The notes below the pieces were generated by a model. The model saw nothing but the letters and a program-made list of their open reading frames with translations. It was not told where the DNA came from and ran no database searches. From assembly GCA_031262165.1 (NCBI GenBank), contig JAISIF010000213.1, positions 1 to 63,260 on the forward strand: a DNA stretch of 63,260 nt. Reading direction: 5' to 3'. Of this stretch, positions 1 to 63,260 are shown in pieces. Numbering within the stretch: position 1 is the stretch's first letter; each line of letters opens with the position of its first letter. The translations under genes were made by a program, and so were the position numbers. The DNA comes from Myxococcales bacterium. Its GTDB lineage: Bacteria > Myxococcota > Myxococcia > Myxococcales > UBA5297.

Positions 1-289
1 CATGTGTCGCTGGTCATGCTTGCATTCGCCATGTTGGCGGCCATTCGTCGACGAATAAACGAATGGCCCGAAGCAAAGACGAATGAATCAAGAAAAGAAT
101 TGCATGGACCAAAACAAAGACCCCGAGTGCATTCGGTGGTCAATCCAAGAAATCCAACGAATCACTCGACGCCTTGCCCAACGCCAAATCGAACCTGCAT
201 CCATTATCGCCTGATCCTATTGGCGACGCGCTCACCAGGCCGCCGCGAGAGGGATCACTCGAAATCCAGATGACAACTGTAGTGCTAGG
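1..289 (+). pseudogene. 3' end of an IS701-family-like transposase gene (cut by the window edge, apparently degraded) plus the element terminus
   Basis: Frame 1 reads HVSLVMLAFAMLAAIRRR. Frame 2 then reads IRWSIQEIQRITRRLAQRQIEPASIIA-stop-SYWRRAHQAAAR. This is the C-terminal signature I associate with IS701-type DDE transposases, but it needs at least one frame change and has TGA where W is expected. The terminal 16-mer CAACTGTAGTGCTAGG (274-289) recurs at 62636-62651. Confidence 0.5.
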
Positions 290-344
290 AAAGCCTGTCT
301 CTCAGAGGGAGGTGACCCGGAGGCCGGAGGCAGTGGGCGTGTCA

Positions 345-560
345 AGCCAATCCAGAACTCGACCGCCCTGGCTCATTGCTCAGGGCAATCGAGTTCTGTT
401 TTTCGACCAGGAGCGAGGCGTGTCTTCGTAGGGGCGTTGCGTGCAACGCCCTGCGGTCGTCATTCGACACAAACACGACAGGCCTTGCACGCAACGCCCC
501 GAGACATCCCGATTCGAGATCAAAAAAATAGAACTCGACCGCCCTGGAATCCAAGCCCTC
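345..560. repeat. Composite of intergenic repeat modules (AGAACTCGAYYGCCCTG hairpin family plus GTAGGGGC/GCCCCTAC GC-palindromes)
   Basis: 353-398 is an inverted repeat: CAGAACTCGACCGCCCTG, a 10-nt loop, then CAGGGCAATCGAGTTCTG. 428-451 is the palindrome GTAGGGGCGTTGCGTGCAACGCCC. The module GCCCCGAGACATCCCGATTCGAGATCAAAAAAATAGAACTCGACCGCCCTGG at 496-547 recurs in reverse at 7137-7184 and in diverged form at 50312-50379 and 52090-52163. Confidence 0.8.
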
Positions 561-702
561 GGCGATTGACCGAAGGGCCGCACGCCCCTAAGGAGGCGCG
601 CTTTTTTTGTGCCATGCCGAGGTGCCTCTCGAATTCACCGGCGTGGCTCCGACATTTTTATCCAAACCCAAACGCCCTCTCTCCCCAAGGAGCACCTTTC
701 AG

Positions 703-2511
703 ATGAGCAAGATGATCGATGAGCTGAAGCGGACCCATTCGTGCGGCGAGCTGACCGCCGCCGACGTCGGCAAGCAGGTCGTCCTGTTCGGCTGGGTCCA
801 CAGCCGCCGCGACCATGGCAAGGCGGTCTTCATCGACCTGCGCGACCGCATGGGCATCACCCAGGTCGTGTTCGAGCCGCGCTTTGCCGAGGGGGCGCAC
901 ACGCTCGCCGGTGACCTGCGCCTCGAATATGTCATCGGCGTCCGCGGCACGGTCGAGTCGCGCGGCGGCAACGTGAACCCGAAGATGAAGACGGGCGAGA
1001 TCGAGGTCCACGTGACGGACCTGGAGATCTTCAACAAGTCCGAGCCGCTGCCGTTCCTCATCGAGGACGAGATCAACGCCGAGGAGACGACGCGCCTGGC
1101 CTACCGCTACCTCGACCTGCGGCGCCCAGCGATGCAGCGCCTGCTGATGACGCGCTCGAAGATCAACCAGCTCACCCGCGACTACTTCTCGCGCAACGGC
1201 TTCCTGGAGCTGGAGACGCCCTTCCTCGTGAAATACACGCCCGGCGGCGCCCGAAACTTCCTGGTCCCGTGCCGCGTCGCGCCCGGAAAGTTTTACGCGC
1301 TCGCAGAGAGCCCTCAGCTGTTCAAGCAGCTCTTCATGGTCGCGGGCTTCGATCGCTACTTCCAACTCGTCCGCTGCTTCCGCGACGAGGACCTGCGCCT
1401 CGATCGCCAGCCCGAGTTCACGCAGATCGACGTCGAAATGTCGTTCGTCACGCAGGACGACATATTCGCCGCGATGGAGGGGCTCGTGGCGTTGCTCTGG
1501 AAGGAGCTGCTCGGCGTGGACATCCCGCTGCCACTGCCGCGTATGGAGTTCGACGAGTCCATGCGTCGCTTTGGCAATGACAAACCCGACCTGCGCTTTG
1601 GGCTGGAACACATCGACTTCACCGACGTGGTGAAGTCGCACGCGGGCGGCGGCGTGCCCCTGTTCGAGGCCACTCTGGCCCAGGGAGGCATCTTCAAGGC
1701 GATTCGCGTCCCCAAGGAGTACGCGCTCTCGCGCAAGGACCTCGACGAGCTCGAAAAAGAGGCCAAGGGCATGGGCTCGATGGGCCTGGGCCGCGCCAAG
1801 ATTGGCGAGGCGGGCGCGTGGTCGCAGACGCCGTTCGCCAAGGCGATCTCGGACGACCTGCGATTGGCCATCAACGCGGCGTGCGGCGCACAGGAGGGCG
1901 ATCTCATCGTGTTCCAGATGGGTAGGCCTGCCATGGTCCATGCCGTCCTCGCCAACCTGCGCCTCACGCTCGGCAAGAAGTTCGGGCTGATCCCGCCCTA
2001 TGGATCGGGCGGCCAATGGCGGTTCCTGTGGGTCGTGAACCCGCCGCTCTTCGAGTTCGACGAGGAGTCCAAGACCTGGGTCGCCGCGCACCACGCCTTC
2101 ACGCGGCCGCACGACGCCGACCTGGCGTTTCTCGACAGCGATCCGGGCAAGGTGAAGTGCTACCGCTACGACCTCGTGCTCAACGGCTTCGAGATCGGCG
2201 GCGGCTCGATCCGGCTGCACGATCCCGAAGTGCAGAAGAAGGTCTTCCAGACGCTCGGCATCGACGAGGCCGAGGCGCGGCAGAAGTTCGGGTTCCTGCT
2301 CGACGCGCTTAGGTTCGGCGCGCCCCCGCACGGCGGCATCGCGCTGGGCATGGACCGCGTGGCCATGTTGCTCACCGGCGCCTCTAGCCTGCGCGACATC
2401 GTCGCCTTCCCCAAGACGCTGCGCGGGACGGATCTGATGACCGGTGCGCCGGGCGATGTGTCGGATCGCCAGCTCAAGGACCTGCACGTCCAGACGGTGA
2501 AGGGCGCTTAA
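703..2511 (+). CDS. aspS: Aspartate--tRNA ligase (class II)
   Basis: 602 aa from the ATG at 703, with AAGGAG 11 nt upstream. The ORF-track start at 607 adds an unlikely leader. Diagnostic stretches: HSRRDHGKAVFIDLRDRMG (OB anticodon domain), RCFRDEDLRLDRQPEFTQIDVEMSF (motif 2 region) and GGGSIRLHDPEVQ...PPHGGIALGMDRV (motif 3). Confidence 0.95.
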   Translation: MSKMIDELKRTHSCGELTAADVGKQVVLFGWVHSRRDHGKAVFIDLRDRMGITQVVFEPRFAEGAHTLAGDLRLEYVIGVRGTVESRGGNVNPKMKTGEIEVHVTDLEIFNKSEPLPFLIEDEINAEETTRLAYRYLDLRRPAMQRLLMTRSKINQLTRDYFSRNGFLELETPFLVKYTPGGARNFLVPCRVAPGKFYALAESPQLFKQLFMVAGFDRYFQLVRCFRDEDLRLDRQPEFTQIDVEMSFVTQDDIFAAMEGLVALLWKELLGVDIPLPLPRMEFDESMRRFGNDKPDLRFGLEHIDFTDVVKSHAGGGVPLFEATLAQGGIFKAIRVPKEYALSRKDLDELEKEAKGMGSMGLGRAKIGEAGAWSQTPFAKAISDDLRLAINAACGAQEGDLIVFQMGRPAMVHAVLANLRLTLGKKFGLIPPYGSGGQWRFLWVVNPPLFEFDEESKTWVAAHHAFTRPHDADLAFLDSDPGKVKCYRYDLVLNGFEIGGGSIRLHDPEVQKKVFQTLGIDEAEARQKFGFLLDALRFGAPPHGGIALGMDRVAMLLTGASSLRDIVAFPKTLRGTDLMTGAPGDVSDRQLKDLHVQTVKGA

Positions 2512-2670
2512 GGACTCATCCCTCAATCATCCCGTCGCGCCCCGCTTGTCCGTGAAACGCCAGTCTTCGTTGCTTCGCTCTTCACTTCCGTCTGGAAGCT
2601 CAAAGCCTCGCGCCTCGTCTGGCTTTCCCCGTCCTTCGCGATGCTCGGTCCTAATTGAGGGATGAGTCCT
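2511..2670 (+). repeat. MITE-like element, family A, copy 1 (full length, 160 bp)
   Basis: Perfect 17-bp terminal inverted repeats: AGGACTCATCCCTCAAT (2511-2527) and ATTGAGGGATGAGTCCT (2654-2670). The internal core CGTGAAACGCCAGTCTTCGTTGCTTCGCTCTTCACTTCC is shared with copies at 21424-21572, 26495-26655 and 29378-29479. Its first base is the last base of the aspS stop codon. Confidence 0.85.
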
Positions 2671-2788
2671 AATCCCCGCCATCTTCACTGCCGCAGGACC
2701 GCTGAACGACGCGTTTGCCGTAAGGGCGTTGTGTGCAACGCCCGACGCCCCCGACCGCCCCTCCCCCCGAAAAATCAGGTTCAAGCCA

Positions 2789-3988
2789 TCAGTCGAGCCT
2801 GCGCGCTCCAGACTCGGCGCGGAACTCGTTGGCGTGGGTCAGATGGCGCAGGATCGCCACCTCGATCACGTCGAGGATCTCGGAGCGTGAATCAGGCATG
2901 GCCAGCCGGGACCAACCCGCGAAGCCCTGCCGCTTGGCCTTGGCCGCGATGAACACGTCGAGCTCGGCGCGCGTGGAGAGGTTCTCGACGAGGTGGTTCA
3001 GCGGCACGACCACGAGGGGCGGCTTTGACTTGCCGAGCTTGAACAGGAGGTCGTCGAAGGTCGGGGCAAGGGGCGCGCGCGGCTCCAGCGCGTCGAGATA
3101 GACGACGCTGTGTTCGTTCTGTAGCTCGGCGCTCGCCAGCGCGGCCTTGGCCAGCGCGCGGGCCTGGGCAAGGGCTGGATCGCGATCGCCCTCGATGGGA
3201 AGGGCCTGCAGGGCAAAGGCGATGTGGGCCTTGCGGCGCTGTGACTCGGGGAGCGCGTCGATCGCGTCTTTCAATAGACCGCCAAAGGCAGGGGAGAGCG
3301 CCTCGACGTCCATCCAGTTCTCGATGAAGGTGACAGGCGGCGTGCCCGGCGCATCGGCACTGCGCAGGAGCTTCTCGCGGGCCGAGACGCCGATCTGCGA
3401 GGCAAAGGGCCGTGACCAGAGCGCGACGATCTGGGTGAAGTCCTGGCATCGGATCTCTTGGAGCGCCTGCTCGATGGTGGGCTCCTCGTATTGGAACGCG
3501 ACGAACGGGGTGAAGGCAGGCAGTCCCTGGCCCGCGTTGAGGCGCTCGCAGAGCAGTTCGGCCATCCGCGCCAAGCCATCGACCTCCGGCGCTCTGTTGC
3601 CCACGGCGTCGAGCGCGCGCCTGAGGTTCCGCGCTGCCGAGGGTCGGAAGAGGGCCGTGAACAGGCGGCGGCCCAATGCACCGAACGGTGAATCGAAGAC
3701 GCGGTGATCGGCGTAGGCGTGCCTGAGGAACCGCCTCACACCGCTGGCGCTCATGGGCGTCCCGATATCGATGAGGAGCAGCGCCGTCTTGTCGGCCATG
3801 TCCTGAGCGTGGGGCATCGCGGGCACCGGGCGCCGCAGCGTGTCGATGGGCTCGATGGCAGAAGGGGCCGAGGTGAACTGATCGAATTCGGCAGAGAGCG
3901 ACGGCACTTCCAGGAGATCGGACTCGAGCGCATCGCTCGGCGCGACAGCTTTCTCTGGGCGATCGCCGATCGTGTCGCTGTCAGTCAT
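2789..3988 (-). CDS. Ferrochelatase-fold (class II chelatase-like) protein with an N-terminal acidic extension
   Basis: 399 aa. LLLIDIGTPMSASGVRRFLRHAYADHRVF resembles the ferrochelatase N-terminal LLxNLGxPxxxxxVxxFLxxFxxDxxV motif. Later segments (IVALWSRPFASQ, VTFIENWMD, VVVPLNHLVENLSTRAELD) track the HemH fold. The expected FSAHxLP motif reads FALQALP. Confidence 0.55.
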   Translation of the reverse strand: MTDSDTIGDRPEKAVAPSDALESDLLEVPSLSAEFDQFTSAPSAIEPIDTLRRPVPAMPHAQDMADKTALLLIDIGTPMSASGVRRFLRHAYADHRVFDSPFGALGRRLFTALFRPSAARNLRRALDAVGNRAPEVDGLARMAELLCERLNAGQGLPAFTPFVAFQYEEPTIEQALQEIRCQDFTQIVALWSRPFASQIGVSAREKLLRSADAPGTPPVTFIENWMDVEALSPAFGGLLKDAIDALPESQRRKAHIAFALQALPIEGDRDPALAQARALAKAALASAELQNEHSVVYLDALEPRAPLAPTFDDLLFKLGKSKPPLVVVPLNHLVENLSTRAELDVFIAAKAKRQGFAGWSRLAMPDSRSEILDVIEVAILRHLTHANEFRAESGARRLD

Positions 3989-4220
3989 GGGCGGGGCACC
4001 TTTCTTTTGAGTGATGGAGGGGGCGCAAAGTCGATGAGTATGCCATCTGAATTAGCGCGGTCGCCGTCGGGCTTTTGGCCGAGCGAGAGGGGAGCGCGGT
4101 CGCGTCGGAACAGGGCGCGGCGCCTCGATTTTTCGCTCCCCAGCGCGGAGTGGACGCCTTAAAAGCCGCGCCTTTCCAAAGTCCCCGCCCTCTCCCCTTT
4201 GCGCTCATCAGGAGCTCCGC

Positions 4221-4592
4221 ATGCCTCGCAAACCACACGCTACGGAAGAAGAGTATTTCGCCCGGGAACAGGCGCTCAAACGCGACAAGCTCGCCAGGGA
4301 AGAGGCCGACCGCAAGGCCAAGGAAGAGAGGGAAGCGCTCAAAAAGCTGCACTGGATGCGCTGCCCCCAGTGCGGTCAGGAGCTCAAACCCTTGATCACG
4401 CCGCAGGGCTTCGAGGTGGATCACTGTGAGTCGTGCGCTGGCATGTGGTTCGACCAAAAGGCGCTGAAGCGGCTGAACAAGGCCGTCGAGGGCAGCAAGA
4501 ACCCGATCTCGTCGCTGCTCTCGCGCTTCCGATCGTCCGAGAAGAGGGAAGACGGCGCGGGAGTGGACAAGGGCAAGGCCGGGAAGAAGTGA
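4221..4592 (+). CDS. TFIIB-type zinc-ribbon protein (zf-TFIIB family)
   Basis: 123 aa. AGGAG lies 7 nt upstream of the ATG. Motif CPQCGQEL...EVDHCESCAGMWFDQKALKRL follows a charged coiled N-terminus. Confidence 0.8.
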   Translation: MPRKPHATEEEYFAREQALKRDKLAREEADRKAKEEREALKKLHWMRCPQCGQELKPLITPQGFEVDHCESCAGMWFDQKALKRLNKAVEGSKNPISSLLSRFRSSEKREDGAGVDKGKAGKK

Positions 4593-4641
4593 TCGTGATC
4601 GTCTGATCCCGCTGCGTCTCGCTTCACCTCGGATCGGCGCT

Positions 4642-5391
4642 TCAGCGCGCCACGCACGCGCAGCCCGTGCGTGGTTCGTTCGACAGCGCGATGCGGCGTT
4701 GGCTCATGTCCCACACGTCGAGCGCGATGAGCTCGTGCGCGAGCGCGCTGCCCACGAGGAACTTCATGGCAGCGGTGGCCTGGAGCGCCGCGACGACGAG
4801 GACGGCCGAGGCGAGCGTGCCCTTCGTCCGGATCGCTTGGGCCTCGTCGCGCGGTGCTGGCGGCTCGCCAAACAGGCAGCGCAGGCAGGGGCTGCCCAAG
4901 GGCCGTGGCACCACCAGGCCCGATGTGGCCGTCACGCCGCCAAAGATCCACGGGATGCGCGCGGCGCGGCAGGCCGCGTCGATGGCCAGGCGCGTTGCCG
5001 CGTTGTCCGTCGCGTCGAGGACGATGTCGCTGCCCGCGACGAGCGCTGGGAGCGTCTCTGGGTCGGCCCGCGTGTGGCGCGCGTCGATGCGGCACGCGCC
5101 GTTGATGCGCGTGAGTCTATCCGCGGCTGCCTCGACCTTGGGCCGCGCGCGCCGGGCGTCCTCCTCGTCGAACAGGATTTGGCGGTGCAGGTTCGACAGC
5201 TCGACCACGTCGCGATCGATGAGCCGGACAGCGCCCACGCCCGCGCGCACCAGGAGCTCTGCCTGGGCAGAGCCAAGGCCACCGCAGCCAACGAGCGTCA
5301 CGCGGGCCGCCTGGAGGCGCGCCTGACCTTCGGGTCCGATCTGAGCGAGGGCCAGGTGTCTCTCGTAGCGGCGTTGGTCGTCGGCGTTCAT
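4642..5391 (-). CDS. ThiF/MoeB/HesA-family E1-like adenylyltransferase
   Basis: 249 aa. RYERHLALAQIGPEGQARLQAARVTLVGCGGLGS (GxGxxG Rossmann motif), DRDVVELSNLHRQILF and CLRCLF zinc-motif cysteines. It lies 25 nt downstream of the sensor gene on the same strand. Confidence 0.85.
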   Translation of the reverse strand: MNADDQRRYERHLALAQIGPEGQARLQAARVTLVGCGGLGSAQAELLVRAGVGAVRLIDRDVVELSNLHRQILFDEEDARRARPKVEAAADRLTRINGACRIDARHTRADPETLPALVAGSDIVLDATDNAATRLAIDAACRAARIPWIFGGVTATSGLVVPRPLGSPCLRCLFGEPPAPRDEAQAIRTKGTLASAVLVVAALQATAAMKFLVGSALAHELIALDVWDMSQRRIALSNEPRTGCACVAR

Positions 5392-5416
5392 GGGATAGGG
5401 AGGGATTCGGTTGGGC

Positions 5417-7072
5417 TCAGTCTTCGGGCGATTTCTTGGGTTCGGCGCGCGGCGCGGTGGGCGCCGACGTGTCAGCGGCGCTGGCGCGCGTCAGATCGAA
5501 GATGCGGCTCCCGCCCACGTAGGGCTGCGTCTCGTAGGCGGAGATCTTCCCGATCTTGCGGACCAGCTCTGCCATGCGATCGCCCTCTTGGCGGATGCGG
5601 TCGAGAAAGAGTCGAGACTGATCGTCTGCCGCGAGCCGTCGACCAAGCAGGTCGGTGTAGCCGACGATGCAGGTCAGCGGCTGGTTGAGTTCGTGCGCGG
5701 CCGTCCCTGCGAGCTCGACGATGAGCGCCTTGCGCTCCGCCTCTGCGAGCTGCGCCTCGATCCTGGAGATCTCCGCTTCGAGCCGGGTCTTCTCGCGCAG
5801 ATCGCTGAAGACGATGACGATCGCGAGGAAGCCACTGTCCTGTTGGACGAACATTGAGGTGAGGAGCACGGGCACGCGTTCGCCGGATCGCGAGATGATC
5901 TCGACGCGCTTGGGGCGGCCAACGGGCTCGACGGATGCCGCGCCTGTGCCGAGCGCGGACAGGGCGCGCGCCTGGGTGACGACCTCGTCGTCGAAGAGCT
6001 GATCCAGGGAGCACTCGCGCAGATCGTCCGGCCGATCGAACACCCTGGCCGCGCTCTTGTTGAAGAGAAGGAGTTTGCCATCGAGGCCGACCGCGACGAT
6101 CGCATCGCCTGCCGCGTCGAAGAGCTTTTCCATCAGGTCGTGGGACTTCCGCAGGGAGCGTTGGTGCGCCCTGGCCTGCTCGGTCTCGTCGCGCAGGCGC
6201 TCGATGGTGCGGGCATTGCGTACGGCGATGGCCGTGGCGTGGGCCAGGGTCCAGGCAAAGCTGATGTCCGAGGCTTCGAACGGCCCTTCGCTCGCGCGGC
6301 GTAGCAGCAACACGCCAAAGGCCTTGCCCTGGAGTGCGAGCGGGATGACGGCGATGGCCGAGATGCCGCTGCCAGAGACCGAGTCCTTGACCGCGTCGAG
6401 GAGCGGGTGGCTGCCCACGTCGTCGATGACGACGGGCTGGCACGTCCTGACCGCCTCCTGGATCTCGGGATAGCGGGATAGCTCGATGCGCAGGTCGAGG
6501 AGTGATGGATTGTCGCTGGAGGCGACCACGCGGCCTTGGCCGCGCGTCTCGTCGAGCAGCACCAGGGCGCAGCGAGCAACACAGAGGTGGTCGGCCAGGC
6601 GGCGCGTGAGCTCTCCGAGCAGCGGTGCGATGTCGAGGGCAGCGGCATAACGCGCCGTCAGATCGAGCAGCGTGGAGAGCTCGGCCTCGCGGCGGCGCTC
6701 GGCGTGGAGGGCACTCGGTGAGGCGCGGAGCGCGTCGAATCGAAGAGCGAACTCACCATCGCTGGCGCCTTCGAAGACCACGTCGTCCGCGCCGACCTGG
6801 AGCGCGCGCCTGGCCTCGTCGGGATCGCACACGACCGCGAGCAGGCAGAGGCGTTCGCGAGACGCCTGAGCCGCGATCGACGACTCCAGATCGGTCGGCT
6901 GGAGCGCGGCCATGTCGAGCAGGGCGATCTGCGGCGGGCAGTCGGGGGTGGCCAGCTTCAGCCCGAGGCGCGTCAGGCGTGACGCGAAGCGCGGGGCGCT
7001 CTTGGCAGGGATGACGGCGACACACGGCGCCAACGCGGGAGTGGATGAGGGCTGGTTCAAAGCGGCGCGCAC
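5417..7072 (-). CDS. Sensor protein: receiver-like N-terminus, GAF, PAS and a HisKA (DHp) domain, but no HATPase_c domain
   Basis: The H-box ELAGTAAHELNQPLTCIVGYTDLL lies near the C-terminus, followed by only about 90 aa of helix plus a PA-rich tail. GAF-like region: LLGELTRRLADHLCVARCALVLLDE...VIPLALQGKAFGVLLL. PAS-like region: LFDAAGDAIVAVGLDGKLLLFNKSAARVF. The start is uncertain. The maximal ORF reaches 7303 (TTG) but would run through repeat elements at 7137-7380, so GTG 7072 is my guess. Confidence 0.7.
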   Translation of the reverse strand: MRAALNQPSSTPALAPCVAVIPAKSAPRFASRLTRLGLKLATPDCPPQIALLDMAALQPTDLESSIAAQASRERLCLLAVVCDPDEARRALQVGADDVVFEGASDGEFALRFDALRASPSALHAERRREAELSTLLDLTARYAAALDIAPLLGELTRRLADHLCVARCALVLLDETRGQGRVVASSDNPSLLDLRIELSRYPEIQEAVRTCQPVVIDDVGSHPLLDAVKDSVSGSGISAIAVIPLALQGKAFGVLLLRRASEGPFEASDISFAWTLAHATAIAVRNARTIERLRDETEQARAHQRSLRKSHDLMEKLFDAAGDAIVAVGLDGKLLLFNKSAARVFDRPDDLRECSLDQLFDDEVVTQARALSALGTGAASVEPVGRPKRVEIISRSGERVPVLLTSMFVQQDSGFLAIVIVFSDLREKTRLEAEISRIEAQLAEAERKALIVELAGTAAHELNQPLTCIVGYTDLLGRRLAADDQSRLFLDRIRQEGDRMAELVRKIGKISAYETQPYVGGSRIFDLTRASAADTSAPTAPRAEPKKSPED

Positions 7073-7136
7073 AGTAGTCGCGTCGAATCCATGTGCAAGA
7101 CGCTGGGCACGGGCGGTCAGGGCAGAGGGCAGCGCA

Positions 7137-7184
7137 TCGAGCTCTATTTTTTTTGATGTCGAATCGGGATGTGTCGGGGGCGCC
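7137..7184 (-). repeat. Reverse copy of the GAGACATCCCGATTCGAGATCAAAAAAATAGAACTCGA module
   Basis: The reverse complement reads GGCGCCCCCGACACATCCCGATTCGACATCAAAAAAAATAGAGCTCGA. Compare with 496-538. Confidence 0.75.
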
Positions 7185-7221
7185 TGCCCATCGTTCCTTT
7201 GTCGAACTGCGCGTAGCGCGT

Positions 7222-7380
7222 GGGCTGGACTGAAGCGAAGCGGGAACCCAGCATCGGGCGTTCGAGAGACCTCTCCGTGGCGACTCGTCGAAAGGGCGCG
7301 CAACGATGGGTTTCATGAATGACGAGAAGGTTTTTTCAGCGCCTGTTCGTGCTGGGTTTTCGCTTCGCTTCGACCCAGCC
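7222..7380 (-). repeat. MITE-like element, family C, copy 1 (about 159 bp, ~31-bp imperfect terminal inverted repeats)
   Basis: Arms are GGGCTGGACTGAAGCGAAGCGGGAACCCAGCA (7222-7253) and TGCTGGGTTTTCGCTTCGCTTCGACCCAGCC (7350-7380). The interior (CGAACAGGCGCTGAAAAAA..TCATTCATGAAA in reverse) matches the copy at 51913-52063. Confidence 0.75.
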
Positions 7381-7472
7381 TGCGTCTGCCCCTGAAATTC
7401 GCGGCGAGGACCTTTGTGGACATGGCGAAAGGTCGATGTGTAGGGGCGCCGCCTCTTTTGATGGAGGCAGAC

Positions 7473-8552
7473 GTGACGACGATGACGAGCGTCCGGGTTC
7501 GAGTTCCCGGGAAGATCCTTTTGACGGGTGAATACGCGGTGCTCGATGGCGCGCCAGCCATCGTGGCCGCGGTCGATCGCTTCGTCGAAGCTGAGGCCGC
7601 GCCTGCCTACGAATTTCAGCTGCGAGGCATGGGCCTGTGCTGGCGGGCGTCTGGGCCTGAGGTCGAGGGGCTGAGCTTTGCTCGCCAGGCGCTCCGAGTG
7701 GTCCAGCGCTACCTCGATGGCCGCCGCCGCGCACTGCCACCGCTCGCGTTCGAGCTCAGGGACGAGCTGCGCGCGCCCGACGGACAGAAGCTCGGCCTGG
7801 GCGGCAGCGCCTGCGTCTGCGTGGCCATCGTCTCCACGGCGCTCGCGGTCGCGGAAACGCTCGACGCGGGTCTTCGAACATCGAGCAGGGCAGCGCGCCG
7901 CGATCGGATCTTCAAGCTAGCCGCGCTGGCGCATGGCCGCGCGCAGAAGAAGCTCGGTAGCGGCGTGGACGTGGCAGCCTCGACCTTTGGCGGGCTCGTG
8001 AGCACGCGGCGCTTCGACATGGCGCCCTTTGTCCGCGCCTTCGAGGCGCCATCAGCAGAGGCCTTTGCCGAGGCCATCGATCGATCGCCCGCGCACGCCG
8101 TGGAGCAGTTGCCAGCGCCTGGCCCGCTCCTGCTCCTGTTCTCAGGCAAGAGCGCTTCGACACCCACGCACATCGCCGCTGTGCGGCAGGCAGCCGAGCT
8201 GCACCCAGCTGCCTGGCAGCGCTTTCTGCGCGCGAGCGCCGACGCCACGCAGTGCCTCGCCCAGGCATCGAGGGAGCGCGACATGGCCGCGTGCCTCACG
8301 GCAATCGAGCGCGCGGCAAATGCGCTGTCAGACTTCGAGCCGCTGACCGGCATCGAGATCACGACGCCCGAGCACCGGTCGCTGATGTCGCTCGCCCAGG
8401 CACGGGGCGTCCGCGCCAAGCCGAGCGGCGCGGGTGGCGGTGATTGCGCGTTTGCCATCGGCACGCAGCGTCAGCTCGAGGCGCTGGAGCGCGAGCTGAC
8501 CAACTCAGGGGGCCTCTGCTTTCAGGTGGGCATCTGCCGCGAGAGTGATTGA
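7473..8552 (+). CDS. mvaK2: Phosphomevalonate kinase (GHMP kinase family, mevalonate pathway)
   Basis: VPGKILLTGEYAVLDGAPAIVAAVDRF, the GHMP motif LGLGGSACVCVAIVS, and KPSGAGGGDCAFAI near the C-terminus. The start could be GTG 7473 (GGAGG 5 nt upstream), ATG 7482 or ATG 7461. The maximal ORF begins at 7416. Confidence 0.8.
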   Translation: MTTMTSVRVRVPGKILLTGEYAVLDGAPAIVAAVDRFVEAEAAPAYEFQLRGMGLCWRASGPEVEGLSFARQALRVVQRYLDGRRRALPPLAFELRDELRAPDGQKLGLGGSACVCVAIVSTALAVAETLDAGLRTSSRAARRDRIFKLAALAHGRAQKKLGSGVDVAASTFGGLVSTRRFDMAPFVRAFEAPSAEAFAEAIDRSPAHAVEQLPAPGPLLLLFSGKSASTPTHIAAVRQAAELHPAAWQRFLRASADATQCLAQASRERDMAACLTAIERAANALSDFEPLTGIEITTPEHRSLMSLAQARGVRAKPSGAGGGDCAFAIGTQRQLEALERELTNSGGLCFQVGICRESD

Positions 8553-8644
8553 CCGACCCTCTTTCCGTCGCTTTGCCTCGGCCCTCGCCCGCTTGCGGGA
8601 GCGGGTGGCCAGAAGGGCTGGGAGGGGGAGTGAGAGGGCGACAA

Positions 8645-8684
8645 CAAAAAAACACCGCCCTCCTCGATAGGAAGGCGGCGTTTT
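8645..8684. terminator. Bidirectional rho-independent terminator between convergent mvaK2 and rpsT
   Basis: Stem CACCGCCCTCC / GGAAGGCGGCG with loop TCGATA. An A-run lies on one side and TTTT on the other. On the minus strand it reads stem plus TTTTTTT just after the rpsT stop. Confidence 0.75.
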
Positions 8685-8709
8685 CAGACTTCAGTCAGAG
8701 TCGATGGAA

Positions 8710-8988
8710 TCAGGTGGCGGCTGGCTTCATCGCGGCGGCAGCGGCCGTGGCCAAGCGCGAGATGCGGCGGCTGGCGTTGCGCGGATGCAGGATGCCCTTG
8801 CTGACGGCCTTGCGCAGCATCTTCTCGGCGGCGCGCAGGGTCTCGACGATCTTGGCAGGATCCTTCGTGATGATGGCGGCACGCGCCTTCTTCACTGCGC
8901 CTTTGCTGACCGAGTTCCAGAAGACGTTGCGCTCACGGCGCTTGAGGCTCTGACGGTGGCGTTTGATTGCGGACTTGGTGTTGGCCAT
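8710..8988 (-). CDS. rpsT: 30S ribosomal protein S20
   Basis: 92 aa: MANTKSAIKRHRQSLKRRERNVFWNS...RKAVSKGILHPRNASRRISRL. A GGAG RBS lies upstream of ATG 8988. The ORF-track start at 9222 is an over-extension. Confidence 0.95.
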   Translation of the reverse strand: MANTKSAIKRHRQSLKRRERNVFWNSVSKGAVKKARAAIITKDPAKIVETLRAAEKMLRKAVSKGILHPRNASRRISRLATAAAAAMKPAAT

Positions 8989-9218
8989 GACTGACTCCAG
9001 GAGCTTGTCCAAAGACAAAAAAAAAACGCTCAACGACTGAGCGAAAGGGCGGCGCCTCTTAGTCGAGGTCACCTCTGCTGTCAACCCAGCCCGAGCCAGC
9101 AAAAACGCCATCGAGCCCGGGCGATTTCGATGAGGACTTGGACGCGACACGACATGAGCGAACCAGTCGGCGAGGCCCTTCACCAGGGCCTGTTCTGCTT
9201 TGAAAAAACGCTGTGACT

Positions 9219-10082
9219 TCAAGAGCTTGGGTCACTCGCCACCGTTCGACCGCCCTCCTGGCCAGCGGCTCTGAGCGCACGCTTGGCCTCCTGCCAGAGG
9301 GCTTCGAGGGCGTCGAGGTCCTCATCGGACGGCCGCTTGCCCTGACACTGGAGCGCGCATTCGAGGTGGCGGAAGCGCGCCTCGAAGCGGCGGATCGCGC
9401 CCCGAAGCGCGTCCTCTGGGTGGACCGCCACGAAGCGCGACAGGTTCACGACGGAGAAGAGCACGTCGCCGAGCTCTGCCTCGATGGCTTCCTGCTCGCC
9501 GCTCGCGATGGCCTCATCCAATTCGGTCAGCTCCTCGTCGAGCTTGGCGCGGACCTGAGCGCGCTCCTGCCAGTCGAAGCCGACGCGGCTCGCCTTCTCT
9601 GTCAGGCGCTCGGCCCGCATGAGCGCTGGTGCGGCCTCGGGCACGCCGTCGAGCGCGGAGCACGGTTGGCCGCCCGACTTGGCCGCACGCTCCTCTGCCT
9701 TGAGCGCCGCCCATTGCCTGGCCAGCGCCTCGCCCTCGCACGGCGGCGCGTCGCCGAAGATCTGCGGATGCCGACGTTCGATCTTGTCGGAGATGGCCTG
9801 GGCCACGTCGGCAAACGCGAACGCGCCCTGCTCCTCGGCCATCTGCGCGTGAAAGACGATCTGGAAGAGCAGATCGCCGAGCTCCTCGCACAGCGCCGTT
9901 CGCGCCATGTCCGCCCCATCCGCGATGCGATCGAGCTCGCCCAGGACCTCGAAGGCCTCTTCGACGAGGTAGGGGCGCAGCGACGCGGGCGTCTGGCTCT
10001 TGTCCCAGGAACAGCCATCCGCACCGCGCAGGCGGGCCATGATTTGGAGGATGCGTTCGAGCTGCTGTGCGGCGCGCGACAT
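9219..10082 (-). CDS. mazG: Nucleoside triphosphate pyrophosphohydrolase MazG (tandem MazG domains)
   Basis: 287 aa. LRGADGCSWDKSQTPASLRPYLVEEAFEVLGELD and EELGDLLFQIVFHAQMA (first EEXX(E/D) domain). The second domain carries EELTELDEAI...ELGDVLFSVVNL. Confidence 0.9.
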   Translation of the reverse strand: MSRAAQQLERILQIMARLRGADGCSWDKSQTPASLRPYLVEEAFEVLGELDRIADGADMARTALCEELGDLLFQIVFHAQMAEEQGAFAFADVAQAISDKIERRHPQIFGDAPPCEGEALARQWAALKAEERAAKSGGQPCSALDGVPEAAPALMRAERLTEKASRVGFDWQERAQVRAKLDEELTELDEAIASGEQEAIEAELGDVLFSVVNLSRFVAVHPEDALRGAIRRFEARFRHLECALQCQGKRPSDEDLDALEALWQEAKRALRAAGQEGGRTVASDPSS

Positions 10083-10130
10083 TCGGGTGGGACCTCTCTT
10101 CAGGAAAATTGGGGAATCCCTCTCCCCCTC

Positions 10131-13100
10131 TCAGGACTGCATCTGAGCGGCAGAGGGCGGCAGGGACGCCGAAGGGCCGGAAGCCGCCTGGGGCAGGACC
10201 TTCTCAGATTCGTCCACCGAGCGGACCATGGCCCTGAGCTCTTCGAGATAGGCGGGCCACTTCTCGAGGTAGCAGGCGAGCGCGCCGCGGAAGCGCTTGC
10301 CCACGAGCTGGTCGAGGAACATCTGCGAGATCTCCTGCTCGCGTTCGAGGATGCGCTGCGCGTGAAGCAGGACGCGACGCTCGTCGGGCGAATAGGCCGT
10401 GAGCAGCTGGCGCAGGGCCAGGCGGGCGCGCGGCTGATACATCCAGAAGTAGAGCAGATCGAGCGCGCTCAAGATGAGCTGCCGCTGCTCGCGCTTCAGG
10501 CCTGGATCGTCCTGGGCCAGACGCGACGAGTTGGACGCGATGAGCTCGAGCGCGTCGCAGTCGTGGAAGCGCGCTTCGAGGTGCCCATACACGTCGAACA
10601 GCTGGGCGATCTTGGCCCTGTAGTCGAGGCGCCTCAGGCCGAGCCACTTGGCGCGGTCGGCGCTGCCCTCGATGATCGCGGCGACCATGTCCGAAGAGAT
10701 CTTCGAGATGATGGCCGCCCACAGCTGGAGCATCTGGTTGGCGGTGACCGCGTCCCAGCCACGCAGGAGGAGCAGTTCCAGGATGCAGGCGTTGACGAAC
10801 AGCGCGAGCGGGATGGCGAAGACCGAGCGGAACAGATTGCCGATGACGGCAGCGCGCGGAAACCCCCGGTAGGTGTTGTGCGCCGCGATGTAGAGGCCGT
10901 TCACGAGCGACATGCCCGAGTAGAGGAGCAGCGGCGAGGTCTGCGTGGTCACGCCAAAGCCCTTCTCTAGGAGGAGCATCTTCACGAGCCAGTCGAGGAG
11001 CGGCACCGACAGGCCCGTGTAGAACAGCGAGTCGCTCACGCGCTCCCAGTTGATGAGGTCGCTCCATTTGATGAACGGTGAGCGGAAGGTGAGCCCACCC
11101 GTCGAGACGACCGCCTGGACGACGTTGCGCACGCCCGTGATCCCGAACCAGATGAGCGCGCCGAACCAGGTCAGGAGCCACCAGTCCTTGGTGAGCAGAA
11201 AGGTCAGGAAGGCGGGGATGAACCCGAGCAGGATCTTCAGGAGGTTCTTCCAGCGCGTGTTCAGGAAGTGCCACGAGAGTGGCTCTGGCAGCGCGCTCCC
11301 CTCCCGCAGAAAACCGTTCGTGTGCGCGGGCATCACGGCGCTGAGCGAGATGACGTTGGCGCTCTGAGCGTCGTTGCGCGTCTCGCTCTCCAGGGTCTCG
11401 AACGTCTCCTGTCGGCAGTAGCCGATGGATCGGAGTCGGCCGTGTTCGCGGCACGATCGGAAGAAGCGGTCGAGCAGGGGCGACAGGCTCGTGCGCGGTA
11501 TCCAGCGCGTCACCGGGACGGCCTCGATGCGCACGGGGATCGTCGTCGCGAGCGAGGGGTGGCTTCCGAGCTGGCGCTGGACCTGGGACGGCAGCGTCGA
11601 CGTCACGGCGAGGCCCATCCCGAAGAAGGTGGTGCCACGGCCTATCGAGTCGCTGCCGATGCGCGTCTTCAGCTGAGTGGAGCGATAGAAGCCGAGGAAA
11701 CGCGGGATGTCCGCGAGGATGGCCTGGAGCTTGGCGCGCCGCTCGGGGGGCATGTGGTCGAGCTCGCTTGCGGCCAGGATGTCGCGGACGGCCTTCTTGA
11801 GCGCCGTCGCGTTGCCGCTGCCGAGCGCGCGGCGCAGCATCATGAGTCCGAGGCCAAAGGCGTTGTGGCCCTGCTGCCGATCCTTGAGGTTGTAGATCTC
11901 GACGTGCGTCACCGAGCCCTGCAGGTCGTGTAGCAGCTCGAGCACATCGACCTCGGCGAGCGAGGTCGGGTTGAGCGTCAAGCGATAGCCCGCGTGCAGC
12001 GCCTGGAGCTGGGCCACGAGCTCCGTGGGCGTCTGGCACAAGAGGAGCGGCAGCGAAGGATCGTCCGTCGGCGTGCGCGGATCGGGGACGCCGGGGTTCT
12101 GCTCGAAGCGCAGGTAGTCCTCGATGAGCTGGCCTGGACTGACGGCGTCGATGAGCGCGAGTTCGGCCTCGATGGCCGCTCTGGAGCGCGGGGCGCACTC
12201 GTCTTCGGTCGATGGCGCGGAGGCGAGCGCGCTCATGGCCGAGATCGACATGCCGCCAGGCTGCGTCGCTGGATCGAGTTTGACCGGACGCGGCTTCGAG
12301 GCGCCGCTCGCGTCGAACTCGTCGATCTCGGCCTTCAGCGCTTCGGCGTGCGCCGTGAGCAGCGGGAGCAGCTTGGTGTGGAGGTAATCGGCCAGGTGCA
12401 TGATGGACGGCTGGCCAACGCCCACGGAGGCGAGGAAGCCCTCGGGTGAGAGCGGCGGCAGCGCGACGTGGAAGCGCGCGTTCAGCGCCTCCAGGTGGCA
12501 GGCGTTGAAGCTGTGGAGCATCGCCAGCGCGAGCTCTTTGCGGTGGTCTGCCAGAGCGCGTCCCAGATCGAAGAAGCGCTGGACCTCGGGCTTCTCGAGG
12601 AATTCGAGGAAATCCTCTCGACCATCGAAGCCGCGAGGCGCCCAGATGAACTGCGCGTATTTGTCGTGAAAGCGTGCGGGCAACTCGATGCCGATGCGCA
12701 GCTTCACCCCCATGATCTCGGCAGCCTCGGTGAGCTCGGCGGCGGCCGAGGGCTCGATGAAGCCGTAATAGATGACGGTGAGCTCTCGGATGCCCTTGAG
12801 CCAGGCGTCCGAGATGAGCAGCGAGGGCGACTTGCGGCCCTTCGAGTTCGCGTCGTGGACGTGGTGGTCGAAGGCGATCTGGGTCCAGGACTCGGGCATC
12901 TCCAAGAGGTGGTAGCGCGCCAGCTCGCGCCGGATCACCGCGGGCCGCCCGGAGAGCGCGGCAAAGAAGTCATGGGCCAAGCGCAGCTGCCGCTCCGTGT
13001 TCCCCTGCTCCTTGATGAGCGCCTTCATGATGGAGAGCAGCACCCGCGCGGTGTTGTGGCGCAAGTTCGAGTCACAGCCCATGAAGACTTCGTCGCGCAG

Positions 13101-13349
13101 CGAGCGCAGGGCCGCGAGGCGCTCCTCGGCCTGGCCGCCCTCCAGGGTGGCGAGCAGCTGCACCACGGCGTGCGCGATGCGCTTGTGGATCGGCGCAGCC
13201 AGCACCTTGATGCCGCGCGGGTGCAGGTAGGGATCGAAGAGCGGATCGAGCCTGTGCGGGCGGGCACGGGCCGCGAGGCGTTCGTTCACCAGCTCGACCA
13301 GCTCGTGGTCGGCGGGATCGAAAAAGAGGGCGTCGGTCAGTCGGCTCAA
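10131..13349 (-). CDS. Large (1072 aa) membrane protein of unknown function: soluble N-terminal ~690 aa plus a C-terminal multi-helix membrane domain
   Basis: Long ORF with GC3-biased coding. Hydrophobic helices include ILLGFIPAFLTFLLT, WWLLTWFGALIWFGITG, LLLYSGMSLVNGLYIAA, VIGNLFRSVFAIPLALFVNACILELLLL and LQLWAAIISKISSDMVAAII. I recognise no catalytic motif. mazG follows 48 nt downstream. Confidence 0.8.
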   Translation of the reverse strand: MSRLTDALFFDPADHELVELVNERLAARARPHRLDPLFDPYLHPRGIKVLAAPIHKRIAHAVVQLLATLEGGQAEERLAALRSLRDEVFMGCDSNLRHNTARVLLSIMKALIKEQGNTERQLRLAHDFFAALSGRPAVIRRELARYHLLEMPESWTQIAFDHHVHDANSKGRKSPSLLISDAWLKGIRELTVIYYGFIEPSAAAELTEAAEIMGVKLRIGIELPARFHDKYAQFIWAPRGFDGREDFLEFLEKPEVQRFFDLGRALADHRKELALAMLHSFNACHLEALNARFHVALPPLSPEGFLASVGVGQPSIMHLADYLHTKLLPLLTAHAEALKAEIDEFDASGASKPRPVKLDPATQPGGMSISAMSALASAPSTEDECAPRSRAAIEAELALIDAVSPGQLIEDYLRFEQNPGVPDPRTPTDDPSLPLLLCQTPTELVAQLQALHAGYRLTLNPTSLAEVDVLELLHDLQGSVTHVEIYNLKDRQQGHNAFGLGLMMLRRALGSGNATALKKAVRDILAASELDHMPPERRAKLQAILADIPRFLGFYRSTQLKTRIGSDSIGRGTTFFGMGLAVTSTLPSQVQRQLGSHPSLATTIPVRIEAVPVTRWIPRTSLSPLLDRFFRSCREHGRLRSIGYCRQETFETLESETRNDAQSANVISLSAVMPAHTNGFLREGSALPEPLSWHFLNTRWKNLLKILLGFIPAFLTFLLTKDWWLLTWFGALIWFGITGVRNVVQAVVSTGGLTFRSPFIKWSDLINWERVSDSLFYTGLSVPLLDWLVKMLLLEKGFGVTTQTSPLLLYSGMSLVNGLYIAAHNTYRGFPRAAVIGNLFRSVFAIPLALFVNACILELLLLRGWDAVTANQMLQLWAAIISKISSDMVAAIIEGSADRAKWLGLRRLDYRAKIAQLFDVYGHLEARFHDCDALELIASNSSRLAQDDPGLKREQRQLILSALDLLYFWMYQPRARLALRQLLTAYSPDERRVLLHAQRILEREQEISQMFLDQLVGKRFRGALACYLEKWPAYLEELRAMVRSVDESEKVLPQAASGPSASLPPSAAQMQS

Positions 13350-13519
13350 GGCACTACATCCATCGAAAGGACAGTCTGGTTGGAGGAAGGGATCGGGTCA
13401 GAAGAGAGAAGAAGGCATCAGGGGCAGGAGTTCTTTGGGGCGGGCACTGGGCAGTCGAACACGGAATTCTTCGAGCAGAAGAACGCCACGAGGCGTCTCT
13501 GTCATCGCCCTCTGCCCAA

Positions 13520-13595
13520 CCCTCTTCCGCTTGCGGGAGAGGGAGATCTCCAAACGGCGGCCGAGAAGATTATTTCCCGCTCCCACGCGTGGGAG
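13520..13595 (-). terminator. Two GC hairpins downstream of recQ (CCCTCTTCCGCTTGCGGGAGAGGG and the perfect palindrome CTCCCACGCGTGGGAG)
   Basis: 13520-13543 belongs to the CCCTCTCC..GGGAGAGGG hairpin family, also seen at 8582-8605 and 16977-17000. 13580-13595 is a 16-bp perfect palindrome. Both lie 50-130 nt past the recQ stop (13648). Confidence 0.55.
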
Positions 13596-13647
13596 TGGGG
13601 TGCCCGAAGGGGAGGGAAGAGGGCAATTTCCAGAGGGCTTGGTGTGC

Positions 13648-16533
13648 TCACGTCTCGGATGGATCTCTTGGCTTTCGGGCCGCGGCGGCCCTGCGGATCA
13701 CCGGCTTGATCGCGGAGACGGGCGCGGGCGGTTCGAGCGACACGAACGCCTGCGCGTCGTCTTTCTTGGCGGCTGTTCGGCGCGTGGCCCTGGGCTTTCG
13801 AGGCGCAGGCGCCTGTTCAGGGGAGGGCGCAGTGGGCGGCGCGGTAAGTGGCGGCGCTTCGGCAGCGGCGAGGATGGCCTTGAGGTTCTCTGCGGCACGG
13901 GCAAAGGGCTCGGGCAGGCTGACGGCCTCTGTCTTTTTCGAGCGCCTCACCGTCACTCGTTTTGCCCGAGGTGATTCGGCAGGCGCGCGCTCGACGGCGG
14001 GCGCCTCTGCCACGGCCACTGGCGCTGGGCGCGGCGGGGAGGCCGAGGCCTCGGGCTTGGGCGCTGGGGCAGGCGGGGGCGCTGCTTCGACGGCAGCGGC
14101 AGGCCTGGTCGCCGCGCTCTCTGACTGGGCGATCTCGAACGTGCGGCCGCCTCTGTGGCGTCGCCGCCGATGGCGCGTGTGCAGATCACCGCCGCTCTCC
14201 AAGGGTGTGGCGTAGCGCGGCACTGGAGGCACGGCTGGCTCCGAGGCCAAGGGAGGCGTCGATGGCGCGATCGCGCGTCTGTCCTCGGCAGGCAACGTCG
14301 GCGTGGGTGCGCTCTCTGCCCTGACCGATGCACCCGGTGCCGTCATGGCCAGTTGTTGTTGCTGCTGCTGCGACGACTGCGGCGGTTGTCCGGCCAGGTG
14401 CTTTTTTTTGCGCCGGCGGCGGCGCTTCTTGCGCGCGGACTCGCCTTCGAGCGCCGGTGCCCCGGGCGCGGCCTGCTGCGCGGCGCTCTGGTGCGGGTGC
14501 GGGTGAGGCTGCGGCTGATGAGGCTTGGCCTCGGCGTGGCGCGCCTTGTCCTTCTTCTTTTTCTTGTCGAGCTTGTTCTCGACGGGCCGCTCCTTGTGCC
14601 GCTTCTTCTTGAGCGTGACGGGCGTCTCCATGACGGCGCGCGTCTCGCGGTCGAGCTTCTCGCGCTCCTCGGGCGACATGTCGTTGTCGCAGTGGCCGCA
14701 GATCGGCACGTCCTCGGCGCCGAAATACCGCTGGATGAAGACGCTGCGGCACTCGCTCGTGGTCGCGTAGTGCGTCAGATCGCCCAGGCGGCGACGGTCG
14801 TGGACGCGCTGGACGTCGTAGATGGCCGCCGCGCGCTCCACCTCCTCCATGTTCGGCGGCGCGGGGAGCGTGACGGCTTTGCCCATCTCGACCTCGGAGG
14901 CGAAGCTCATGTCCTGGAGTAGGCGGAGCACGACGCTGGCGCGGGTCTGGGGCACGTGGGCCGACAGCGCCAGGTCGCGCAGGGTGACGGGCTCGCCGCG
15001 CTCCGACCAGGCCGTGAGCGCCTCTGCCACGTGCCGGACCTGACTGCGCGTCGGATACTGCTGCTCGAGGAAGTACTCCTGAATCTCCAGGTCCTTCTCG
15101 TCGTAGAGCAGGATGCAGCGCGAGGGCTTGCCATCGCGGCCAGCGCGGCCCGCCTCCTGGACGTAGGCCTCCAGCGAACCAGGCACCTGGTAATGCAGGA
15201 CGTAGCGGATGTTCGGCTTGTCCACGCCGAGGCCGAAGGCGTTCGTCGCGACCATGACGAGCGGCGTGCGACCCGACATGAACGCGCTGTGCGCCGCGTC
15301 GCGCTCCGACTTGAGCAGCTTGCCGTGGTAATACTCGGCCTGGATGCGCGCCTTGCGCAGCATGGCCCACACCATCTCCACGTCGCGCGTGGTCGCGCAG
15401 TAGATGATGCCGGGCTTGGGCAGCACGCGGACGTGGTGGAGGATGGAGCGCAGCTTCGTCATCTCGCTGTCGTGCAGCTCCACGCTGAAGGACAGGTTGG
15501 GGCGGTCTGGTGGCGCCACGATGCGGACCGGATCCTCCATCCCGAGCTGCTGGATGATGTCCTCCTGCACCTTGGGCGTGGCCGTGGCCGTGAGCGCCAG
15601 GATCGGCGGCTCGCCCAGATCCTCGGCGACCTTCTTGAGCGCGAGGTAGCTCGGCCGGAAGTCGTGCCCCCACTGCGAGACGCAATGCGCCTCGTCGATG
15701 ACGAGCAGCGACACGTCACATTCGGCGATCCGGGAGCGGAACTCGTCGGCCACGATGCTCTCGGGCGTGATGAGCAGGATCTTGTGCTCCCCGGCTTCGA
15801 GTGCGGCGAGCGTCTTCTCGCGCTGCTTGGGCGTGAGCGACGAGTCGTAGCGCACACCGTCGAGGCCATATTTGAGGAGCTTCTCGTGCTGGTCGCGCAA
15901 GAGCGCGATGAGCGGCGAGATGACGATGGTGAGCCCCGGCACGATGCGGGCGGCCATCTGGTAGGTCAGCGACTTGCCCGAACCGGTGGGCATGATCGCG
16001 AGGGTGTCCTTGCCATCGAGCACAGCGGCGATGGCGTCGCGCTGCTTGGGCCGAAAGTTCTGGATGTGGAAGAAGCGACGCAGCTCCACGAGCACCTCGT
16101 CGCGCGGCCCCACGTGGCGGCGGCGGCGGCGGCGGCGTTTCTTGCCGGAGGGAGCGCCTTGCACTGGTGCCTCGGCGGGGAGGCGCTCGGTCCAGTGGCC
16201 TGGAATGGGCGGCAGCGGCGGCAAGGGTGGCGGATACAGCAGATCATCTGCGCTGGGGATGTGCGGCTCGTCGATCGGCTTCAGCGCGGACAGGGCGGCA
16301 GGCGGCAGTGTCTCGGTGGAGCGCGGGTGGTCGTCGGCGTGCTCGGCCAGAGGATCGCGCAATGGCGTCGAAGGTTTCGGCGTCGAGAGCGACTTGGGGA
16401 CCGACAGCGGCGCAGCGGGCGTGGAGAGCGGCTTGGGCGTCGAGAGCGACGCGATCGGCGTCTTCTCCTCCAGGTGATCTTGGGCGGGGGAGGCGTCGTG
16501 GCGCTCGTTTTTTTGGTTGTCGTCGATGCTCAT
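13648..16533 (-). CDS. recQ: RecQ-family ATP-dependent DNA helicase with long low-complexity N- and C-terminal extensions
   Basis: 961 aa. FRPKQRDAIAAVLDGKDTLAIMPTGSGKSLTYQ (motif I), LLVIDEAHCVSQWGHDFRPSY (DEAH), ATNAFGLGVDKPNIRYVLHY, QEAGRAGRDG, and RQC zinc cysteines CRSVF..CGHCDNC-like. The C-terminal ~340 aa are PA-rich, with KKKKDK, RKKRRRRRKKK and QQQQQQ runs. Confidence 0.9.
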   Translation of the reverse strand: MSIDDNQKNERHDASPAQDHLEEKTPIASLSTPKPLSTPAAPLSVPKSLSTPKPSTPLRDPLAEHADDHPRSTETLPPAALSALKPIDEPHIPSADDLLYPPPLPPLPPIPGHWTERLPAEAPVQGAPSGKKRRRRRRRHVGPRDEVLVELRRFFHIQNFRPKQRDAIAAVLDGKDTLAIMPTGSGKSLTYQMAARIVPGLTIVISPLIALLRDQHEKLLKYGLDGVRYDSSLTPKQREKTLAALEAGEHKILLITPESIVADEFRSRIAECDVSLLVIDEAHCVSQWGHDFRPSYLALKKVAEDLGEPPILALTATATPKVQEDIIQQLGMEDPVRIVAPPDRPNLSFSVELHDSEMTKLRSILHHVRVLPKPGIIYCATTRDVEMVWAMLRKARIQAEYYHGKLLKSERDAAHSAFMSGRTPLVMVATNAFGLGVDKPNIRYVLHYQVPGSLEAYVQEAGRAGRDGKPSRCILLYDEKDLEIQEYFLEQQYPTRSQVRHVAEALTAWSERGEPVTLRDLALSAHVPQTRASVVLRLLQDMSFASEVEMGKAVTLPAPPNMEEVERAAAIYDVQRVHDRRRLGDLTHYATTSECRSVFIQRYFGAEDVPICGHCDNDMSPEEREKLDRETRAVMETPVTLKKKRHKERPVENKLDKKKKKDKARHAEAKPHQPQPHPHPHQSAAQQAAPGAPALEGESARKKRRRRRKKKHLAGQPPQSSQQQQQQLAMTAPGASVRAESAPTPTLPAEDRRAIAPSTPPLASEPAVPPVPRYATPLESGGDLHTRHRRRRHRGGRTFEIAQSESAATRPAAAVEAAPPPAPAPKPEASASPPRPAPVAVAEAPAVERAPAESPRAKRVTVRRSKKTEAVSLPEPFARAAENLKAILAAAEAPPLTAPPTAPSPEQAPAPRKPRATRRTAAKKDDAQAFVSLEPPAPVSAIKPVIRRAAAARKPRDPSET

Positions 16534-16976
16534 GGAAATCCTGCGAAGCCAGAAATGAGGAAGGCTGAAGTGAGTCGGTGTGGAAGCAAAGCGGCGCGCG
16601 CCGCGGCAGTGGCCCGCGGAACGCGATGGCCAGGCAGAGCGAGAGGGCGCATCGAACGAGAGGTCACCGCGAAAAAAGGCGCGGCCTCCGGGGAAAAGCG
16701 CCGCTCGAGAACTGGATCGGGCAAGGGCCTTTTCCCGCTCTCGTCAAATCGCCTTGGAGCGCCAGGGGTTCGGGGATTTCTGTGTGGTCGAACCAACCCG
16801 AGGTCACAAAAGCGGCGCGCAGTATGCGCAAAAGAATTCGCCTGAGAAGACGGTCACTGAAGAAAAACAGAGAAATTTCGAGAACTGAACGCGGGCACGC
16901 CCTCACCTCTGCGCTTCGCGTCCGCTCTCTGACACGAGTGGGCGAGGGAGTGATGTCGTGAATCATCTGGAGCTCT

Positions 16977-17000
16977 CCCTCTCCTGCTTGCGGGAGAGGG
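16977..17000 (-). terminator. Hairpin of the CCCTCTCC..GGGAGAGGG family just past the parE-like stop
   Basis: CCCTCTCCTGCTTGCGGGAGAGGG lies 24 nt downstream of the stop at 17024 on the minus strand. Confidence 0.5.
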
Positions 17001-17023
17001 TCGAGGTGCAAGGAGAAGGTATC

Positions 17024-18949
17024 TCAGAGATCCAATTCCCCGGCCTCCCCTGCCCTGTCCGTGATGAAGCGAAACCGCGCGCTCGCATCCTTGCCCATCA
17101 AATCGTTGATGATGCGATCGGTCGTGAGCTCGTCATCGATGCTGACCTTGAGCGAGATGCGCTTCTTGGGATCGAGCGTCGTGGACTTGAGCTCTTCGGC
17201 GTGCATCTCACCCAGCCCCTTGAAGCGCTGGATGTTGGGTTTTGCCCGGCCCACTGCCTTGGTCTTGACGATGCGATCGCGCTGGGCGTCGTCGAGTGCC
17301 CAATAGGTCTCTTTGCCAATGTCGATTCGATAGAGCGGCGGCTGGCAGATGAACACGCGCCCCGCATCGATGAGCGGCTTCATGTGTCGATAGAAAAACG
17401 TGAGCAAGAGCGTGGCAATGTGGTGACCGTCCGAGTCGGCATCGGTGAGCAGGAACACGCGGCCATAGCGCAGACGTGACAGATCGCAGTCGCGACCAAT
17501 GCCGCAGCCAAGGGCCTGGGCAATGTCCTGGTATTCGCGATTGCCCGACACGCGGCTGCCAGAGGCCTGCTCCGCGTTGAGGACCTTGCCTCTGAGCGGC
17601 AGGATGGCTTGCGTGGCGCGATCGCGGCCCTGCTTGGCCGTGCCACCGGCCGAGTCACCCTCGACGAGGAAGAGCTCACACTCCTCGGCATTGTTCGACG
17701 AGCAGTCGGCGAGTTTTCCAGGCAGGTTCAGGCGCCGCTGCACTGCGCTCTTGCGCGTCACCTGCTGCGCGGCTGCTCGCGACGCCTCTCTGGCACGCGC
17801 CGCCAGGATGATTCGGGCGAGGATCGATTCCGCCGTGCTCTTGTTGTCGTTGAGCCACTTTTCGAGTGCAGGGCGAATGGCCGCGTCGACCTGTGCCGTC
17901 ACTTCGGGGTTGTTCAGGCGCGCCTTGGTCTGACCCTGGAACTGGGGCTCGGCCACGTAGATGGAGAGCACGCTCACCAGGCCCTCGCGGATGTCCTCGG
18001 GCGAGAGCGTGACACCCTTGGGCGAGAGCTTGTGCGTGTCGATGAAGTTGCGGACTGCCTTGAGCACTGCCGTGCGCAGACCTGACTCATGCGTGCCGCC
18101 ATCGCCCGTCGGAACACTGTTCACGTAGGATCGGATCGACTCGTCGGTGGCCTCGGTCCACGCAAGCGCGACCTCCACGCCAAGATCGCCCTGCTTCGAG
18201 AAGTAAAAGGTGCTCGCGCCCTGCGGGACGATCGGGTGGCCACGCTGGGCGATGAGCTTGCCGAGGTATTCGCCGATGCCGCCCTCGTGGACAAAGGTCT
18301 CTTCGGTGGCGGGCAGCGCCGTCTCGTCGCGGAAGGTCAGCGTGAGCCCCTTGTGCAGGTAACTCTTCGACTCGAGCCGATCGCGCACCTCGGCCACGCT
18401 GAAGGCGAGCTTGTCGCCAAAGATATCGGGATCGGGATCGAAAACGATCTTGGTGCCATGGCCGCGACAAGGGCCCAGATCGGTGAGCTTCGAGGTTGGC
18501 TTGCCCGCGGCAAAGGTCTGCTCGAAGCGATGCCCATCGCGCCGAACTTGCGCCACGAAGCGCTTGGAAAGTGCATTGACGACCGACGAGCCGACGCCGT
18601 GCAGGCCACCCGAGCACTTGTAGTTGCCTGTCTCGAACTTTCCGCCCGCGTGCAGCGTGGTGAGGATGACCTCGAGCGCCGACTTCTTGAGCTTGGGCAT
18701 CTCGTCGACCGGGATGCCACGACCGTCGTCCTCGACCGTGATCGAGCGAGCGCCCTTGTGGAGCGTGACGTCGATGCGCGTCGCAAAGCCGTTGATGGCC
18801 TCGTCCACCGAGTTGTCGAGGATCTCCCAGAGCAGGTGGTGGTAGCCGGTCGAACCCGTGCCTCCGATGTACATGGCCGGCCGCTTTCGGACGGGCTCGA
18901 GCCCCTCGAGAACGGTGATGTCGCTGGCGTTGTAGCTGCGTGAGGCCAT
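17024..18949 (-). CDS. parE: Type IIA DNA topoisomerase subunit B, short form (probably topoisomerase IV ParE; GyrB not excluded)
   Basis: 641 aa. [86 protein letters not shown] and [12 protein letters not shown]. It lacks the ~170-aa insertion typical of proteobacterial GyrB and is not next to dnaA/dnaN/recF. Confidence 0.85.
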
Positions 18950-19336
18950 CGGGATTTCCTTCGGAAAAGTCGGCGGAGCGCGGGTCTAGGTGAGTTGGGG
19001 GGGGGAGGGCAGGGCGAGATCGGCGCGGCGCGAGATCGAGCTCACGCTTGGCCGTGGCGGAGGACGCCTTCCTCTGAAATGAAATTCCCCGCCCACGCCC
19101 TGTGCGAGGCGCGGCGGGGAGCTGAATCGATGGGATTCGATGGAGTCGAGTCGAGACAGGACCCTGTGGACCTCGATCTCGCCCTCGTTCGATCGAGCGA
19201 TCGTCTGGATCGCACGAGATCGACTGGGCACCCCGGCTCGGCATGGCGTTGCGACATGGCGTCGCTGTTGACGGAGTCGATCGCGGTGCCGACGAGAGGC
19301 GGATGAGGTCAGTGAGAGCCCTCGTTTGGCTTGCCC

Positions 19337-20338
19337 CTACTTCGCGAGCGCCTCTTGGATCGAGACGGCCACGGCGACCGTGGCGCCGACCATGGGGTTA
19401 TTGCCCATGCCGAGGAAGCCCATCATCTCGACGTGCGCCGGGACCGAGCTGGAGCCCGCGAACTGCGCGTCGGAGTGCATCCGGCCCATCGTGTCGGTCA
19501 TGCCGTAGGAGGCGGGACCAGCAGCCATGTTGTCCGGGTGCAGCGTGCGGCCCGTGCCGCCACCCGAGGCGACCGAGAAATACTTCCGACCCAGCTCCGT
19601 GCATTCCTTCTTGTAGGTGCCAGCGACCGGGTGCTGGAAGCGCGTGGGATTCGTGGAGTTGCCCGTGATCGACACGTCCACCTTCTCGTGGTGCATGATC
19701 GCCACGCCCTCGCGGACGTCGTCGGCGCCGTAGCAGCGGACCTTGGCGCGCTCGCCATTCGAGTAGGCCTTGGTGCGAACGACGTTCAGCTTGCCCGTGG
19801 CGTAGTCGAACTCGGTCTGGACGTAGGTGAAGCCATTGATGCGGCTGATGATGAGCGCCGCGTCCTTGCCCAGGCCGTTCAGGATGACCTGGAGCGGCTC
19901 GCTGCGCACGCGGTTGGCCGAGCGGGCGATGCCGATGGCGCCCTCGGCGGCCGCGAACGACTCGTGTCCCGCCAAGAACGCGAAGCACTTGGTCTCCTCG
20001 CGCAAGAGGCGCGCGGCCAGGTTGCCGTGGCCAATGCCGACCTTGCGATCGTCGGCGACCGAGCCAGGGATGCAGAAGGCCTGGAGGCCTTCGCCTATCG
20101 CCACGGCCGCATCCGCAGCGCTCGTCGCGTTCTTGCTGATCGCGATGGCAGCACCGACCACATAGGCCCACGCCGCGTTCTCGAACGCGATGGGCTGGAT
20201 CTCCTTGCACATGGAATAGGGGTCGATCCCCTTGCTGGCGCACAGCGCCTTGGCCGCGTCGAGCGACTCGATGCCGTTCGCCTTCAGCGCGGCGTTCACC
20301 TGTTCGATGCGCCGCTCGTAACTCTCAAAAAGTGCCAT
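19337..20338 (-). CDS. GGGtGRT-family protein (uncharacterised conserved family)
   Basis: 333 aa with the eponymous motif SVASGGGTGRTLHPDNMAAGPASYGMTDTMGRMHSD. It sits 12 nt downstream of an IscU/NifU-N-like gene, the usual partner of this family. Confidence 0.8.
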   Translation of the reverse strand: MALFESYERRIEQVNAALKANGIESLDAAKALCASKGIDPYSMCKEIQPIAFENAAWAYVVGAAIAISKNATSAADAAVAIGEGLQAFCIPGSVADDRKVGIGHGNLAARLLREETKCFAFLAGHESFAAAEGAIGIARSANRVRSEPLQVILNGLGKDAALIISRINGFTYVQTEFDYATGKLNVVRTKAYSNGERAKVRCYGADDVREGVAIMHHEKVDVSITGNSTNPTRFQHPVAGTYKKECTELGRKYFSVASGGGTGRTLHPDNMAAGPASYGMTDTMGRMHSDAQFAGSSSVPAHVEMMGFLGMGNNPMVGATVAVAVSIQEALAK

Positions 20339-20350
20339 GGGTCGTTCTCC

Positions 20351-21043
20351 TCATTCCGCGCGGGGGTCGATGTATTTCGCCGCTTCCTTGAACCGCCCGT
20401 AGGAGCCCGTGGCCTTCTTGAGCGCCTCACCCGCGTCGGTTCCCTTCTTCACCATCTCCATCATCTTGCCGAGATGGACGAACTCGTAGCCGATGACCTC
20501 GTCGTCCGCGTCGAGCGCGACGCGCGTGACGTAGCCCTCGGCCATCTCCAGGTAGCGCGGCCCTTTGGCCAGCGTCCCGAACATGGTGCCGACCTGGCTG
20601 CGCAGGCCCTTGCCCAGGTCTTCGAGCCCAGCGCCGATGGGCAGGCCATCCTCGCTGAATGCGCTCTGCGTGCGGCCATAGACGATCTGCAAGAAGAGCT
20701 CGCGCATGGCCGTGTTGATGGCGTCACACACGAGGTCCGTGTTGAGCGCTTCGAGAATCGTCTTGCCCGGCAGGATCTCCGAGGCCATCGCCGCCGAGTG
20801 CGTCATGCCCGAGCAGCCGAGCGTCTCGACGAGCGCCTCCTGGATGATGCCAGCCTTGACGTTGAGGGTCAGCTTGCAGGCGCCCTGCTGCGGCGCGCAC
20901 CAGCCCACGCCGTGCGTGAGGCCGAAGATGTCTTTGATTTCTTTGGCTCGGGTCCACAGCCCTTCCTGCGGAATCGGGGCAGATGGATGGTTCGCGCCTT
21001 TGGCAACGCGGCACATCGCGTCCACTTCATGAGAAAAGTTCAT
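20351..21043 (-). CDS. IscU/NifU N-terminal-domain-like scaffold protein with a C-terminal extension
   Basis: 230 aa from ATG 21043, with AGGAG upstream. The track ORF to 21436 runs through repeat elements. Cys-containing segments GVGWCAPQQGACKLTL and ETLGCSGMTHSAAMASE resemble the IscU cluster-ligand motifs. Confidence 0.75.
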   Translation of the reverse strand: MNFSHEVDAMCRVAKGANHPSAPIPQEGLWTRAKEIKDIFGLTHGVGWCAPQQGACKLTLNVKAGIIQEALVETLGCSGMTHSAAMASEILPGKTILEALNTDLVCDAINTAMRELFLQIVYGRTQSAFSEDGLPIGAGLEDLGKGLRSQVGTMFGTLAKGPRYLEMAEGYVTRVALDADDEVIGYEFVHLGKMMEMVKKGTDAGEALKKATGSYGRFKEAAKYIDPRAE

Positions 21044-21216
21044 CGTGTGATCACTCCTGTGAGCGCTTTCGTCAGATAGGCCCAAAACGCTCGAAAAAGG
21101 CCAGACAGTCCGGGCCGACGGATCCACCACCAGGGGACCAGGCTCCGGGCCGGAATCAGCGGCGCGGCGCCCTAGCAGCAACGATTTGCGCGCGCAACCA
21201 GGCAGGGGGGGAGGAC

Positions 21217-21423
21217 CAGGGCAATCGAGTTCTAAATTTACTTGACAGCCAAACATCGCCAGACGGGCCTTTGAGTAACTCCAAGCAGGTGTTCGAGAAC
21301 TCTGTTTCACTCTGAAAAAGAAAAATCGAACCAACGGCGCCAACCCCAAAATGCTGCCCTTCAAGGCCTGCTTGGTTAGAACTCGATTGCCCTGGGGGGA
21401 GGACGCAGGGCAATCGAGTTCTA
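21217..21423. repeat. Family B inverted-repeat structures (18-bp arms TAGAACTCGATTGCCCTG / CAGGGCAATCGAGTTCTA)
   Basis: An arm at 21217-34 and its complement at 21377-94 bracket a 142-bp lower-GC segment. A second perfect hairpin, 21377-21394 / 21406-21423, has an 11-nt loop. Confidence 0.8.
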
Positions 21424-21572
21424 AGGGCTTATCCATTGATGAGGACCGATCAACGCGAAGACCGAGGAATGCCAGACGAGGCGCGAGGCAGGGGCATCCA
21501 GACGGAAGCGACCATCGAAGGCTGGCGTTTCACGGACGAGCGGGGCGACGGGATAATTGAGGGATAAGCCCT
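21424..21572 (-). repeat. MITE-like element, family A, copy 2 (149 bp)
   Basis: Ends are AGGGCTTATCCATTGAT and AATTGAGGGATAAGCCCT. The core GAAGGCTGGCGTTTCACGGACGAGCGGGGCGACGGGA is the reverse complement of the copy 1 core. It ends 10 nt from the ruvA stop. Confidence 0.85.
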
Positions 21573-21582
21573 GAATCGACGA

Positions 21583-22203
21583 TCACCCGCGCGCGAGGCG
21601 CAGGGCCTCTTTCACGAGGGACTCTATGGTGGCGTCTTTTCCCAGGCTCTGTTCGGCCTTGTCGGCCAGTCGCTCGGCCTGGGCTGGTTTGTAGCCGAGG
21701 CTGGTGAGGGCCGTGACGAGATCGCTCTCGCGGGACGAGATCGCGCGTTCGATGCGCATCGGGCCGCCGCCGGTCTGGCCTGTTGCCTTGTCTGGCAAGA
21801 GCGGCGTGACCTTGTCCTTGAGTTCGAGCACGATGCGCTCGGCGGTCTTCTTCCCCACGCCGTGGAGCTTCGTAAGCCGCCCTGTGTCACCCGAGGCGAT
21901 GGCCTTGGCGAGGTCACCAGGTTCGAGCCCAGAGAGGATGTTCATCGCGGCCTTGGGGCCGACCTGTGAGACGGACATGAGCAGGCGGAACAGGTCTTCC
22001 TCGGCCACGGTCAGGAAGCCATAGAGGTCGAGGGCATCTTCGCGAACGATGGTGCGGATGCGCAGCGCGATGGGATCGCCCTCGGGCGGCAGGCGTGCCT
22101 GGGCCATGAGCGAGATGGCGACGCGGTAGCCCACGCCGTGGACATCGATGACGACCTCGTCGAGGCGCTTTTCGGACAGGGTTCCCTGCAGGGACGCGAT
22201 CAT
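21583..22203 (-). CDS. ruvA: Holliday junction branch-migration complex subunit RuvA
   Basis: 206 aa. MIASLQGTL...VIDVHGVGYRV, LYGFLTVAEEDLFRLLMSVSQVGPKAAMNILS and LTKLHGVGKKTAERIVLELKDK (HhH motifs). Confidence 0.95.
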   Translation of the reverse strand: MIASLQGTLSEKRLDEVVIDVHGVGYRVAISLMAQARLPPEGDPIALRIRTIVREDALDLYGFLTVAEEDLFRLLMSVSQVGPKAAMNILSGLEPGDLAKAIASGDTGRLTKLHGVGKKTAERIVLELKDKVTPLLPDKATGQTGGGPMRIERAISSRESDLVTALTSLGYKPAQAERLADKAEQSLGKDATIESLVKEALRLARG

Positions 22204-22302
22204 GAAGGATCTCCACCCGATCGAGGCTGAGCGTCGGGCGCGCCCTCATTGGCGGGATTCACGGGAGAGTCAATGGGCGCCTTCGAATCCACCCGCGATC
22301 CC

Positions 22303-22329
22303 ATTCATTCATTCATTCATTCATTCATT
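22303..22329. repeat. Tetranucleotide microsatellite (ATTC)6+ATT
   Basis: Read directly: ATTCATTCATTCATTCATTCATTCATT, about 100 nt upstream of the ruvA start and at the edge of the AT-rich islet. Confidence 0.95.
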
Positions 22330-22466
22330 TTCATCCTCTTCAGAAACGAAACCCAAAATCCGCTGAGAATCCATTCCTTCTCGAGACGATTTCGGATTGA
22401 AATGAATCCTGAAACATCTCTTCAAAAAAAGGCCATCTCATAGAATCCCCATAAAAACTTTATAGT

Positions 22467-22644
22467 CGTATAAAAAGCATCACCAACATCTTGAGTATTC
22501 ATAGAGGGCTGACTCTAGTGATTCATATTGTAAAACATTATCACGTAGCCACCTCTTGAAATTTGCCCATGTCTTTTCGTGAGTAAAGCATGATTGACCG
22601 CGGTGTTGTTGGGAGTTCCCTTTTAGCGTTTCTTCTTTATGCGG
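22467..22644 (+). repeat. AT-rich duplicated module, unit 1
   Basis: Aligns with 22781-22939 and carries a 17-nt insertion relative to unit 2. The near-identical core GCCACCTCTTGAAATTTGCCCATGTCTTTTCGTGAGTAAAGCATG ends at the ATG at 22590. Confidence 0.85.
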
Positions 22645-22787
22645 ATATATCTTATGCCTCATATAGGAAAACACTATATCATTCGTGCGATCCAACTTAT
22701 ATCTTCGAAAAATTCCAAGATTTAGGATTCCTCAGAAAAGCCTCCATCCCTGTTTGGGGTGATTGGTTGATGATTATGATCGTGTAA
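22590..22787 (+). CDS. Hypothetical small hydrophobic peptide (65-aa ORF; only the first ~20 aa are conserved with unit 2)
   Basis: MIDRGVVGSSLLAFLLYADI... The start codon and frame are conserved with the 21-aa ORF at 22885, and substitutions preserve hydrophobic character. There is no convincing SD, so the call is speculative. Confidence 0.25.
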   Translation: MIDRGVVGSSLLAFLLYADISYASYRKTLYHSCDPTYIFEKFQDLGFLRKASIPVWGDWLMIMIV

Positions 22788-22939
22788 AAAGAATTGCCGA
22801 CATCTTGGGTAGGTGATTTATATCGTAAAATATTAACACACTGCCACCTCTTGAGATTTGCCCATGTCTTTTCGTGAGTAAAGCATGACTGACCTCGGTG
22901 TTATTGGGTGTGCCTTCTTGGGGTTGCTTTTTTATATGG
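22781..22939 (+). repeat. AT-rich duplicated module, unit 2
   Basis: CGTGTAAAAAGAATTGCCGACATCTTGGGTAGGTGATTTATATCGTAAAATATTAACACACTGCCACCTCTTGAGATTTGCCCATGTCTTTTCGTGAGTAAAGCATG..., a direct repeat of unit 1 offset by 314 bp. Confidence 0.85.
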
Positions 22940-22950
22940 CTATAAAATGA
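22885..22950 (+). CDS. Hypothetical 21-aa hydrophobic peptide MTDLGVIGCAFLGLLFYMAIK
   Basis: Found by hand translation; it is too short for the ORF track. It is the paralogue of the N-terminus of the 22590 ORF. Speculative. Confidence 0.25.
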   Translation: MTDLGVIGCAFLGLLFYMAIK

Positions 22951-23004
22951 AGGCATCCTTTGATTGATATATTTTGAATATCAGCAAATCGAATCACAGC
23001 CGAA

Positions 23005-23370
23005 TCACAGCCGAATCATCTCGCCGTCATCGCCGCCCATGAGCCCTCTTCGAACAGTGGCGATTCGCTCGCGCCTCTCGCGGATGGCGCGCTCGTCTTC
23101 AAAGACACAGCTGCCGCGCGAGCAGTCGGGTGCCTCATGAGGCGCGGCCTTCAGATCGAAGAACGCCATGCCCTCGCGAGCGCCATCGGGGAGCGCGCTC
23201 GTAGGGATCTCTCGAAGCGCGCCTTTGGGATCGATGAGCACGGCGCTCGCTTCTTCAATGAGGTCGATGAACCAGAGTGTTCGAGGCATCGGCGTCATCG
23301 ATCCTGCTGGTCCTGCATCTGGCGCACAGGCCGCGAGCGCCAGGAGCAGGGCTGCGATGGGTCGTCTCAT
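23005..23370 (-). CDS. Lipoprotein, DUF3006-like
   Basis: 121 aa from ATG 23370, with AAGGAGG 6 nt upstream. Signal peptide plus lipobox: MRRPIAALLLALAAC. WFIDLIEEASAVLIDPKG...IPTSALPDGAREGMAF resembles the DUF3006 pattern. An 11-bp tandem repeat (CGAATCACAGC x2.7, 22990-23020) spans its stop codon. Confidence 0.65.
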   Translation of the reverse strand: MRRPIAALLLALAACAPDAGPAGSMTPMPRTLWFIDLIEEASAVLIDPKGALREIPTSALPDGAREGMAFFDLKAAPHEAPDCSRGSCVFEDERAIRERRERIATVRRGLMGGDDGEMIRL

Positions 23371-23399
23371 GACATGCCTCCTTTCGACTCGCTCACAAC

Positions 23400-24080
23400 T
23401 CACAGCTCAGAGAACAGGCCCGCGTTGACGAGGCTGACGAAGCGGCCTTCGCCGATGATGACGTGGTCGAGTGGCACGACTCCGAGGAGCTCGCAGGCGC
23501 GTTTGAGCCGCCGCGTGACGGACAGATCATCGTTAGAGGGGGCTGGATCGCCGCTCGGGTGGTTGTGGACGAAGATGACAGCGTGACTCTGCAGCCGAAT
23601 GGCCTCGACCAGCGCCTCGCGCGGCTCGATGCCGCAGGTGGCGGCGCCGCCGATGGCGACCAAGGCGTCGCGCAAGAGTAGGTGACGCGCGTCGAGACAC
23701 ATGACGTGGAAGCGCTCGTGCGAGAGGTGCGACAGGCGGGGCGCGTAGAACTCGAAGACCGACTGGACGCCGGTCACGAGGAAGCGCTGTCGCCTGGGCA
23801 TTTGGGCGCGCGCGCCGAACTCCACCGCCGCCACGAGCGTGCAGGCCAGCGACAGGCTCATGCCCTTTCGAGACGCGAGATCCGCGAGCGAAGCGCGTCG
23901 CAGTGTGGCCAGGTCGCCGTAGTGATCGATGAGCTCCGCGGCGCGCTCCAGGGCGGTCATGCCGTCGGAGCGCCCTTCGAGGAGCATCGCGAGCAGCTCC
24001 TCGTTCGCGAGCGCCGACTCACCGTGGAGCAGCAGCTTTTCGCGCTGCGCGTCCATCTCCCACAATTCGAGGTTGCGCAT
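23400..24080 (-). CDS. radC: RadC-family (UPF0758) JAB/MPN-domain protein
   Basis: 226 aa. N-terminal HhH-like region LANEELLAMLLEGRS...LATLRRASLADLASRKGMS. JAMM motif HNHPSGDPAPSNDDLSVTRRL. Good RBS (AAGGAGAGG). Confidence 0.9.
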   Translation of the reverse strand: MRNLELWEMDAQREKLLLHGESALANEELLAMLLEGRSDGMTALERAAELIDHYGDLATLRRASLADLASRKGMSLSLACTLVAAVEFGARAQMPRRQRFLVTGVQSVFEFYAPRLSHLSHERFHVMCLDARHLLLRDALVAIGGAATCGIEPREALVEAIRLQSHAVIFVHNHPSGDPAPSNDDLSVTRRLKRACELLGVVPLDHVIIGEGRFVSLVNAGLFSEL

Positions 24081-24400
24081 GGTTGCCTCTCCTTTCGTCT
24101 CCCAGAGGGAGCAAGGGGAGGGATTCCACGCGGGGTGCCAGGCCAGGGCGCGCGCGAACCTCGAATGAACGCCAGCGCTGGCACTGGGTGGCGATGGATG
24201 GGCTCAGCGCTGATCTGGAACAGGACCGTTCCTGTTTGGAAAAGCGGCGCGTCACTTCGCGACAGGCCCTGCTTGACCCCGAGTCTGGATTGCTGGATGC
24301 GGCGCGCCTTCGAGCGGCCTCTCTTCGTCGCGTCAATTCATCGTCGCGTCCACGTGAGGCGAGGCATCCATCACCCATCATCAGAGGTGAAAGACAGGGC

Positions 24401-24919
24401 ATGCGCATTCTCGGCATCGATCCAGGGACGCAGTATCTGGGCGCGGGCATCGTCGAGCGGGAGGGCAGCCGCGTTCGGCACGTGGCACACGCCCTTCTGA
24501 CTCCCAAGGACTTCGACACCCTGCCGGACAAGCTCGCCTATCTGTTCGATGGCCTGACCGAGATCATCGAGGCTCACAGGCCCGAGGTCGCCTCGATTGA
24601 GACCGTCTTTCACGGCAAGAATGCCCATTCGGCCATCGTGCTGGCCCACGCGCGCGGCGTCGCGCTTTTGGCCGCGGCCAGAGCCGATCTGCCTGTCTTC
24701 GAATACGCGCCCGCCCAGGTGAAGCGCGCCGTCGGGGCCTCGGGCAGCGCGGCCAAAGAGGTGGTGACGCGGCTCGTCTGCTCGATCCTCGCTCTGGAAA
24801 CGGTCGAGCGAGCCGATTGTGCCGACGCGCTCGCCGTTGCCCTGTGCCATCTGAACCACGCCGCCCCTCTGGTTCGGCCCTCGGTCGGCTATCGCATCGT
24901 CCGACGAGACATCGGGTGA
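24401..24919 (+). CDS. ruvC: Crossover junction endodeoxyribonuclease RuvC
   Basis: 172 aa from ATG 24401. MRILGIDPGTQYLGAGIVE, EVASIETVFHGKNAHSAIVLAHARG, YAPAQVKRAV and ADALAVALCHLNH. The ORF-track start at 24083 is an over-extension. Confidence 0.93.
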   Translation: MRILGIDPGTQYLGAGIVEREGSRVRHVAHALLTPKDFDTLPDKLAYLFDGLTEIIEAHRPEVASIETVFHGKNAHSAIVLAHARGVALLAAARADLPVFEYAPAQVKRAVGASGSAAKEVVTRLVCSILALETVERADCADALAVALCHLNHAAPLVRPSVGYRIVRRDIG

Positions 24920-25274
24920 GGGCTGGTCTGCCCAAACCATTCGGCGACACATCGGCATTGCGAGTGGCGAGCGTTCCTACCGACCTCGCTTCGGTGGGAT
25001 TCTGGAACAGGTCTATCGACGAGCAAACTCAACCAATAGAAATGGATTGCTTCGTCACTTCGGGTCTCTAATGACGATTCGATACTTTTCCGCAAACACA
25101 TCATTATTAGCGATCGAAGCAAAACAATCCGTTGTCCATCACAAACTCAATGACGGATCATTGTTCCATCGCATCTAAGGGGCCATGAATGGCGCCCATG
25201 TCTTTCGTCTCATGGGAAAGTGCTGGTGAAAGACCTCATTGACGCTCTCGCCAAGCTCGCTCATTAGTGCCCCC

Positions 25275-26261
25275 ATGAAATGCCCCAATTGCAGAGCGCT
25301 CTGCCCCGATGACACCAGTTTCTGTCCCAAATGCGACGCGGTCCTCGACGAATCCCTCCTGGAGTTGAGCCGCAGCGCCCCTGGTGATGACGACGTCACC
25401 CCAGCCCCCGATGAAGATGAGGCGCCCCAGCGAGCCCGGCTTCCTGCCCACAGACCCCAGGCCCAGCGCAGGCGGTCGCCCGAGGGCAGAGCAGAGCAGA
25501 GCGCGCGACCACGCCATCGACCACCTCCTGCTGACGAGGCAGCGGAGCGCCCTCGCAAGCGTCGGCCCGCGCCCATCGCCATTGCCGAAGCCGAGGAAGA
25601 GGCAGCTGCCGCCCCACGCCCGTCGGCCAATCCCACCGCGAACACCAACGCGGAGGAAGGAGGTCGATACGTCGGCAAGTATTCCCAGTATTGGGACGAC
25701 GACGAGCCGCCGCCGCGCAAAAAGCCCGAAGCGCCGGTCATGGCCACCGAGGGCGGGCGCCAATACCGCTATGGACAAGGTATCCAGGAATCCACGGAGG
25801 ACACGGGCAACCTGAATGAGCTGCCCAACGATCCGCTCTCCCTAGTCAAAGACTCGTGGAAGGCCTTTTTGGCGCTGCCATTCTTTCAGCGCGTCACAGC
25901 GAGCAGCAGCGTGGGCCTGTTTTTTTTCTCCATGATTCCCTGGAGCTATTTCACGAACCGAGCGGGGACACAGGACTCGGAATACACGACGGCCAACTTC
26001 CTGGGGATGTTCCTGGCCGCGCTCTGCATCTTTGGTCTGGTGCTCCAGAAATCGGACACCCTGCCGAAGATCCCCAGGAAGCACCTGCCGCTCGTTCCAT
26101 TGGCCGTGGGCCTGCTGGGCGCCCTCGCGATCGTCCTGGTGACGATCTACCTGATGGCCAGCAGGACCTACAGTCCCGCGATGACTGGTCTAGTCATGTC
26201 CTTCCTCTCCGCGCTCATCATCTTTCTGAGTGGCGGGATGAGCTTCCTGAAAAAGGAATGA
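25275..26261 (+). CDS. Zinc-ribbon membrane protein (N-terminal CxxC..CxxC, PA/acidic linker, ~4 C-terminal TM helices)
   Basis: MKCPNCRALCPDDTSFCPKCDAVLDE. C-terminal helices include VGLFFFSMIPW, FLGMFLAALCIFGLVL, LVPLAVGLLGALAIVLVTIYL and GLVMSFLSALIIFLSGG. Confidence 0.7.
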   Translation: MKCPNCRALCPDDTSFCPKCDAVLDESLLELSRSAPGDDDVTPAPDEDEAPQRARLPAHRPQAQRRRSPEGRAEQSARPRHRPPPADEAAERPRKRRPAPIAIAEAEEEAAAAPRPSANPTANTNAEEGGRYVGKYSQYWDDDEPPPRKKPEAPVMATEGGRQYRYGQGIQESTEDTGNLNELPNDPLSLVKDSWKAFLALPFFQRVTASSSVGLFFFSMIPWSYFTNRAGTQDSEYTTANFLGMFLAALCIFGLVLQKSDTLPKIPRKHLPLVPLAVGLLGALAIVLVTIYLMASRTYSPAMTGLVMSFLSALIIFLSGGMSFLKKE

Positions 26262-26314
26262 ACCGCACCGGTTGATTGATCTCAATGGTTCCAACCGAAT
26301 CGCTGAAGCCATCC

Positions 26315-26352
26315 AAGGCGGACCAATTGAATTTGGGCCGCCTTTTTATTTT
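26315..26352 (+). terminator. Rho-independent terminator after the zinc-ribbon membrane protein gene
   Basis: Stem AAGGCGGACC / GGGCCGCCTT (9 of 10 pairs), 10-nt loop, then TTTTTATTTT. Confidence 0.75.
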
Positions 26353-26494
26353 CGTCGCCACCTGAACCGAATGGCCGAAGCAGGCGCCGAGAGAAAAGAG
26401 CCATTCCAAAACCTCTCTGATGCAATGGCTTTTTGTAGGAGCGTCATTCATGGCACCCTATTCGGTTCAACTATTCAGAATAGAGGGCGCGATA

Positions 26495-26655
26495 AGGACT
26501 CATCCATCGATTAGGATCTTTTAGGATCTTTGCACCGCGAAGGACGGGAAATGTCAGACGAGGCGAGAGCTTCCAGACGGCAGTGAAGAGCGAAGGAACG
26601 AAGGCTGGCGTTTCACGGACGAGCGGGGCGACGGGAGAATTGAGGAATAAGTCCT
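26495..26655 (-). repeat. MITE-like element, family A, copy 3 (161 bp)
   Basis: Ends are AGGACTCATCCATCGAT and AATTGAGGAATAAGTCCT. The core is GAAGGCTGGCGTTTCACGGACGAGCGGGGCGACGGGAG. It contains an internal tandem TTAGGATCTT x2. Confidence 0.85.
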
Positions 26656-26976
26656 CAATCGCACTCCTAACGCAAAGAAACACCTTGTGTGGATGCGGTT
26701 TTGGCACAGGTCGAGGACAGCGTTTGGAAATCGATCCGAGTCGGGTTCGATCCACTTTGATCCACCACGCTTGGATCGATCTCTCCACGCCCCCGCTGTG
26801 AAGAGCAAAACCTCTCTGTGGCACGCCTCTGATTCGGTATGCCGTGGGTCGAGGTGCGCTAGGTAGGAGCTCCTCACCCAAAGAGAGGGCGCGGGCCTGG
26901 GCTAGTGGTGGTTCGTTGAACGACATTCTAGATTTAGTGTCATTTTTACAAAGAACTCGCGGTCGAAGATTTTGCT

Positions 26977-27029
26977 TTGACAAGATCCAGGGTGAGGGGC
27001 ACAAAGTGGAAAAAGGTGGTATGTAGTGG
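26977..27029 (+). promoter_or_regulatory. Putative mraZ/dcw promoter with three MraZ-box-like direct repeats
   Basis: TTGACA at 26977-82. An extended -10-like TGGTATGTA at 27017-25. GTGG occurs at 27006, 27016 and 27026, an exact 10-bp period (AAAGTGG AAAAAGGTGG TATGTAGTGG), 60-80 nt upstream of the mraZ ATG. Confidence 0.5.
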
Positions 27030-27087
27030 CGAACGAGGAACGCTAGAGCGGCGCAAAGGCGCTTTCTTCCATTCGAGGCCGGGGCAG

Positions 27088-27534
27088 ATGTTTCTAGGGA
27101 ATTTCGAGCACACGATTGACGTGAAAGGGCGCACCAGCGTCCCCGCCGACTATCGCAAGCTCCTCAGCGAAGATCGGATCGTCGTCACCCCGGCCCCGGG
27201 CGACGACCGCTGCCTGCACGTCTATCCTCTGAATGCCTGGCAGGATTTCGCGACCAAGCTGGCGCAGCGCAGCTCGTCCGAGCCAGGCGTCCGGCAGATT
27301 TACCGGACCTATGTTGCCCAAGCCGCCGCCATCGAGATCGACAAGCTGGGACGAATTCTTTTGCCGCCCAAACTCCGCCAATGGGCTGGCCTCGAAAAAG
27401 ACGTCGTCTGGGTCGGTCAATTGAATCGGATGGAGCTGTGGGAACCGGAGCGCTGGGAGCAGGTGGAGCTCGCCGCCAATGACCCGGTCCATCAGGGTGA
27501 TGTCGATAGGGTCAAGATAGAGCTCGGTTTGTAA
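27088..27534 (+). CDS. mraZ: Transcriptional regulator MraZ
   Basis: 148 aa. MFLGNFEHTIDVKGRTSVPADYRKLL and GRILLPPKLRQWAGLEKDVVWVG (two SpoVT/AbrB-like halves). Confidence 0.95.
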   Translation: MFLGNFEHTIDVKGRTSVPADYRKLLSEDRIVVTPAPGDDRCLHVYPLNAWQDFATKLAQRSSSEPGVRQIYRTYVAQAAAIEIDKLGRILLPPKLRQWAGLEKDVVWVGQLNRMELWEPERWEQVELAANDPVHQGDVDRVKIELGL

Positions 27535-27658
27535 TGAATTTCGATTCATTGGCCTTCGATGAATCGAATTCATTGTTCGAATTGAATGAGATTTCATTTC
27601 AATGGGATTTCATTTCAAAGAATTCTTTTTCGAAAAAGGAATTGGAGAGACGGGAACG
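27533..27658 (+). promoter_or_regulatory. AT-rich structured spacer inside the dcw cluster (palindromes plus a tandem 13-mer)
   Basis: AATGAATTTCGATTCATT (27533-50) and ATGAATCGAATTCAT (27559-73) are palindromes. GATTTCATTTCAA occurs at 27590-27602 and again at 27606-27618. GGAGAG lies 9 nt before ATG 27659. The spacer is far below the local GC content. Confidence 0.5.
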
Positions 27659-28048
27659 ATGGCACTCCAGCGCATGACGAAGACAGGTGTTCGAGAGGCG
27701 GCGAGCGTCCAGACGGACGTGGCCGTGCTCCGCTGCGCGGGCGAGATGGGCAACTTGGAGCTCGCGCAGATCGGCGAGGAGCTCTTTCGCCTGAGCCGCC
27801 GCGGCCACCAGAAGGTCGTCCTCGATCTGTCTCGCGTCGAACACCTCGACTACCGGAGCCTCGGCGCCCTGAGCGCCCAGGCGCGCCTGCTGCGCTCGAT
27901 GGGCGGCGACCTCAAGCTGTGCGGCCTGTCGCCCTATCTGGCGGCCATCTTCCGTGCGGCTGGCCTGGAGGAAGCCTTCGAGACCTACGCGGAGGCGGAG
28001 GACGCGAAGCGGGCGTTTCTGAGTTCCTTTTTCTGCCTGCGGCACTGA
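27659..28048 (+). CDS. STAS-domain protein (anti-sigma-factor-antagonist / SpoIIAA-like)
   Basis: 129 aa from ATG 27659; the track ORF starts at 27602. VAVLRCAGEMGNLELAQIGEELFRLSRRGHQKVVLDLSRVEHLDYRSLGALSAQARLLRSMGGDLKLCGLSPYLAAIFRAAGLEEAFETY has the STAS layout. The usual phospho-Ser position (DSSG) reads DYRS. Confidence 0.75.
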   Translation: MALQRMTKTGVREAASVQTDVAVLRCAGEMGNLELAQIGEELFRLSRRGHQKVVLDLSRVEHLDYRSLGALSAQARLLRSMGGDLKLCGLSPYLAAIFRAAGLEEAFETYAEAEDAKRAFLSSFFCLRH

Positions 28049-28060
28049 GCGAGGTGCGGC

Positions 28061-28987
28061 GTGGAGAAGACGTTTCACCACGTCACTGTTTTGCGCGACG
28101 AGGCAGTGGCGCTGCTTCGAGGAAGGCCGGGGTTGACGATGCTCGACGGGACGCTGGGGGGTGGAGGCCACGCGCAGGCGCTGCTGGAAAGTGGTGCGCG
28201 CGTGATTGGCCTCGACCGCGACCCGCGCGCGCTCGCCGCCGCCAGTGCCCGACTCGCCGCGTTCGGTGATCGCTTCCAGGCCGTGCCCGCCCGTTTTTCC
28301 CTGGCGCGCGAGGTCCTCGACGCGCTCGGCGTGGCTCGGGTCGACGGCCTGCTCCTCGACCTCGGCGTGAGCTCGCCCCAGTTCGACGAGGCCAGCCGCG
28401 GGTTTTCGTTTGCGCAGGACGGCCCACTCGACATGCGCATGGGCGCCGAGGGCGAGAGCGCCGCACAGCTCATCGCGCGTCTGAGCGAGGCCGAGCTCGC
28501 CGACGTCATCTTCGAACTGGGCGAGGAACCGCACAGCCGCAGGATCGCCCGCGCCATCAAGCGCGTCGAGCCGCTTCCCACGACCACACACGCGCTCGCG
28601 CGCCTCGTGTCCGACGCCATCCCGCGCGCGGCATGGCCCAAGAAGATCCACCCGGCCACGCGCACGTTTCAGGCGCTGCGCATCGCCGTGAACCACGAGC
28701 TCGAAGAGCTCGATGCCATCCTCGACGCGCTGCCCGCGCTGCTCGCGCCCGAAGGCCGTGCGGCCATCATCAGTTTCCACTCGCTCGAAGATCGAAAGGT
28801 CAAGGCGCGCTTCCGCGACCTCGAGCGCCGCTGCGCTTGCCCACCGGGGATGCCCGTGTGCGGCTGTGGGCGACAGCCAGAGTTCCGCGCGCTGACCCGG
28901 CGCGCCATCACCGCCTCCGATGCCGAGCTCGACGCCAACCCACGCGCCCGCAGCGCCCACCTGCGCGCGATCGAGAGGCTCCCATGA
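28061..28987 (+). CDS. rsmH: 16S rRNA (cytosine1402-N4)-methyltransferase RsmH (MraW)
   Basis: 308 aa with a GTG start. [60 protein letters not shown] and [16 protein letters not shown]. Confidence 0.95.
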
Positions 28988-29379
28988 GACAGATCCAGCG
29001 AGACTCTCCCGTCCGAAAGGCGCTGACCGCAGGCCAGGCTCGGCTCGTCTGCCGCGCCGCGCTCATCGCTGCGCTCATCGCCGGGGCCGGCATCTTCCAC
29101 GTGGCCAGTCATGGCCGCGCTGTCCAGGCGGGCTATGCCCTCGGCAAGATCGAGCGCGAGCACCGCGCCCTGCTGCGCCAGCGCGAGCAACTCCTGATGG
29201 AACGCGCGACCCTGAGCTCCGCGGCCCGACTCGAATCGATCGCCCGCGATCAGCTCAAGCTCGCGCCGCCTTCCGCACGCCAGATCGTCACGCTCCCGAA
29301 CCAGCCAGCGGCCCAGCCCACCTCGAGCGCCTCTCTGGCCTCGCTCCAGCGCGCCGCGACGACCGAGCCCCACCTTTAG
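28984..29379 (+). CDS. ftsL: Cell division protein FtsL
   Basis: 131 aa. The ATG overlaps the rsmH stop (ATGA). It has a single TM helix ([20 protein letters not shown]) followed by a coiled coil ([38 protein letters not shown]). Position in the dcw order supports the call. Confidence 0.8.
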
Positions 29380-29479
29380 GACTTATCCCTCAATCATCCC
29401 GTCGCCCCAGTCGTCCGTGAAACGCCAGCCTTCGTTGCTTCGCTCTTCACTTCCCTCTGGATGCTCAAAGCCTCGCGCC
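29378..29479 (+). repeat. MITE-like element, family A, copy 4 (5' half only, 102 bp) filling the ftsL-ftsI spacer
   Basis: AGGACTTATCCCTCAATCATCCCGTCGCCCCAGTCGTCCGTGAAACGCCAGCCTTCGTTGCTTCGCTCTTCACTTCCCTCTGGATGCTCAAAGCCTCGCGCC. Similarity to copy 1 stops at 29479. The TIR starts inside the ftsL TAG stop. Confidence 0.85.
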
Positions 29480-29510
29480 AATCAGCGCCCCCCCCTCCCT
29501 TCCACGAGCC

Positions 29511-31691
29511 ATGATCAGAGAACGCCAGACAGCCGAGCTGCAGACGAGCGCCGTGCGAGGGATCCGCGTGCGTCTGTCCCTGATCGGTCTCGGCTTCGCG
29601 CTCGGCTTTGGCGTGCTCGCGTGGCGCGCGATCCAGCTCCAGGTGGTCCAGAACCCAGCGCTGTCGACGAAGGCGCAGGGCCAATACGATCGCCGCATCC
29701 AGATCCTCGGACAGCGCGGCCGTATCCTCGATCGCCTGAACCGCGAGTTTGCGGCGAGCGTGGACGTGGACAGCGTCTTCATCGATCCATCGCTGCTCAA
29801 AAGTCAGGCGCAGCTCCAGGAAGAGGAGGCCACGCTGCGCAAGCGCGCCGAGGCGCGCGGCAAGGTCTACAAGCCCTCGGCCTCGACAGAGATCCGCGAG
29901 CGCGAAGAGGCGATCCGGCGCCTGGCCAAGGCGCTCGGGACCTCCACCTCGCAGATGGGCAAGCTCCTCGACACCTCGCGCAAGTTCGTCTGGCTCAAGC
30001 GCCGCGCGACCCACCAGGAGGTCGCGGCGATCAAGGCGGCCAACGTCGCGGGCGTGGGCTTCCAAAAGGAGGCGCGCCGCTTCTATCCGCAGCGTGAGCT
30101 GGCCTCGCACCTGCTCGGCTACGCGAACGTCGATGGCCACGGCATCGAGGGGCTGGAGCGCGTGTTCGATGACGTGCTGCGCGGCAAGCGCGACGACGTG
30201 TCTGGCCTGCGCGACGCGCGCGGTCGACCTGCGCTCATGGATGGGACGATCCCGTCCGATACGCTCACCGGCGCCTCGGTGACGCTGACGATCGACTCGG
30301 TCATCCAGCACCTGACCGAGAAGGCGCTCCAGGCAGCGGTGGACAAGGCCCAGGCAAAGGCAGGCATGGCCGTGGTCCTCGATCCGCGCACGGGCGAGAT
30401 TTTGGCGCTGGCCAACGTGCCCACCTTCAACCCCAACACGCCTGCACGGTTCGATGTCTCGGCGCGGCGCAACCGCGCGGTCGTCGATCAGATGGAGCAG
30501 GGCTCGACACTCAAGCCCATCACCGTGGCCGCGGCGCTCGAAGAGGGCCTCATCCAGCCCGACAGCGTGTTCGACGGCGAGCAGGGCCGGATGCGCATCG
30601 GCAAGCACACCATCAACGACTCGCACCCGAACGGCAGCATGACGGTGGCCGAGATCATCCAGGCCTCCTCCAACATCGGCGTCACCAAGATCGCCCAGCG
30701 CCTGGGCCGCGAGCGCCTGCAGGCCTACCACCGCGCCTTTGGATTTGGCGAAAAGCCAGGCACGGAGTTGCCCGGCGAGGCGCGAGGCGCTCTGCCCTAC
30801 CCGCGCTCGGAGATCGCGCTCGCCACCCAGAGCTTTGGGCAGGGCATGAGCACGTCCGTACTCCAGATCGCCGTGGCCTATGGCGCGCTGGCCAACGGCG
30901 GCAACCTCATGAAGCCCTACCTCGTCTCACGGATCGTGGACGCCGAAGGCCGCCTGCTGCTCGCGCGTGAGCCCGAGGTCGCCCGCAAGGTGGTCAGCGA
31001 CAAGACTGCGCGCCAGGTCCTCGACATGATGCAGCTCGTCGTGGAGCGCGGCGGCACTGGTCGGGCAGCGCGCATGGACGACTACCCGGTCGCGGCCAAG
31101 TCGGGCACGGCCCAGAAGGTCGATCCGAACGGAGGCTACTCGAAGACCAAGCGCCTGGCCTCGTTCGCCGGGATGGTGCCTTCCGATGCGCCGCGCCTCG
31201 TCATTGCCGTCGCCATCGATGAGCCGACGACGAATGTCTATGGCGGCGTCGTGGCCGCGCCCGCATTCAAGGAGATCGCGCAGGGCGCGCTCGTGCACCT
31301 CGGGGTGCCGCCGCGTGTCGTCGCGCAGTCGAGCGCTGTCGTGGCCGACGCGGCGGAGCGATCACGCCATGAGCGCACGGCCCAAGCCAGTCGGAGTCGG
31401 CTCGCGGGCGCGTTCGCGATGGCCGCGCAGATACCGGAGCCCAGCGACGACGATTCGGTCGGGGAGGGCTTCGTCGAAGAGGAAGGCGCCCCCTCACCGA
31501 GCGACGAGACCTTGGCCGAGCGAACCCGAGTCCCGGATCTCTACGGGCTGTCGGCGCGCGCCGCCGTGGCCGCGCTGCTCTCGGCCGATCTCGATCCGAT
31601 GCTCAGCGGCTGGGGCAAGGCCGTTGGCCAGACGCCCTTGGCTGGAACGAGCGTGCGCAAGGGCGCGCAGGTGACGGTGAGATTCGAATGA
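29511..31691 (+). CDS. ftsI: Peptidoglycan D,D-transpeptidase FtsI (PBP3) with a C-terminal PASTA domain
   Basis: 726 aa. N-terminal TM helix, dimerisation domain, STLKP (SxxK), SSN and KSGTA motifs. The C-terminal VPDLYGLSARAAVAALLSADLDPMLSGWGKAVGQTPLAGTSVRKGAQVTVRF is PASTA-like. Confidence 0.93.
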   Translation: MIRERQTAELQTSAVRGIRVRLSLIGLGFALGFGVLAWRAIQLQVVQNPALSTKAQGQYDRRIQILGQRGRILDRLNREFAASVDVDSVFIDPSLLKSQAQLQEEEATLRKRAEARGKVYKPSASTEIREREEAIRRLAKALGTSTSQMGKLLDTSRKFVWLKRRATHQEVAAIKAANVAGVGFQKEARRFYPQRELASHLLGYANVDGHGIEGLERVFDDVLRGKRDDVSGLRDARGRPALMDGTIPSDTLTGASVTLTIDSVIQHLTEKALQAAVDKAQAKAGMAVVLDPRTGEILALANVPTFNPNTPARFDVSARRNRAVVDQMEQGSTLKPITVAAALEEGLIQPDSVFDGEQGRMRIGKHTINDSHPNGSMTVAEIIQASSNIGVTKIAQRLGRERLQAYHRAFGFGEKPGTELPGEARGALPYPRSEIALATQSFGQGMSTSVLQIAVAYGALANGGNLMKPYLVSRIVDAEGRLLLAREPEVARKVVSDKTARQVLDMMQLVVERGGTGRAARMDDYPVAAKSGTAQKVDPNGGYSKTKRLASFAGMVPSDAPRLVIAVAIDEPTTNVYGGVVAAPAFKEIAQGALVHLGVPPRVVAQSSAVVADAAERSRHERTAQASRSRLAGAFAMAAQIPEPSDDDSVGEGFVEEEGAPSPSDETLAERTRVPDLYGLSARAAVAALLSADLDPMLSGWGKAVGQTPLAGTSVRKGAQVTVRFE

Positions 31692-31790
31692 CCAAGGCGC
31701 ACCTCCAGCCCGCCGCGGACGCACCAATCCAATCGTAGAGTCGGCCCCCGTGGCCGCACCTCGACCTCCAACGACAAACGAAGAAACCCC

Positions 31791-33269
31791 ATGAAGCTCC
31801 AGGACGTGATCGCAGGGACAGACATCCACGGCGCGCAGGCGACATCGCTCAGCCTGAACGTGACTGGTGTCTCGTGCGACACGCGGACACTTCAGCCAGG
31901 CGAGCTCTTCTTCGCGATCGATTCGCGCTTTGCCGCGCCAGCCTTCGAGCGCGGCGCGTGCGCCGTGGTGCTCCAGGCAGGCGTCGGGCGACCAGCGGAA
32001 CTTCCAGAGTCACACGGCCTCCGCTCGGCCAACCCTCGCGTGGCCATGGCGCTGTGTGCCGCCAACTTCTTTGGTCGGCCCGCGCATCGCCTGACCATGC
32101 TGGGCGTGACAGGCACGAACGGGAAGACGACGACGAGCTTGCTCGCCGAATCGATGTTGCGCGCCGCGGGCGAGTCGGTCGGCGTCATCGGCACCATCGG
32201 CTATGGCTTCGCGGGCAAGACGCTCGCGGCACCCAACACCACGCCAGGCAGCGTCCCGCTCCAGAGGCTCCTCGCGGACATGCGCGCCGAGGGCGTGACG
32301 AGCGTCGTCATGGAGGTGAGCAGCCACGCGCTCGATCAGGAGCGCGCCGCGGGCATCCCCTTCACCAGCGCCGCCTTCACGAACCTGACGCGCGACCACC
32401 TCGACTACCACGGCGACATGGCGTGCTACTTCGCGGCCAAGCGTCGCCTGTTCACCGAACTGTGCGCGGGCGTGTGCAGCCTCAACCTCGACGATCCGCA
32501 CGGCCAGGCGCTCCACGCCGAGCTCGTGCGCGAGGGCCGTGTGACGTTCGGATTCTCGACGCACTCAGAGCAGGCCGACCTCTTCGTCACCGACCTCGTC
32601 GCGGATCTCGATGGCCTGCGCGGGATGCTTCACACGCCCAAGGGCAGCGCACGGTTCGATTCGAAGCTCGTGGGCCGCCACAACGTGGAGAACCTGCTCG
32701 CCGCGGTTGGCCTCGTGCTGGGCGCTGGCTTCGAGCTCGAAGAGCTCATCGACGGCATCGCCGCGCTCAGTGTCGTGCCTGGCCGCCTGGAGCGCGTGCC
32801 ATCGCAGCACTGCGCCGTCTTCGTCGACTACGCGCACACGGACGACGCGCTCACGCACGTGCTCGCCGCGCTCAGGCCGCTCACCACGGGTCGGCTCATC
32901 TGCGTGTTTGGCTGCGGCGGGGATCGCGATCACGGCAAGCGTCCGCTCATGGGGGAGGCCGTGGCGCGCGGCGCAGACGTCGCGATCGTGACGAACGACA
33001 ACCCGCGATCCGAGTCGCCCGAGGCCATTGCCGCAGCCATCGAAGAGGGGCTGAAACGCGGAGGGCTGAGCCTCGATCGCTATGCCGTCGAGCTCGATCG
33101 GCGCTGCGCCATCGAGCGCGCGCTCGGCCTGGCAGGCGCGCAGGACGTGGTGCTCATCGCGGGCAAGGGTCACGAGACCTACCAGCTCATCGGCGATCGG
33201 ACCTTCGAGTTCGACGATCGCGCCGAGGTCCTGGCAGCTCTGGAACGTCTGAAAGGTGAGATCGGATGA
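31791..33269 (+). CDS. murE: UDP-N-acetylmuramoyl-L-alanyl-D-glutamate--2,6-diaminopimelate ligase
   Basis: 492 aa. GVTGTNGKTTT, EVSSHALDQER, NLTRDHLDYHG, DYAHTDDAL, FGCGGDRD and VTNDNPRSE (DNPR motif, consistent with a meso-DAP-adding enzyme). Confidence 0.95.
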   Translation: MKLQDVIAGTDIHGAQATSLSLNVTGVSCDTRTLQPGELFFAIDSRFAAPAFERGACAVVLQAGVGRPAELPESHGLRSANPRVAMALCAANFFGRPAHRLTMLGVTGTNGKTTTSLLAESMLRAAGESVGVIGTIGYGFAGKTLAAPNTTPGSVPLQRLLADMRAEGVTSVVMEVSSHALDQERAAGIPFTSAAFTNLTRDHLDYHGDMACYFAAKRRLFTELCAGVCSLNLDDPHGQALHAELVREGRVTFGFSTHSEQADLFVTDLVADLDGLRGMLHTPKGSARFDSKLVGRHNVENLLAAVGLVLGAGFELEELIDGIAALSVVPGRLERVPSQHCAVFVDYAHTDDALTHVLAALRPLTTGRLICVFGCGGDRDHGKRPLMGEAVARGADVAIVTNDNPRSESPEAIAAAIEEGLKRGGLSLDRYAVELDRRCAIERALGLAGAQDVVLIAGKGHETYQLIGDRTFEFDDRAEVLAALERLKGEIG

Positions 33270-34687
33270 AGCCGATGTTTTCGACGCAGGAGATTGTCCA
33301 AGCCACGGTCGCGCAGGTGCGCGGCGCAAGGGTCGAGCGCTTCAGTGGCGTCTCCACCGACACGCGCGCCATCGAGCCAGGCGCTCTCTTCCTCGCGCTG
33401 AGCGGTGAGCGTTTCGATGGCCACAACTTTGTCGCGGACGCGCTGAGGAAGGGCGCGCTCGGCGCGGTCGTCCAACGAGGCACATCGGTCGAGGTGCCGG
33501 AAGGGGCGACGCTGTTCGAGGTGGACGACACGCTCACCGCGCTCGGCCAGCTCGCCCGCCTGCACCGCCGCCGGTTCTCGTTCCCCATCGGTGCCATCAC
33601 TGGATCGAATGGGAAGACGACGACGAAGGAGATGATCGGCGCCATCCTCACCATGCTTGGCCCGTCGCTCAAAACAGAGGGCAACCTGAACAACGAGATC
33701 GGCCTACCGCGCACGCTGTTCGGCCTCGCGCCAGAGCAGAAGGCCGCCATCGTCGAGATGGGCATGAACCACCCTGGCGAGCTCGCGCGCCTCGTGGCCA
33801 TCGCGGAGCCCACGTGCGCCGCGATCACGTGCGTTGGCGCGGCCCATCTCGAAGGACTCAAGAGTGTGAACGCCGTGGCAGAGGCCAAAGGCGAGATCTT
33901 CCAAGGTCTGCCTGAAGGCGCGCTCGCCGTGGTGAACGTGGACGACGTGCGCGTCGTGGCCCAGGCCCAGAAGAGTGGCCGCCGTCAGCTCACCTTTGGT
34001 CGCGCCGAGCGCGCGGACGTGCGCCTCGCGTCGGTCCAGACGCTCCGCCAGGGAGGCCTGGCCATCACCATCGCATTCGACGGTCGTGAGTGGCCCGTGG
34101 CGCTGAACTTCATCGGTGCGCACAACGCCCAGAACGCCTGCTGCGCCTTTGCCATGGGCATCGCGCTCGGCGCCTCGCCCGAGCAATGCGCCGCAGGCCT
34201 CGCGGCCGCGCGCGGCGTCGAACATCGGCTCTCGCTCGTCGAGCTCCCGTTCGGCGGCATGCTCATCGACGACTGCTACAACGCCAATCCTGCCTCCATG
34301 ACGGCGGGCCTCCAGACGCTCGTCTCGCTCGGCGCGGCACGCCAGGCCACGCCGCTCGCCGCCGTGCTCGGCGACATGCTCGAGCTGGGCAGCGCCGAGG
34401 TCGAGTCGCACCGGGCGCTCGGCAAGCAAGCCGCGGCGCTCGGCGTGCGCTTCCTCGTCACAGTCGGTCCGCGTTCCGTGGACACGTGGCGCGAATTCGT
34501 GGCGGCCGCGCCCGATCGCCGCGCCATTGCCCTGCCGAATCCCGACGACCTGTCCGAAGGGCGCACCTTTCTCAAGGCCACGCTCGGCAAGAACGCCCTC
34601 CTGCTCGTCAAGGGCAGCCGAGGGATGCGCCTGGAGCGCCTCGTCGCTGATCTGACCGAGCGGCCCAAACTCGAGAACGAACACTAA
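33266..34687 (+). CDS. murF: UDP-N-acetylmuramoyl-tripeptide--D-alanyl-D-alanine ligase
   Basis: 473 aa. It overlaps the murE stop by 4 nt. ITGSNGKTTTKEM, EMGMNHPGE, DDCYNANPASM and LGDMLELG. Confidence 0.95.
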   Translation: MKPMFSTQEIVQATVAQVRGARVERFSGVSTDTRAIEPGALFLALSGERFDGHNFVADALRKGALGAVVQRGTSVEVPEGATLFEVDDTLTALGQLARLHRRRFSFPIGAITGSNGKTTTKEMIGAILTMLGPSLKTEGNLNNEIGLPRTLFGLAPEQKAAIVEMGMNHPGELARLVAIAEPTCAAITCVGAAHLEGLKSVNAVAEAKGEIFQGLPEGALAVVNVDDVRVVAQAQKSGRRQLTFGRAERADVRLASVQTLRQGGLAITIAFDGREWPVALNFIGAHNAQNACCAFAMGIALGASPEQCAAGLAAARGVEHRLSLVELPFGGMLIDDCYNANPASMTAGLQTLVSLGAARQATPLAAVLGDMLELGSAEVESHRALGKQAAALGVRFLVTVGPRSVDTWREFVAAAPDRRAIALPNPDDLSEGRTFLKATLGKNALLLVKGSRGMRLERLVADLTERPKLENEH

Positions 34688-34725
34688 CCCATCGAAATCA
34701 TTGAGCTTTTTTCGACTAACGGCCC

Positions 34726-35862
34726 ATGCTCTACAACTTTCTCTACCCCTTCGCCGACCAGTTCACGCACCTCAACGTGCTGCGCTATCCATCCTTTCGG
34801 ATCGTGATGGCGGGGCTCTTTGCGCTCGTGCTCGGGATGGTGATCGGCCCCAAGCTCATCCGACACCTGCGCAAGGAACAGCATGGCCAGTCGAACGTCC
34901 GCGAGGACACACCCGAGACGCACCAGGCAAAGAAGGGCACGCCCACGATGGGCGGCGAGCTCATCCTGTTGTGCACCACGGCCTCGACGCTGCTCTTCGC
35001 GGACCTGACGAATCCCTACGTCTGGACCGTGCTCCTCGTGTTCCTGGGCTACGGGCTCATCGGGTTCCTCGACGACTGGCTCAAGCTCAAGAAGAAGAAC
35101 TCCAAGGGCCTGCCCGGCAAGCTCAAGCTCGCGCTCCAGACCGTGTTCCTTCTCGGCGCGTTCGCGATCCACTTCGACCCATCGCTGGGTTGGAGCTGGC
35201 CGTTCTCGCTCTCGCCAAATCTCACCCTGCCGTTCGTGTCCACGCGCCTGTTCGACTGGGACATGGGTTGGCTCTACCTCGCTCTCGCGTGGCTGCTCGT
35301 CGTCGGCACCTCGAACGGGGCGAACCTGACCGATGGCCTGGATGGGCTCGCGATCGGGCCGTCCATCGTCTCGGGAACGACGTTCGTGATCCTGGCCTAC
35401 GTCGCTGGCAGCGCGCTGCTCGTCCCGCGTAGCGGCGAGCTCATCCCGCTGGCCGACTACCTCTACGTCGCGCGCATCCCGCAGGCCGTGGAGCTCTCGG
35501 TCTTTGCAGCCGCGCTCGCGGGCGCTGGCCTCGCGTTCCTCTGGTTCAACACCTACCCGGCCACGGTCTTCATGGGCGATCTCGGCGCGCTGGCCATCGG
35601 CGGCGCGCTCGGGACCCTGGCCATGCTCACGAAGAACGAGCTCGTCTCGGCCATCCTCCACGGCGTGTTCCTGGCCGAGGCCGTGTCCGTGATGCTCCAG
35701 GTCGGCTCGTTCAAGCTGACCGGCAAGCGCATCTTCCGCCGCGCGCCTTTGCACCACCACTTCGAGCTGAAGGGGTGGGCCGAACCCAAGATCATCGTCC
35801 GCTTCTGGATCGCCTCGATCCTGCTCGCTGGCGTTGCCCTGGCCAGCCTCAAACTCCGGTAA
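34726..35862 (+). CDS. mraY: Phospho-N-acetylmuramoyl-pentapeptide-transferase
   Basis: 378 aa. GTPTMGG, FLDDWLKLKKKNSKGL, NGANLTDGLDGLA, PATVFMGDLGALAIGG and APLHHHFELKGW. Confidence 0.96.
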   Translation: MLYNFLYPFADQFTHLNVLRYPSFRIVMAGLFALVLGMVIGPKLIRHLRKEQHGQSNVREDTPETHQAKKGTPTMGGELILLCTTASTLLFADLTNPYVWTVLLVFLGYGLIGFLDDWLKLKKKNSKGLPGKLKLALQTVFLLGAFAIHFDPSLGWSWPFSLSPNLTLPFVSTRLFDWDMGWLYLALAWLLVVGTSNGANLTDGLDGLAIGPSIVSGTTFVILAYVAGSALLVPRSGELIPLADYLYVARIPQAVELSVFAAALAGAGLAFLWFNTYPATVFMGDLGALAIGGALGTLAMLTKNELVSAILHGVFLAEAVSVMLQVGSFKLTGKRIFRRAPLHHHFELKGWAEPKIIVRFWIASILLAGVALASLKLR

Positions 35863-35868
35863 TCCACC

Positions 35869-37335
35869 ATGCCCCTGCCTCGCGATCTCACAGACAAGCG
35901 CGTCCTCGTCGTCGGCCTCGGTAAGAGCGGGCTCGGTGCGGCCAGGCTCGCCCTGCGCCACGACGCCCGGGAGGTGATCGCGTTCGACGATCGCGGCATC
36001 GACGCGCTCGACGCCGAAGCCGTGCGCGCGCTCGTGGAGCAGGGCGCGCGGCTCGCCTGTGGTCCGCACGGCTTCGACAGCGCGACGGAGATCTTTCGAT
36101 CCGTGGATCTCGTCGTCGTCAGCCCTGGCTTTCCGCTCGCCCGGCCAGAGTTCACCGTGGCGCGTCAGGCAGGCGCGAAGGTCGTGGGCGAGGTCGAGTT
36201 CGCGAGCTGGTTTTTGAACCACGACGCGCTCGTCATCGGCATCAGCGGCACGAACGGCAAGAGCACCGTCACGGCTCTGACGGGTGCGCTGTGCGCGGCG
36301 AGCGGCGCTGCCACGTTCACGGGTGGCAACCTGGGCGCGGTGCTCAGTGACGCGCTCGTCGATGGCCAGCGCTTCGACTTTGCCGTGCTCGAGCTCTCCA
36401 GCTTCCAGTTGGAGGGCATCGACGCGCTGCACCCCCAGATCGCGTGCCTGACGAACCTGACGCCGGATCACATCGATCGCTACGCGGATCACGCGGCCTA
36501 CGGCGCTGCCAAGAAACGCCTGTTCCGCAACCAGACCGAGGCCGACTTTGGCGTGGTCAACGCGGGTGACGCGGGTGTCCTGAAGTTGATCGAGGGCGAG
36601 AGCTGCCAGCGATTCACATTCGGCTTTGGCCAGTCTGAAGAGGCGGCCGCGCGCTTCGACGATGGGACGATCGTGGTTCGGATCGACAGATCTGTCGAGG
36701 CGACTGGCCGCTCGTCCCGACGCCATGATTCGCTGGGTGCCGAATTCGAGGAGCGCTACCAGCTCACCAACAGGAACCTGCGCGGCCCGCACAACGCCGA
36801 GAACGCGATGGCGGCCATCCTGTGCGCAAGGCTCGCCGGTGTGGATGCCGCGTCTGTCCAGCGCGGGCTCGATGCCTACCCAGGGCTCCACCATCGATTG
36901 GAGAGCGTCGGCACCATCGATGGCGTGGAGTTCATCAACGACTCCAAAGCCACGAACGTGGACTCGACCGCCGTTGCGCTCAAGAGCTTCGAGCGCGGCG
37001 TGTGGCTCATCGCGGGAGGCCAGGGAAAGGGCCTGCCATATCGACCGCTCGTCGAGATCGCGCTGGGCCGCGTCGCGGGCGTGCTGACCATCGGCGAGGA
37101 CGCGCCACTCATAGAGGCGGCCTTTCGCGGGGTCGTGCCCGTCGTCTCCTGCGGTGATCTGGAGACCGCGACCAGGATGGCGCTGAACCAAGCTCACGCG
37201 GGCGACGTGGTCCTGCTCTCGCCCGCCTGTGCCTCCTACGATCAGTTCAAAAACTTCGAGGCGCGCGGCGACACCTTCCGCGCGCTCGTCCAACGCCTCT
37301 CCGGCGAGCGAGATGAGGCGCGCGATGGCCACTGA
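35869..37335 (+). CDS. murD: UDP-N-acetylmuramoylalanine--D-glutamate ligase
   Basis: 488 aa. VLVVGLGKSGLGAARL, ISGTNGKSTVT, NLTPDHIDRY, INDSKATN and SPACASYDQFKNFEARG. Confidence 0.95.
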   Translation: MPLPRDLTDKRVLVVGLGKSGLGAARLALRHDAREVIAFDDRGIDALDAEAVRALVEQGARLACGPHGFDSATEIFRSVDLVVVSPGFPLARPEFTVARQAGAKVVGEVEFASWFLNHDALVIGISGTNGKSTVTALTGALCAASGAATFTGGNLGAVLSDALVDGQRFDFAVLELSSFQLEGIDALHPQIACLTNLTPDHIDRYADHAAYGAAKKRLFRNQTEADFGVVNAGDAGVLKLIEGESCQRFTFGFGQSEEAAARFDDGTIVVRIDRSVEATGRSSRRHDSLGAEFEERYQLTNRNLRGPHNAENAMAAILCARLAGVDAASVQRGLDAYPGLHHRLESVGTIDGVEFINDSKATNVDSTAVALKSFERGVWLIAGGQGKGLPYRPLVEIALGRVAGVLTIGEDAPLIEAAFRGVVPVVSCGDLETATRMALNQAHAGDVVLLSPACASYDQFKNFEARGDTFRALVQRLSGERDEARDGH

Positions 37336-38506
37336 CGTCACAGTCGTTGCCCGCGCGGGCACGGCCACCAGTCCCCGGCTCAAGCCTCTGAACGCCCAGT
37401 TCGATCAGGTGTTGCTCTACGCCGTGCTCGCCCTGTGCGCGCTCGGACTCGTGATGCTCTACTCGGCCTCGTCCGTCGTGGCCGCCACCTCACCGCGCTA
37501 CGCCAACAGCGCCTACTTCCTGGAGCGCCAGATCGCCGCGACCGTCATCGGTCTGTTCGGTCTCGTCGCGATGCTCAAGGTCCGCTACCTGACCCTGCGG
37601 CGCTGGGCCTACCCCATCCTCGTGGTCATCCTCGTGCTGCTCGTTGCCGTTCTCTTCAGCGATCCGAGGGGCGGCGCGCGGCGCTGGCTGAACCTGCCCG
37701 TCTTCGCGCTCCAGCCTGGCGAGCTCGCCAAGCTGAGCGTGGCCATCTACCTGGCGCACTCGCTGGCCAAGAAGCGCGACAAGGTGAAGAGCTTCTCCGT
37801 CGGCTTCCTGCCGCACTGCTGCGTGACGGGTCTCATCGCGCTCCTCATCCTCGTGCAGCCCGACTTTGGCAGCGCCGTGGCCCTGGCCGTCATCCTCTTC
37901 TCGATGCTCTTCGCGGCCGGCACGCGCCTGAGCTACCTCCTCGGCTCGGTCCTCGCCGTGCTGCCCATCGCCATCTGGCAGGTCACCAGTCGGACCTACC
38001 GCATGGATCGCATCCGCGCCTTCCTCGACCCGTGGACCTACCGAAAAGAAGAGGGCTACCAGATCACCGAGTCCCTGCTCGCCATCGGGTCGGGCGGCGT
38101 CTCGGGCCTGGGGCTCGGCGAAGGTCGGCACAAGCTCTTCTACCTGCCCGAGGCGCACACCGACTTCATCTTCAGCATCATCGGCGAAGAGCTGGGCCTC
38201 ATCGGAACGATCGCCGTGATCTCGCTGTTCGCCATCATCGTCTGGCGAGGACTCCGGATCGCGCTGAACGCTGCCGACGCCTTCGGCGCCTATTTGGCGC
38301 TCGGCCTCACGGTCCTGCTGGCCTTCCAGTCGATCGGCAACATGGCGGTGACGATGAGCCTCATGCCGACCAAGGGCATGACCCTACCCTTCATCAGCTA
38401 CGGCGGTAGTTCGCTCGTCGTGAACCTGCTGGCCGTGGGCATCCTGCTGTCGATCAGCGAGAGCCGAGGCGGCTTCCTCAGGCCGCAGCAAGGGAGTGTT
38501 CGATGA
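37313..38506 (+). CDS. ftsW: Peptidoglycan glycosyltransferase / lipid II flippase-family protein FtsW (SEDS)
   Basis: About 397 aa, multi-pass. LQPGELAKL, QPDFGSA, GLGLGEG..KLFYLPEAHTDFIFSIIGEELG and LPFISYGGSS. The start is ambiguous: ATG 37313 or 37325, both overlapping the murD 3' end. The track ORF starts at 37229. Confidence 0.9.
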   Translation: MRRAMATDVTVVARAGTATSPRLKPLNAQFDQVLLYAVLALCALGLVMLYSASSVVAATSPRYANSAYFLERQIAATVIGLFGLVAMLKVRYLTLRRWAYPILVVILVLLVAVLFSDPRGGARRWLNLPVFALQPGELAKLSVAIYLAHSLAKKRDKVKSFSVGFLPHCCVTGLIALLILVQPDFGSAVALAVILFSMLFAAGTRLSYLLGSVLAVLPIAIWQVTSRTYRMDRIRAFLDPWTYRKEEGYQITESLLAIGSGGVSGLGLGEGRHKLFYLPEAHTDFIFSIIGEELGLIGTIAVISLFAIIVWRGLRIALNAADAFGAYLALGLTVLLAFQSIGNMAVTMSLMPTKGMTLPFISYGGSSLVVNLLAVGILLSISESRGGFLRPQQGSVR

Positions 38507-39609
38507 AACTTCTGATCGCCGGAGGCGGCACGGGTGGCCACCTGTTCCCGGGCATCGCGCTCGCCGAGGAGCTCCTCACGCGCCAGCCAGGCATGAACGA
38601 CGTCCTGTTCGTCGGCACCACGCGCGGCATCGAGGCGCGCTGCGTGCCCGAGGCTGGGATGAAGATCGAGTTCATCGACGTGCGAGCCCTCAAGGGACGC
38701 GGGCTCTTCGAGCGCCTCGGCGCGCTCTTCATGATCCCTCGCGCCCTCTTCCAGTCGCTCCGCATCCTCCGGCGCTATCAGCCGGACGTGGTCGTGGGCG
38801 TGGGTGGCTATGCCTCGGGCCCGGTCGTCCTGGCCGCGCGCCTGCTCGGCTTGCCGACCGCGATCCAGGAGCAGAACGCGCTGCCCGGTATGACGAACCG
38901 CTGGCTCGGCCGCCTCGCGCAGGACGTGTTCACCGCCTTTCCCGAGGCCGCGCCGTTTTTCCCCGAGAGCAAGGTCCGCCTCATCGGCAACCCCATCCGC
39001 CGAGCTTTCCTCGACAACTACCTGGCGACGCCATCGCGTCACGAGAAGACCGGCCTGCTCATCTTCGGCGGTTCACAGGGCGCGCACGTGCTCAACACCA
39101 CGGCTCTCGCTGCGCTCAGAGCGCTCCCTGATGAGCAACGCGCCGCACTCGCCATCGTCCACCAGACGGGTGCGCACGATCTCGAAGAGGTCAGGGCTGG
39201 CTATGCCGAGGCTGGCATCGAGGCCGAGGTCGTCGAGTTCATCCACGACATGTCCAAGGCCTACGAGCGGGCCGACCTCGTCGTGTGCCGCGCGGGTGCC
39301 ACCTCGCTCGCCGAGCTGACGGTGGCCAAGAAGGCGTCGATCCTCGTGCCCTTTGCCGCTGCCGCCGACAACCACCAGGAGGTCAACGCGGGCTCGCTCG
39401 TGAAAGCCGGTGCGGCCGTGATGGTGCGTGAGAGTGAGCTGACGCCCGAACGCCTCGCCCAGGAGATCACGGCCCTGCTCGATCCAGCGCGTCGCGCGAC
39501 CATGGAAAAGGCCGCGAGCCATCTGGGCCATCCCGAGGCGGCGCACGATCTGATCGATGTGCTCGTCGAGCGCGTCGAGGCACGCCGCACCGCCAAGTCA
39601 TCCAAATAA
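38503..39609 (+). CDS. murG: UDP-N-acetylglucosamine--N-acetylmuramyl-(pentapeptide) pyrophosphoryl-undecaprenol GlcNAc transferase
   Basis: 368 aa. The start overlaps the ftsW stop (ATGA). IAGGGTGGHLFPGIALAEEL, VVGVGGYASGP, GGSQGA, RAGATSLAELT and ADNHQEVNA. Confidence 0.95.
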   Translation: MKLLIAGGGTGGHLFPGIALAEELLTRQPGMNDVLFVGTTRGIEARCVPEAGMKIEFIDVRALKGRGLFERLGALFMIPRALFQSLRILRRYQPDVVVGVGGYASGPVVLAARLLGLPTAIQEQNALPGMTNRWLGRLAQDVFTAFPEAAPFFPESKVRLIGNPIRRAFLDNYLATPSRHEKTGLLIFGGSQGAHVLNTTALAALRALPDEQRAALAIVHQTGAHDLEEVRAGYAEAGIEAEVVEFIHDMSKAYERADLVVCRAGATSLAELTVAKKASILVPFAAAADNHQEVNAGSLVKAGAAVMVRESELTPERLAQEITALLDPARRATMEKAASHLGHPEAAHDLIDVLVERVEARRTAKSSK

Positions 39610-39611
39610 AC

Positions 39612-39632
39612 GTAGGGGCAGCCCCCCTGTGG
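39612..39632. repeat. REP-like GTAGGGGC..palindrome in the murG-murC spacer
   Basis: GTAGGGGCAGCCCCCCTGTGG. Same core as 428, 42059, 45415/45474, 50325 and 52108. Confidence 0.6.
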
Positions 39633-39657
39633 TTTCCCTCCAGAGGTCCTATCGAAA

Positions 39658-41052
39658 ATGGTGACAGTCAGAGATCGCAAAGCGCGCGTCCACTTCGTCG
39701 GCATCGGCGGCATCGGCATGAGCGGCATCGCCGAGGTGCTGCTCAACCTGGGCTACCAGGTCTCCGGCTCCGACCTGCGCGCCTCGGATGTGACGAAGCA
39801 CCTGGAGCGCTTGGGCGCGACCGTGCACAGCGGGCCGCACCGCGCCGAGAACCTGGGGCCGTGCGATGTCGTCGTGACTTCGTCCGCCGTCCGGCGCGAC
39901 AACCCAGAGGTCCAGCTCGCCCGTGAGTTCAAGATCCCGGTCATCCCGCGCGCCGAGATGCTCGCCGAGCTGATGCGCATCAAGTTCGGCGTGGCCGTGG
40001 CCGGGTCGCACGGCAAGACGACCACGACCTCGATCATCGCCACGGTCCTGGCCGCCGCAGGGCTCGACCCGACCACAGTGGTGGGCGGCAAGGTCAACAG
40101 CCTGGGCTCGAACGCGCGGCTCGGGAAGAGCGAGTTGATGGTCGTCGAGGCCGACGAGTCGGACGGCTCGTTCCTCAAACTTTCGCCCGCGCTCGCCGTG
40201 ATCACGAACATCGATCCCGAGCACATGGACCACTACGGGACCCTCGACAACCTGCGCGCCGCCTTCCTCGAATTCGTCAATCGCGTGCCGTTCTATGGAC
40301 TCGCGGCCATCTGCCTCGATCACCCGAACGTCCAGGCGCTCATCCCAGACATCGAGAAGCGCTTCGTCACCTATGGTTTCTCGGCGCAGGCCGATTACCG
40401 CGCGGCCGACGTCCGCCTCGACGGCCACCGGACGATCTTCCAGGCCTTCCGCCGCACTGAGCCGCTCGGTGAGTTCTCACTGCCCATGGTCGGCCGTCAC
40501 AACGCGCAGAACGCACTGGCCGCACTCGCCATCGCCGACGAGCTGGGCATCGACCTGGAGGTGACGCGCGCGGCCCTGGCCGAGTTCGGCGGCGTGCAAC
40601 GGCGCTTCACGGTCTGCGGCGAGGAGAGCGGCGTGCTCGTCGTCGATGACTACGGCCATCACCCCACAGAGATCCGCGCCACGCTGTGCGGCGCCAAGCA
40701 GGCGTTTGGTCGGCGCCTCGTCGTGGCCTTCGAGCCGCATCGCTACAGCCGTACGCAGCTCTTGATGGATGAGCTGGCCACGGCCTTCAACGACGCGGAC
40801 GTGCTCTTCCTGACCGAGGTCTACGCGGCGAGCGAGGCGCCCATCCCTGGGGCTGACGGCGCGAGCCTGGCCCAGGCCGTGCGCGCGCGCGGCCACCGCG
40901 ACGTCACGTTCGTGGAGAGGCGCGACGCACTGGCGAGCGCCATCGCCGAGCGCGCCTTTCCCGGGGATCTCGTGCTCACGCTCGGCGCTGGAAGCATCAC
41001 GCGCACAGGGCCAGAGCTCCTCGATCTGCTGCGCGCCGCGCGCGCGCGCTGA
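39658..41052 (+). CDS. murC: UDP-N-acetylmuramate--L-alanine ligase
   Basis: 464 aa. [49 protein letters not shown] and [10 protein letters not shown]. Confidence 0.95.
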
Positions 41053-41076
41053 TCGCCTCTTCCCAAGGATCGACTC

Positions 41077-42054
41077 ATGGACTTCCTCGACAAACTCACA
41101 GGCATCGACGGGATCGAGCTCCAGCGCAACGTGCCCATGGCCGGGCACACCTCCTTTGGCATCGGCGGCGAGGCCGATCTCTTCGCCACAATCCACTCGC
41201 AGGACGCGCTCGTCCGACTCCTGGCCCTGTGCCGCACCTCCGGCGTTGCTTGGCAGCTGCTCGGCGCTGGGACGAACGTGCTCGTGTCCGATCGCGGCGT
41301 GCGCGGCGTGGTGATCCACATCGCCAAAGACGCCGTCGAAGAGTCGGCTCGTCGAGGCGTCAACGCGCTCTACGTGCGCCTGAGCGCTGGCACGCCCCTG
41401 ACTCGGCTCCTCCAGATCATGCGTTCGAACGGCGCGCTCGGCGTGAGCGTGCTCTCTGGCATCCCTGGCTCCGTGGGCGGCGCGGTGGTGATGAACGCTG
41501 GCACGCGCCTGGGCGCCTGCGCCCAGTTCATCGAGGCGGTCCAGCTGTGCGACGCGGACGGCATCCGCGAGATCAGTCCGGCAGACCTCCACTTCGCCTA
41601 CCGCGAGAGCACGCTGCCGAACGGCGCGATCGTGACGAGCGCGCGCTTCAAGTTCCAGCTCGGCCTGGCCGAGGAGCTCGACGCCGAGGACAAGGCAGCG
41701 CAGGCCGCCATCGAGCGTCGGCGCGCGGGCCAGCCCAGCCAGCCAAGCGCGGGCTGTGTGTTCTGCAATCCGGGCGATCGAGCGGCTGGCCTACTCATCG
41801 ACGAGAGCGGCCTCAAAGGGCTGCGGGTGGGCGGCGCCGAGATCTCGGACGTCCACGCCAACTTCATCGTCAACGTGGGCAACGCCCGGGCGAGCGACGT
41901 GCTCGATCTGATGCGCCAGGCTCAGGCAGCGGTCGAGGCGCGCTTCGGCGTATCGCTCGTGCCCGAGGTCCGGCTCATGGGCGAGTTCGATCCCGCCGAA
42001 CTGCCACGCCACGCGCGCTTCAGCTCTGGGCTGTCGAACCTCGTTCCCAGTTGA
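41077..42054 (+). CDS. murB: UDP-N-acetylenolpyruvoylglucosamine reductase
   Basis: 325 aa. FAD-binding domain: TSFGIGGEADLF, LLGAGTNVLVSD, GIPGSVGGAVVMNAGT. Also YRES, AGCVFCNP and HANFIVN. Confidence 0.93.
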   Translation: MDFLDKLTGIDGIELQRNVPMAGHTSFGIGGEADLFATIHSQDALVRLLALCRTSGVAWQLLGAGTNVLVSDRGVRGVVIHIAKDAVEESARRGVNALYVRLSAGTPLTRLLQIMRSNGALGVSVLSGIPGSVGGAVVMNAGTRLGACAQFIEAVQLCDADGIREISPADLHFAYRESTLPNGAIVTSARFKFQLGLAEELDAEDKAAQAAIERRRAGQPSQPSAGCVFCNPGDRAAGLLIDESGLKGLRVGGAEISDVHANFIVNVGNARASDVLDLMRQAQAAVEARFGVSLVPEVRLMGEFDPAELPRHARFSSGLSNLVPS

Positions 42055-42058
42055 GGCC

Positions 42059-42075
42059 GTAGGGGCAGGCCCTAC
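42059..42075. repeat. REP-like palindrome GTAGGGGCAGGCCCTAC in the murB-ddl spacer
   Basis: Read directly. Arms are GTAGGG / CCCTAC. Confidence 0.6.
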
Positions 42076-42120
42076 AGATCTCCTCGAAACCAAACCGGCA
42101 TTCCCAAAGAGACACGACAG

Positions 42121-43077
42121 ATGAACGACCTCACAGACGACAGACGAGACGCGCTGAAGCGGAAGACGATCGGTGTTCTGATGGGCGGGCTCTCCGCCGA
42201 GCGAGAGGTCTCGCTGCGCACGGGCAAGGCCTGCGGCGATGCCCTGTCGAGCCTTGGCTACGTCGTTCGAAGTATCGACGTGCAGCGGGATGTAGCAGCG
42301 CGACTGGTGGCCGAAGGGATCGAGCTCGCCTTCGTCGCGCTCCACGGCCGCTACGGCGAGGACGGCTGCATCCAGGGTCTCTTGGAGTCGATGGCCATCC
42401 CCTACACGGGCTCGGGCGTGCTCGCGAGCGCGATGGGCATGGACAAGGTCGTCTCCAAGCATCTGTTCGCCAGCCACGGCCTGCCGATCGCGCGCGACGT
42501 GGTCCTGAGGAACCCCTCGGATCTCGTGACGTTTCGCGGCGCGGCCGATCTGCCGTTCGCGCTGCCCGCCGTGATCAAGCCATCGAGCGAGGGCTCGTCT
42601 GTCGGCGTCACCATCGCGAGGGATGAGGCCGAGCTCGTGGCAGCCGTCGGGAAGGCCGCCGCGCTCAAGGGCGACATACTGATCGAGCAGTTCATCCAGG
42701 GCCGCGAGATCCAGGCCGCGGTGCTCGACGGCGAGGCGCTCGGCGCCATCGAGATCGTCCCAGCCAGCGGCTTCTACGACTACGCGGCCAAATACGAGGT
42801 GAACACCACGCGCTATCTGTTCCCAGCGCCCATCCCGTCAGACCAATACGAGCGCGCCTGCCAGCTCTCCCTCGACGCGCACCAGGCGCTGGGCTGCTCG
42901 GGCGCGACGCGCAGCGACATGATCCTCGCCCCCGATGGTCAGCTCTATCTGCTGGAGCTCAACACCCTGCCCGGCATGACGGCCACGAGCCTGCTGCCCA
43001 AGATCGCCGCGGGCAAGGGCATCGACTTTCCCGCGCTCTGCGAGCGCCTCCTGCTGGGCGCCTCGCTCAAGGGCTGA
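42121..43077 (+). CDS. ddl: D-alanine--D-alanine ligase
   Basis: 318 aa. VLMGGLSAEREVSL, ALHGRYGEDGCIQGLLE, VIKPSSEGSSVGV and ELNTLPGMTATSLLPK. Confidence 0.95.
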   Translation: MNDLTDDRRDALKRKTIGVLMGGLSAEREVSLRTGKACGDALSSLGYVVRSIDVQRDVAARLVAEGIELAFVALHGRYGEDGCIQGLLESMAIPYTGSGVLASAMGMDKVVSKHLFASHGLPIARDVVLRNPSDLVTFRGAADLPFALPAVIKPSSEGSSVGVTIARDEAELVAAVGKAAALKGDILIEQFIQGREIQAAVLDGEALGAIEIVPASGFYDYAAKYEVNTTRYLFPAPIPSDQYERACQLSLDAHQALGCSGATRSDMILAPDGQLYLLELNTLPGMTATSLLPKIAAGKGIDFPALCERLLLGASLKG

Positions 43078-43955
43078 TGCGCGCACTCTCCCGTTTCACG
43101 ACGAGACCACCGATGGCCAAGACACCCAAAAACAAGCGCCGCAAGACCCCCGCCCAGGTGCGCGCCGCCATGCGCAAAGGAGCCGTGCGCGTGTTGAAGG
43201 GCTTGGGCGTGCTGTGCCTGTTCGCCTCGCTGACGGCGTTGGCCACCGTTGGCGGCCGCGCGCTTCGCGACTGGCTGTTCACCTCGCCCACCTTCGCCAT
43301 CGAGGCGATCGAGCTGCGTGGCCTCGTCCACGCGGCGCAGACCGACGTGCTCGCGCTGTCGAGGATCCAGAGAGGCGAGAACGCCTTCGAGATCGACCTG
43401 GACGAGTCGGCGCAAGCCATCCGCGCTCATCCCTGGATCGAGGACGTCCAGGTCCGCCGCCGCCTGCCACGCCGCATCGAGATCGACGTCGTCGAACACG
43501 TCGCCGCAGCCCTCGTCGATCTCCGTGGCCTCTACTACGCCGACGAGGCGGGCAAGGCGTTCAAGCGCGTCTCGGCTGGCGATCGCGTCGATCTTCCCAT
43601 CCTCCGAGGCGTGAGCCGCGAGGCCTACGGCGCCGATCCCGAGGCGAGCGAGGCGCTGCTGCGCGAGGGCATCGCGCTGTCGACCCTCTATTCGAGCAGC
43701 GGCCTGCAGGCGCGCGCGCCTCTCTCCGACATCGAGCTCGATCCCGTCGAAGGCCTGACGCTGCGCTGCGGCGAGCACGCCACGGCGGTTCGCCTCGGGC
43801 GCGGCGACTACCAGCAAAAACTCGCTCGCCTCGCTCGAATCTTCGACGAGCTCGCCAGGCGCGGCGCCGTGGCGCGGCTCATCCGGCTCGACAACAGGGC
43901 GCGCCCTGGCTGGGTCGCGGTCCAGCTCGACAAGGCCAGCCAGGCGCTCTTTTAG
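43077..43955 (+). CDS. ftsQ: Cell division protein FtsQ
   Basis: 292 aa. The ATG overlaps the ddl stop (TGATG). Basic N-terminus, one TM helix (LGVLCLFASLTALATVGG), then a POTRA-like region (FAIEAIELRGLVHAAQTDVLA...HPWIEDVQVRRRLPRRIEIDVVEH). Position in the dcw order supports the call. Confidence 0.85.
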   Translation: MRALSRFTTRPPMAKTPKNKRRKTPAQVRAAMRKGAVRVLKGLGVLCLFASLTALATVGGRALRDWLFTSPTFAIEAIELRGLVHAAQTDVLALSRIQRGENAFEIDLDESAQAIRAHPWIEDVQVRRRLPRRIEIDVVEHVAAALVDLRGLYYADEAGKAFKRVSAGDRVDLPILRGVSREAYGADPEASEALLREGIALSTLYSSSGLQARAPLSDIELDPVEGLTLRCGEHATAVRLGRGDYQQKLARLARIFDELARRGAVARLIRLDNRARPGWVAVQLDKASQALF

Positions 43956-44111
43956 GCTGAAATTCTGAGCAGTCTTGATTTTTGTAAATGAGATGTTTGG
44001 GCGACGGATGGAACGCCAGGCCTTTCAAGGGAGGAACGGATTGACCAGAATCAATGCTGATTTCCGAGAAAAAATACCTGAACACACAACCAGTCAAAAG
44101 AGGACGTCAAC

Positions 44112-45350
44112 ATGGCAAGGAAGACATCGGAGTTGATCGTTGGTCTCGACATCGGAACCTCCAAGATCAGCTGCATCATCGGAGAGGTGACGGAGGCAGG
44201 GATCGACGTCATCGGCATCGGAAACTACCCCTCGAACGGCCTGCGCAAGGGCGTCGTCGTCAACATCGAAAAGACGAAGAACTCGATCCGCCGCGCCGTC
44301 GAAGAGGCCGAGCTCATGGCCGGCTGTGAGGTCAAGACGGTCTACACGGGCATCGCCGGTGGCCACATCAAGGGCATCAACTCACAGGGCGTCGTCGCGG
44401 TGAAGGGCGAGGTGACGGAGGGCGACATCCAGCGCGTCACAGACGCGGCCAAGGCCTTCCGCATCCCTGACGACCGCGAGATCATCCACGTGCTGCCGCA
44501 GGAATACATGGTGGACGAGCAGGGCGGCATCAAGGACCCGCTGGGCATGGCAGGCAGCCGACTCGAAGCCAAGGTCCACATCGTCACCGGCGCGGTCAGC
44601 TCGGCGCAGAACATCGTCAAGTGCGTGAACGAAACGGGCCTGAGCGTGCGCGACATCGTCTTACAGCCCCTCGCGTCGGCCGAGGCATGCCTGGGCGAGG
44701 ACGAACGCGAGCTGGGCGTGTGCCTCGTGGACATCGGGTGCGGCACGGCCGACGTGGCCATCTTCTCGGGCGGGTCCATCGTCCACACCGCGGTCGTGGC
44801 GCTGGGCGGCTACAACCTGACGAACGACATCGCCATCGGCCTGCGCACGCCCATGGACGCGGCCGAGAAGATCAAGCGTAAATATGGCTGCGCGCTCTCC
44901 TCGATGGTGGACAAGAGCGAGCAGCTGGAGGTGCCCTCGATGGGCGGGCGCGACCCGCGCCTCCTCACGCGCCAGATGCTCTGCCAAATCCTCGAACCGC
45001 GCGTCGAAGAGCTGTTCCAGCTCGTGCATCGCGAGATTCAGATGTGCGGCTACGAGGAGCTCTTGGCCTCGGGCGTCGTCATCACGGGCGGCTCGGCACA
45101 GCTGCAGGGAATGGCCGAGCTCGCCGAAGAGGTGATGCACCTGCCCGTGCGCCTGGGTCAGCCGCGCGGCGTCGGTGGCCTCGTCGACGTGGTCAAGAGC
45201 CCTATCTACGCCACCGGCGTCGGCCTCGTTCTCTACGGATCTCACCAGGAGCACGACAACACCGCGCGCTTCCCCAAGAACCGCTCCGAAGGAAAGGCCA
45301 GCAGATCCATGTTCGACGTGATCAGGGAGATCTTCCGCCAGTGGTTCTAG
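44112..45350 (+). CDS. ftsA: Cell division protein FtsA
   Basis: 412 aa. [19 protein letters not shown], actin-like [17 protein letters not shown] and [20 protein letters not shown]. Confidence 0.95.
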
Positions 45351-45414
45351 GGCGCGACGCACGTTCACTCAGGGCGGTCGGGCTCTGATCTTCGGTTGTC
45401 TCGAACGAGATGAC

Positions 45415-45491
45415 GTAGGGGCACGGCGTGCCGTTCCCTGCCGAACCTCGGACGACACGAACACGATGGGCACGGCACGCCGTGCCCCTAC
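45415..45491. repeat. REP-like pair in the ftsA-ftsZ spacer (18-bp perfect inverted repeat)
   Basis: GTAGGGGCACGGCGTGCC (45415-32) and GGCACGCCGTGCCCCTAC (45474-91). Each arm is itself partly palindromic. Confidence 0.75.
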
Positions 45492-45645
45492 AGAAAACGC
45501 TTCTTCGCGATCGAGATCGCCAGAATCCGACCGCCCTCACCGCGCTTCCCTCCCAGGCCTCCTCGCCTTCCCCAACACCCCTCCAACCTCTTCTGGCGCG
45601 GCGCCTCGCACCGTGGCGCAGCCCAAACCCCCAAGGAGTTTCGAC

Positions 45646-46896
45646 ATGATGGAAAACTACACCGACCTCGTCCCTCAGGCCGCAGCCAAGATCCGCGTCG
45701 TCGGCGTCGGTGGCGGTGGCTGCAACGCCATCAGCACCATGATCGCCGCTGGCGTGGAGCAGATCGACTTCATCGCCTGCAACACGGACATCCAGGCGCT
45801 CGACATCAACAAGGCGCCGACCAAGATCCAGATCGGTGGCGATCTGACGCGCGGCCTGGGCGCGGGCGCGAACCCCGAGATCGGGCGTCAGGCCGCCACC
45901 GAGAGCCACGAGGAGATCGAGCGGGCGCTGAGCGGCGCGGACATGGTCTTCGTGACGGCTGGCATGGGCGGCGGCACTGGGACGGGCGCTGCGCCGATCA
46001 TCGCCGACATCGCCAAGTCGATGGGCATCCTCACGGTCGGCGTGGTCACCAAGCCCTTCATCTTCGAGGGCCGCAAGCGCTCCAAGCAGGCCGAGCAGGG
46101 CATCGTCGAGCTGAAGGCCGCGGTCGATACGCTCATCACCATCCCGAACCAGAAGCTCGTCGACGCGTCGCGCGACACTCGCCTCGGCATCCGCGAGGCC
46201 TTCAAGCTGGCCGACAGCGTCCTGCTCAACGCTGTCCAGGGCATCAGCGACCTGATCCAACGCCATGGCTACATCAACCTGGACTTCGCCGACGTGAAGA
46301 CCGTGATGTTCGAGCGCGGCCTCGCCCTCATGGGCACGGGGCGCGGCTCGGGTGAGAGCCGCACCGTGGACGCAATGAAGCAGGCCATCTCCAGCCCGCT
46401 GCTCGAAGACGTGAGCATCGATGGCGCCACGGGGATGCTCATCAACATCACGGGCCCCGAAGACCTCGGCCTGCACGAAGTCCAGGAGGCTGTCCTGCTC
46501 GTCCAGGAGGCCGCCGATCCCGATGCCGAGATCATCTATGGCTCGGTCATCGAGCCCGACAGCGACGAGGTGAAGGTGACGATCATCGCCACGGGCTTCT
46601 CGCCCAAGGAGAGCCAGCAGAAGCGTGGCATCCCGGCGGCCCGCGGCGCTGGTGTCGCGACCCTCCCGGCCATGAATGCCTTTGGGAGCAACATGCCAGC
46701 CCCCTCGCTCCCGCCGCTGCGCGTCGAAGAGTTCGACGTGATGCCACTGCCCTTGGTGGGCCTGGGGGGAGGCAAGGTGGTCGAGAAGTGCTCGCCCTTC
46801 CCCGAGATGGAGACGCTCTCGCTTCCCTTCACCAACAAGCAGGGCTTGAACGAAGAAGATCGCCTCGACATCCCGACCTTCCTGCGCAAGCAGTGA
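45646..46896 (+). CDS. ftsZ: Cell division protein FtsZ
   Basis: 416 aa from ATG 45646, with AAGGAG 7 nt upstream. [25 protein letters not shown] and [18 protein letters not shown] (tubulin signature). C-terminal peptide DIPTFLRKQ. The track start at 45466 lies within the REP-containing spacer. Confidence 0.96.
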
Positions 46897-46926
46897 GGTC
46901 CACGCGGACGATCGACGCAGACGAAG

Positions 46927-46960
46927 ACGCCGCCCTCGATGCCTCGGGGACGGCGTTTTT
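46927..46960 (+). terminator. Rho-independent terminator after ftsZ
   Basis: Stem ACGCCGCCC / GGG(GA)CGGCGT, 10-nt loop, then TTTTT. It closes the dcw cluster ahead of the convergent gene. Confidence 0.7.
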
Positions 46961-46983
46961 CGTCGATGGTCGCGACCTTCCGC

Positions 46984-48789
46984 CTACTTCCGGATCGGGC
47001 CTGAGCCCATGACGCCTCCTCGGCTCTCGGGCGAGGGCAGCTCCTTTGGCCCAAAGAGCCAGAGCTGGTAGCCGCCGAAATTGGCGCGGGGGTTGGCGAT
47101 GATCTTCTTGCGACCCGCCAGCCCCTTCTCGGCTGTCTCGATGAACAGGCGGTAGCCGGTCACGTCGGGCGCGCCGCGCCACGCAGCCGATTCGAGCTTG
47201 AAGCGCTCGGCGTCACCTTCCGCCCGCAGCCGCTTGTCGACCTCGAACGAGACAGCCTCGCTGATGCGCGCGGCACTCTCGGCGCGTGCCTTGGGGATGG
47301 CGTCGTTGCGGCGCGCCTCGGCTTGCTGGAGCACCTTGAGCTGGTCCTCGCGCGCCGAGAACACGTCGCGGAAGGCCTGGATCACGGCGGATGGTGGCCG
47401 CGCCTCGGTCAGGAGCAGATCGACGAGCTCCAGATCGAGCGCGAGCGCCTCGACCTCCTCGCGCACGCGCGCCTCGACGCGGGCGAGGATGCGCGGCTGC
47501 TCCTGGGTGAGGATCGCGTCGGTCGTCTCGGTCGCCAGGACCTCGCGCACGGCGGACTCGGCGAGCGCCCGGACCATCTCGTCGGCCGCGCGCGCCCGGA
47601 ACAGCGCCGTGAGCGCGCTGGGAGAGCGGTAGTGGAGCACGAAGTTCAGATCCACGAGGCTCTCGTCGCCCGCGATGAAGAGCGACTCGTCGAACAGGCG
47701 CTGATGCTGTCCGTCGAGCGCAGTGCGAAAGCCGATCTCGACGCGCCGGATCTCGTTGGTCCGCACGCGCTCGATCTCCTCGAAGGGCCAGGGCAACGCG
47801 AGGTGCAGGCCAGGCGGCAGATTCGCGGAGACGATGTGGCCAAAGCGCAGGCGCACTCCCGTCTCTCCTGGCTGGACCGCGGTGAGCCCAGAGAGGGCCC
47901 ACGCGGCGAGCGCGCAGGCGGTGATGCCGAGCGCCCAGCGCTCTGGATGGCGTGGCCACCTCGCGGCAAAGCTCGACCACAATCTTTGACGCGAGGCTGG
48001 CCGCCGCTCACTCGTCCCGAGCGTCGGCGCAGGATCGGTTCGAGGTGATTCGGGCGACGCGCCGCTGCGCACGGCGGTCCAGACCCGCCTCGAGCCGCGC
48101 GCCATCCAGTCGCCCAAATCGTCCGTCTTGAGCGGCTCGCCGCTGAGCAGCGCCCGCGTCGAGGCGATGAACAGCTCGATGCCCGTCACGCCGATGAGGA
48201 TCGCGATGAGGCCGGCCACGATGGGATCGGCACGAATGCCGATGGCGTCGCCCATGAGCGCGAACATCACCACGATGGAGCTCAAGAAGTCGGTGCTGGA
48301 GTGGTAGCCGTCCGCGGTCAAGGCGCTGGAACCGGTGGCCTTGCCCACGTGCAGCTTGAGGCGCGCGATGAAGCCGGTCAGCGCGAGGCAGAAGAGCAGG
48401 CCGCCGATGCCCCAGCCGAGGTTCGAGATCGGCACGCTCTTTCGTTCGAGCAGCGTCGAGACGATCTCGTAGGGCGCGTAGAGGATCAGGCAGGCGATGG
48501 CGTAGGCAAGCCCAGCCTCGACGCGGCACAGGCGCCGAGCGCGATGATCGGCGCCAGCGCTCTCCTCGTCGCCGCTGACATCGCCCGCGCGCCGCTCGAC
48601 ACGCTTTCGAAAGCACAGGCCCAGCAGGACCACGAACGAGACGGCCAGATCCGAGGCGCTGTGCAGCGCATCGGCGAAGAGCGCGAGACTCCCGGTGAAC
48701 ACGCCCAGCGTTGCCTTGATCGAGATCAGGACGAGGTCGGTGGCGATGGAGAGAAGCGAGGTTCGGATGCGGCGATCGGCCTGCGTCAT
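46984..48789 (-). CDS. Fusion protein: cation diffusion facilitator (CDF) transmembrane domain + TM linker + HflK/HflC-like SPFH (band 7) domain
   Basis: 601 aa from ATG 48789. CDF TM2/TM5 metal-site motifs FADALHSASD and ADGYHSSTDFLSS. After about 330 aa, GETGVRLRFGHIVSANLPPGLHLALPWPFEEIERV (HflK-type SPFH start), followed by a long coiled coil. No CDF cytoplasmic C-terminal domain is evident. Confidence 0.75.
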   Translation of the reverse strand: MTQADRRIRTSLLSIATDLVLISIKATLGVFTGSLALFADALHSASDLAVSFVVLLGLCFRKRVERRAGDVSGDEESAGADHRARRLCRVEAGLAYAIACLILYAPYEIVSTLLERKSVPISNLGWGIGGLLFCLALTGFIARLKLHVGKATGSSALTADGYHSSTDFLSSIVVMFALMGDAIGIRADPIVAGLIAILIGVTGIELFIASTRALLSGEPLKTDDLGDWMARGSRRVWTAVRSGASPESPRTDPAPTLGTSERRPASRQRLWSSFAARWPRHPERWALGITACALAAWALSGLTAVQPGETGVRLRFGHIVSANLPPGLHLALPWPFEEIERVRTNEIRRVEIGFRTALDGQHQRLFDESLFIAGDESLVDLNFVLHYRSPSALTALFRARAADEMVRALAESAVREVLATETTDAILTQEQPRILARVEARVREEVEALALDLELVDLLLTEARPPSAVIQAFRDVFSAREDQLKVLQQAEARRNDAIPKARAESAARISEAVSFEVDKRLRAEGDAERFKLESAAWRGAPDVTGYRLFIETAEKGLAGRKKIIANPRANFGGYQLWLFGPKELPSPESRGGVMGSGPIRK

Positions 48790-48815
48790 GTGCGTGCGTC
48801 CGGTGGGTTGGTGCG

Positions 48816-49532
48816 TCAGTCCTGGGTGTTGCGCGTCCTGCGAGAGATGGGGATGCCCGTCTGTCGCCGCGAGCCCATCTCGAGGATCTCGTTGTCGGTC
48901 TGGCGAAACACGCGCTTGGAGACCTGGCGGCCTTGGCTGAAGAGCGTCTCGAGCATCGGCTTGCCATCGAGGAAGTAGGCGCGCGCCACGCCGTCCTTGA
49001 GCCCCTCTCGATATGAGACGATCTCGCGCAGAACCGTGGCCTCGTCGTCGAGCTTCCCGGATGGCGCGGCCCACTGGGGGAAGATGCCCTCCCAGCGCTC
49101 ACCATCGCGCAGCACGCCGCAGCCAACGGACTCCCCCGAAGGGCTGAAGAAGCAGTGCTCCTCGATGGCCACGCCGCGATCGCTCCACTCGCGCGCCATG
49201 ATCTTCGGCGATCCATTCGACCAACGCTGGAGGGGCATGGGCTCGTCTGCGCTGGGCGGCGCGACGATCGATCGGAAGGATTCGATGGGCGTCAGCACGT
49301 CTTGCGACCGGGCAAAGGAGAGCATGCCGAGCGACACGTCATTCGAAACAGGGGCGTTGTGCAGCGTGACACCGTCCTTGAGCTTGCGCTCGTTCGTCGC
49401 GCCACTCGGCGCGCTGTCGGACGACGACTTGAGCAGGGCCAAGCCAGCGCCGAGCGCGATCGGCAGGCCGATCAGAAACAGCAGGACGGGCACCCGAGAG
49501 CCTGCCCGCGGCATACGCGCGTCACCCGTCAT
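48816..49532 (-). CDS. Membrane-anchored/secreted hypothetical protein, tentatively MORN-variant (YwqK-like) repeats
   Basis: 238 aa. N-terminal hydrophobic anchor VPVLLFLIGLPIALGAGLALL. YREGLKDGVARAYFLDGKPMLETLFSQGRQ resembles a MORN-variant repeat. Its start overlaps the stop of the upstream lipoprotein gene (ATGA). Confidence 0.6.
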   Translation of the reverse strand: MTGDARMPRAGSRVPVLLFLIGLPIALGAGLALLKSSSDSAPSGATNERKLKDGVTLHNAPVSNDVSLGMLSFARSQDVLTPIESFRSIVAPPSADEPMPLQRWSNGSPKIMAREWSDRGVAIEEHCFFSPSGESVGCGVLRDGERWEGIFPQWAAPSGKLDDEATVLREIVSYREGLKDGVARAYFLDGKPMLETLFSQGRQVSKRVFRQTDNEILEMGSRRQTGIPISRRTRNTQD

Positions 49533-50095
49533 CGTTCATCATCCTGGTCCTGGTCTTGACTCTGCTCCTGGACAACCGGCGCGGCGCTCACGTCGAAGCA
49601 GGCACTCGTCGCGGCGGAGGTGTCGATGGACCACTCGTAGCTGACCACCGACCTGCCCTCGAGCGCGGACCGCAGCTCTTCGCCATCGGCAAAGCCGTCG
49701 CTGATGGCCACGAGCACCACGTGCATCCCTGGTGTGTGGCTGGCGACCTTGAAGGTGAAATTCGGCCCTGGCCGGAGCACCTCGTCGCTCTGGACAGGCA
49801 GCCGCTGCGAAGCGCGGAGCACGCCATCGATGAACCAGCGCGCCGTGAGTTCGTCGGCCAGATCGCGTTCCTCGATCGCACCGATCGAGAGGTGGATCGC
49901 GCAGTCCTGGGGCGCGAGCACAGCGCCGTTTCGGGGCGCGACCGTCTCTTCGACGATGCGCGGCGCCCAGTTCTCCGCGGGAGGCAATGCCTCCTGCTCT
50001 TCGAGCGCTTCGGTGACGAGGCATGCGGCGGTGCTCAGGGTCAGAAGCGCGCTCAGGAAGAGCGGGACGGATGGATGTCGAGGCAGGAAGGACAT
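49529..50095 (-). CDS. Lipoprotein of unknown function
   Basis: 188 aa from ATG 50095; ATG 50128 is an alternative. Lipobox LTLSTAAC. Acidic C-terminal tail QEQSQDQDQDDER. It is the first gene of a three-gene minus-strand operon. Confidence 0.6.
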   Translation of the reverse strand: MSFLPRHPSVPLFLSALLTLSTAACLVTEALEEQEALPPAENWAPRIVEETVAPRNGAVLAPQDCAIHLSIGAIEERDLADELTARWFIDGVLRASQRLPVQSDEVLRPGPNFTFKVASHTPGMHVVLVAISDGFADGEELRSALEGRSVVSYEWSIDTSAATSACFDVSAAPVVQEQSQDQDQDDER

Positions 50096-50311
50096 GGGCG
50101 GTAAGATCGACAAAAGGTCGAACGCCATAGCCCAAGCGCCGACGTTTCTGAATTTTCTGCCAGGAGCGCCGATGAAGAGGGCGCTCGCCCGTATCGACCA
50201 GGGCGGCAAGGCCAGCTGACTTTGGCGCTTTCGATCGGAAGCGATGCCTCTTCGGTAGTGGAGATCAACAGATCGCCCATCGTGCGTTTGCGCCACTCCG
50301 TCGTTTGCAGC

Positions 50312-50379
50312 GCGTTGCGCACGACGCCCCTACACGTCCCGAACTCACATCGAAAAAAACAGAATTCGACCGCCCTGCC
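50312..50379 (+). repeat. Diverged copy of the GC-palindrome + AAAAAAACAGAATTCGACCGCCCTG module
   Basis: GCGTTGCGCACGACGCCCCTACACGTCCCGAACTCACATCGAAAAAAACAGAATTCGACCGCCCTGCC. Compare 483-547. Confidence 0.65.
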
Positions 50380-50517
50380 ACCTTCTCCAAACCCTCTGGA
50401 CAGCGCGACTTTTCCTGATACACGGCGCGCCCTTTTCATTCTGGGATCCCCCTCTCCTTTCCCGGTTTTTGGATACAATTTCGAACTTCGTTCGGTCTTC
50501 GAGGCAGCAACCGACCC

Positions 50518-51744
50518 ATGACACCCCGCCGCGTCGTCATCACAGGAATTGGCCTGACATCTCCCATTGGCAACAGCCTCGACGACGTCTCCAAGGCGCT
50601 TCGAGCAGGCAAGAGCGGTGTGCGCGTCATGGCCGATTGGGCCAACGTCGATGGCCTGGCCACACGGATCGGCGCGCCGTGTGACGCCGATCTCTCGATC
50701 CTGCCCAAGAAGCAGACGCGCACCATGGGTCGCGTCGCGCTGCTCTCCACCTGGGCCACGCAGAAGGCGATCGAGAGCGCGGGGTTGACGCAGGCGCAGC
50801 TGTCGAATCCGAGGACCGGGCTCGCCTATGGATCGACCTCTGGCTCGATGCCCGCGTTCCAGCAGTTCTCGGAGCGCCTGCTTCACAACAACACGACGAG
50901 CGGCATCCCGAGCAGCTGCTACCTCAAGCTGATGAGCCACACGGCGCCAGCCAACCTGGCGGCCTATTTCGCGATCCACGGGCGTGTGCTCACGACGTGC
51001 TCTGCGTGCGTCTCGTCGTCGCAGGCCATCGGCTACGGCTACGAGGCCATCCGCTATGGCCTGCAAGACACGATGCTCGTGGGCGGCGCCGAAGAGATCC
51101 ACGTGGCCAACGCGGCTGTCTTCGACATCATGTTCGCCACCTCGCGCCGCTACAACGACGCTCCCGAGCGCTCTCCACGCCCCTTCGACAAGGACCGCGA
51201 CGGCCTGGTGACGGGCGAGGGGGCAGCCACGCTGATCCTCGAGTCGCTCGAACATGCGCAGGCGCGTGGTGCCCACATCTGGGCAGAGATCGTCGGCTTT
51301 GGGACCAACTGCGATGGCGCGCACCTGACCGCGCCCGATCTCGGCGGCATGACGCGCGTGATGCGCCTCTCGCTCGACGACGCGGGACTCACGCCGGATC
51401 GCATCGACTACGTGAATGCGCACGCGACCTCGACGGACATCGGCGACGTCACCGAGAGCCGCGCCATCGAGGAGGTCCTCGGCTGCCAGGTGCCCGTCAG
51501 CTCGACCAAGGGCTTCACTGGGCACACGCTGGGCGCATGTGGCGCGATCGAGACGCTGTTCTGCGTGGCGATGCTGCGGGACGGCTTTTTGGCGCACGGC
51601 CTCAACCTCGACGTGCCCGATCCTGCGTGCGCGCCGCTCGACTACGTGATGGGCGGGCCCAGGAAGGCGAGCCCCGAGATCGTGATGAACAACAACTTCG
51701 CGTTCGCCGGGCTCAACACCTCGCTGATCCTGCGGAAGGTATGA
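50518..51744 (+). CDS. Beta-ketoacyl-[ACP] synthase (KAS I/II, FabF-like)
   Basis: 408 aa. RVVITGIGLTSPIG, active-site TTCSACVSSSQAIG, NAHATSTDIGD, KGFTGHTLGACGAIE (Cys-His-His triad) and NNFAFAGLNTSL. No other fatty-acid or polyketide genes are adjacent. Confidence 0.88.
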   Translation: MTPRRVVITGIGLTSPIGNSLDDVSKALRAGKSGVRVMADWANVDGLATRIGAPCDADLSILPKKQTRTMGRVALLSTWATQKAIESAGLTQAQLSNPRTGLAYGSTSGSMPAFQQFSERLLHNNTTSGIPSSCYLKLMSHTAPANLAAYFAIHGRVLTTCSACVSSSQAIGYGYEAIRYGLQDTMLVGGAEEIHVANAAVFDIMFATSRRYNDAPERSPRPFDKDRDGLVTGEGAATLILESLEHAQARGAHIWAEIVGFGTNCDGAHLTAPDLGGMTRVMRLSLDDAGLTPDRIDYVNAHATSTDIGDVTESRAIEEVLGCQVPVSSTKGFTGHTLGACGAIETLFCVAMLRDGFLAHGLNLDVPDPACAPLDYVMGGPRKASPEIVMNNNFAFAGLNTSLILRKV

Positions 51745-51912
51745 GCGAGGCTGCCACGCACGGTCGCCGGACAACCGAGATCTGCATTCGGATGCCGAAA
51801 AGGGAGATGTAGGGACGACGCATGCCTCGCCCGTCGTGTTTGTGTCGACCGACGCTCGACAGGGCGCAGCAAGCAGCGCCCCGGCCAAAACGCATCGCTC
51901 CAGGAGGGCGTA

Positions 51913-52063
51913 GGCCGGGTTGAAGCGATGCGGAAGCCCAGCACGAACGGGCTCTGAAAAGCGATCGCTTCATTCACGAAAAGCCTTTCGTGACGTGTCG
52001 CTGCTGCGGGGTTTGGCGAGCGCTCCATGCCATGCTGGGTTTCCACTTTGCTCCGACCCAGCC
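51913..52063 (+). repeat. MITE-like element, family C, copy 2 (151 bp)
   Basis: Arms are GGCCGGGTTGAAGCGATGCGGAAGCCCAGCA (51913-43) and TGCTGGGTTTCCACTTTGCTCCGACCCAGCC (52033-63). It is followed by a family B/GC-palindrome module at 52090-52163. Confidence 0.75.
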
Positions 52064-52211
52064 TACGGGCTCTGTGTCGAACGACGACCGCGGGGCGCTG
52101 CGCGCAACGCCCCTACGAAACCGCATCGATCCGGATCGATATCGCCAGAACTCGATTGCCGCGTGCCTGTTCTTGACTCTGCGTCTTCGAAACGCAGAAT
52201 CCGCCGCCCTC

Positions 52212-54482
52212 ATGGCCACCCTGCCCCCAGACCTGCCTCAACCATTTGGCAAATACACGCTGCTGAAGAAGCTGGCGCAGGGCGGCATGGCCGAAATCTT
52301 TTTGGCGCGCGCGACCGATTCGGCCCGCCTCTGCGTCATCAAGAGGATCCTGCCAGCGATGGCCAAGGACACGCAGTTCCTCTCGATGTTTCTGACAGAG
52401 GCGCGCGTCGCGGCCCAGCTCGACCACCCCAACATCATCCAGATCTTCGACCTGGGGCGCGAGGGCTCGCACTTCTTCCTGGCGATGGAATACATCGACG
52501 GAACCGATCTGGAGCACCTCGCCAAGCTCTGCGGCGACAAGCTCCCGCCCGACATGATGGCGCGCATCGGCGCGGATCTGTGCGACGCGCTCCACTTCGC
52601 CAACCGCTCGATCGACATGGCCACAGGCAAGCCGCTGAACGTCATCCACCGCGACGTGACGCCGGGCAACGTGATGATCACGCGGCAGGGCGTGGTGAAG
52701 CTCGTGGACTTTGGCGTGGCCAAGGCCACGGCCCAGATCGATCGGACCAAGACCGGCGTGGTCAAGGGCAAGTTCCGCTACATGTCGCCCGAACAGCTCC
52801 AACTCCAAGAGCTCGACGGTCGCAGTGACCTCTTCTCGGTGGGTGTGCTGCTCTACGAGTTGAGCACAGGCACCAAGCCGTTCGATCGGCCGCAGGTCAT
52901 CGAGGTCATCCGCGCACTGACCGCCTGGGATCCGCCACCGCCGCACAAGGCCATCCCGGGCTACCCCAAGGCCATCTCCGAGGCCATCGCGCACGCGCTC
53001 ATCAAGGACCGCAACAAGCGCTACCGCGATGGCACCGAGATGAAGCTGGCCCTCGAAAAGGCCCTCGCAACGCTGCCCGACGTCACGGACGTCCCGGCGT
53101 TCATCGCGCGATACCTGCCACCGCCGATCGCGGTGCCGTCGGCCGTCCCCCAGATGGTCGCGCCGCCGCCGCTCCCAATGGCCGCGCTGGAGCCACCAGC
53201 ACCGCCGATACTCGCGCGCAGGTCGCCGCCAAGAGAGCTCAAGGCGTCGAAGGTGCCCAACAAGGAAAAAGAGCGCTCGCCCACGATCAGGCCTCTGCCC
53301 TCCTTCGAAGAGGATGGGCCCGAAGAAGCCCGCTCGACGAAGATGGGCCTGCCCGTGTTCGATGCGAAAGGCCGGGTCATCGACCCTCGGTTGGCGACAA
53401 CACCGGCACCGGCATCGGCACCGCCAATCCCACCGGCAGCGCTGAAGCCGTCGTCGCCCCTTCGAAGGCGCTCGCCCCTGACCAGCCCCCTCGCCTCCAT
53501 CGAGGAAGAGGACGCCTCGCCCGGCGAAGCCCCGACGAAGATGGGCTTGCCCCTGTTCGACGCGGTCGGTCGGGTGATCGGCCATGAGACGAGGGCGGCG
53601 CCATCAGCGCCCTCCAGGCAGCTCAAGGGCACGAGCGCCAAGAAGCGCCCGCTGCCCGAGCTGGTGGACGCCAGGTCGGCCAAGGCCGTGTCAGCAGTGC
53701 CACCGGCAGGCATCGACCAGTGGACCTGGGACGACGGTGTCTCGTCGGAGGAGGGCACCGTGACAGGGGTCGATCGACCCAAGGCGTTGCCGCCGACCGC
53801 GCCCAAGAATCTGCTCGCCGCGCTGGGCGACGATGCGCCACTGAACTCCGACGGCGAGAACACGGTCAGGGATCGCCGTGGGAAACGCCAGGCATCTGAC
53901 GCGGGCACGAGCGCAGGGCGGGCGTCTCTGCTCGGCGCCATGGAACCCCTGCCTCGACCTGGCCAACCGCATCCACACGTCAAGACAGCGGCGGCGCTCC
54001 CCAGCAGAGCCCAGAACCCGCGGCGCCCCATCTCCCTCCCCTCGTATTCGGATGACGCGGACCTCGTCGACGACGATGCCGACATGGACGCCGCTTCGGA
54101 GGTTGTCAGGAGAGTCACCCAGCCCACCGGGGCGCCGAGTTTCCCAGAGCATCCGGGCGCGCCAAGCCCTCGCCGCCTGTCACTCCCCCTCATCATCGCC
54201 CTCGCCGCGCTGATCCTGCTGGGCGCCATGGGCGGCGGTGTCATCTACGTCACGCTCCAGAAACCAGCGGCAGGGCCATCTGTGCCGACCGCCAAGGGGC
54301 GCATCGTCATCGATGGCCAGGGCACGGTGTCGTTCGATGGGCGCGCCTGCCGCCTGCCTTGCGTCCGAGACGTCGAGGCCAACACGCCTTACAGAGTCGC
54401 GCACGGCAGCGATCCGACGCGCGTCCGAGAGATCTCCGTCGCGCCAGACGAGACGCGGCGCCTGACGATCGACGAGCTCTGA
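52212..54482 (+). CDS. Ser/Thr protein kinase with a proline-rich linker, one TM helix and a small extracytoplasmic beta-rich (PEGA-like?) domain
   Basis: 756 aa from ATG 52212; the track start at 51990 lies in repeats. FGKYTLLKKLAQGGMAEIFLA, VIKRI, HRDVTPGNVMI, DFGVAK, YMSPEQ and SDLFSVGVLLYEL. TM helix LSLPLIIALAALILLGAMGGGVIYV. C-terminal KGRIVIDGQGTVSFDGRACRLPC. Confidence 0.9.
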   Translation: MATLPPDLPQPFGKYTLLKKLAQGGMAEIFLARATDSARLCVIKRILPAMAKDTQFLSMFLTEARVAAQLDHPNIIQIFDLGREGSHFFLAMEYIDGTDLEHLAKLCGDKLPPDMMARIGADLCDALHFANRSIDMATGKPLNVIHRDVTPGNVMITRQGVVKLVDFGVAKATAQIDRTKTGVVKGKFRYMSPEQLQLQELDGRSDLFSVGVLLYELSTGTKPFDRPQVIEVIRALTAWDPPPPHKAIPGYPKAISEAIAHALIKDRNKRYRDGTEMKLALEKALATLPDVTDVPAFIARYLPPPIAVPSAVPQMVAPPPLPMAALEPPAPPILARRSPPRELKASKVPNKEKERSPTIRPLPSFEEDGPEEARSTKMGLPVFDAKGRVIDPRLATTPAPASAPPIPPAALKPSSPLRRRSPLTSPLASIEEEDASPGEAPTKMGLPLFDAVGRVIGHETRAAPSAPSRQLKGTSAKKRPLPELVDARSAKAVSAVPPAGIDQWTWDDGVSSEEGTVTGVDRPKALPPTAPKNLLAALGDDAPLNSDGENTVRDRRGKRQASDAGTSAGRASLLGAMEPLPRPGQPHPHVKTAAALPSRAQNPRRPISLPSYSDDADLVDDDADMDAASEVVRRVTQPTGAPSFPEHPGAPSPRRLSLPLIIALAALILLGAMGGGVIYVTLQKPAAGPSVPTAKGRIVIDGQGTVSFDGRACRLPCVRDVEANTPYRVAHGSDPTRVREISVAPDETRRLTIDEL

Positions 54483-54634
54483 GGCCTTTGTCGGTCGCTG
54501 GCCCAGGTAGGGCGTCTGCTCGACTTCGGACCGCCTGGAGTGGGCGATTGGGCGGGCCGACATTGAAAATCATCGCTCTCGCCGTTGCCCCTCCCTTCCC
54601 CCCCCCCACCGCTCCAACGCCATCGAGGTGTGCC

Positions 54635-55441
54635 GTGCCCGTATCGCTGACCGTCCTAGGAAGTGGAGATGCCTTCAACAGCGAGGGCCGCGGCAACGCC
54701 TGCTACCTGCTGCGCGACGAGCTGGGCGCCGTGTGCGTGGACTTTGGGCCGACGGCCCTGATGCACCTCAAGGCCTTGGCAGCCCTCGAGCCCGGCCTCG
54801 ACCCCGACGCCATCGACGCGGTGTTCGTCACCCACCTGCACGGCGATCACTTCGGCGGCCTGCACCTGTTGCTCGTGGACGCCGAGTTCAGCGCGCGCAG
54901 GCACAAGCCACTCGTGATCTGCGGGCCGCGCGGCATCGAGGAACATCTGGCGCGCTGGTATGAGCTGGCGTTCGGCAAGGTGCCCGCTTGCCGCGACTTC
55001 GATCTGCGCTTCGTCGAGCTCGATCCAGGTGAGGCACGCGTCGTTCTGGGGCGCCGCGTCACCGCGCTGCCAGCGGCCCACACCTGCCCGGGCCAAGCCC
55101 TGTGCTACCGCTTCGATCTGCCCGAGGCCGCCGTCGCCTTCAGCGGCGACACGGCGTGGACCGACGCGCTGATCGATCTGGCGAAGGACACGGAGCTCTT
55201 CGTCTGCGACTGCACCGAGGCGCCGGGAACGAATCCGCAACATCTGACCTGGGAGGCGCTCGAACCCAAGCTCGACACGCTCCAGACGACCCACCTGCTG
55301 CTCAGCCACCTGGGCCCATCGATGCGCCGCGCTGCGGATCGGATCCAGTGCGCCGCCGGACGCGCCGGAGCGCCCCGTGTGTCCATTGCGGACGACGGCC
55401 TGTGCCTGCGCTGTGGCGCGGCGGCCCAGCCAATCCCGTGA
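54635..55441 (+). CDS. MBL-fold metallo-hydrolase
   Basis: 268 aa from GTG 54635, with GAGG 6 nt upstream. LTVLGSGDAFNSEG, and VFVTHLHGDHFGGL (HxHxDH). Confidence 0.8.
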   Translation: MPVSLTVLGSGDAFNSEGRGNACYLLRDELGAVCVDFGPTALMHLKALAALEPGLDPDAIDAVFVTHLHGDHFGGLHLLLVDAEFSARRHKPLVICGPRGIEEHLARWYELAFGKVPACRDFDLRFVELDPGEARVVLGRRVTALPAAHTCPGQALCYRFDLPEAAVAFSGDTAWTDALIDLAKDTELFVCDCTEAPGTNPQHLTWEALEPKLDTLQTTHLLLSHLGPSMRRAADRIQCAAGRAGAPRVSIADDGLCLRCGAAAQPIP

Positions 55442-55480
55442 CCCCATGGAACCAACGGAACCAACGAAAAGAATCGAATC

Positions 55481-57439
55481 ATGGACGAACTCATGAATGG
55501 CCGTCGGCGCGAGACATCGGGCAACGCGAACGACGACACCGCCACCGCCACCGCGAACCTGGAGCGCCACCGCCAGCAGGTCGCTCAGCTCCTGGAGATC
55601 GGCAAGCCTGACCAGGCCATCCACGTGCTCCTGACCGCGACCAGGAAGGCGGTGCTCGAGCGCGCGGCCCTCCTCATGTTCGCCTCTCTTTCGCGCGAGC
55701 TCTTCCTGCGCGCCGAGGCAGGTGAGGCCCTGGCCGAGGCCATTCGCGCGGTCGCCACGCCCACCGATCGGACGCTCTTGTGTCTGTTGGCCGCCAGATT
55801 GCTGTGCGCCGATCGCCAGTTTTCGCGCGCGCGTGACGTTCTCCAGAAGGCGCTGGAACAGCAGCCGTCGGGTGACCTCGCCCTCGAACGCCGCCTGATC
55901 TTCGTTGCGCTGCGCGCTGGTGAGATCGAGTCGGCCATCGAGCTCGTGAATCGGCAGATCGCCCAGGCTCGCCACACCGGCAATCGTCGCCGCGCGGCCC
56001 GCCTCGACCAATGGCTGGGCATGCTGTTCGAGGCGCGCCTGGCAGATCACTTCCGGGCAGCGGAGTGCCACGCCAGAGCAGCCGCGCTCTGCAAGGCCCT
56101 GAACTCACCGAGGGAGACCTTCCGCGCCCAGTGCCACGCCGTGCTCTGCCTGAGCCGAATCGATCCGCCGCCGCGCCAATTTGTCGGCGCGATCAAGGCG
56201 CTGCGCACCACGGCCAAAGCTGCTGGCTGCTCAGCCGACGCCGAAGTTTTGCTGCGCTCCCTCGGCCTCGAGATCGAGCACACGCCTGCCGCTGCTCCCA
56301 CCGACCCGCCATCGCCATCGCCTTTGGCTTCGACATCGAACCAAACCCCGATCCCTTCCTCGATGGTGACGCCAACGCCAGAGCTGCTCTCGACGCCCGA
56401 CGCGACGCCCGCCGAGGCGCGGACACCGGCTGCCAGCGGTCGCTTTCTCTCTTTCTTCCAAGAGGCGGAACAGCAGCGCATCAACCCCGGCCCTGTTAAG
56501 CGCGACGCGCGTGGGGAGCGGCATCAGCTCGAACGCCGCGCTGCCGAGGCGCCCTTCGACGCGGCCCGCTACCGCGCCCTCGCGGCGCATTACCTGGCCC
56601 ACCAGCGCGAACCGCTCGCGCAGCTCGTCTCAGATGTGGCCGATGCGCTCGAAGGCCGCACCAGCGAGCGCCCCTCCGCTCCGTCGCTCACCCTGAACGA
56701 CGAGGACTGGAACCTGATCCAGCACCCGATCATGGGCTCGGCTGCCCATGAGATCGGCGCCCTGATCGGATCGGCCGTGTGCGAGATCTGCGCGAAGCCG
56801 CTCGCGTCGTTCGAGCCGCGCGGCACCTTCGCGATGGACGGCTCGGACAGCGCCTGGACCATGGCCGACGCGCTCCTGTGCGCCGTCCGCGTGCTGGGCG
56901 TGCGCGCCGGTGACGTCCACCTGGCCAAGGAAAAGGACGCCCACCTGCCCATCTTTCCCGTCTGCTCAACGCCACCCGCGCTGTTCGTCAGCCCGCCCAA
57001 ACTCCGCCAAAAACTGTCCAGCGCGCAGCTGCGCTTCTTTGCCGGACGCGCGCTCGCCACGCTCCGCCCCGAGCTCGGCATGTTCCTCCTCCTGCCGCTG
57101 GATCAGGTCGATGCCGTGCTCGACGGCCTGCGCCGCGCTCTCCTGCGAGAGGGCCGCATGACAGAGAAGACGCGCGCCATCGTCCAGCGCATCTCCGGCA
57201 AATCGGCGGAGCGCCTGATGTGGCTTTTCGAACGTCCATTCGACGAGACGTTCTGCGCCGCGTATTTCCGCGAAGGCGCAGGCCACACAGTCAATCGCCT
57301 GGGCCTGCTCACGGCGGGCAACATCGCGCCCGCGCTCAGCGCGCTCGAGTTCGCGGGCGCCTCTGAGGCCGAGCGGGCCGAGCTGCTGCGCTTTGCCATC
57401 TCGAAAGCGTATTTCGAGCTGCGCCTGCGCCGAGGGTGA
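55481..57439 (+). CDS. Hypothetical protein (helical/TPR-like N-terminal region, PS-rich linker, conserved-looking C-terminal domain)
   Basis: 652-aa ORF with good high-GC coding character and an ATG start. I recognise no motif. Confidence 0.65.
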   Translation: MDELMNGRRRETSGNANDDTATATANLERHRQQVAQLLEIGKPDQAIHVLLTATRKAVLERAALLMFASLSRELFLRAEAGEALAEAIRAVATPTDRTLLCLLAARLLCADRQFSRARDVLQKALEQQPSGDLALERRLIFVALRAGEIESAIELVNRQIAQARHTGNRRRAARLDQWLGMLFEARLADHFRAAECHARAAALCKALNSPRETFRAQCHAVLCLSRIDPPPRQFVGAIKALRTTAKAAGCSADAEVLLRSLGLEIEHTPAAAPTDPPSPSPLASTSNQTPIPSSMVTPTPELLSTPDATPAEARTPAASGRFLSFFQEAEQQRINPGPVKRDARGERHQLERRAAEAPFDAARYRALAAHYLAHQREPLAQLVSDVADALEGRTSERPSAPSLTLNDEDWNLIQHPIMGSAAHEIGALIGSAVCEICAKPLASFEPRGTFAMDGSDSAWTMADALLCAVRVLGVRAGDVHLAKEKDAHLPIFPVCSTPPALFVSPPKLRQKLSSAQLRFFAGRALATLRPELGMFLLLPLDQVDAVLDGLRRALLREGRMTEKTRAIVQRISGKSAERLMWLFERPFDETFCAAYFREGAGHTVNRLGLLTAGNIAPALSALEFAGASEAERAELLRFAISKAYFELRLRRG

Positions 57440-57454
57440 GGGGCCGCGATCACA

Positions 57455-57949
57455 TCACTGCCGCGATGGCAAATCCTTCGAGCAGACCTTTCCGACGCAG
57501 TGAATTCCCGCCCGCTGCAACGCGCGCCACTCCGAGCTCATTTTCAAAATTTTGATGCCGCTCGAGGCAACCCAGAGCCACTGCCAGCCCTTCACGTTTG
57601 CCCCGGGGCGCAGATGAACTTTGAGCTGGTCGAGTGCCGCACTCTTCTTGGCGATGACTACCGAGACCTCATTCGTCTTGGCGGGGTGTGCTTCGATAGC
57701 GACAACGCGCTGAGTCGATGCGTGCCCGAGCAGGTAGTCCCAGCGTTTTTCACTCGGATGGTCGGCGCAGAGCGCAGCATCGAGATCGATGCTGTCAGCA
57801 AAGACTGAACGGATTTCTTCATCAAAGTGACACAGGTGCTTCTTCGCTACGGCACACATTCCAGGCTTGAGCTCAGCTTGGAGAGGTGAGTTCTCCAAGA
57901 GCACACTCTGAACAGGCGTCGCCGGGACGCTCTTGAGACGCCGCTTCAC
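57455..57949 (-). CDS. 164-aa protein of unknown function, translationally coupled to the upstream ATPase gene
   Basis: The GTG at 57949 overlaps the ATPase TGA (GTGA). Sequence: VKRRLKSVPATPVQ...SIDLDAALCADHPSEKRWDYLLGHASTQRVVAIEAHPAKTNEV... The 306-aa track ORF (to 58375) would overlap the ATPase gene out of frame. Confidence 0.6.
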   Translation of the reverse strand: MKRRLKSVPATPVQSVLLENSPLQAELKPGMCAVAKKHLCHFDEEIRSVFADSIDLDAALCADHPSEKRWDYLLGHASTQRVVAIEAHPAKTNEVSVVIAKKSAALDQLKVHLRPGANVKGWQWLWVASSGIKILKMSSEWRALQRAGIHCVGKVCSKDLPSRQ

Positions 57950-59118
57950 GACGGGTCCTCGTTCACAGCCGCGCACACGATGTCGCCAAATCGAGACGAG
58001 TATTCGGTCAGGCCACCCCACTCGGCGACGCGCGGATCGTCCGATCCTGGATCCAAGGACGAGATGTCCGTCGAGGACACTTTCCCGTCTGAATCGAAGT
58101 CGAGCAGATAGGCGCGGTAGTCCTTGGTGAGCGCCTCTTCCGCGACCTTCTTCATCTGCTGAGAGGGCTTCATGTCGAAGGCCTCGCAGACGAGCTGCCA
58201 GCGCGCACGATGGGCCCTGAGCTCCCGCATCATCCAGATCATGGCCAATGGCTCTGGCGAGTGCGTCGAGAGGACGACCTTGTAGCCGCGCCACAGCAGG
58301 TCGAGCACGAGGAGCAAGACCGCGTTGATGGCCTTGGGATGCAGCCCCATCTCGGGCTCCTCGATGACGACCCAATCAGTGCCCTCGCGCTTCCGCAACG
58401 AAGTCGAGGGCAGCAGGAAATAGAGGCCCAGAAGGAGCGGGGTGAACTCACGCTGCCCGGCCGTCCAAGTCATGAAGGGCAGGTGCAGGTCGCCGTGGAC
58501 GAGGCGCAGCTCTTTGCGTGCAGCTGTCTCTTCGATTCCGACCGACCCGCCATGAAAGACGGCCGCATCGATCTTGCGGCGAATTTCCTCTTTCAGTCGC
58601 TTTTTGAGAGGGAAGAGCTTGCCCGCCTCCCTGCTCTTGAACCGATCGAACAGGTTCTGACTGAACAAGCGGGCGACCACAGGATTGTCTGAGTCCAGCC
58701 GATGGAAGGGCAGTGCCCAACCATCGCGAATCAGCAGCGAGCGCTGTGCTGGAACGAAGAAGAGCTTCTCGCCGCCCTCGCCCTGCTCATGAAGCGACTT
58801 CGGCGAAATCCCCTGACCACCGAAGGTGATGGCCGTGTTCTTCTTCCAGGAAGGCGCCATCCCCTCCCCGAAGATGAGGTCGATGAGCCGATCGGGCCGC
58901 GTCGAGTCGCCTGACTCGTCGAGCGCTTGGACGATCTGCTTCCCGTCCATCGCGACCTTGAGCCACTGCAGCGCGAGGCTCTTGCCCACCCCCTGCGGCC
59001 CAACGAGCACGGTGAGATCGCCCAGTTCGATCTGAACGTCGCGCAGGTGCGCGAAGTTTTGGATCCTCAGGGTCAGTCCACTCGACTTCTCGCCTTGCGT
59101 CTTTCGAGTTCTGGCCAC
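57946..59118 (-). CDS. ABC/SMC-like P-loop ATPase (AAA_21/AAA_15-type)
   Basis: 390 aa. LRIQNFAHLRDVQIELGDLTVLVGPQGVGKS (Walker A), PAQRS (Q-loop-like), TAGQREF (signature-like), DWVVIEEPEMGLHP (Walker B/D-loop) and VLSTHSP (H-loop). It starts 13 nt after the hisS stop. Confidence 0.8.
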   Translation of the reverse strand: MARTRKTQGEKSSGLTLRIQNFAHLRDVQIELGDLTVLVGPQGVGKSLALQWLKVAMDGKQIVQALDESGDSTRPDRLIDLIFGEGMAPSWKKNTAITFGGQGISPKSLHEQGEGGEKLFFVPAQRSLLIRDGWALPFHRLDSDNPVVARLFSQNLFDRFKSREAGKLFPLKKRLKEEIRRKIDAAVFHGGSVGIEETAARKELRLVHGDLHLPFMTWTAGQREFTPLLLGLYFLLPSTSLRKREGTDWVVIEEPEMGLHPKAINAVLLLVLDLLWRGYKVVLSTHSPEPLAMIWMMRELRAHRARWQLVCEAFDMKPSQQMKKVAEEALTKDYRAYLLDFDSDGKVSSTDISSLDPGSDDPRVAEWGGLTEYSSRFGDIVCAAVNEDPS

Positions 59119-59131
59119 GGGGCCTCCTCAC

Positions 59132-60421
59132 TCACATCGCCGCTGCGATGGCCTCTGGATCGAGCGCGACATCACGCGCCTCTCCGGTCGCCATCTGTTT
59201 GAGCGATGCCTTGCCCGAGGCGAGCTCACTGTCGCCCAAGACCAGAACGAAGCGCGCACCGACCTTGTCAGCCCGGCGCATCTGCGACTTGAGGCCGCCC
59301 CCGCGCAGATCCTGATCGACCCAGATGCCTTGTCGACGCAGAGCTGCTGCCAGTTGAAGCGCTTGCGCGATCGCGCTCTCGCCCATCGGAACGATGAAGA
59401 GATCTGGTCCGGGCGCGGGTTTCGCGTTGCGTGCGGCGAGCAGGGCCAGTCGATCGAGGCCAGCTGCGAATCCGACGGCAGGCGTCGCTGGTCCGCCCAG
59501 GCTCTCGATGAGACAGTCGTAGCGACCGCCCGCACACACCGTGCTCTGGCTGCCGAGCGCACCCTCGCCCGTCTCGCGCGAGACGAACTCGAAGACAGTG
59601 CGCGTGTAGTAGTCGAGGCCACGCACGATGCGCGGGTTGACGACATAGGGGATGGCGAGCGCGTCGAGCAGAGAGCGCACGCGATCGAAATGATCTCGGC
59701 ACGGCTCGCACAAAAAACCATCGATCGTGGGCACGCTCTGGGTGACGGCCTGACACTGGGCGCTCTTGCAGTCGAGCACGCGCAGCGGGTTCGTCTCTAG
59801 GCGGCGCTGGCATTCGGCGCACAGGTCTGCTGCGTGGCTCTTGAGCGCGGCGATGAGCGCCTCGACGTAGCGGGGTCGGCAGTTGGCATCGCCCAGCGAG
59901 TTGATCTCGAGCGTGAGCTCGCCCAGGTCGAGTCGCGAGAGAAAGGCATGCGCCGCATCGATGAGCTCAGCGTCGGCCTGCGGGGTGGCAGCGCCATAGA
60001 TCTCGGCGCCGACCTGGAAGAATTGGCGGTAGCGACCGCGCTGCTGGCGCTCACGGCGGAACATGGGGCCTAGGTAAAACCAGCGGACGAGTGCGCCCTG
60101 CGCGAGCTGATTGTGCTCGATGGCCGCACGCACCGCAGGCGCCGTGCCCTCGGGCCTGAGCGAGACGAGCGTGCCTGCCCTGCCCTCGGCCTTGCCATCC
60201 TCGAACGTGTACATCTCCTTGCCCACGATGTCGGTGGCCTCGCCCACGCCGCGAACGAAGAGTGCCGTCTTTTCCAGAACCGGCGTGCGCACCTCACCAA
60301 AGCCAAAGTGGGTGAGCGTGTCGCGGGCGCTCTCCTCGATGGTGCGCCACTGCGCTGTCACATCGGGAAGCAGGTCATTCATGCCTTTGACCGCAGTGAT
60401 CTTGTCTGCCATCGGCCTCAC
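59132..60421 (-). CDS. hisS: Histidine--tRNA ligase
   Basis: 429 aa; ATG 60412 is an alternative start. VKGMNDLLP, RYDCL-type motifs, LRPEGTAPAVRA, YLGPMFRRERQQRGRYRQFFQ and GGRYD. ATG 60421 overlaps the psd stop (ATGA). Confidence 0.95.
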   Translation of the reverse strand: MRPMADKITAVKGMNDLLPDVTAQWRTIEESARDTLTHFGFGEVRTPVLEKTALFVRGVGEATDIVGKEMYTFEDGKAEGRAGTLVSLRPEGTAPAVRAAIEHNQLAQGALVRWFYLGPMFRRERQQRGRYRQFFQVGAEIYGAATPQADAELIDAAHAFLSRLDLGELTLEINSLGDANCRPRYVEALIAALKSHAADLCAECQRRLETNPLRVLDCKSAQCQAVTQSVPTIDGFLCEPCRDHFDRVRSLLDALAIPYVVNPRIVRGLDYYTRTVFEFVSRETGEGALGSQSTVCAGGRYDCLIESLGGPATPAVGFAAGLDRLALLAARNAKPAPGPDLFIVPMGESAIAQALQLAAALRRQGIWVDQDLRGGGLKSQMRRADKVGARFVLVLGDSELASGKASLKQMATGEARDVALDPEAIAAAM

Positions 60422-61275
60422 TCCTTGCCTGCCGTCACGCGGCCGATCGCCTGGCCCATGCGGATCTTGTCGCCCTCGGTCAGCGCCGCATCGAGCGTCA
60501 CGCGGCCTGGCTCGAAGACCAGGATCACGGTCGAACCCATCTCGAACACGCCGAGCTCGGCGCCCTTGTCCACGGCCAGCGGCGGCTCGAATGATTGCTC
60601 CCGGGTATTGGCGAGCGATTCACGCGTCTTGAGGTCGCAGTAGCTTGCGCGGATGGCACCGACGCACGTGGCGCCGACCTTGACCACGGCCACCTCACCC
60701 GCGGCGGTCGACAGATAGGTGATGAGCCGCTCGTTCACGCAAAACAGGTTGGGGACGCTGCGCACCGAGGGGCCGTTCACGGGGAAGAGCTCGCCTGGGA
60801 TCACGCTGCACGCCTCGATGGCACCAGCGAGCGGGGCATGGATGCGGTGGTAGTCGCGCGGCGACAGATAGAGCGTGAGGTAGGTGCCACCCATGAAGCG
60901 CTCTGCCCGCGTCGAGTCGTCGAGCAGCGCGGCGAGCGAGTAGTCGCGGCCCTTGGCCTGGATCATCCGACCGCCGGTCGCGATACCAAACGCCGAGACA
61001 CGTGCATCCACGGGTGAGACCACCACATCGTCGCCAACCGCGATGGGCCGGGCACCTTCCTTGAGTGGCCGCGTGAAGAAGTCCGCAAACGTGGCGCACT
61101 CGTCTGGCGTGAGCGCGGCCTCGTCCGTGTCGATGTCGAGGATGCGGGCAAATGCGCGCGCGGCTTTTTGATGGATCTTGGAAGACACGGGCAGGCGCGT
61201 GGCCTTGCCAACCCCTTTGCTGAGCAGGGATTTGGGCAAAAGGGTGAGCGCTGTCAGAATGGCGGCTTGTTTCAT
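60418..61275 (-). CDS. psd: Phosphatidylserine decarboxylase proenzyme
   Basis: 285 aa from ATG 61275. LSPRDYHRIHAP, VNERL, and the self-cleavage motif FEMGSTV. The track start at 61407 is an over-extension. Confidence 0.9.
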   Translation of the reverse strand: MKQAAILTALTLLPKSLLSKGVGKATRLPVSSKIHQKAARAFARILDIDTDEAALTPDECATFADFFTRPLKEGARPIAVGDDVVVSPVDARVSAFGIATGGRMIQAKGRDYSLAALLDDSTRAERFMGGTYLTLYLSPRDYHRIHAPLAGAIEACSVIPGELFPVNGPSVRSVPNLFCVNERLITYLSTAAGEVAVVKVGATCVGAIRASYCDLKTRESLANTREQSFEPPLAVDKGAELGVFEMGSTVILVFEPGRVTLDAALTEGDKIRMGQAIGRVTAGKE

Positions 61276-61499
61276 GGCAATTTCCAGGGCGGCGAAGGGC
61301 CGACGGGGGAGGGGAGTGGCGAGATGGGATGGGGATGGAGAGTTGGAGCGCGCGATGCGTCGGTGAACAGCGGAGCACTCCGAAGCACGAAAGAAGCGCT
61401 CGTTCACCTGGTGCGCCGCAGTCGAGCTGAGTCGGATCGGATCGCTCGCTCGACAGCGGGGAGCGACTCGTCGGCAGTGGACAACCGGCGTGCTGGCCG

Positions 61500-62234
61500 T
61501 CAGATGCCCAGGAAGAGGCGCTTGCCGAAGTTGAGGGCCAGGTCAGCCTCGAAGATGCGCCGCGCGGACGTCTCGATGTCGTATTCGACGCGATGGAATT
61601 GGGCGATGCGCTTCGCAGTGTCATACACGACGAAGCACGACCGGTTGTCGTAGTCGCGGGGCTGGCCAATGCTGCCGACGGAGATGACGTATTTGCGGCC
61701 AGGCTGAATCGAGACGATCGGGTCGCGCGCCTCGAAGAATTCCCCACCCTCAGAGAGCGCGAAGGCCTTGCTCATGTGCGAGTGGCCGATGAAGGTGACC
61801 TCGCTCAGCGCCTCGTAGTGGGGCAGGAGCTCTTCGAGCTGCTCGATGGTGAAGATGTATTCGTAGGCTTCGGGTCGAAGCGGCGCGCCGTGGGAAAAGC
61901 ACAGATCGCCGAAGCGGTAGGCGTAAGGCAGGCTGCGCAGCCACGCGAGGTTGGGGGAGGAAAGCTGCGCCGCGGTCCAATCGAGGACCTGGCGCGCGGC
62001 CTCATAATAGGCGCCATAATCCATTCGCCTGGAGACGGCGGCGTCATGATTTCCAAGCAGCGTGATCTCGGTCATGTTGCGGATGAGCGCGCAACAGGCT
62101 TCGGGGCTGGCCCCATAGCCGACGACATCCCCCAGACAGATGATGCGATCGACGTCGAGGTGTTCGAGTTCGCACTTCGTGGCGAGGAGCGCTTCGAGGT
62201 TGGAGTGGATGTCGCTGATGATGGCAATACGCAT
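61500..62234 (-). CDS. Metallophosphoesterase (calcineurin-like; YfcE/MJ0936-type)
   Basis: 244 aa. MRIAIISDIHSN (DxH), CLGDVVGYG (GDxxxxG), GNHD and IGHSH. Confidence 0.85.
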   Translation of the reverse strand: MRIAIISDIHSNLEALLATKCELEHLDVDRIICLGDVVGYGASPEACCALIRNMTEITLLGNHDAAVSRRMDYGAYYEAARQVLDWTAAQLSSPNLAWLRSLPYAYRFGDLCFSHGAPLRPEAYEYIFTIEQLEELLPHYEALSEVTFIGHSHMSKAFALSEGGEFFEARDPIVSIQPGRKYVISVGSIGQPRDYDNRSCFVVYDTAKRIAQFHRVEYDIETSARRIFEADLALNFGKRLFLGI

Positions 62235-62518
62235 GGATAGGCCTCAATGAATCGCAGGGGGCGTCCGAAAAAGCCGCGTATTATACGCGCTGCTGTCACC
62301 TGATGGAACTATTTTATCATCGTTGTTTTGATTTCATCTGAATCAGAGAACATTCGTTTTTAATTTATTTATCATTCGTCAATATATTCCTTCACCATGA
62401 CGACATGTTTTTTCAGAAATATTTGAAGAGAGACTGTCATTTTCATCAAAAATCCTGGTTTTGGAAAAGGATTGAGAAATGGTCGACAGAAGCATCCGTT
62501 TAAAAATTATTCAGCCCA

Positions 62519-62650
62519 CTAACACTACAGTTGCGATTGACTTCTATCGCCTGGAAATTCGGAAGAATTCTGAGGTCGCCATCATCCGGCTTTCCTCTGG
62601 CAGAACTAGTTTGGATCGTCCCAAAACGAAAACAGCAACTGTAGTGCTAG
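62519..62650. mobile_element. 132-bp MITE with the same termini as the IS701-like element at the window start
   Basis: Left end CTAACACTACAGTTG (62519-33) is the reverse complement, with 1 mismatch, of right end CAACTGTAGTGCTAG (62636-50). The right end plus the next G is identical to 274-289. The AT-rich interior has no credible ORF. Confidence 0.7.
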
Positions 62651-63260
62651 GCCCTGTTTGAAAACCCTTGAAGAAGCCCGGAGGGATGAAAGAAGGACCA
62701 AATGCACCGACACGAATTGACCGAACGAGAGTGGAATCGCATTGCGCATTTACTTCCAATCAAAACACCGGGCAGCCCGGGTAAGCCGCCCGAACTCGAC
62801 AATCGGATTTTCATGAATGCGATCTATTACATCGTCAAGACTGGAATTCCTTGGCGGGATTTGCCTGAGCGTTTTGGCCCATGGGAGACGGTTTATGCAC
62901 GTTTCTCTTTATGGAATCGTAAAGGTATTCTTCAAAAAGTGCATGATGAATTGGCCAAAGATGCCGACCACGAGTCGAACATGGCCGATGGGAGCTACGT
63001 CAAGGTGCATCGGGACGCCTCCGGCGGAAAAAGGGGGGCCAAAATCAGGCGATCGGTCGGTCACGTGGCGGATTGACAACGAAAATTCACGCACTCGTGG
63101 ACGCATTGGGCAATTCAATTCACATTCATCTTTCTGCGGGCAATGTGCATGATGCGACCGAGGCGCCCGCGCTTATTGAAAAAGCTCAGGGCGAAAATTT
63201 ATTGCCGACAAAGGCTACGACTCGGACAAAATTATTGCGGCCATTGCAGAAAAGCGCGAA
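62651..63260 (+). mobile_element. IS5-family insertion sequence (IS427/IS1031-like group), left part; runs off the window
   Basis: A putative left IR GGCCCTGTTTGAAAACCC starts right after CTAG. The transposase begins at 62702. Confidence 0.75.
62702..63260 (+). pseudogene. IS5-family DDE transposase (DUF4096-type N-terminus), frameshifted, 3'-truncated by the window
   Basis: OrfA reads LTEREWNRIAHLLP...NAIYYIVKTGIPWRDLPERFGPWETVYARFSLWNRKGI. After the A5G6 run (63028-63038) the -1 frame reads KGGQNQAIGRSRGGLTTKIHALVDALGNSIHIHLSAGNVHDATEAPALIEKAQGEN. A further -1 shift near 63196 is then needed to read FIADKGYDSDKIIAAIAEKRE. Confidence 0.7.

What the first reader, a model, noticed from the sequence alone, without database searches (positions are those of the whole stretch)
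57455..59118. Translationally coupled ABC-type ATPase plus 164-aa orphan partner appended to the psd-hisS operon: candidate two-gene defence-like module
57946-59118(-) encodes a 390-aa P-loop protein. It has the motif set of the SMC/ABC-like AAA_21/AAA_15 ATPases that drive many anti-phage systems: Walker A GPQGVGKS, Q-loop-like PAQRS, signature-like TAGQREF, Walker B/D-loop VVIEEPEMGLHP and H-loop STHSP. I can recognise no fused effector domain.

Its TGA overlaps the GTG of a 164-aa ORF (GTGA at 57946-57949), which is classic coupling of an ATPase to a partner. The partner shows no HNH, TOPRIM or other motif I recognise. A D..D..E..K arrangement (SIDLD, RWDYLL, VVAIEAHPAK) could be a PD-(D/E)xK-like nuclease core, but that is a guess.

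The pair starts 13 nt after the hisS stop and ends 15 nt from the convergent gene ending at 57439. By eye it is less GC-rich than its neighbours. This is what a small horizontally acquired cassette looks like. ATPase plus small-effector pairs define Septu, PARIS, Gabija-like and RloB/AbiL-type systems. This partner does not obviously resemble those effectors.
Basis: partly seen in the sequence, partly recalled or inferred. Interest (0 to 1): 0.72.

Follow-up and report, generated by a model that had tools for sequence, protein, structure and literature searches.

The report
Catalogued candidate phage-defence gene pair (PDC-M56)
Two overlapping genes after hisS encode an ATP-driven sensor-like protein and a small probable nuclease, and they belong to a widespread but untested candidate anti-virus system already listed in the PADLOC database as PDC-M56.

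Summary
Gene B (57455-57949, minus strand, 164 aa) starts in a GTGA overlap with A's stop codon.

The pair is not an orphan. It matches the PADLOC candidate system PDC-M56 (A: E 1.8e-123; B: E 6.5e-23). PDC-M56 is one of 145 untested "phage defence candidates" from Payne et al. 2024.

B belongs to a family of at least 1052 clusters. A sits directly upstream of B in all 56 genome loci where this can be seen, and B follows A in 6 of 6 loci found by searching with A. The NTGA overlap is kept in 56 of 62 loci. A and B identities co-vary (r = 0.72). Neighbouring genes are otherwise unrelated. Some are type I restriction-modification or DISARM-like genes or an integrase island; many are housekeeping genes. 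None is hisS.

B models confidently (pLDDT 95) as a restriction-endonuclease-like fold. It has invariant D71, E86-x-H88 and K101, so histidine replaces the canonical lysine. A resembles Septu PtuA and Rad50 heads.

The most likely function is an ATPase-controlled nuclease defence, but this is inferred, not shown. The GC evidence for recent transfer is modest. This is a new member of a known candidate kind and is moderately interesting.

The parts
57946..59118 (-). Gene A: 390-aa ABC-type (SMC/Rad50/PtuA-like) ATPase, PADLOC PDC-M56A. Walker A K46 (58981-58983), signature Q222, Walker B E253/E254, H-loop H286.
   Evidence: ORF. Pfam AAA_15 + AAA_21. PDC-M56A E 1.8e-123 over residues 17-386. Motif positions. 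AlphaFold model pLDDT 81, pTM 0.84. Foldseek best matches Septu PtuA (8eea, 7e-9), Rad50, RecN and SMC heads. Sequence-profile hits to an OLD-family nuclease, GajA and PtuA.
57455..57949 (-). Gene B: 164-aa partner, PADLOC PDC-M56B. Predicted restriction-endonuclease-like fold with invariant W70, D71, E86, H88, K101 and W126. Probable nuclease effector.
   Evidence: PDC-M56B E 6.5e-23. No Pfam, NCBIfam or PHROG family. Family size. Invariant residues across 70 diverse members. Model pLDDT 95.4, pTM 0.88. Foldseek PDB and BFVD hits to PD-(D/E)xK nucleases.
57946..57949 (-). GTGA overlap: the start codon of B (57949-57947) overlaps the stop codon of A (57948-57946). A GAGGA Shine-Dalgarno-like sequence lies 6 nt upstream at 57960-57956.
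   Evidence: Sequence. An NTGA overlap is conserved in 56 of 62 related loci, and in 4 further loci found by searching with A.
59119..59131 (-). 13-nt spacer between the hisS stop and the start of A. It holds the GAGGAGG ribosome-binding site (59129-59123) and leaves no room for a separate promoter, so A-B are probably read through from psd-hisS.
   Evidence: Sequence. No sigma-70-like promoter and no terminator above chance in 57200-59600.

Best explanation
The two genes are an intact copy of the PADLOC candidate anti-phage system PDC-M56. This is a self-contained, horizontally mobile two-gene module that has landed directly behind hisS and is probably transcribed by read-through from psd-hisS.

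Proposed mechanism, inferred by analogy and not shown:
- A is a PtuA/Rad50-like ABC ATPase. It oligomerises through its nucleotide-binding heads and acts as sensor and regulator.
- B is a small restriction-endonuclease-fold enzyme with an unusual D71 ... E86-x-H88 ... K101 active-site signature. It is made in fixed ratio with A through translational coupling and is held in check by A.
- An infection cue then releases or activates B. The cue could be a phage protein, foreign DNA ends or a fall in nucleotide levels. B would then cut nucleic acid (DNA, or RNA/tRNA), stopping the phage or the infected cell.

Shown here: membership of PDC-M56; the ATPase motifs and fold; the fold and conserved residues of B; obligate pairing and co-divergence of A and B; patchy distribution across phyla in unrelated contexts.

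Inferred: defence function, nuclease activity, the substrate, the trigger and the direction of control.
For: - PADLOC: A = PDC-M56A (E 1.8e-123, model positions 4-379 of 382); B = PDC-M56B (E 6.5e-23, 14-147 of 151).
- Literature: PDC-M56 is cassette CAS_00181 (FAM_00005>>FAM_02395) in Table S8 of Payne et al. 2024. It was derived from genes embedded in BREX, DISARM or restriction-modification (RM) loci and was left untested.
- Pairing: A is directly upstream of B in 56 of 59 genome loci found with B; the other 3 have B at a contig edge. B follows A in 6 of 6 independent loci found with A.
- Coupling: the NTGA overlap is kept in 56 of 62 loci.
- Co-divergence: pairwise identities of A and B correlate at r = 0.72, Mantel p about 0.001.
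- Distribution: the pair occurs in Myxococcota, Acidobacteriota, alpha-, beta- and gamma-Proteobacteria, Cyanobium, Planctomycetota, Fibrobacteria and others. A stays 55-70% identical across them.
- Context: the 109 immediate neighbours hit 107 different Pfam families, none in more than 6 neighbours. Some contexts are defence or mobile: directly after type I hsdR-M-S (L149); after a DrmD/DpdE-like helicase and DrmMI-like methylase in Cyanobium; in an integrase and primase island in Burkholderia cepacia; next to SIR2 and DUF87.
- Structures: the B model is confident and nuclease-like. A resembles Septu and retron PtuA.
- Integrity: all catalytic-looking residues are intact in the window copy.
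Against: - No experiment exists for PDC-M56. No paper text holds the name, and the source paper calls the 145 candidates untested. In that paper 2 of 9 tested candidates gave no protection.
- The window copy is not in a defence island. Its neighbours are hisS, psd, a metallophosphoesterase, a TPR protein and a Ser/Thr kinase. Most related loci also have housekeeping neighbours.
- Fold matches for B are statistically weak. No Foldseek hit reaches E <= 1e-3, and TM-score normalised to the query is about 0.3 over about 88 residues.
- The canonical lysine of (D/E)xK is a histidine in B, so catalysis is not assured.
- The pair is almost absent from sequenced phages (0 of 50,697 records) and plasmids (1 of 72,556).
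- No A-B complex model could be made.
Confidence: 0.6

Rival explanations
1. A selfish addiction or toxin-antitoxin-like module. B would be a nuclease toxin and A its ATP-dependent neutraliser. The module would be kept because its loss kills the cell, with no specific anti-phage role.
For: The pair is compact, autonomous and translationally coupled. It sits in unrelated contexts, many of them housekeeping. It shows no strong enrichment in defence islands. A B-like gene sits next to an AbiEi/AbiEii toxin-antitoxin pair in L001.
Against: It is nearly absent from plasmids and phages, where addiction modules thrive. Its ATPase relatives with known function (PtuA, GajA, AriA, OLD) are defence proteins. 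It was discovered because it is embedded in RM, BREX or DISARM loci. The two roles are also not mutually exclusive.
Confidence: 0.15
2. B is not an enzyme. It would be a degenerate restriction-endonuclease-fold adaptor or sensor, for example one that binds DNA or a phage protein. The output of the system would then lie elsewhere, such as ATP depletion or DNA compaction by A, or recruitment of a host nuclease.
For: The canonical catalytic lysine is replaced by histidine. Fold-search statistics are weak. No nuclease Pfam family is hit by any of 70 diverse members.
Against: Six residues are invariant across 70 diverse family members, including D71, E86, H88 and K101. D71 and E86 have the spacing (15 residues) and the strand positions of the PD...(D/E)xK motif: D71 lies just before beta-2 and E86 at the end of beta-3. 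From my own knowledge, the restriction-fold nuclease Vsr uses histidine in its active site. Inactive domains rarely keep such a polar constellation, and it persists even in the 40%-identity Opitutaceae pair.
Confidence: 0.12
3. A housekeeping DNA repair or recombination accessory pair, analogous to Rad50-Mre11/SbcCD or RecN/RecF-type ATPases working with a nuclease.
For: Rad50, RecN and SMC heads are among the best structural matches of A. In the window and in several other loci the pair is appended to housekeeping operons with very short spacers.
Against: A lacks the long coiled-coil of Rad50, RecN and SMC (model). The distribution is patchy across phyla, with 55-70% identity that is incongruent with taxonomy. 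The pair is absent from all 80 hisS loci of relatives. It has no conserved neighbours.
Confidence: 0.07
4. A functional member of the psd-hisS operon, for example acting on tRNA-His or in membrane-lipid homeostasis.
For: A starts 13 nt after the hisS stop with no promoter of its own, so co-transcription is likely.
Against: None of 59 genome loci with the pair has hisS or psd within 10 kb. None of 80 hisS loci has the pair, although 17 keep psd-hisS and 8 keep the phosphoesterase-psd-hisS order.
Confidence: 0.02

Closest known systems
PADLOC phage defence candidate PDC-M56 (Payne et al. 2024, bioRxiv 10.1101/2024.01.29.577857; cassette CAS_00181, FAM_00005>>FAM_02395)
   Same: Both proteins match the two models nearly end to end. 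The gene order (A then B), shared strand and adjacency also match.
   Different: Nothing structural differs. The window copy is not embedded in an RM, BREX or DISARM locus, which was the discovery context. The system itself has no tested function and no described mechanism.
Septu (PtuA ABC ATPase + PtuB HNH nuclease), including the retron-associated PtuAB
   Same: Two-gene architecture of an ATPase followed by a small nuclease-like partner. PtuA is the best structural match of A (8eea, E 7e-9) and a weak sequence-profile match.
   Different: B is not an HNH protein. It has a restriction-endonuclease-like fold. The PtuA PADLOC model does not appear among A's 25 best hits. No retron is present.
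HEC-02 (ABC ATPase + NERD, a PD-(D/E)xK-family nuclease), shown to defend with both genes required (Payne et al. 2024)
   Same: The same logic: an ABC ATPase plus a separate PD-(D/E)xK-superfamily partner.
   Different: A hits HEC-02A only weakly (E 9.7e-08). B hits no HEC-02B or NERD model. B's active-site signature has H in place of K.
PARIS (AriA ABC ATPase + AriB TOPRIM nuclease) and Gabija (GajA ATPase-TOPRIM + GajB helicase)
   Same: An AAA_15/AAA_21-type ATPase controls a nuclease. AriA and GajA models give partial hits (E 3.6e-17 and 3e-11). In PARIS the ATPase scaffold sequesters the nuclease until a trigger releases it (PMC11464382 abstract), which serves as a template for the proposed mechanism.
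   Different: There is no TOPRIM domain and no helicase. The hits cover only the Walker A or signature/Walker B stretches.
Nuclease domains of Card1, Can2 and Cdn1 (CARF-PD-(D/E)xK CRISPR ancillary nucleases) and type II/IV restriction enzymes
   Same: These are the best fold matches of B (6xl1 prob 0.99, 8bao, 9u49; also EcoO109I, Nt.BspD6I, TnsA, Avs4 and Mrr-like viral proteins). B has the D...E-x-[K/H] spacing.
   Different: B has no CARF domain. Sequence identity is 8-16%. Histidine replaces the canonical lysine, and there is an extra invariant K101 on the following helix. The roughly 50-residue N-terminal helical part of B has no counterpart.

Membership tests
PADLOC PDC-M56 | Protein matching the PDC-M56A model | tested here: met
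   E 1.8e-123, 410 bits, residues 17-386 on model positions 4-379 of 382.
PADLOC PDC-M56 | Protein matching the PDC-M56B model | tested here: met
   E 6.5e-23, 79 bits, residues 19-154 on model positions 14-147 of 151. It is the only PADLOC hit of B.
PADLOC PDC-M56 | The two genes are adjacent, on the same strand, in the order A then B | tested here: met
   4-nt overlap at 57946-57949. The same arrangement is seen in 56 of 56 testable genome loci.
PADLOC PDC-M56 | Embedded in or next to BREX, DISARM or RM genes (a discovery criterion, not a detection rule) | tested here: not met
   Window neighbours are hisS, psd, a phosphoesterase, a TPR protein and a kinase. The criterion is met in some relatives: type I RM in L149 and DrmD/DrmMI-like genes in L055 and L061.
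PADLOC PDC-M56 | Demonstrated anti-phage activity | not testable with these tools
   No paper text mentions PDC-M56. The source paper lists it among 145 untested candidates.
ABC ATPase superfamily (SMC/Rad50-like, Pfam AAA_15/AAA_21) | Walker A, Q-loop, ABC signature, Walker B/D-loop and H-loop in order | tested here: met
   GPQGVGKS 40-47, PAQRS 123-127, TAGQREF 219-225, VVIEEPEMGLHP 250-261, STHSP 284-288. K46, Q222, E253, E254 and H286 are invariant in 115 homologues. Pfam AAA_15 and AAA_21 score above their cut-offs.
ABC ATPase superfamily (SMC/Rad50-like, Pfam AAA_15/AAA_21) | ABC head fold | tested here: met
   Model pTM 0.84. 264 PDB matches at E <= 1e-3, led by PtuA, Rad50, RecN and SMC heads.
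Septu (PtuAB) | PtuB-type HNH nuclease partner | tested here: not met
   B has no HNH Pfam or PADLOC hit. It is modelled as an alpha-beta-beta-beta-alpha-beta restriction-endonuclease-like fold.
PARIS / Gabija / OLD | TOPRIM nuclease domain, fused or as a partner (plus the GajB helicase for Gabija) | tested here: not met
   No TOPRIM or helicase domain in A, B or the flanking genes.
PD-(D/E)xK (restriction-endonuclease-like) nuclease superfamily | Alpha-beta-beta-beta-alpha-beta core fold | tested here: met
   DSSP of the pLDDT 95 model gives H44-49, E50-55, E72-76, E81-87, H92-112 and E123-127. The top Foldseek matches in PDB and BFVD are PD-(D/E)xK proteins, though all have E > 1e-3.
PD-(D/E)xK (restriction-endonuclease-like) nuclease superfamily | Catalytic D ... 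(D/E)-x-K motif on beta-2 and beta-3 | tested here: inconclusive
   D71 (before beta-2) and E86 (end of beta-3) are invariant and 15 residues apart. The K position holds an invariant H88, and an invariant K101 lies on the next helix. The three-dimensional geometry could not be inspected because no coordinates were available.
HEC-02 (ABC ATPase + NERD) | NERD-domain partner | tested here: not met
   B has no NERD or HEC-02B hit.

The most novel reading that the evidence does not exclude
PDC-M56 is a genuine, widely spread anti-phage system. Its effector founds a previously undescribed branch of the restriction-endonuclease fold, with a D-ExH-K active site in which histidine replaces the canonical lysine. 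The effector may cut RNA or tRNA rather than DNA, and it is gated by a compact PtuA-like ABC ATPase that lacks a coiled-coil.
Probability: 0.4. Interest if true: 0.5.

Novelty: new member of a known kind. Interest (0 to 1): 0.33.

Why it matters
If the inference holds, this is one more example of the recurring ABC-ATPase-plus-nuclease design in bacterial immunity. Two points make it a reasonable candidate for bench validation.

- The effector family has no Pfam entry. It numbers at least 1052 clusters at 50% identity and carries an unusual histidine-containing active-site signature.
- The ATPase is strikingly conserved across phyla (55-70% identity).

For annotating this genome, the practical message is simple. 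The two genes after hisS are an acquired PDC-M56 cassette, not part of histidyl-tRNA or lipid metabolism. The database gene call for B is about 30 codons too short.

Tried and rejected
- **Apparent A-B fusion protein (P0204, 543 aa).** I rejected it as a Rosetta-stone link. Residues 1 to about 265 are A-like, followed by Arg/Gly-rich out-of-frame sequence and then B from residue 391. This is a frameshifted read-through, not a real fusion.
- **The 306-aa ORF 57455-58375.** Rejected. It is B's frame running open through A, and homologues start at the NTGA overlap.
- **Functional link to hisS or psd.** Rejected.
- **Insertion scars.** No convincing flanking direct or inverted repeats. No tRNA gene in the window. 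No promoter or terminator signal above chance.
- **Presence or absence in close relatives.** This could not be done properly.
- **Sequence-level identification of B.** Pfam, NCBIfam and PHROGs on B, Pfam on 70 diverse members and a profile search of PDB sequences gave nothing meaningful.
- **Phage or plasmid carriage.** Essentially none.
- **First homologue search for B.** The word-indexed search found only 13 clusters and suggested an orphan. The exhaustive profile search overturned that.
- **Krishnan et al. 2020 ABC ATPase classification.** The paper is not held in the library, so I could not check whether it names this clade.
Full report
**1. The observation**

The ORF list shows a 390-aa GTG-start ORF at 57946-59118(-). 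An open frame covers 57455-57949(-) and continues upstream to a TTG at 58375.

The minus-strand sequence shows the hisS stop at 59134-59132, then a 13-nt spacer containing GAGGAGG (59129-59123), then A's GTG at 59118. At the other end of A, GTGA at 57949-57946 makes B's start overlap A's stop, with a GAGGA 6 nt upstream. B's stop (57457-57455) lies 15 nt from the end of the convergent 652-aa gene at 57439.

Pfam assigns AAA_15 and AAA_21 to A and nothing to B. NCBIfam and PHROGs give only generic ATPase hits for A and nothing for B.

The composition argument holds only weakly.
- The pair has GC 0.608 against a window mean of 0.657 (sd 0.033). About 7.6% of equal-sized windows are as low.
- A's third-position GC (0.803) matches hisS (0.786) and psd (0.806).
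- Only B (GC3 0.685) stands out.

**2. What it is**

Against PADLOC-DB, A matches PDC-M56A (E 1.8e-123, nearly full length) and B matches PDC-M56B (E 6.5e-23). PDC-M56B is B's only hit in that library.

PDC stands for "phage defence candidate". Payne et al. 2024 collected genes embedded in BREX, DISARM and restriction-modification loci, curated 145 single- and multi-gene candidates, and added them to PADLOC without testing them. Their Table S8 lists cassette CAS_00181, FAM_00005>>FAM_02395, count 47, as "Assign as candidate PDC-M56". FAM_00005 is the broad ABC-ATPase family that also appears in HEC-01, PDC-M07 and PDC-M55. No paper in the library mentions PDC-M56 in its main text, so I found no experimental follow-up.

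**3. The partner is not an orphan**

A word-indexed search found only 13 clusters for B. An exhaustive profile search of 1.84 billion representatives found 1052 at E <= 1e-3, 557 at E <= 1e-10 and 112 at E <= 1e-30.

Across 70 diverse members the invariant residues are W70, D71, E86, H88, K101 and W126. Nearly invariant are S21, L23, G30, S53, D57, R69, Y72, A90 and W124.

The N-terminal 30 residues are conserved. The GTG start is therefore right, and the 134-aa database call for the window (P0001) is too short.

A is far more conserved. The 120 best hits are all 65-73% identical. They include Burkholderia cepacia, Corallococcus, Gallionella and Eisenbacteria.

**4. Co-occurrence and context**

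A genome-collection scan with the B profile gave 59 loci. They come from Myxococcota, Acidobacteriota, alpha-, beta- and gamma-Proteobacteria, Cyanobium, Planctomycetota, Fibrobacteria, Binatia and others.

- *Pairing from B.* tblastn shows A immediately upstream of B in 56 loci. The other three have B at a contig edge.
- *Pairing from A.* Six independent loci found by searching with A all have B directly after A.
- *Overlap.* The 4-nt NTGA overlap is present in 56 of 62 loci.
- *Co-divergence.* Pairwise identities of A and B across 59 pairs correlate at r = 0.72 (Mantel p about 0.001). Mean identity is 0.67 for A and 0.53 for B. The two genes diverge together as one unit.
- *Neighbours.* They are not conserved: the 109 immediate neighbours hit 107 different Pfam families, none in more than 6 neighbours.
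- *Defence or mobile contexts.* These include type I hsdR-M-S directly upstream (L149); a DrmD/DpdE-like helicase plus a DrmMI-like methylase in Cyanobium; SIR2 plus DUF87; and an integrase, resolvase and primase island beside mnmE in B. cepacia. Many other contexts are housekeeping (Mfd, arginine biosynthesis, efflux pumps). In about seven loci the pair sits within 60 nt behind a co-directional upstream gene, as in the window.
- *No link to hisS.* None of the 59 loci has hisS or psd nearby. Of 80 hisS loci from the metagenome collection (at most 57% identity), 17 keep psd-hisS and 8 keep phosphoesterase-psd-hisS, and none has A or B.
- *Phages and plasmids.* The pair is essentially absent from them: no hit in 50,697 phage records; one 40%-identity copy on an Opitutaceae plasmid; and one IMG/VR contig. 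The plasmid copy is followed by an unannotated 165-aa ORF. That ORF is a divergent B (hhalign probability 94%) and keeps WDY, E-V-H and K.

**5. Structures**

*B.* With a 123-sequence alignment, B models at pLDDT 95.4 and pTM 0.88. Its topology is H44-49, E50-55, H56-61, E72-76, E81-87, H92-112, E123-127, H139-146, E149-152. This is the alpha-beta-beta-beta-alpha-beta restriction-endonuclease core preceded by about 45 residues of short helices.

- The best PDB matches are Card1 (6xl1, probability 0.99), Can2 and Cdn1. Further down are Nt.BspD6I, EcoO109I, TnsA, PaqCI, Avs4 and McrC.
- BFVD gives restriction-endonuclease, Mrr, RecB-family and Vsr-like viral proteins.
- All E-values are above 1e-3 and the alignments cover about 88 residues. 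The fold assignment therefore rests on consistency, not on any single hit.

D71 lies just before beta-2, and E86 and H88 lie at the end of beta-3, 15 residues later. This is the canonical D...(D/E)xK spacing, with histidine where lysine is expected. K101 lies on the following helix. From my own knowledge, the restriction-fold nuclease Vsr uses histidines in its active site, and tRNA-splicing endonuclease EndA uses a Tyr-His-Lys triad. A His variant is therefore plausible, and an RNA substrate cannot be excluded.

*A.* A models at pLDDT 81 and pTM 0.84, with disordered stretches at 126-141 and 163-167 and no long coiled-coil. Its best matches are Septu PtuA, retron-associated PtuA, Rad50, RecN and SMC heads. 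Profile-to-PDB sequence hits are an OLD-family nuclease, GajA and PtuA.

**6. Mechanism**

*Shown.* The pair is intact, obligately paired and translationally coupled. It consists of an ABC ATPase and a small restriction-endonuclease-fold protein, it moves between phyla, and it is catalogued as a defence candidate.

*Inferred by analogy.*
- In PARIS, the AriA scaffold holds AriB until a trigger arrives (PMC11464382 abstract).
- In retron-Eco7, PtuAB degrades tRNA-Tyr (PMC12673091 abstract).
- In HEC-02, the ATPase and the NERD partner are both required for defence.

From these I propose that A senses an infection cue and licenses B to cleave nucleic acid. The substrate, the trigger and the direction of control are unknown. 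In the window, expression is probably by read-through from psd-hisS, because there is no room and no signal for a separate promoter.

**7. Rivals**

I considered four alternatives, scored in the rivals section.
- An addiction or toxin-antitoxin module.
- A non-catalytic B.
- A repair accessory.
- A true hisS-operon function.

The last is largely refuted.

**8. Verdict**

The pair is an instance of an already catalogued, untested candidate system.

What this analysis adds:
- The fold and the D-ExH-K signature of the effector.
- The size of the effector family.
- The strictness of the pairing and of the overlap.
- The co-divergence of A and B.
- The corrected start of B.

Interest is moderate to low. 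A routine PADLOC run would flag the locus, and the ATPase-plus-nuclease design is common. The effector family nevertheless remains uncharacterised and is worth a bench test.

Noticed in passing
L001:9902-10387 (NCBI GCA_002998485.1, contig PVBE012865186.1): A B-family protein (PDC-M56B, E 2.4e-16) has no ABC ATPase upstream. It sits directly after a 506-aa GHKL-type ATPase (HATPase_c_3, no PADLOC hit) and directly before an AbiEi/AbiEii pair. This suggests the small nuclease-like module can pair with a different ATPase class.
   Followed up: partly
window 62000-63260: GC falls to 0.42-0.52 at the end of the window. An IS4/IS5-family transposase N-terminal ORF (DUF4096, E 8e-29) lies at 62702-63076(+). 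This is a mobile element about 3.5 kb from the pair, beyond the phosphoesterase gene.
   Followed up: partly
window 20800-22700 and 24700-26700: Two further low-GC stretches (0.53-0.58). They hold ruvA (21583-22203), RadC (23400-24080) and ruvC (24083-24919), plus ORFs without Pfam hits, upstream of mraZ (26977-27534). No defence genes were seen there.
   Followed up: partly
window 57455-57859 (database protein P0001): The public gene call for B is 134 aa, starting at the internal ATG (M31). Conservation of the first 30 residues and the conserved NTGA overlap show that the true start is the GTG at 57949. Callers made similar truncated calls in L149, L150 and L152.
   Followed up: yes
window 58744-58746 (A residue Q125): The window's A has Q in the Q-loop-like motif PAQRS. 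In 90% or more of the 115 close homologues this position is H (PAHRS). The neighbouring R126 is invariant.
   Followed up: no
L148:7159-7656 (Opitutaceae bacterium TAV5 plasmid CP007054.1, record about 91092-91589): An unannotated 165-aa ORF lies 4 nt after a 40%-identity A homologue. It is a divergent B-family member (hhalign probability 94%). No CDS is listed for it in the PLSDB gene table, which is incomplete.
   Followed up: yes
L151:13078-14933 (minus strand): About 5 kb from a PDC-M56 pair there is a second, different gene pair: a 427-aa AAA_15/AAA_21/SMC_N ATPase followed by a 191-aa protein with no Pfam hit. It may be another ABC-ATPase two-gene system in the same neighbourhood.
   Followed up: no
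P0204 (543 aa, from the representative library): This apparent A-B fusion is a frameshift read-through. The central 120 residues are Arg/Gly-rich out-of-frame translation. It is a reminder that in high-GC DNA the overlapping frames stay open and can create false fusions.
   Followed up: yes
L067, L069-L072, L074, L078, L098 (metagenome contigs): The order phosphoesterase-psd-hisS seen at window 59132-62234 is conserved in the eight nearest hisS relatives found (49-57% HisS identity). It is therefore an old syntenic block to which the pair was added.
   Followed up: partly
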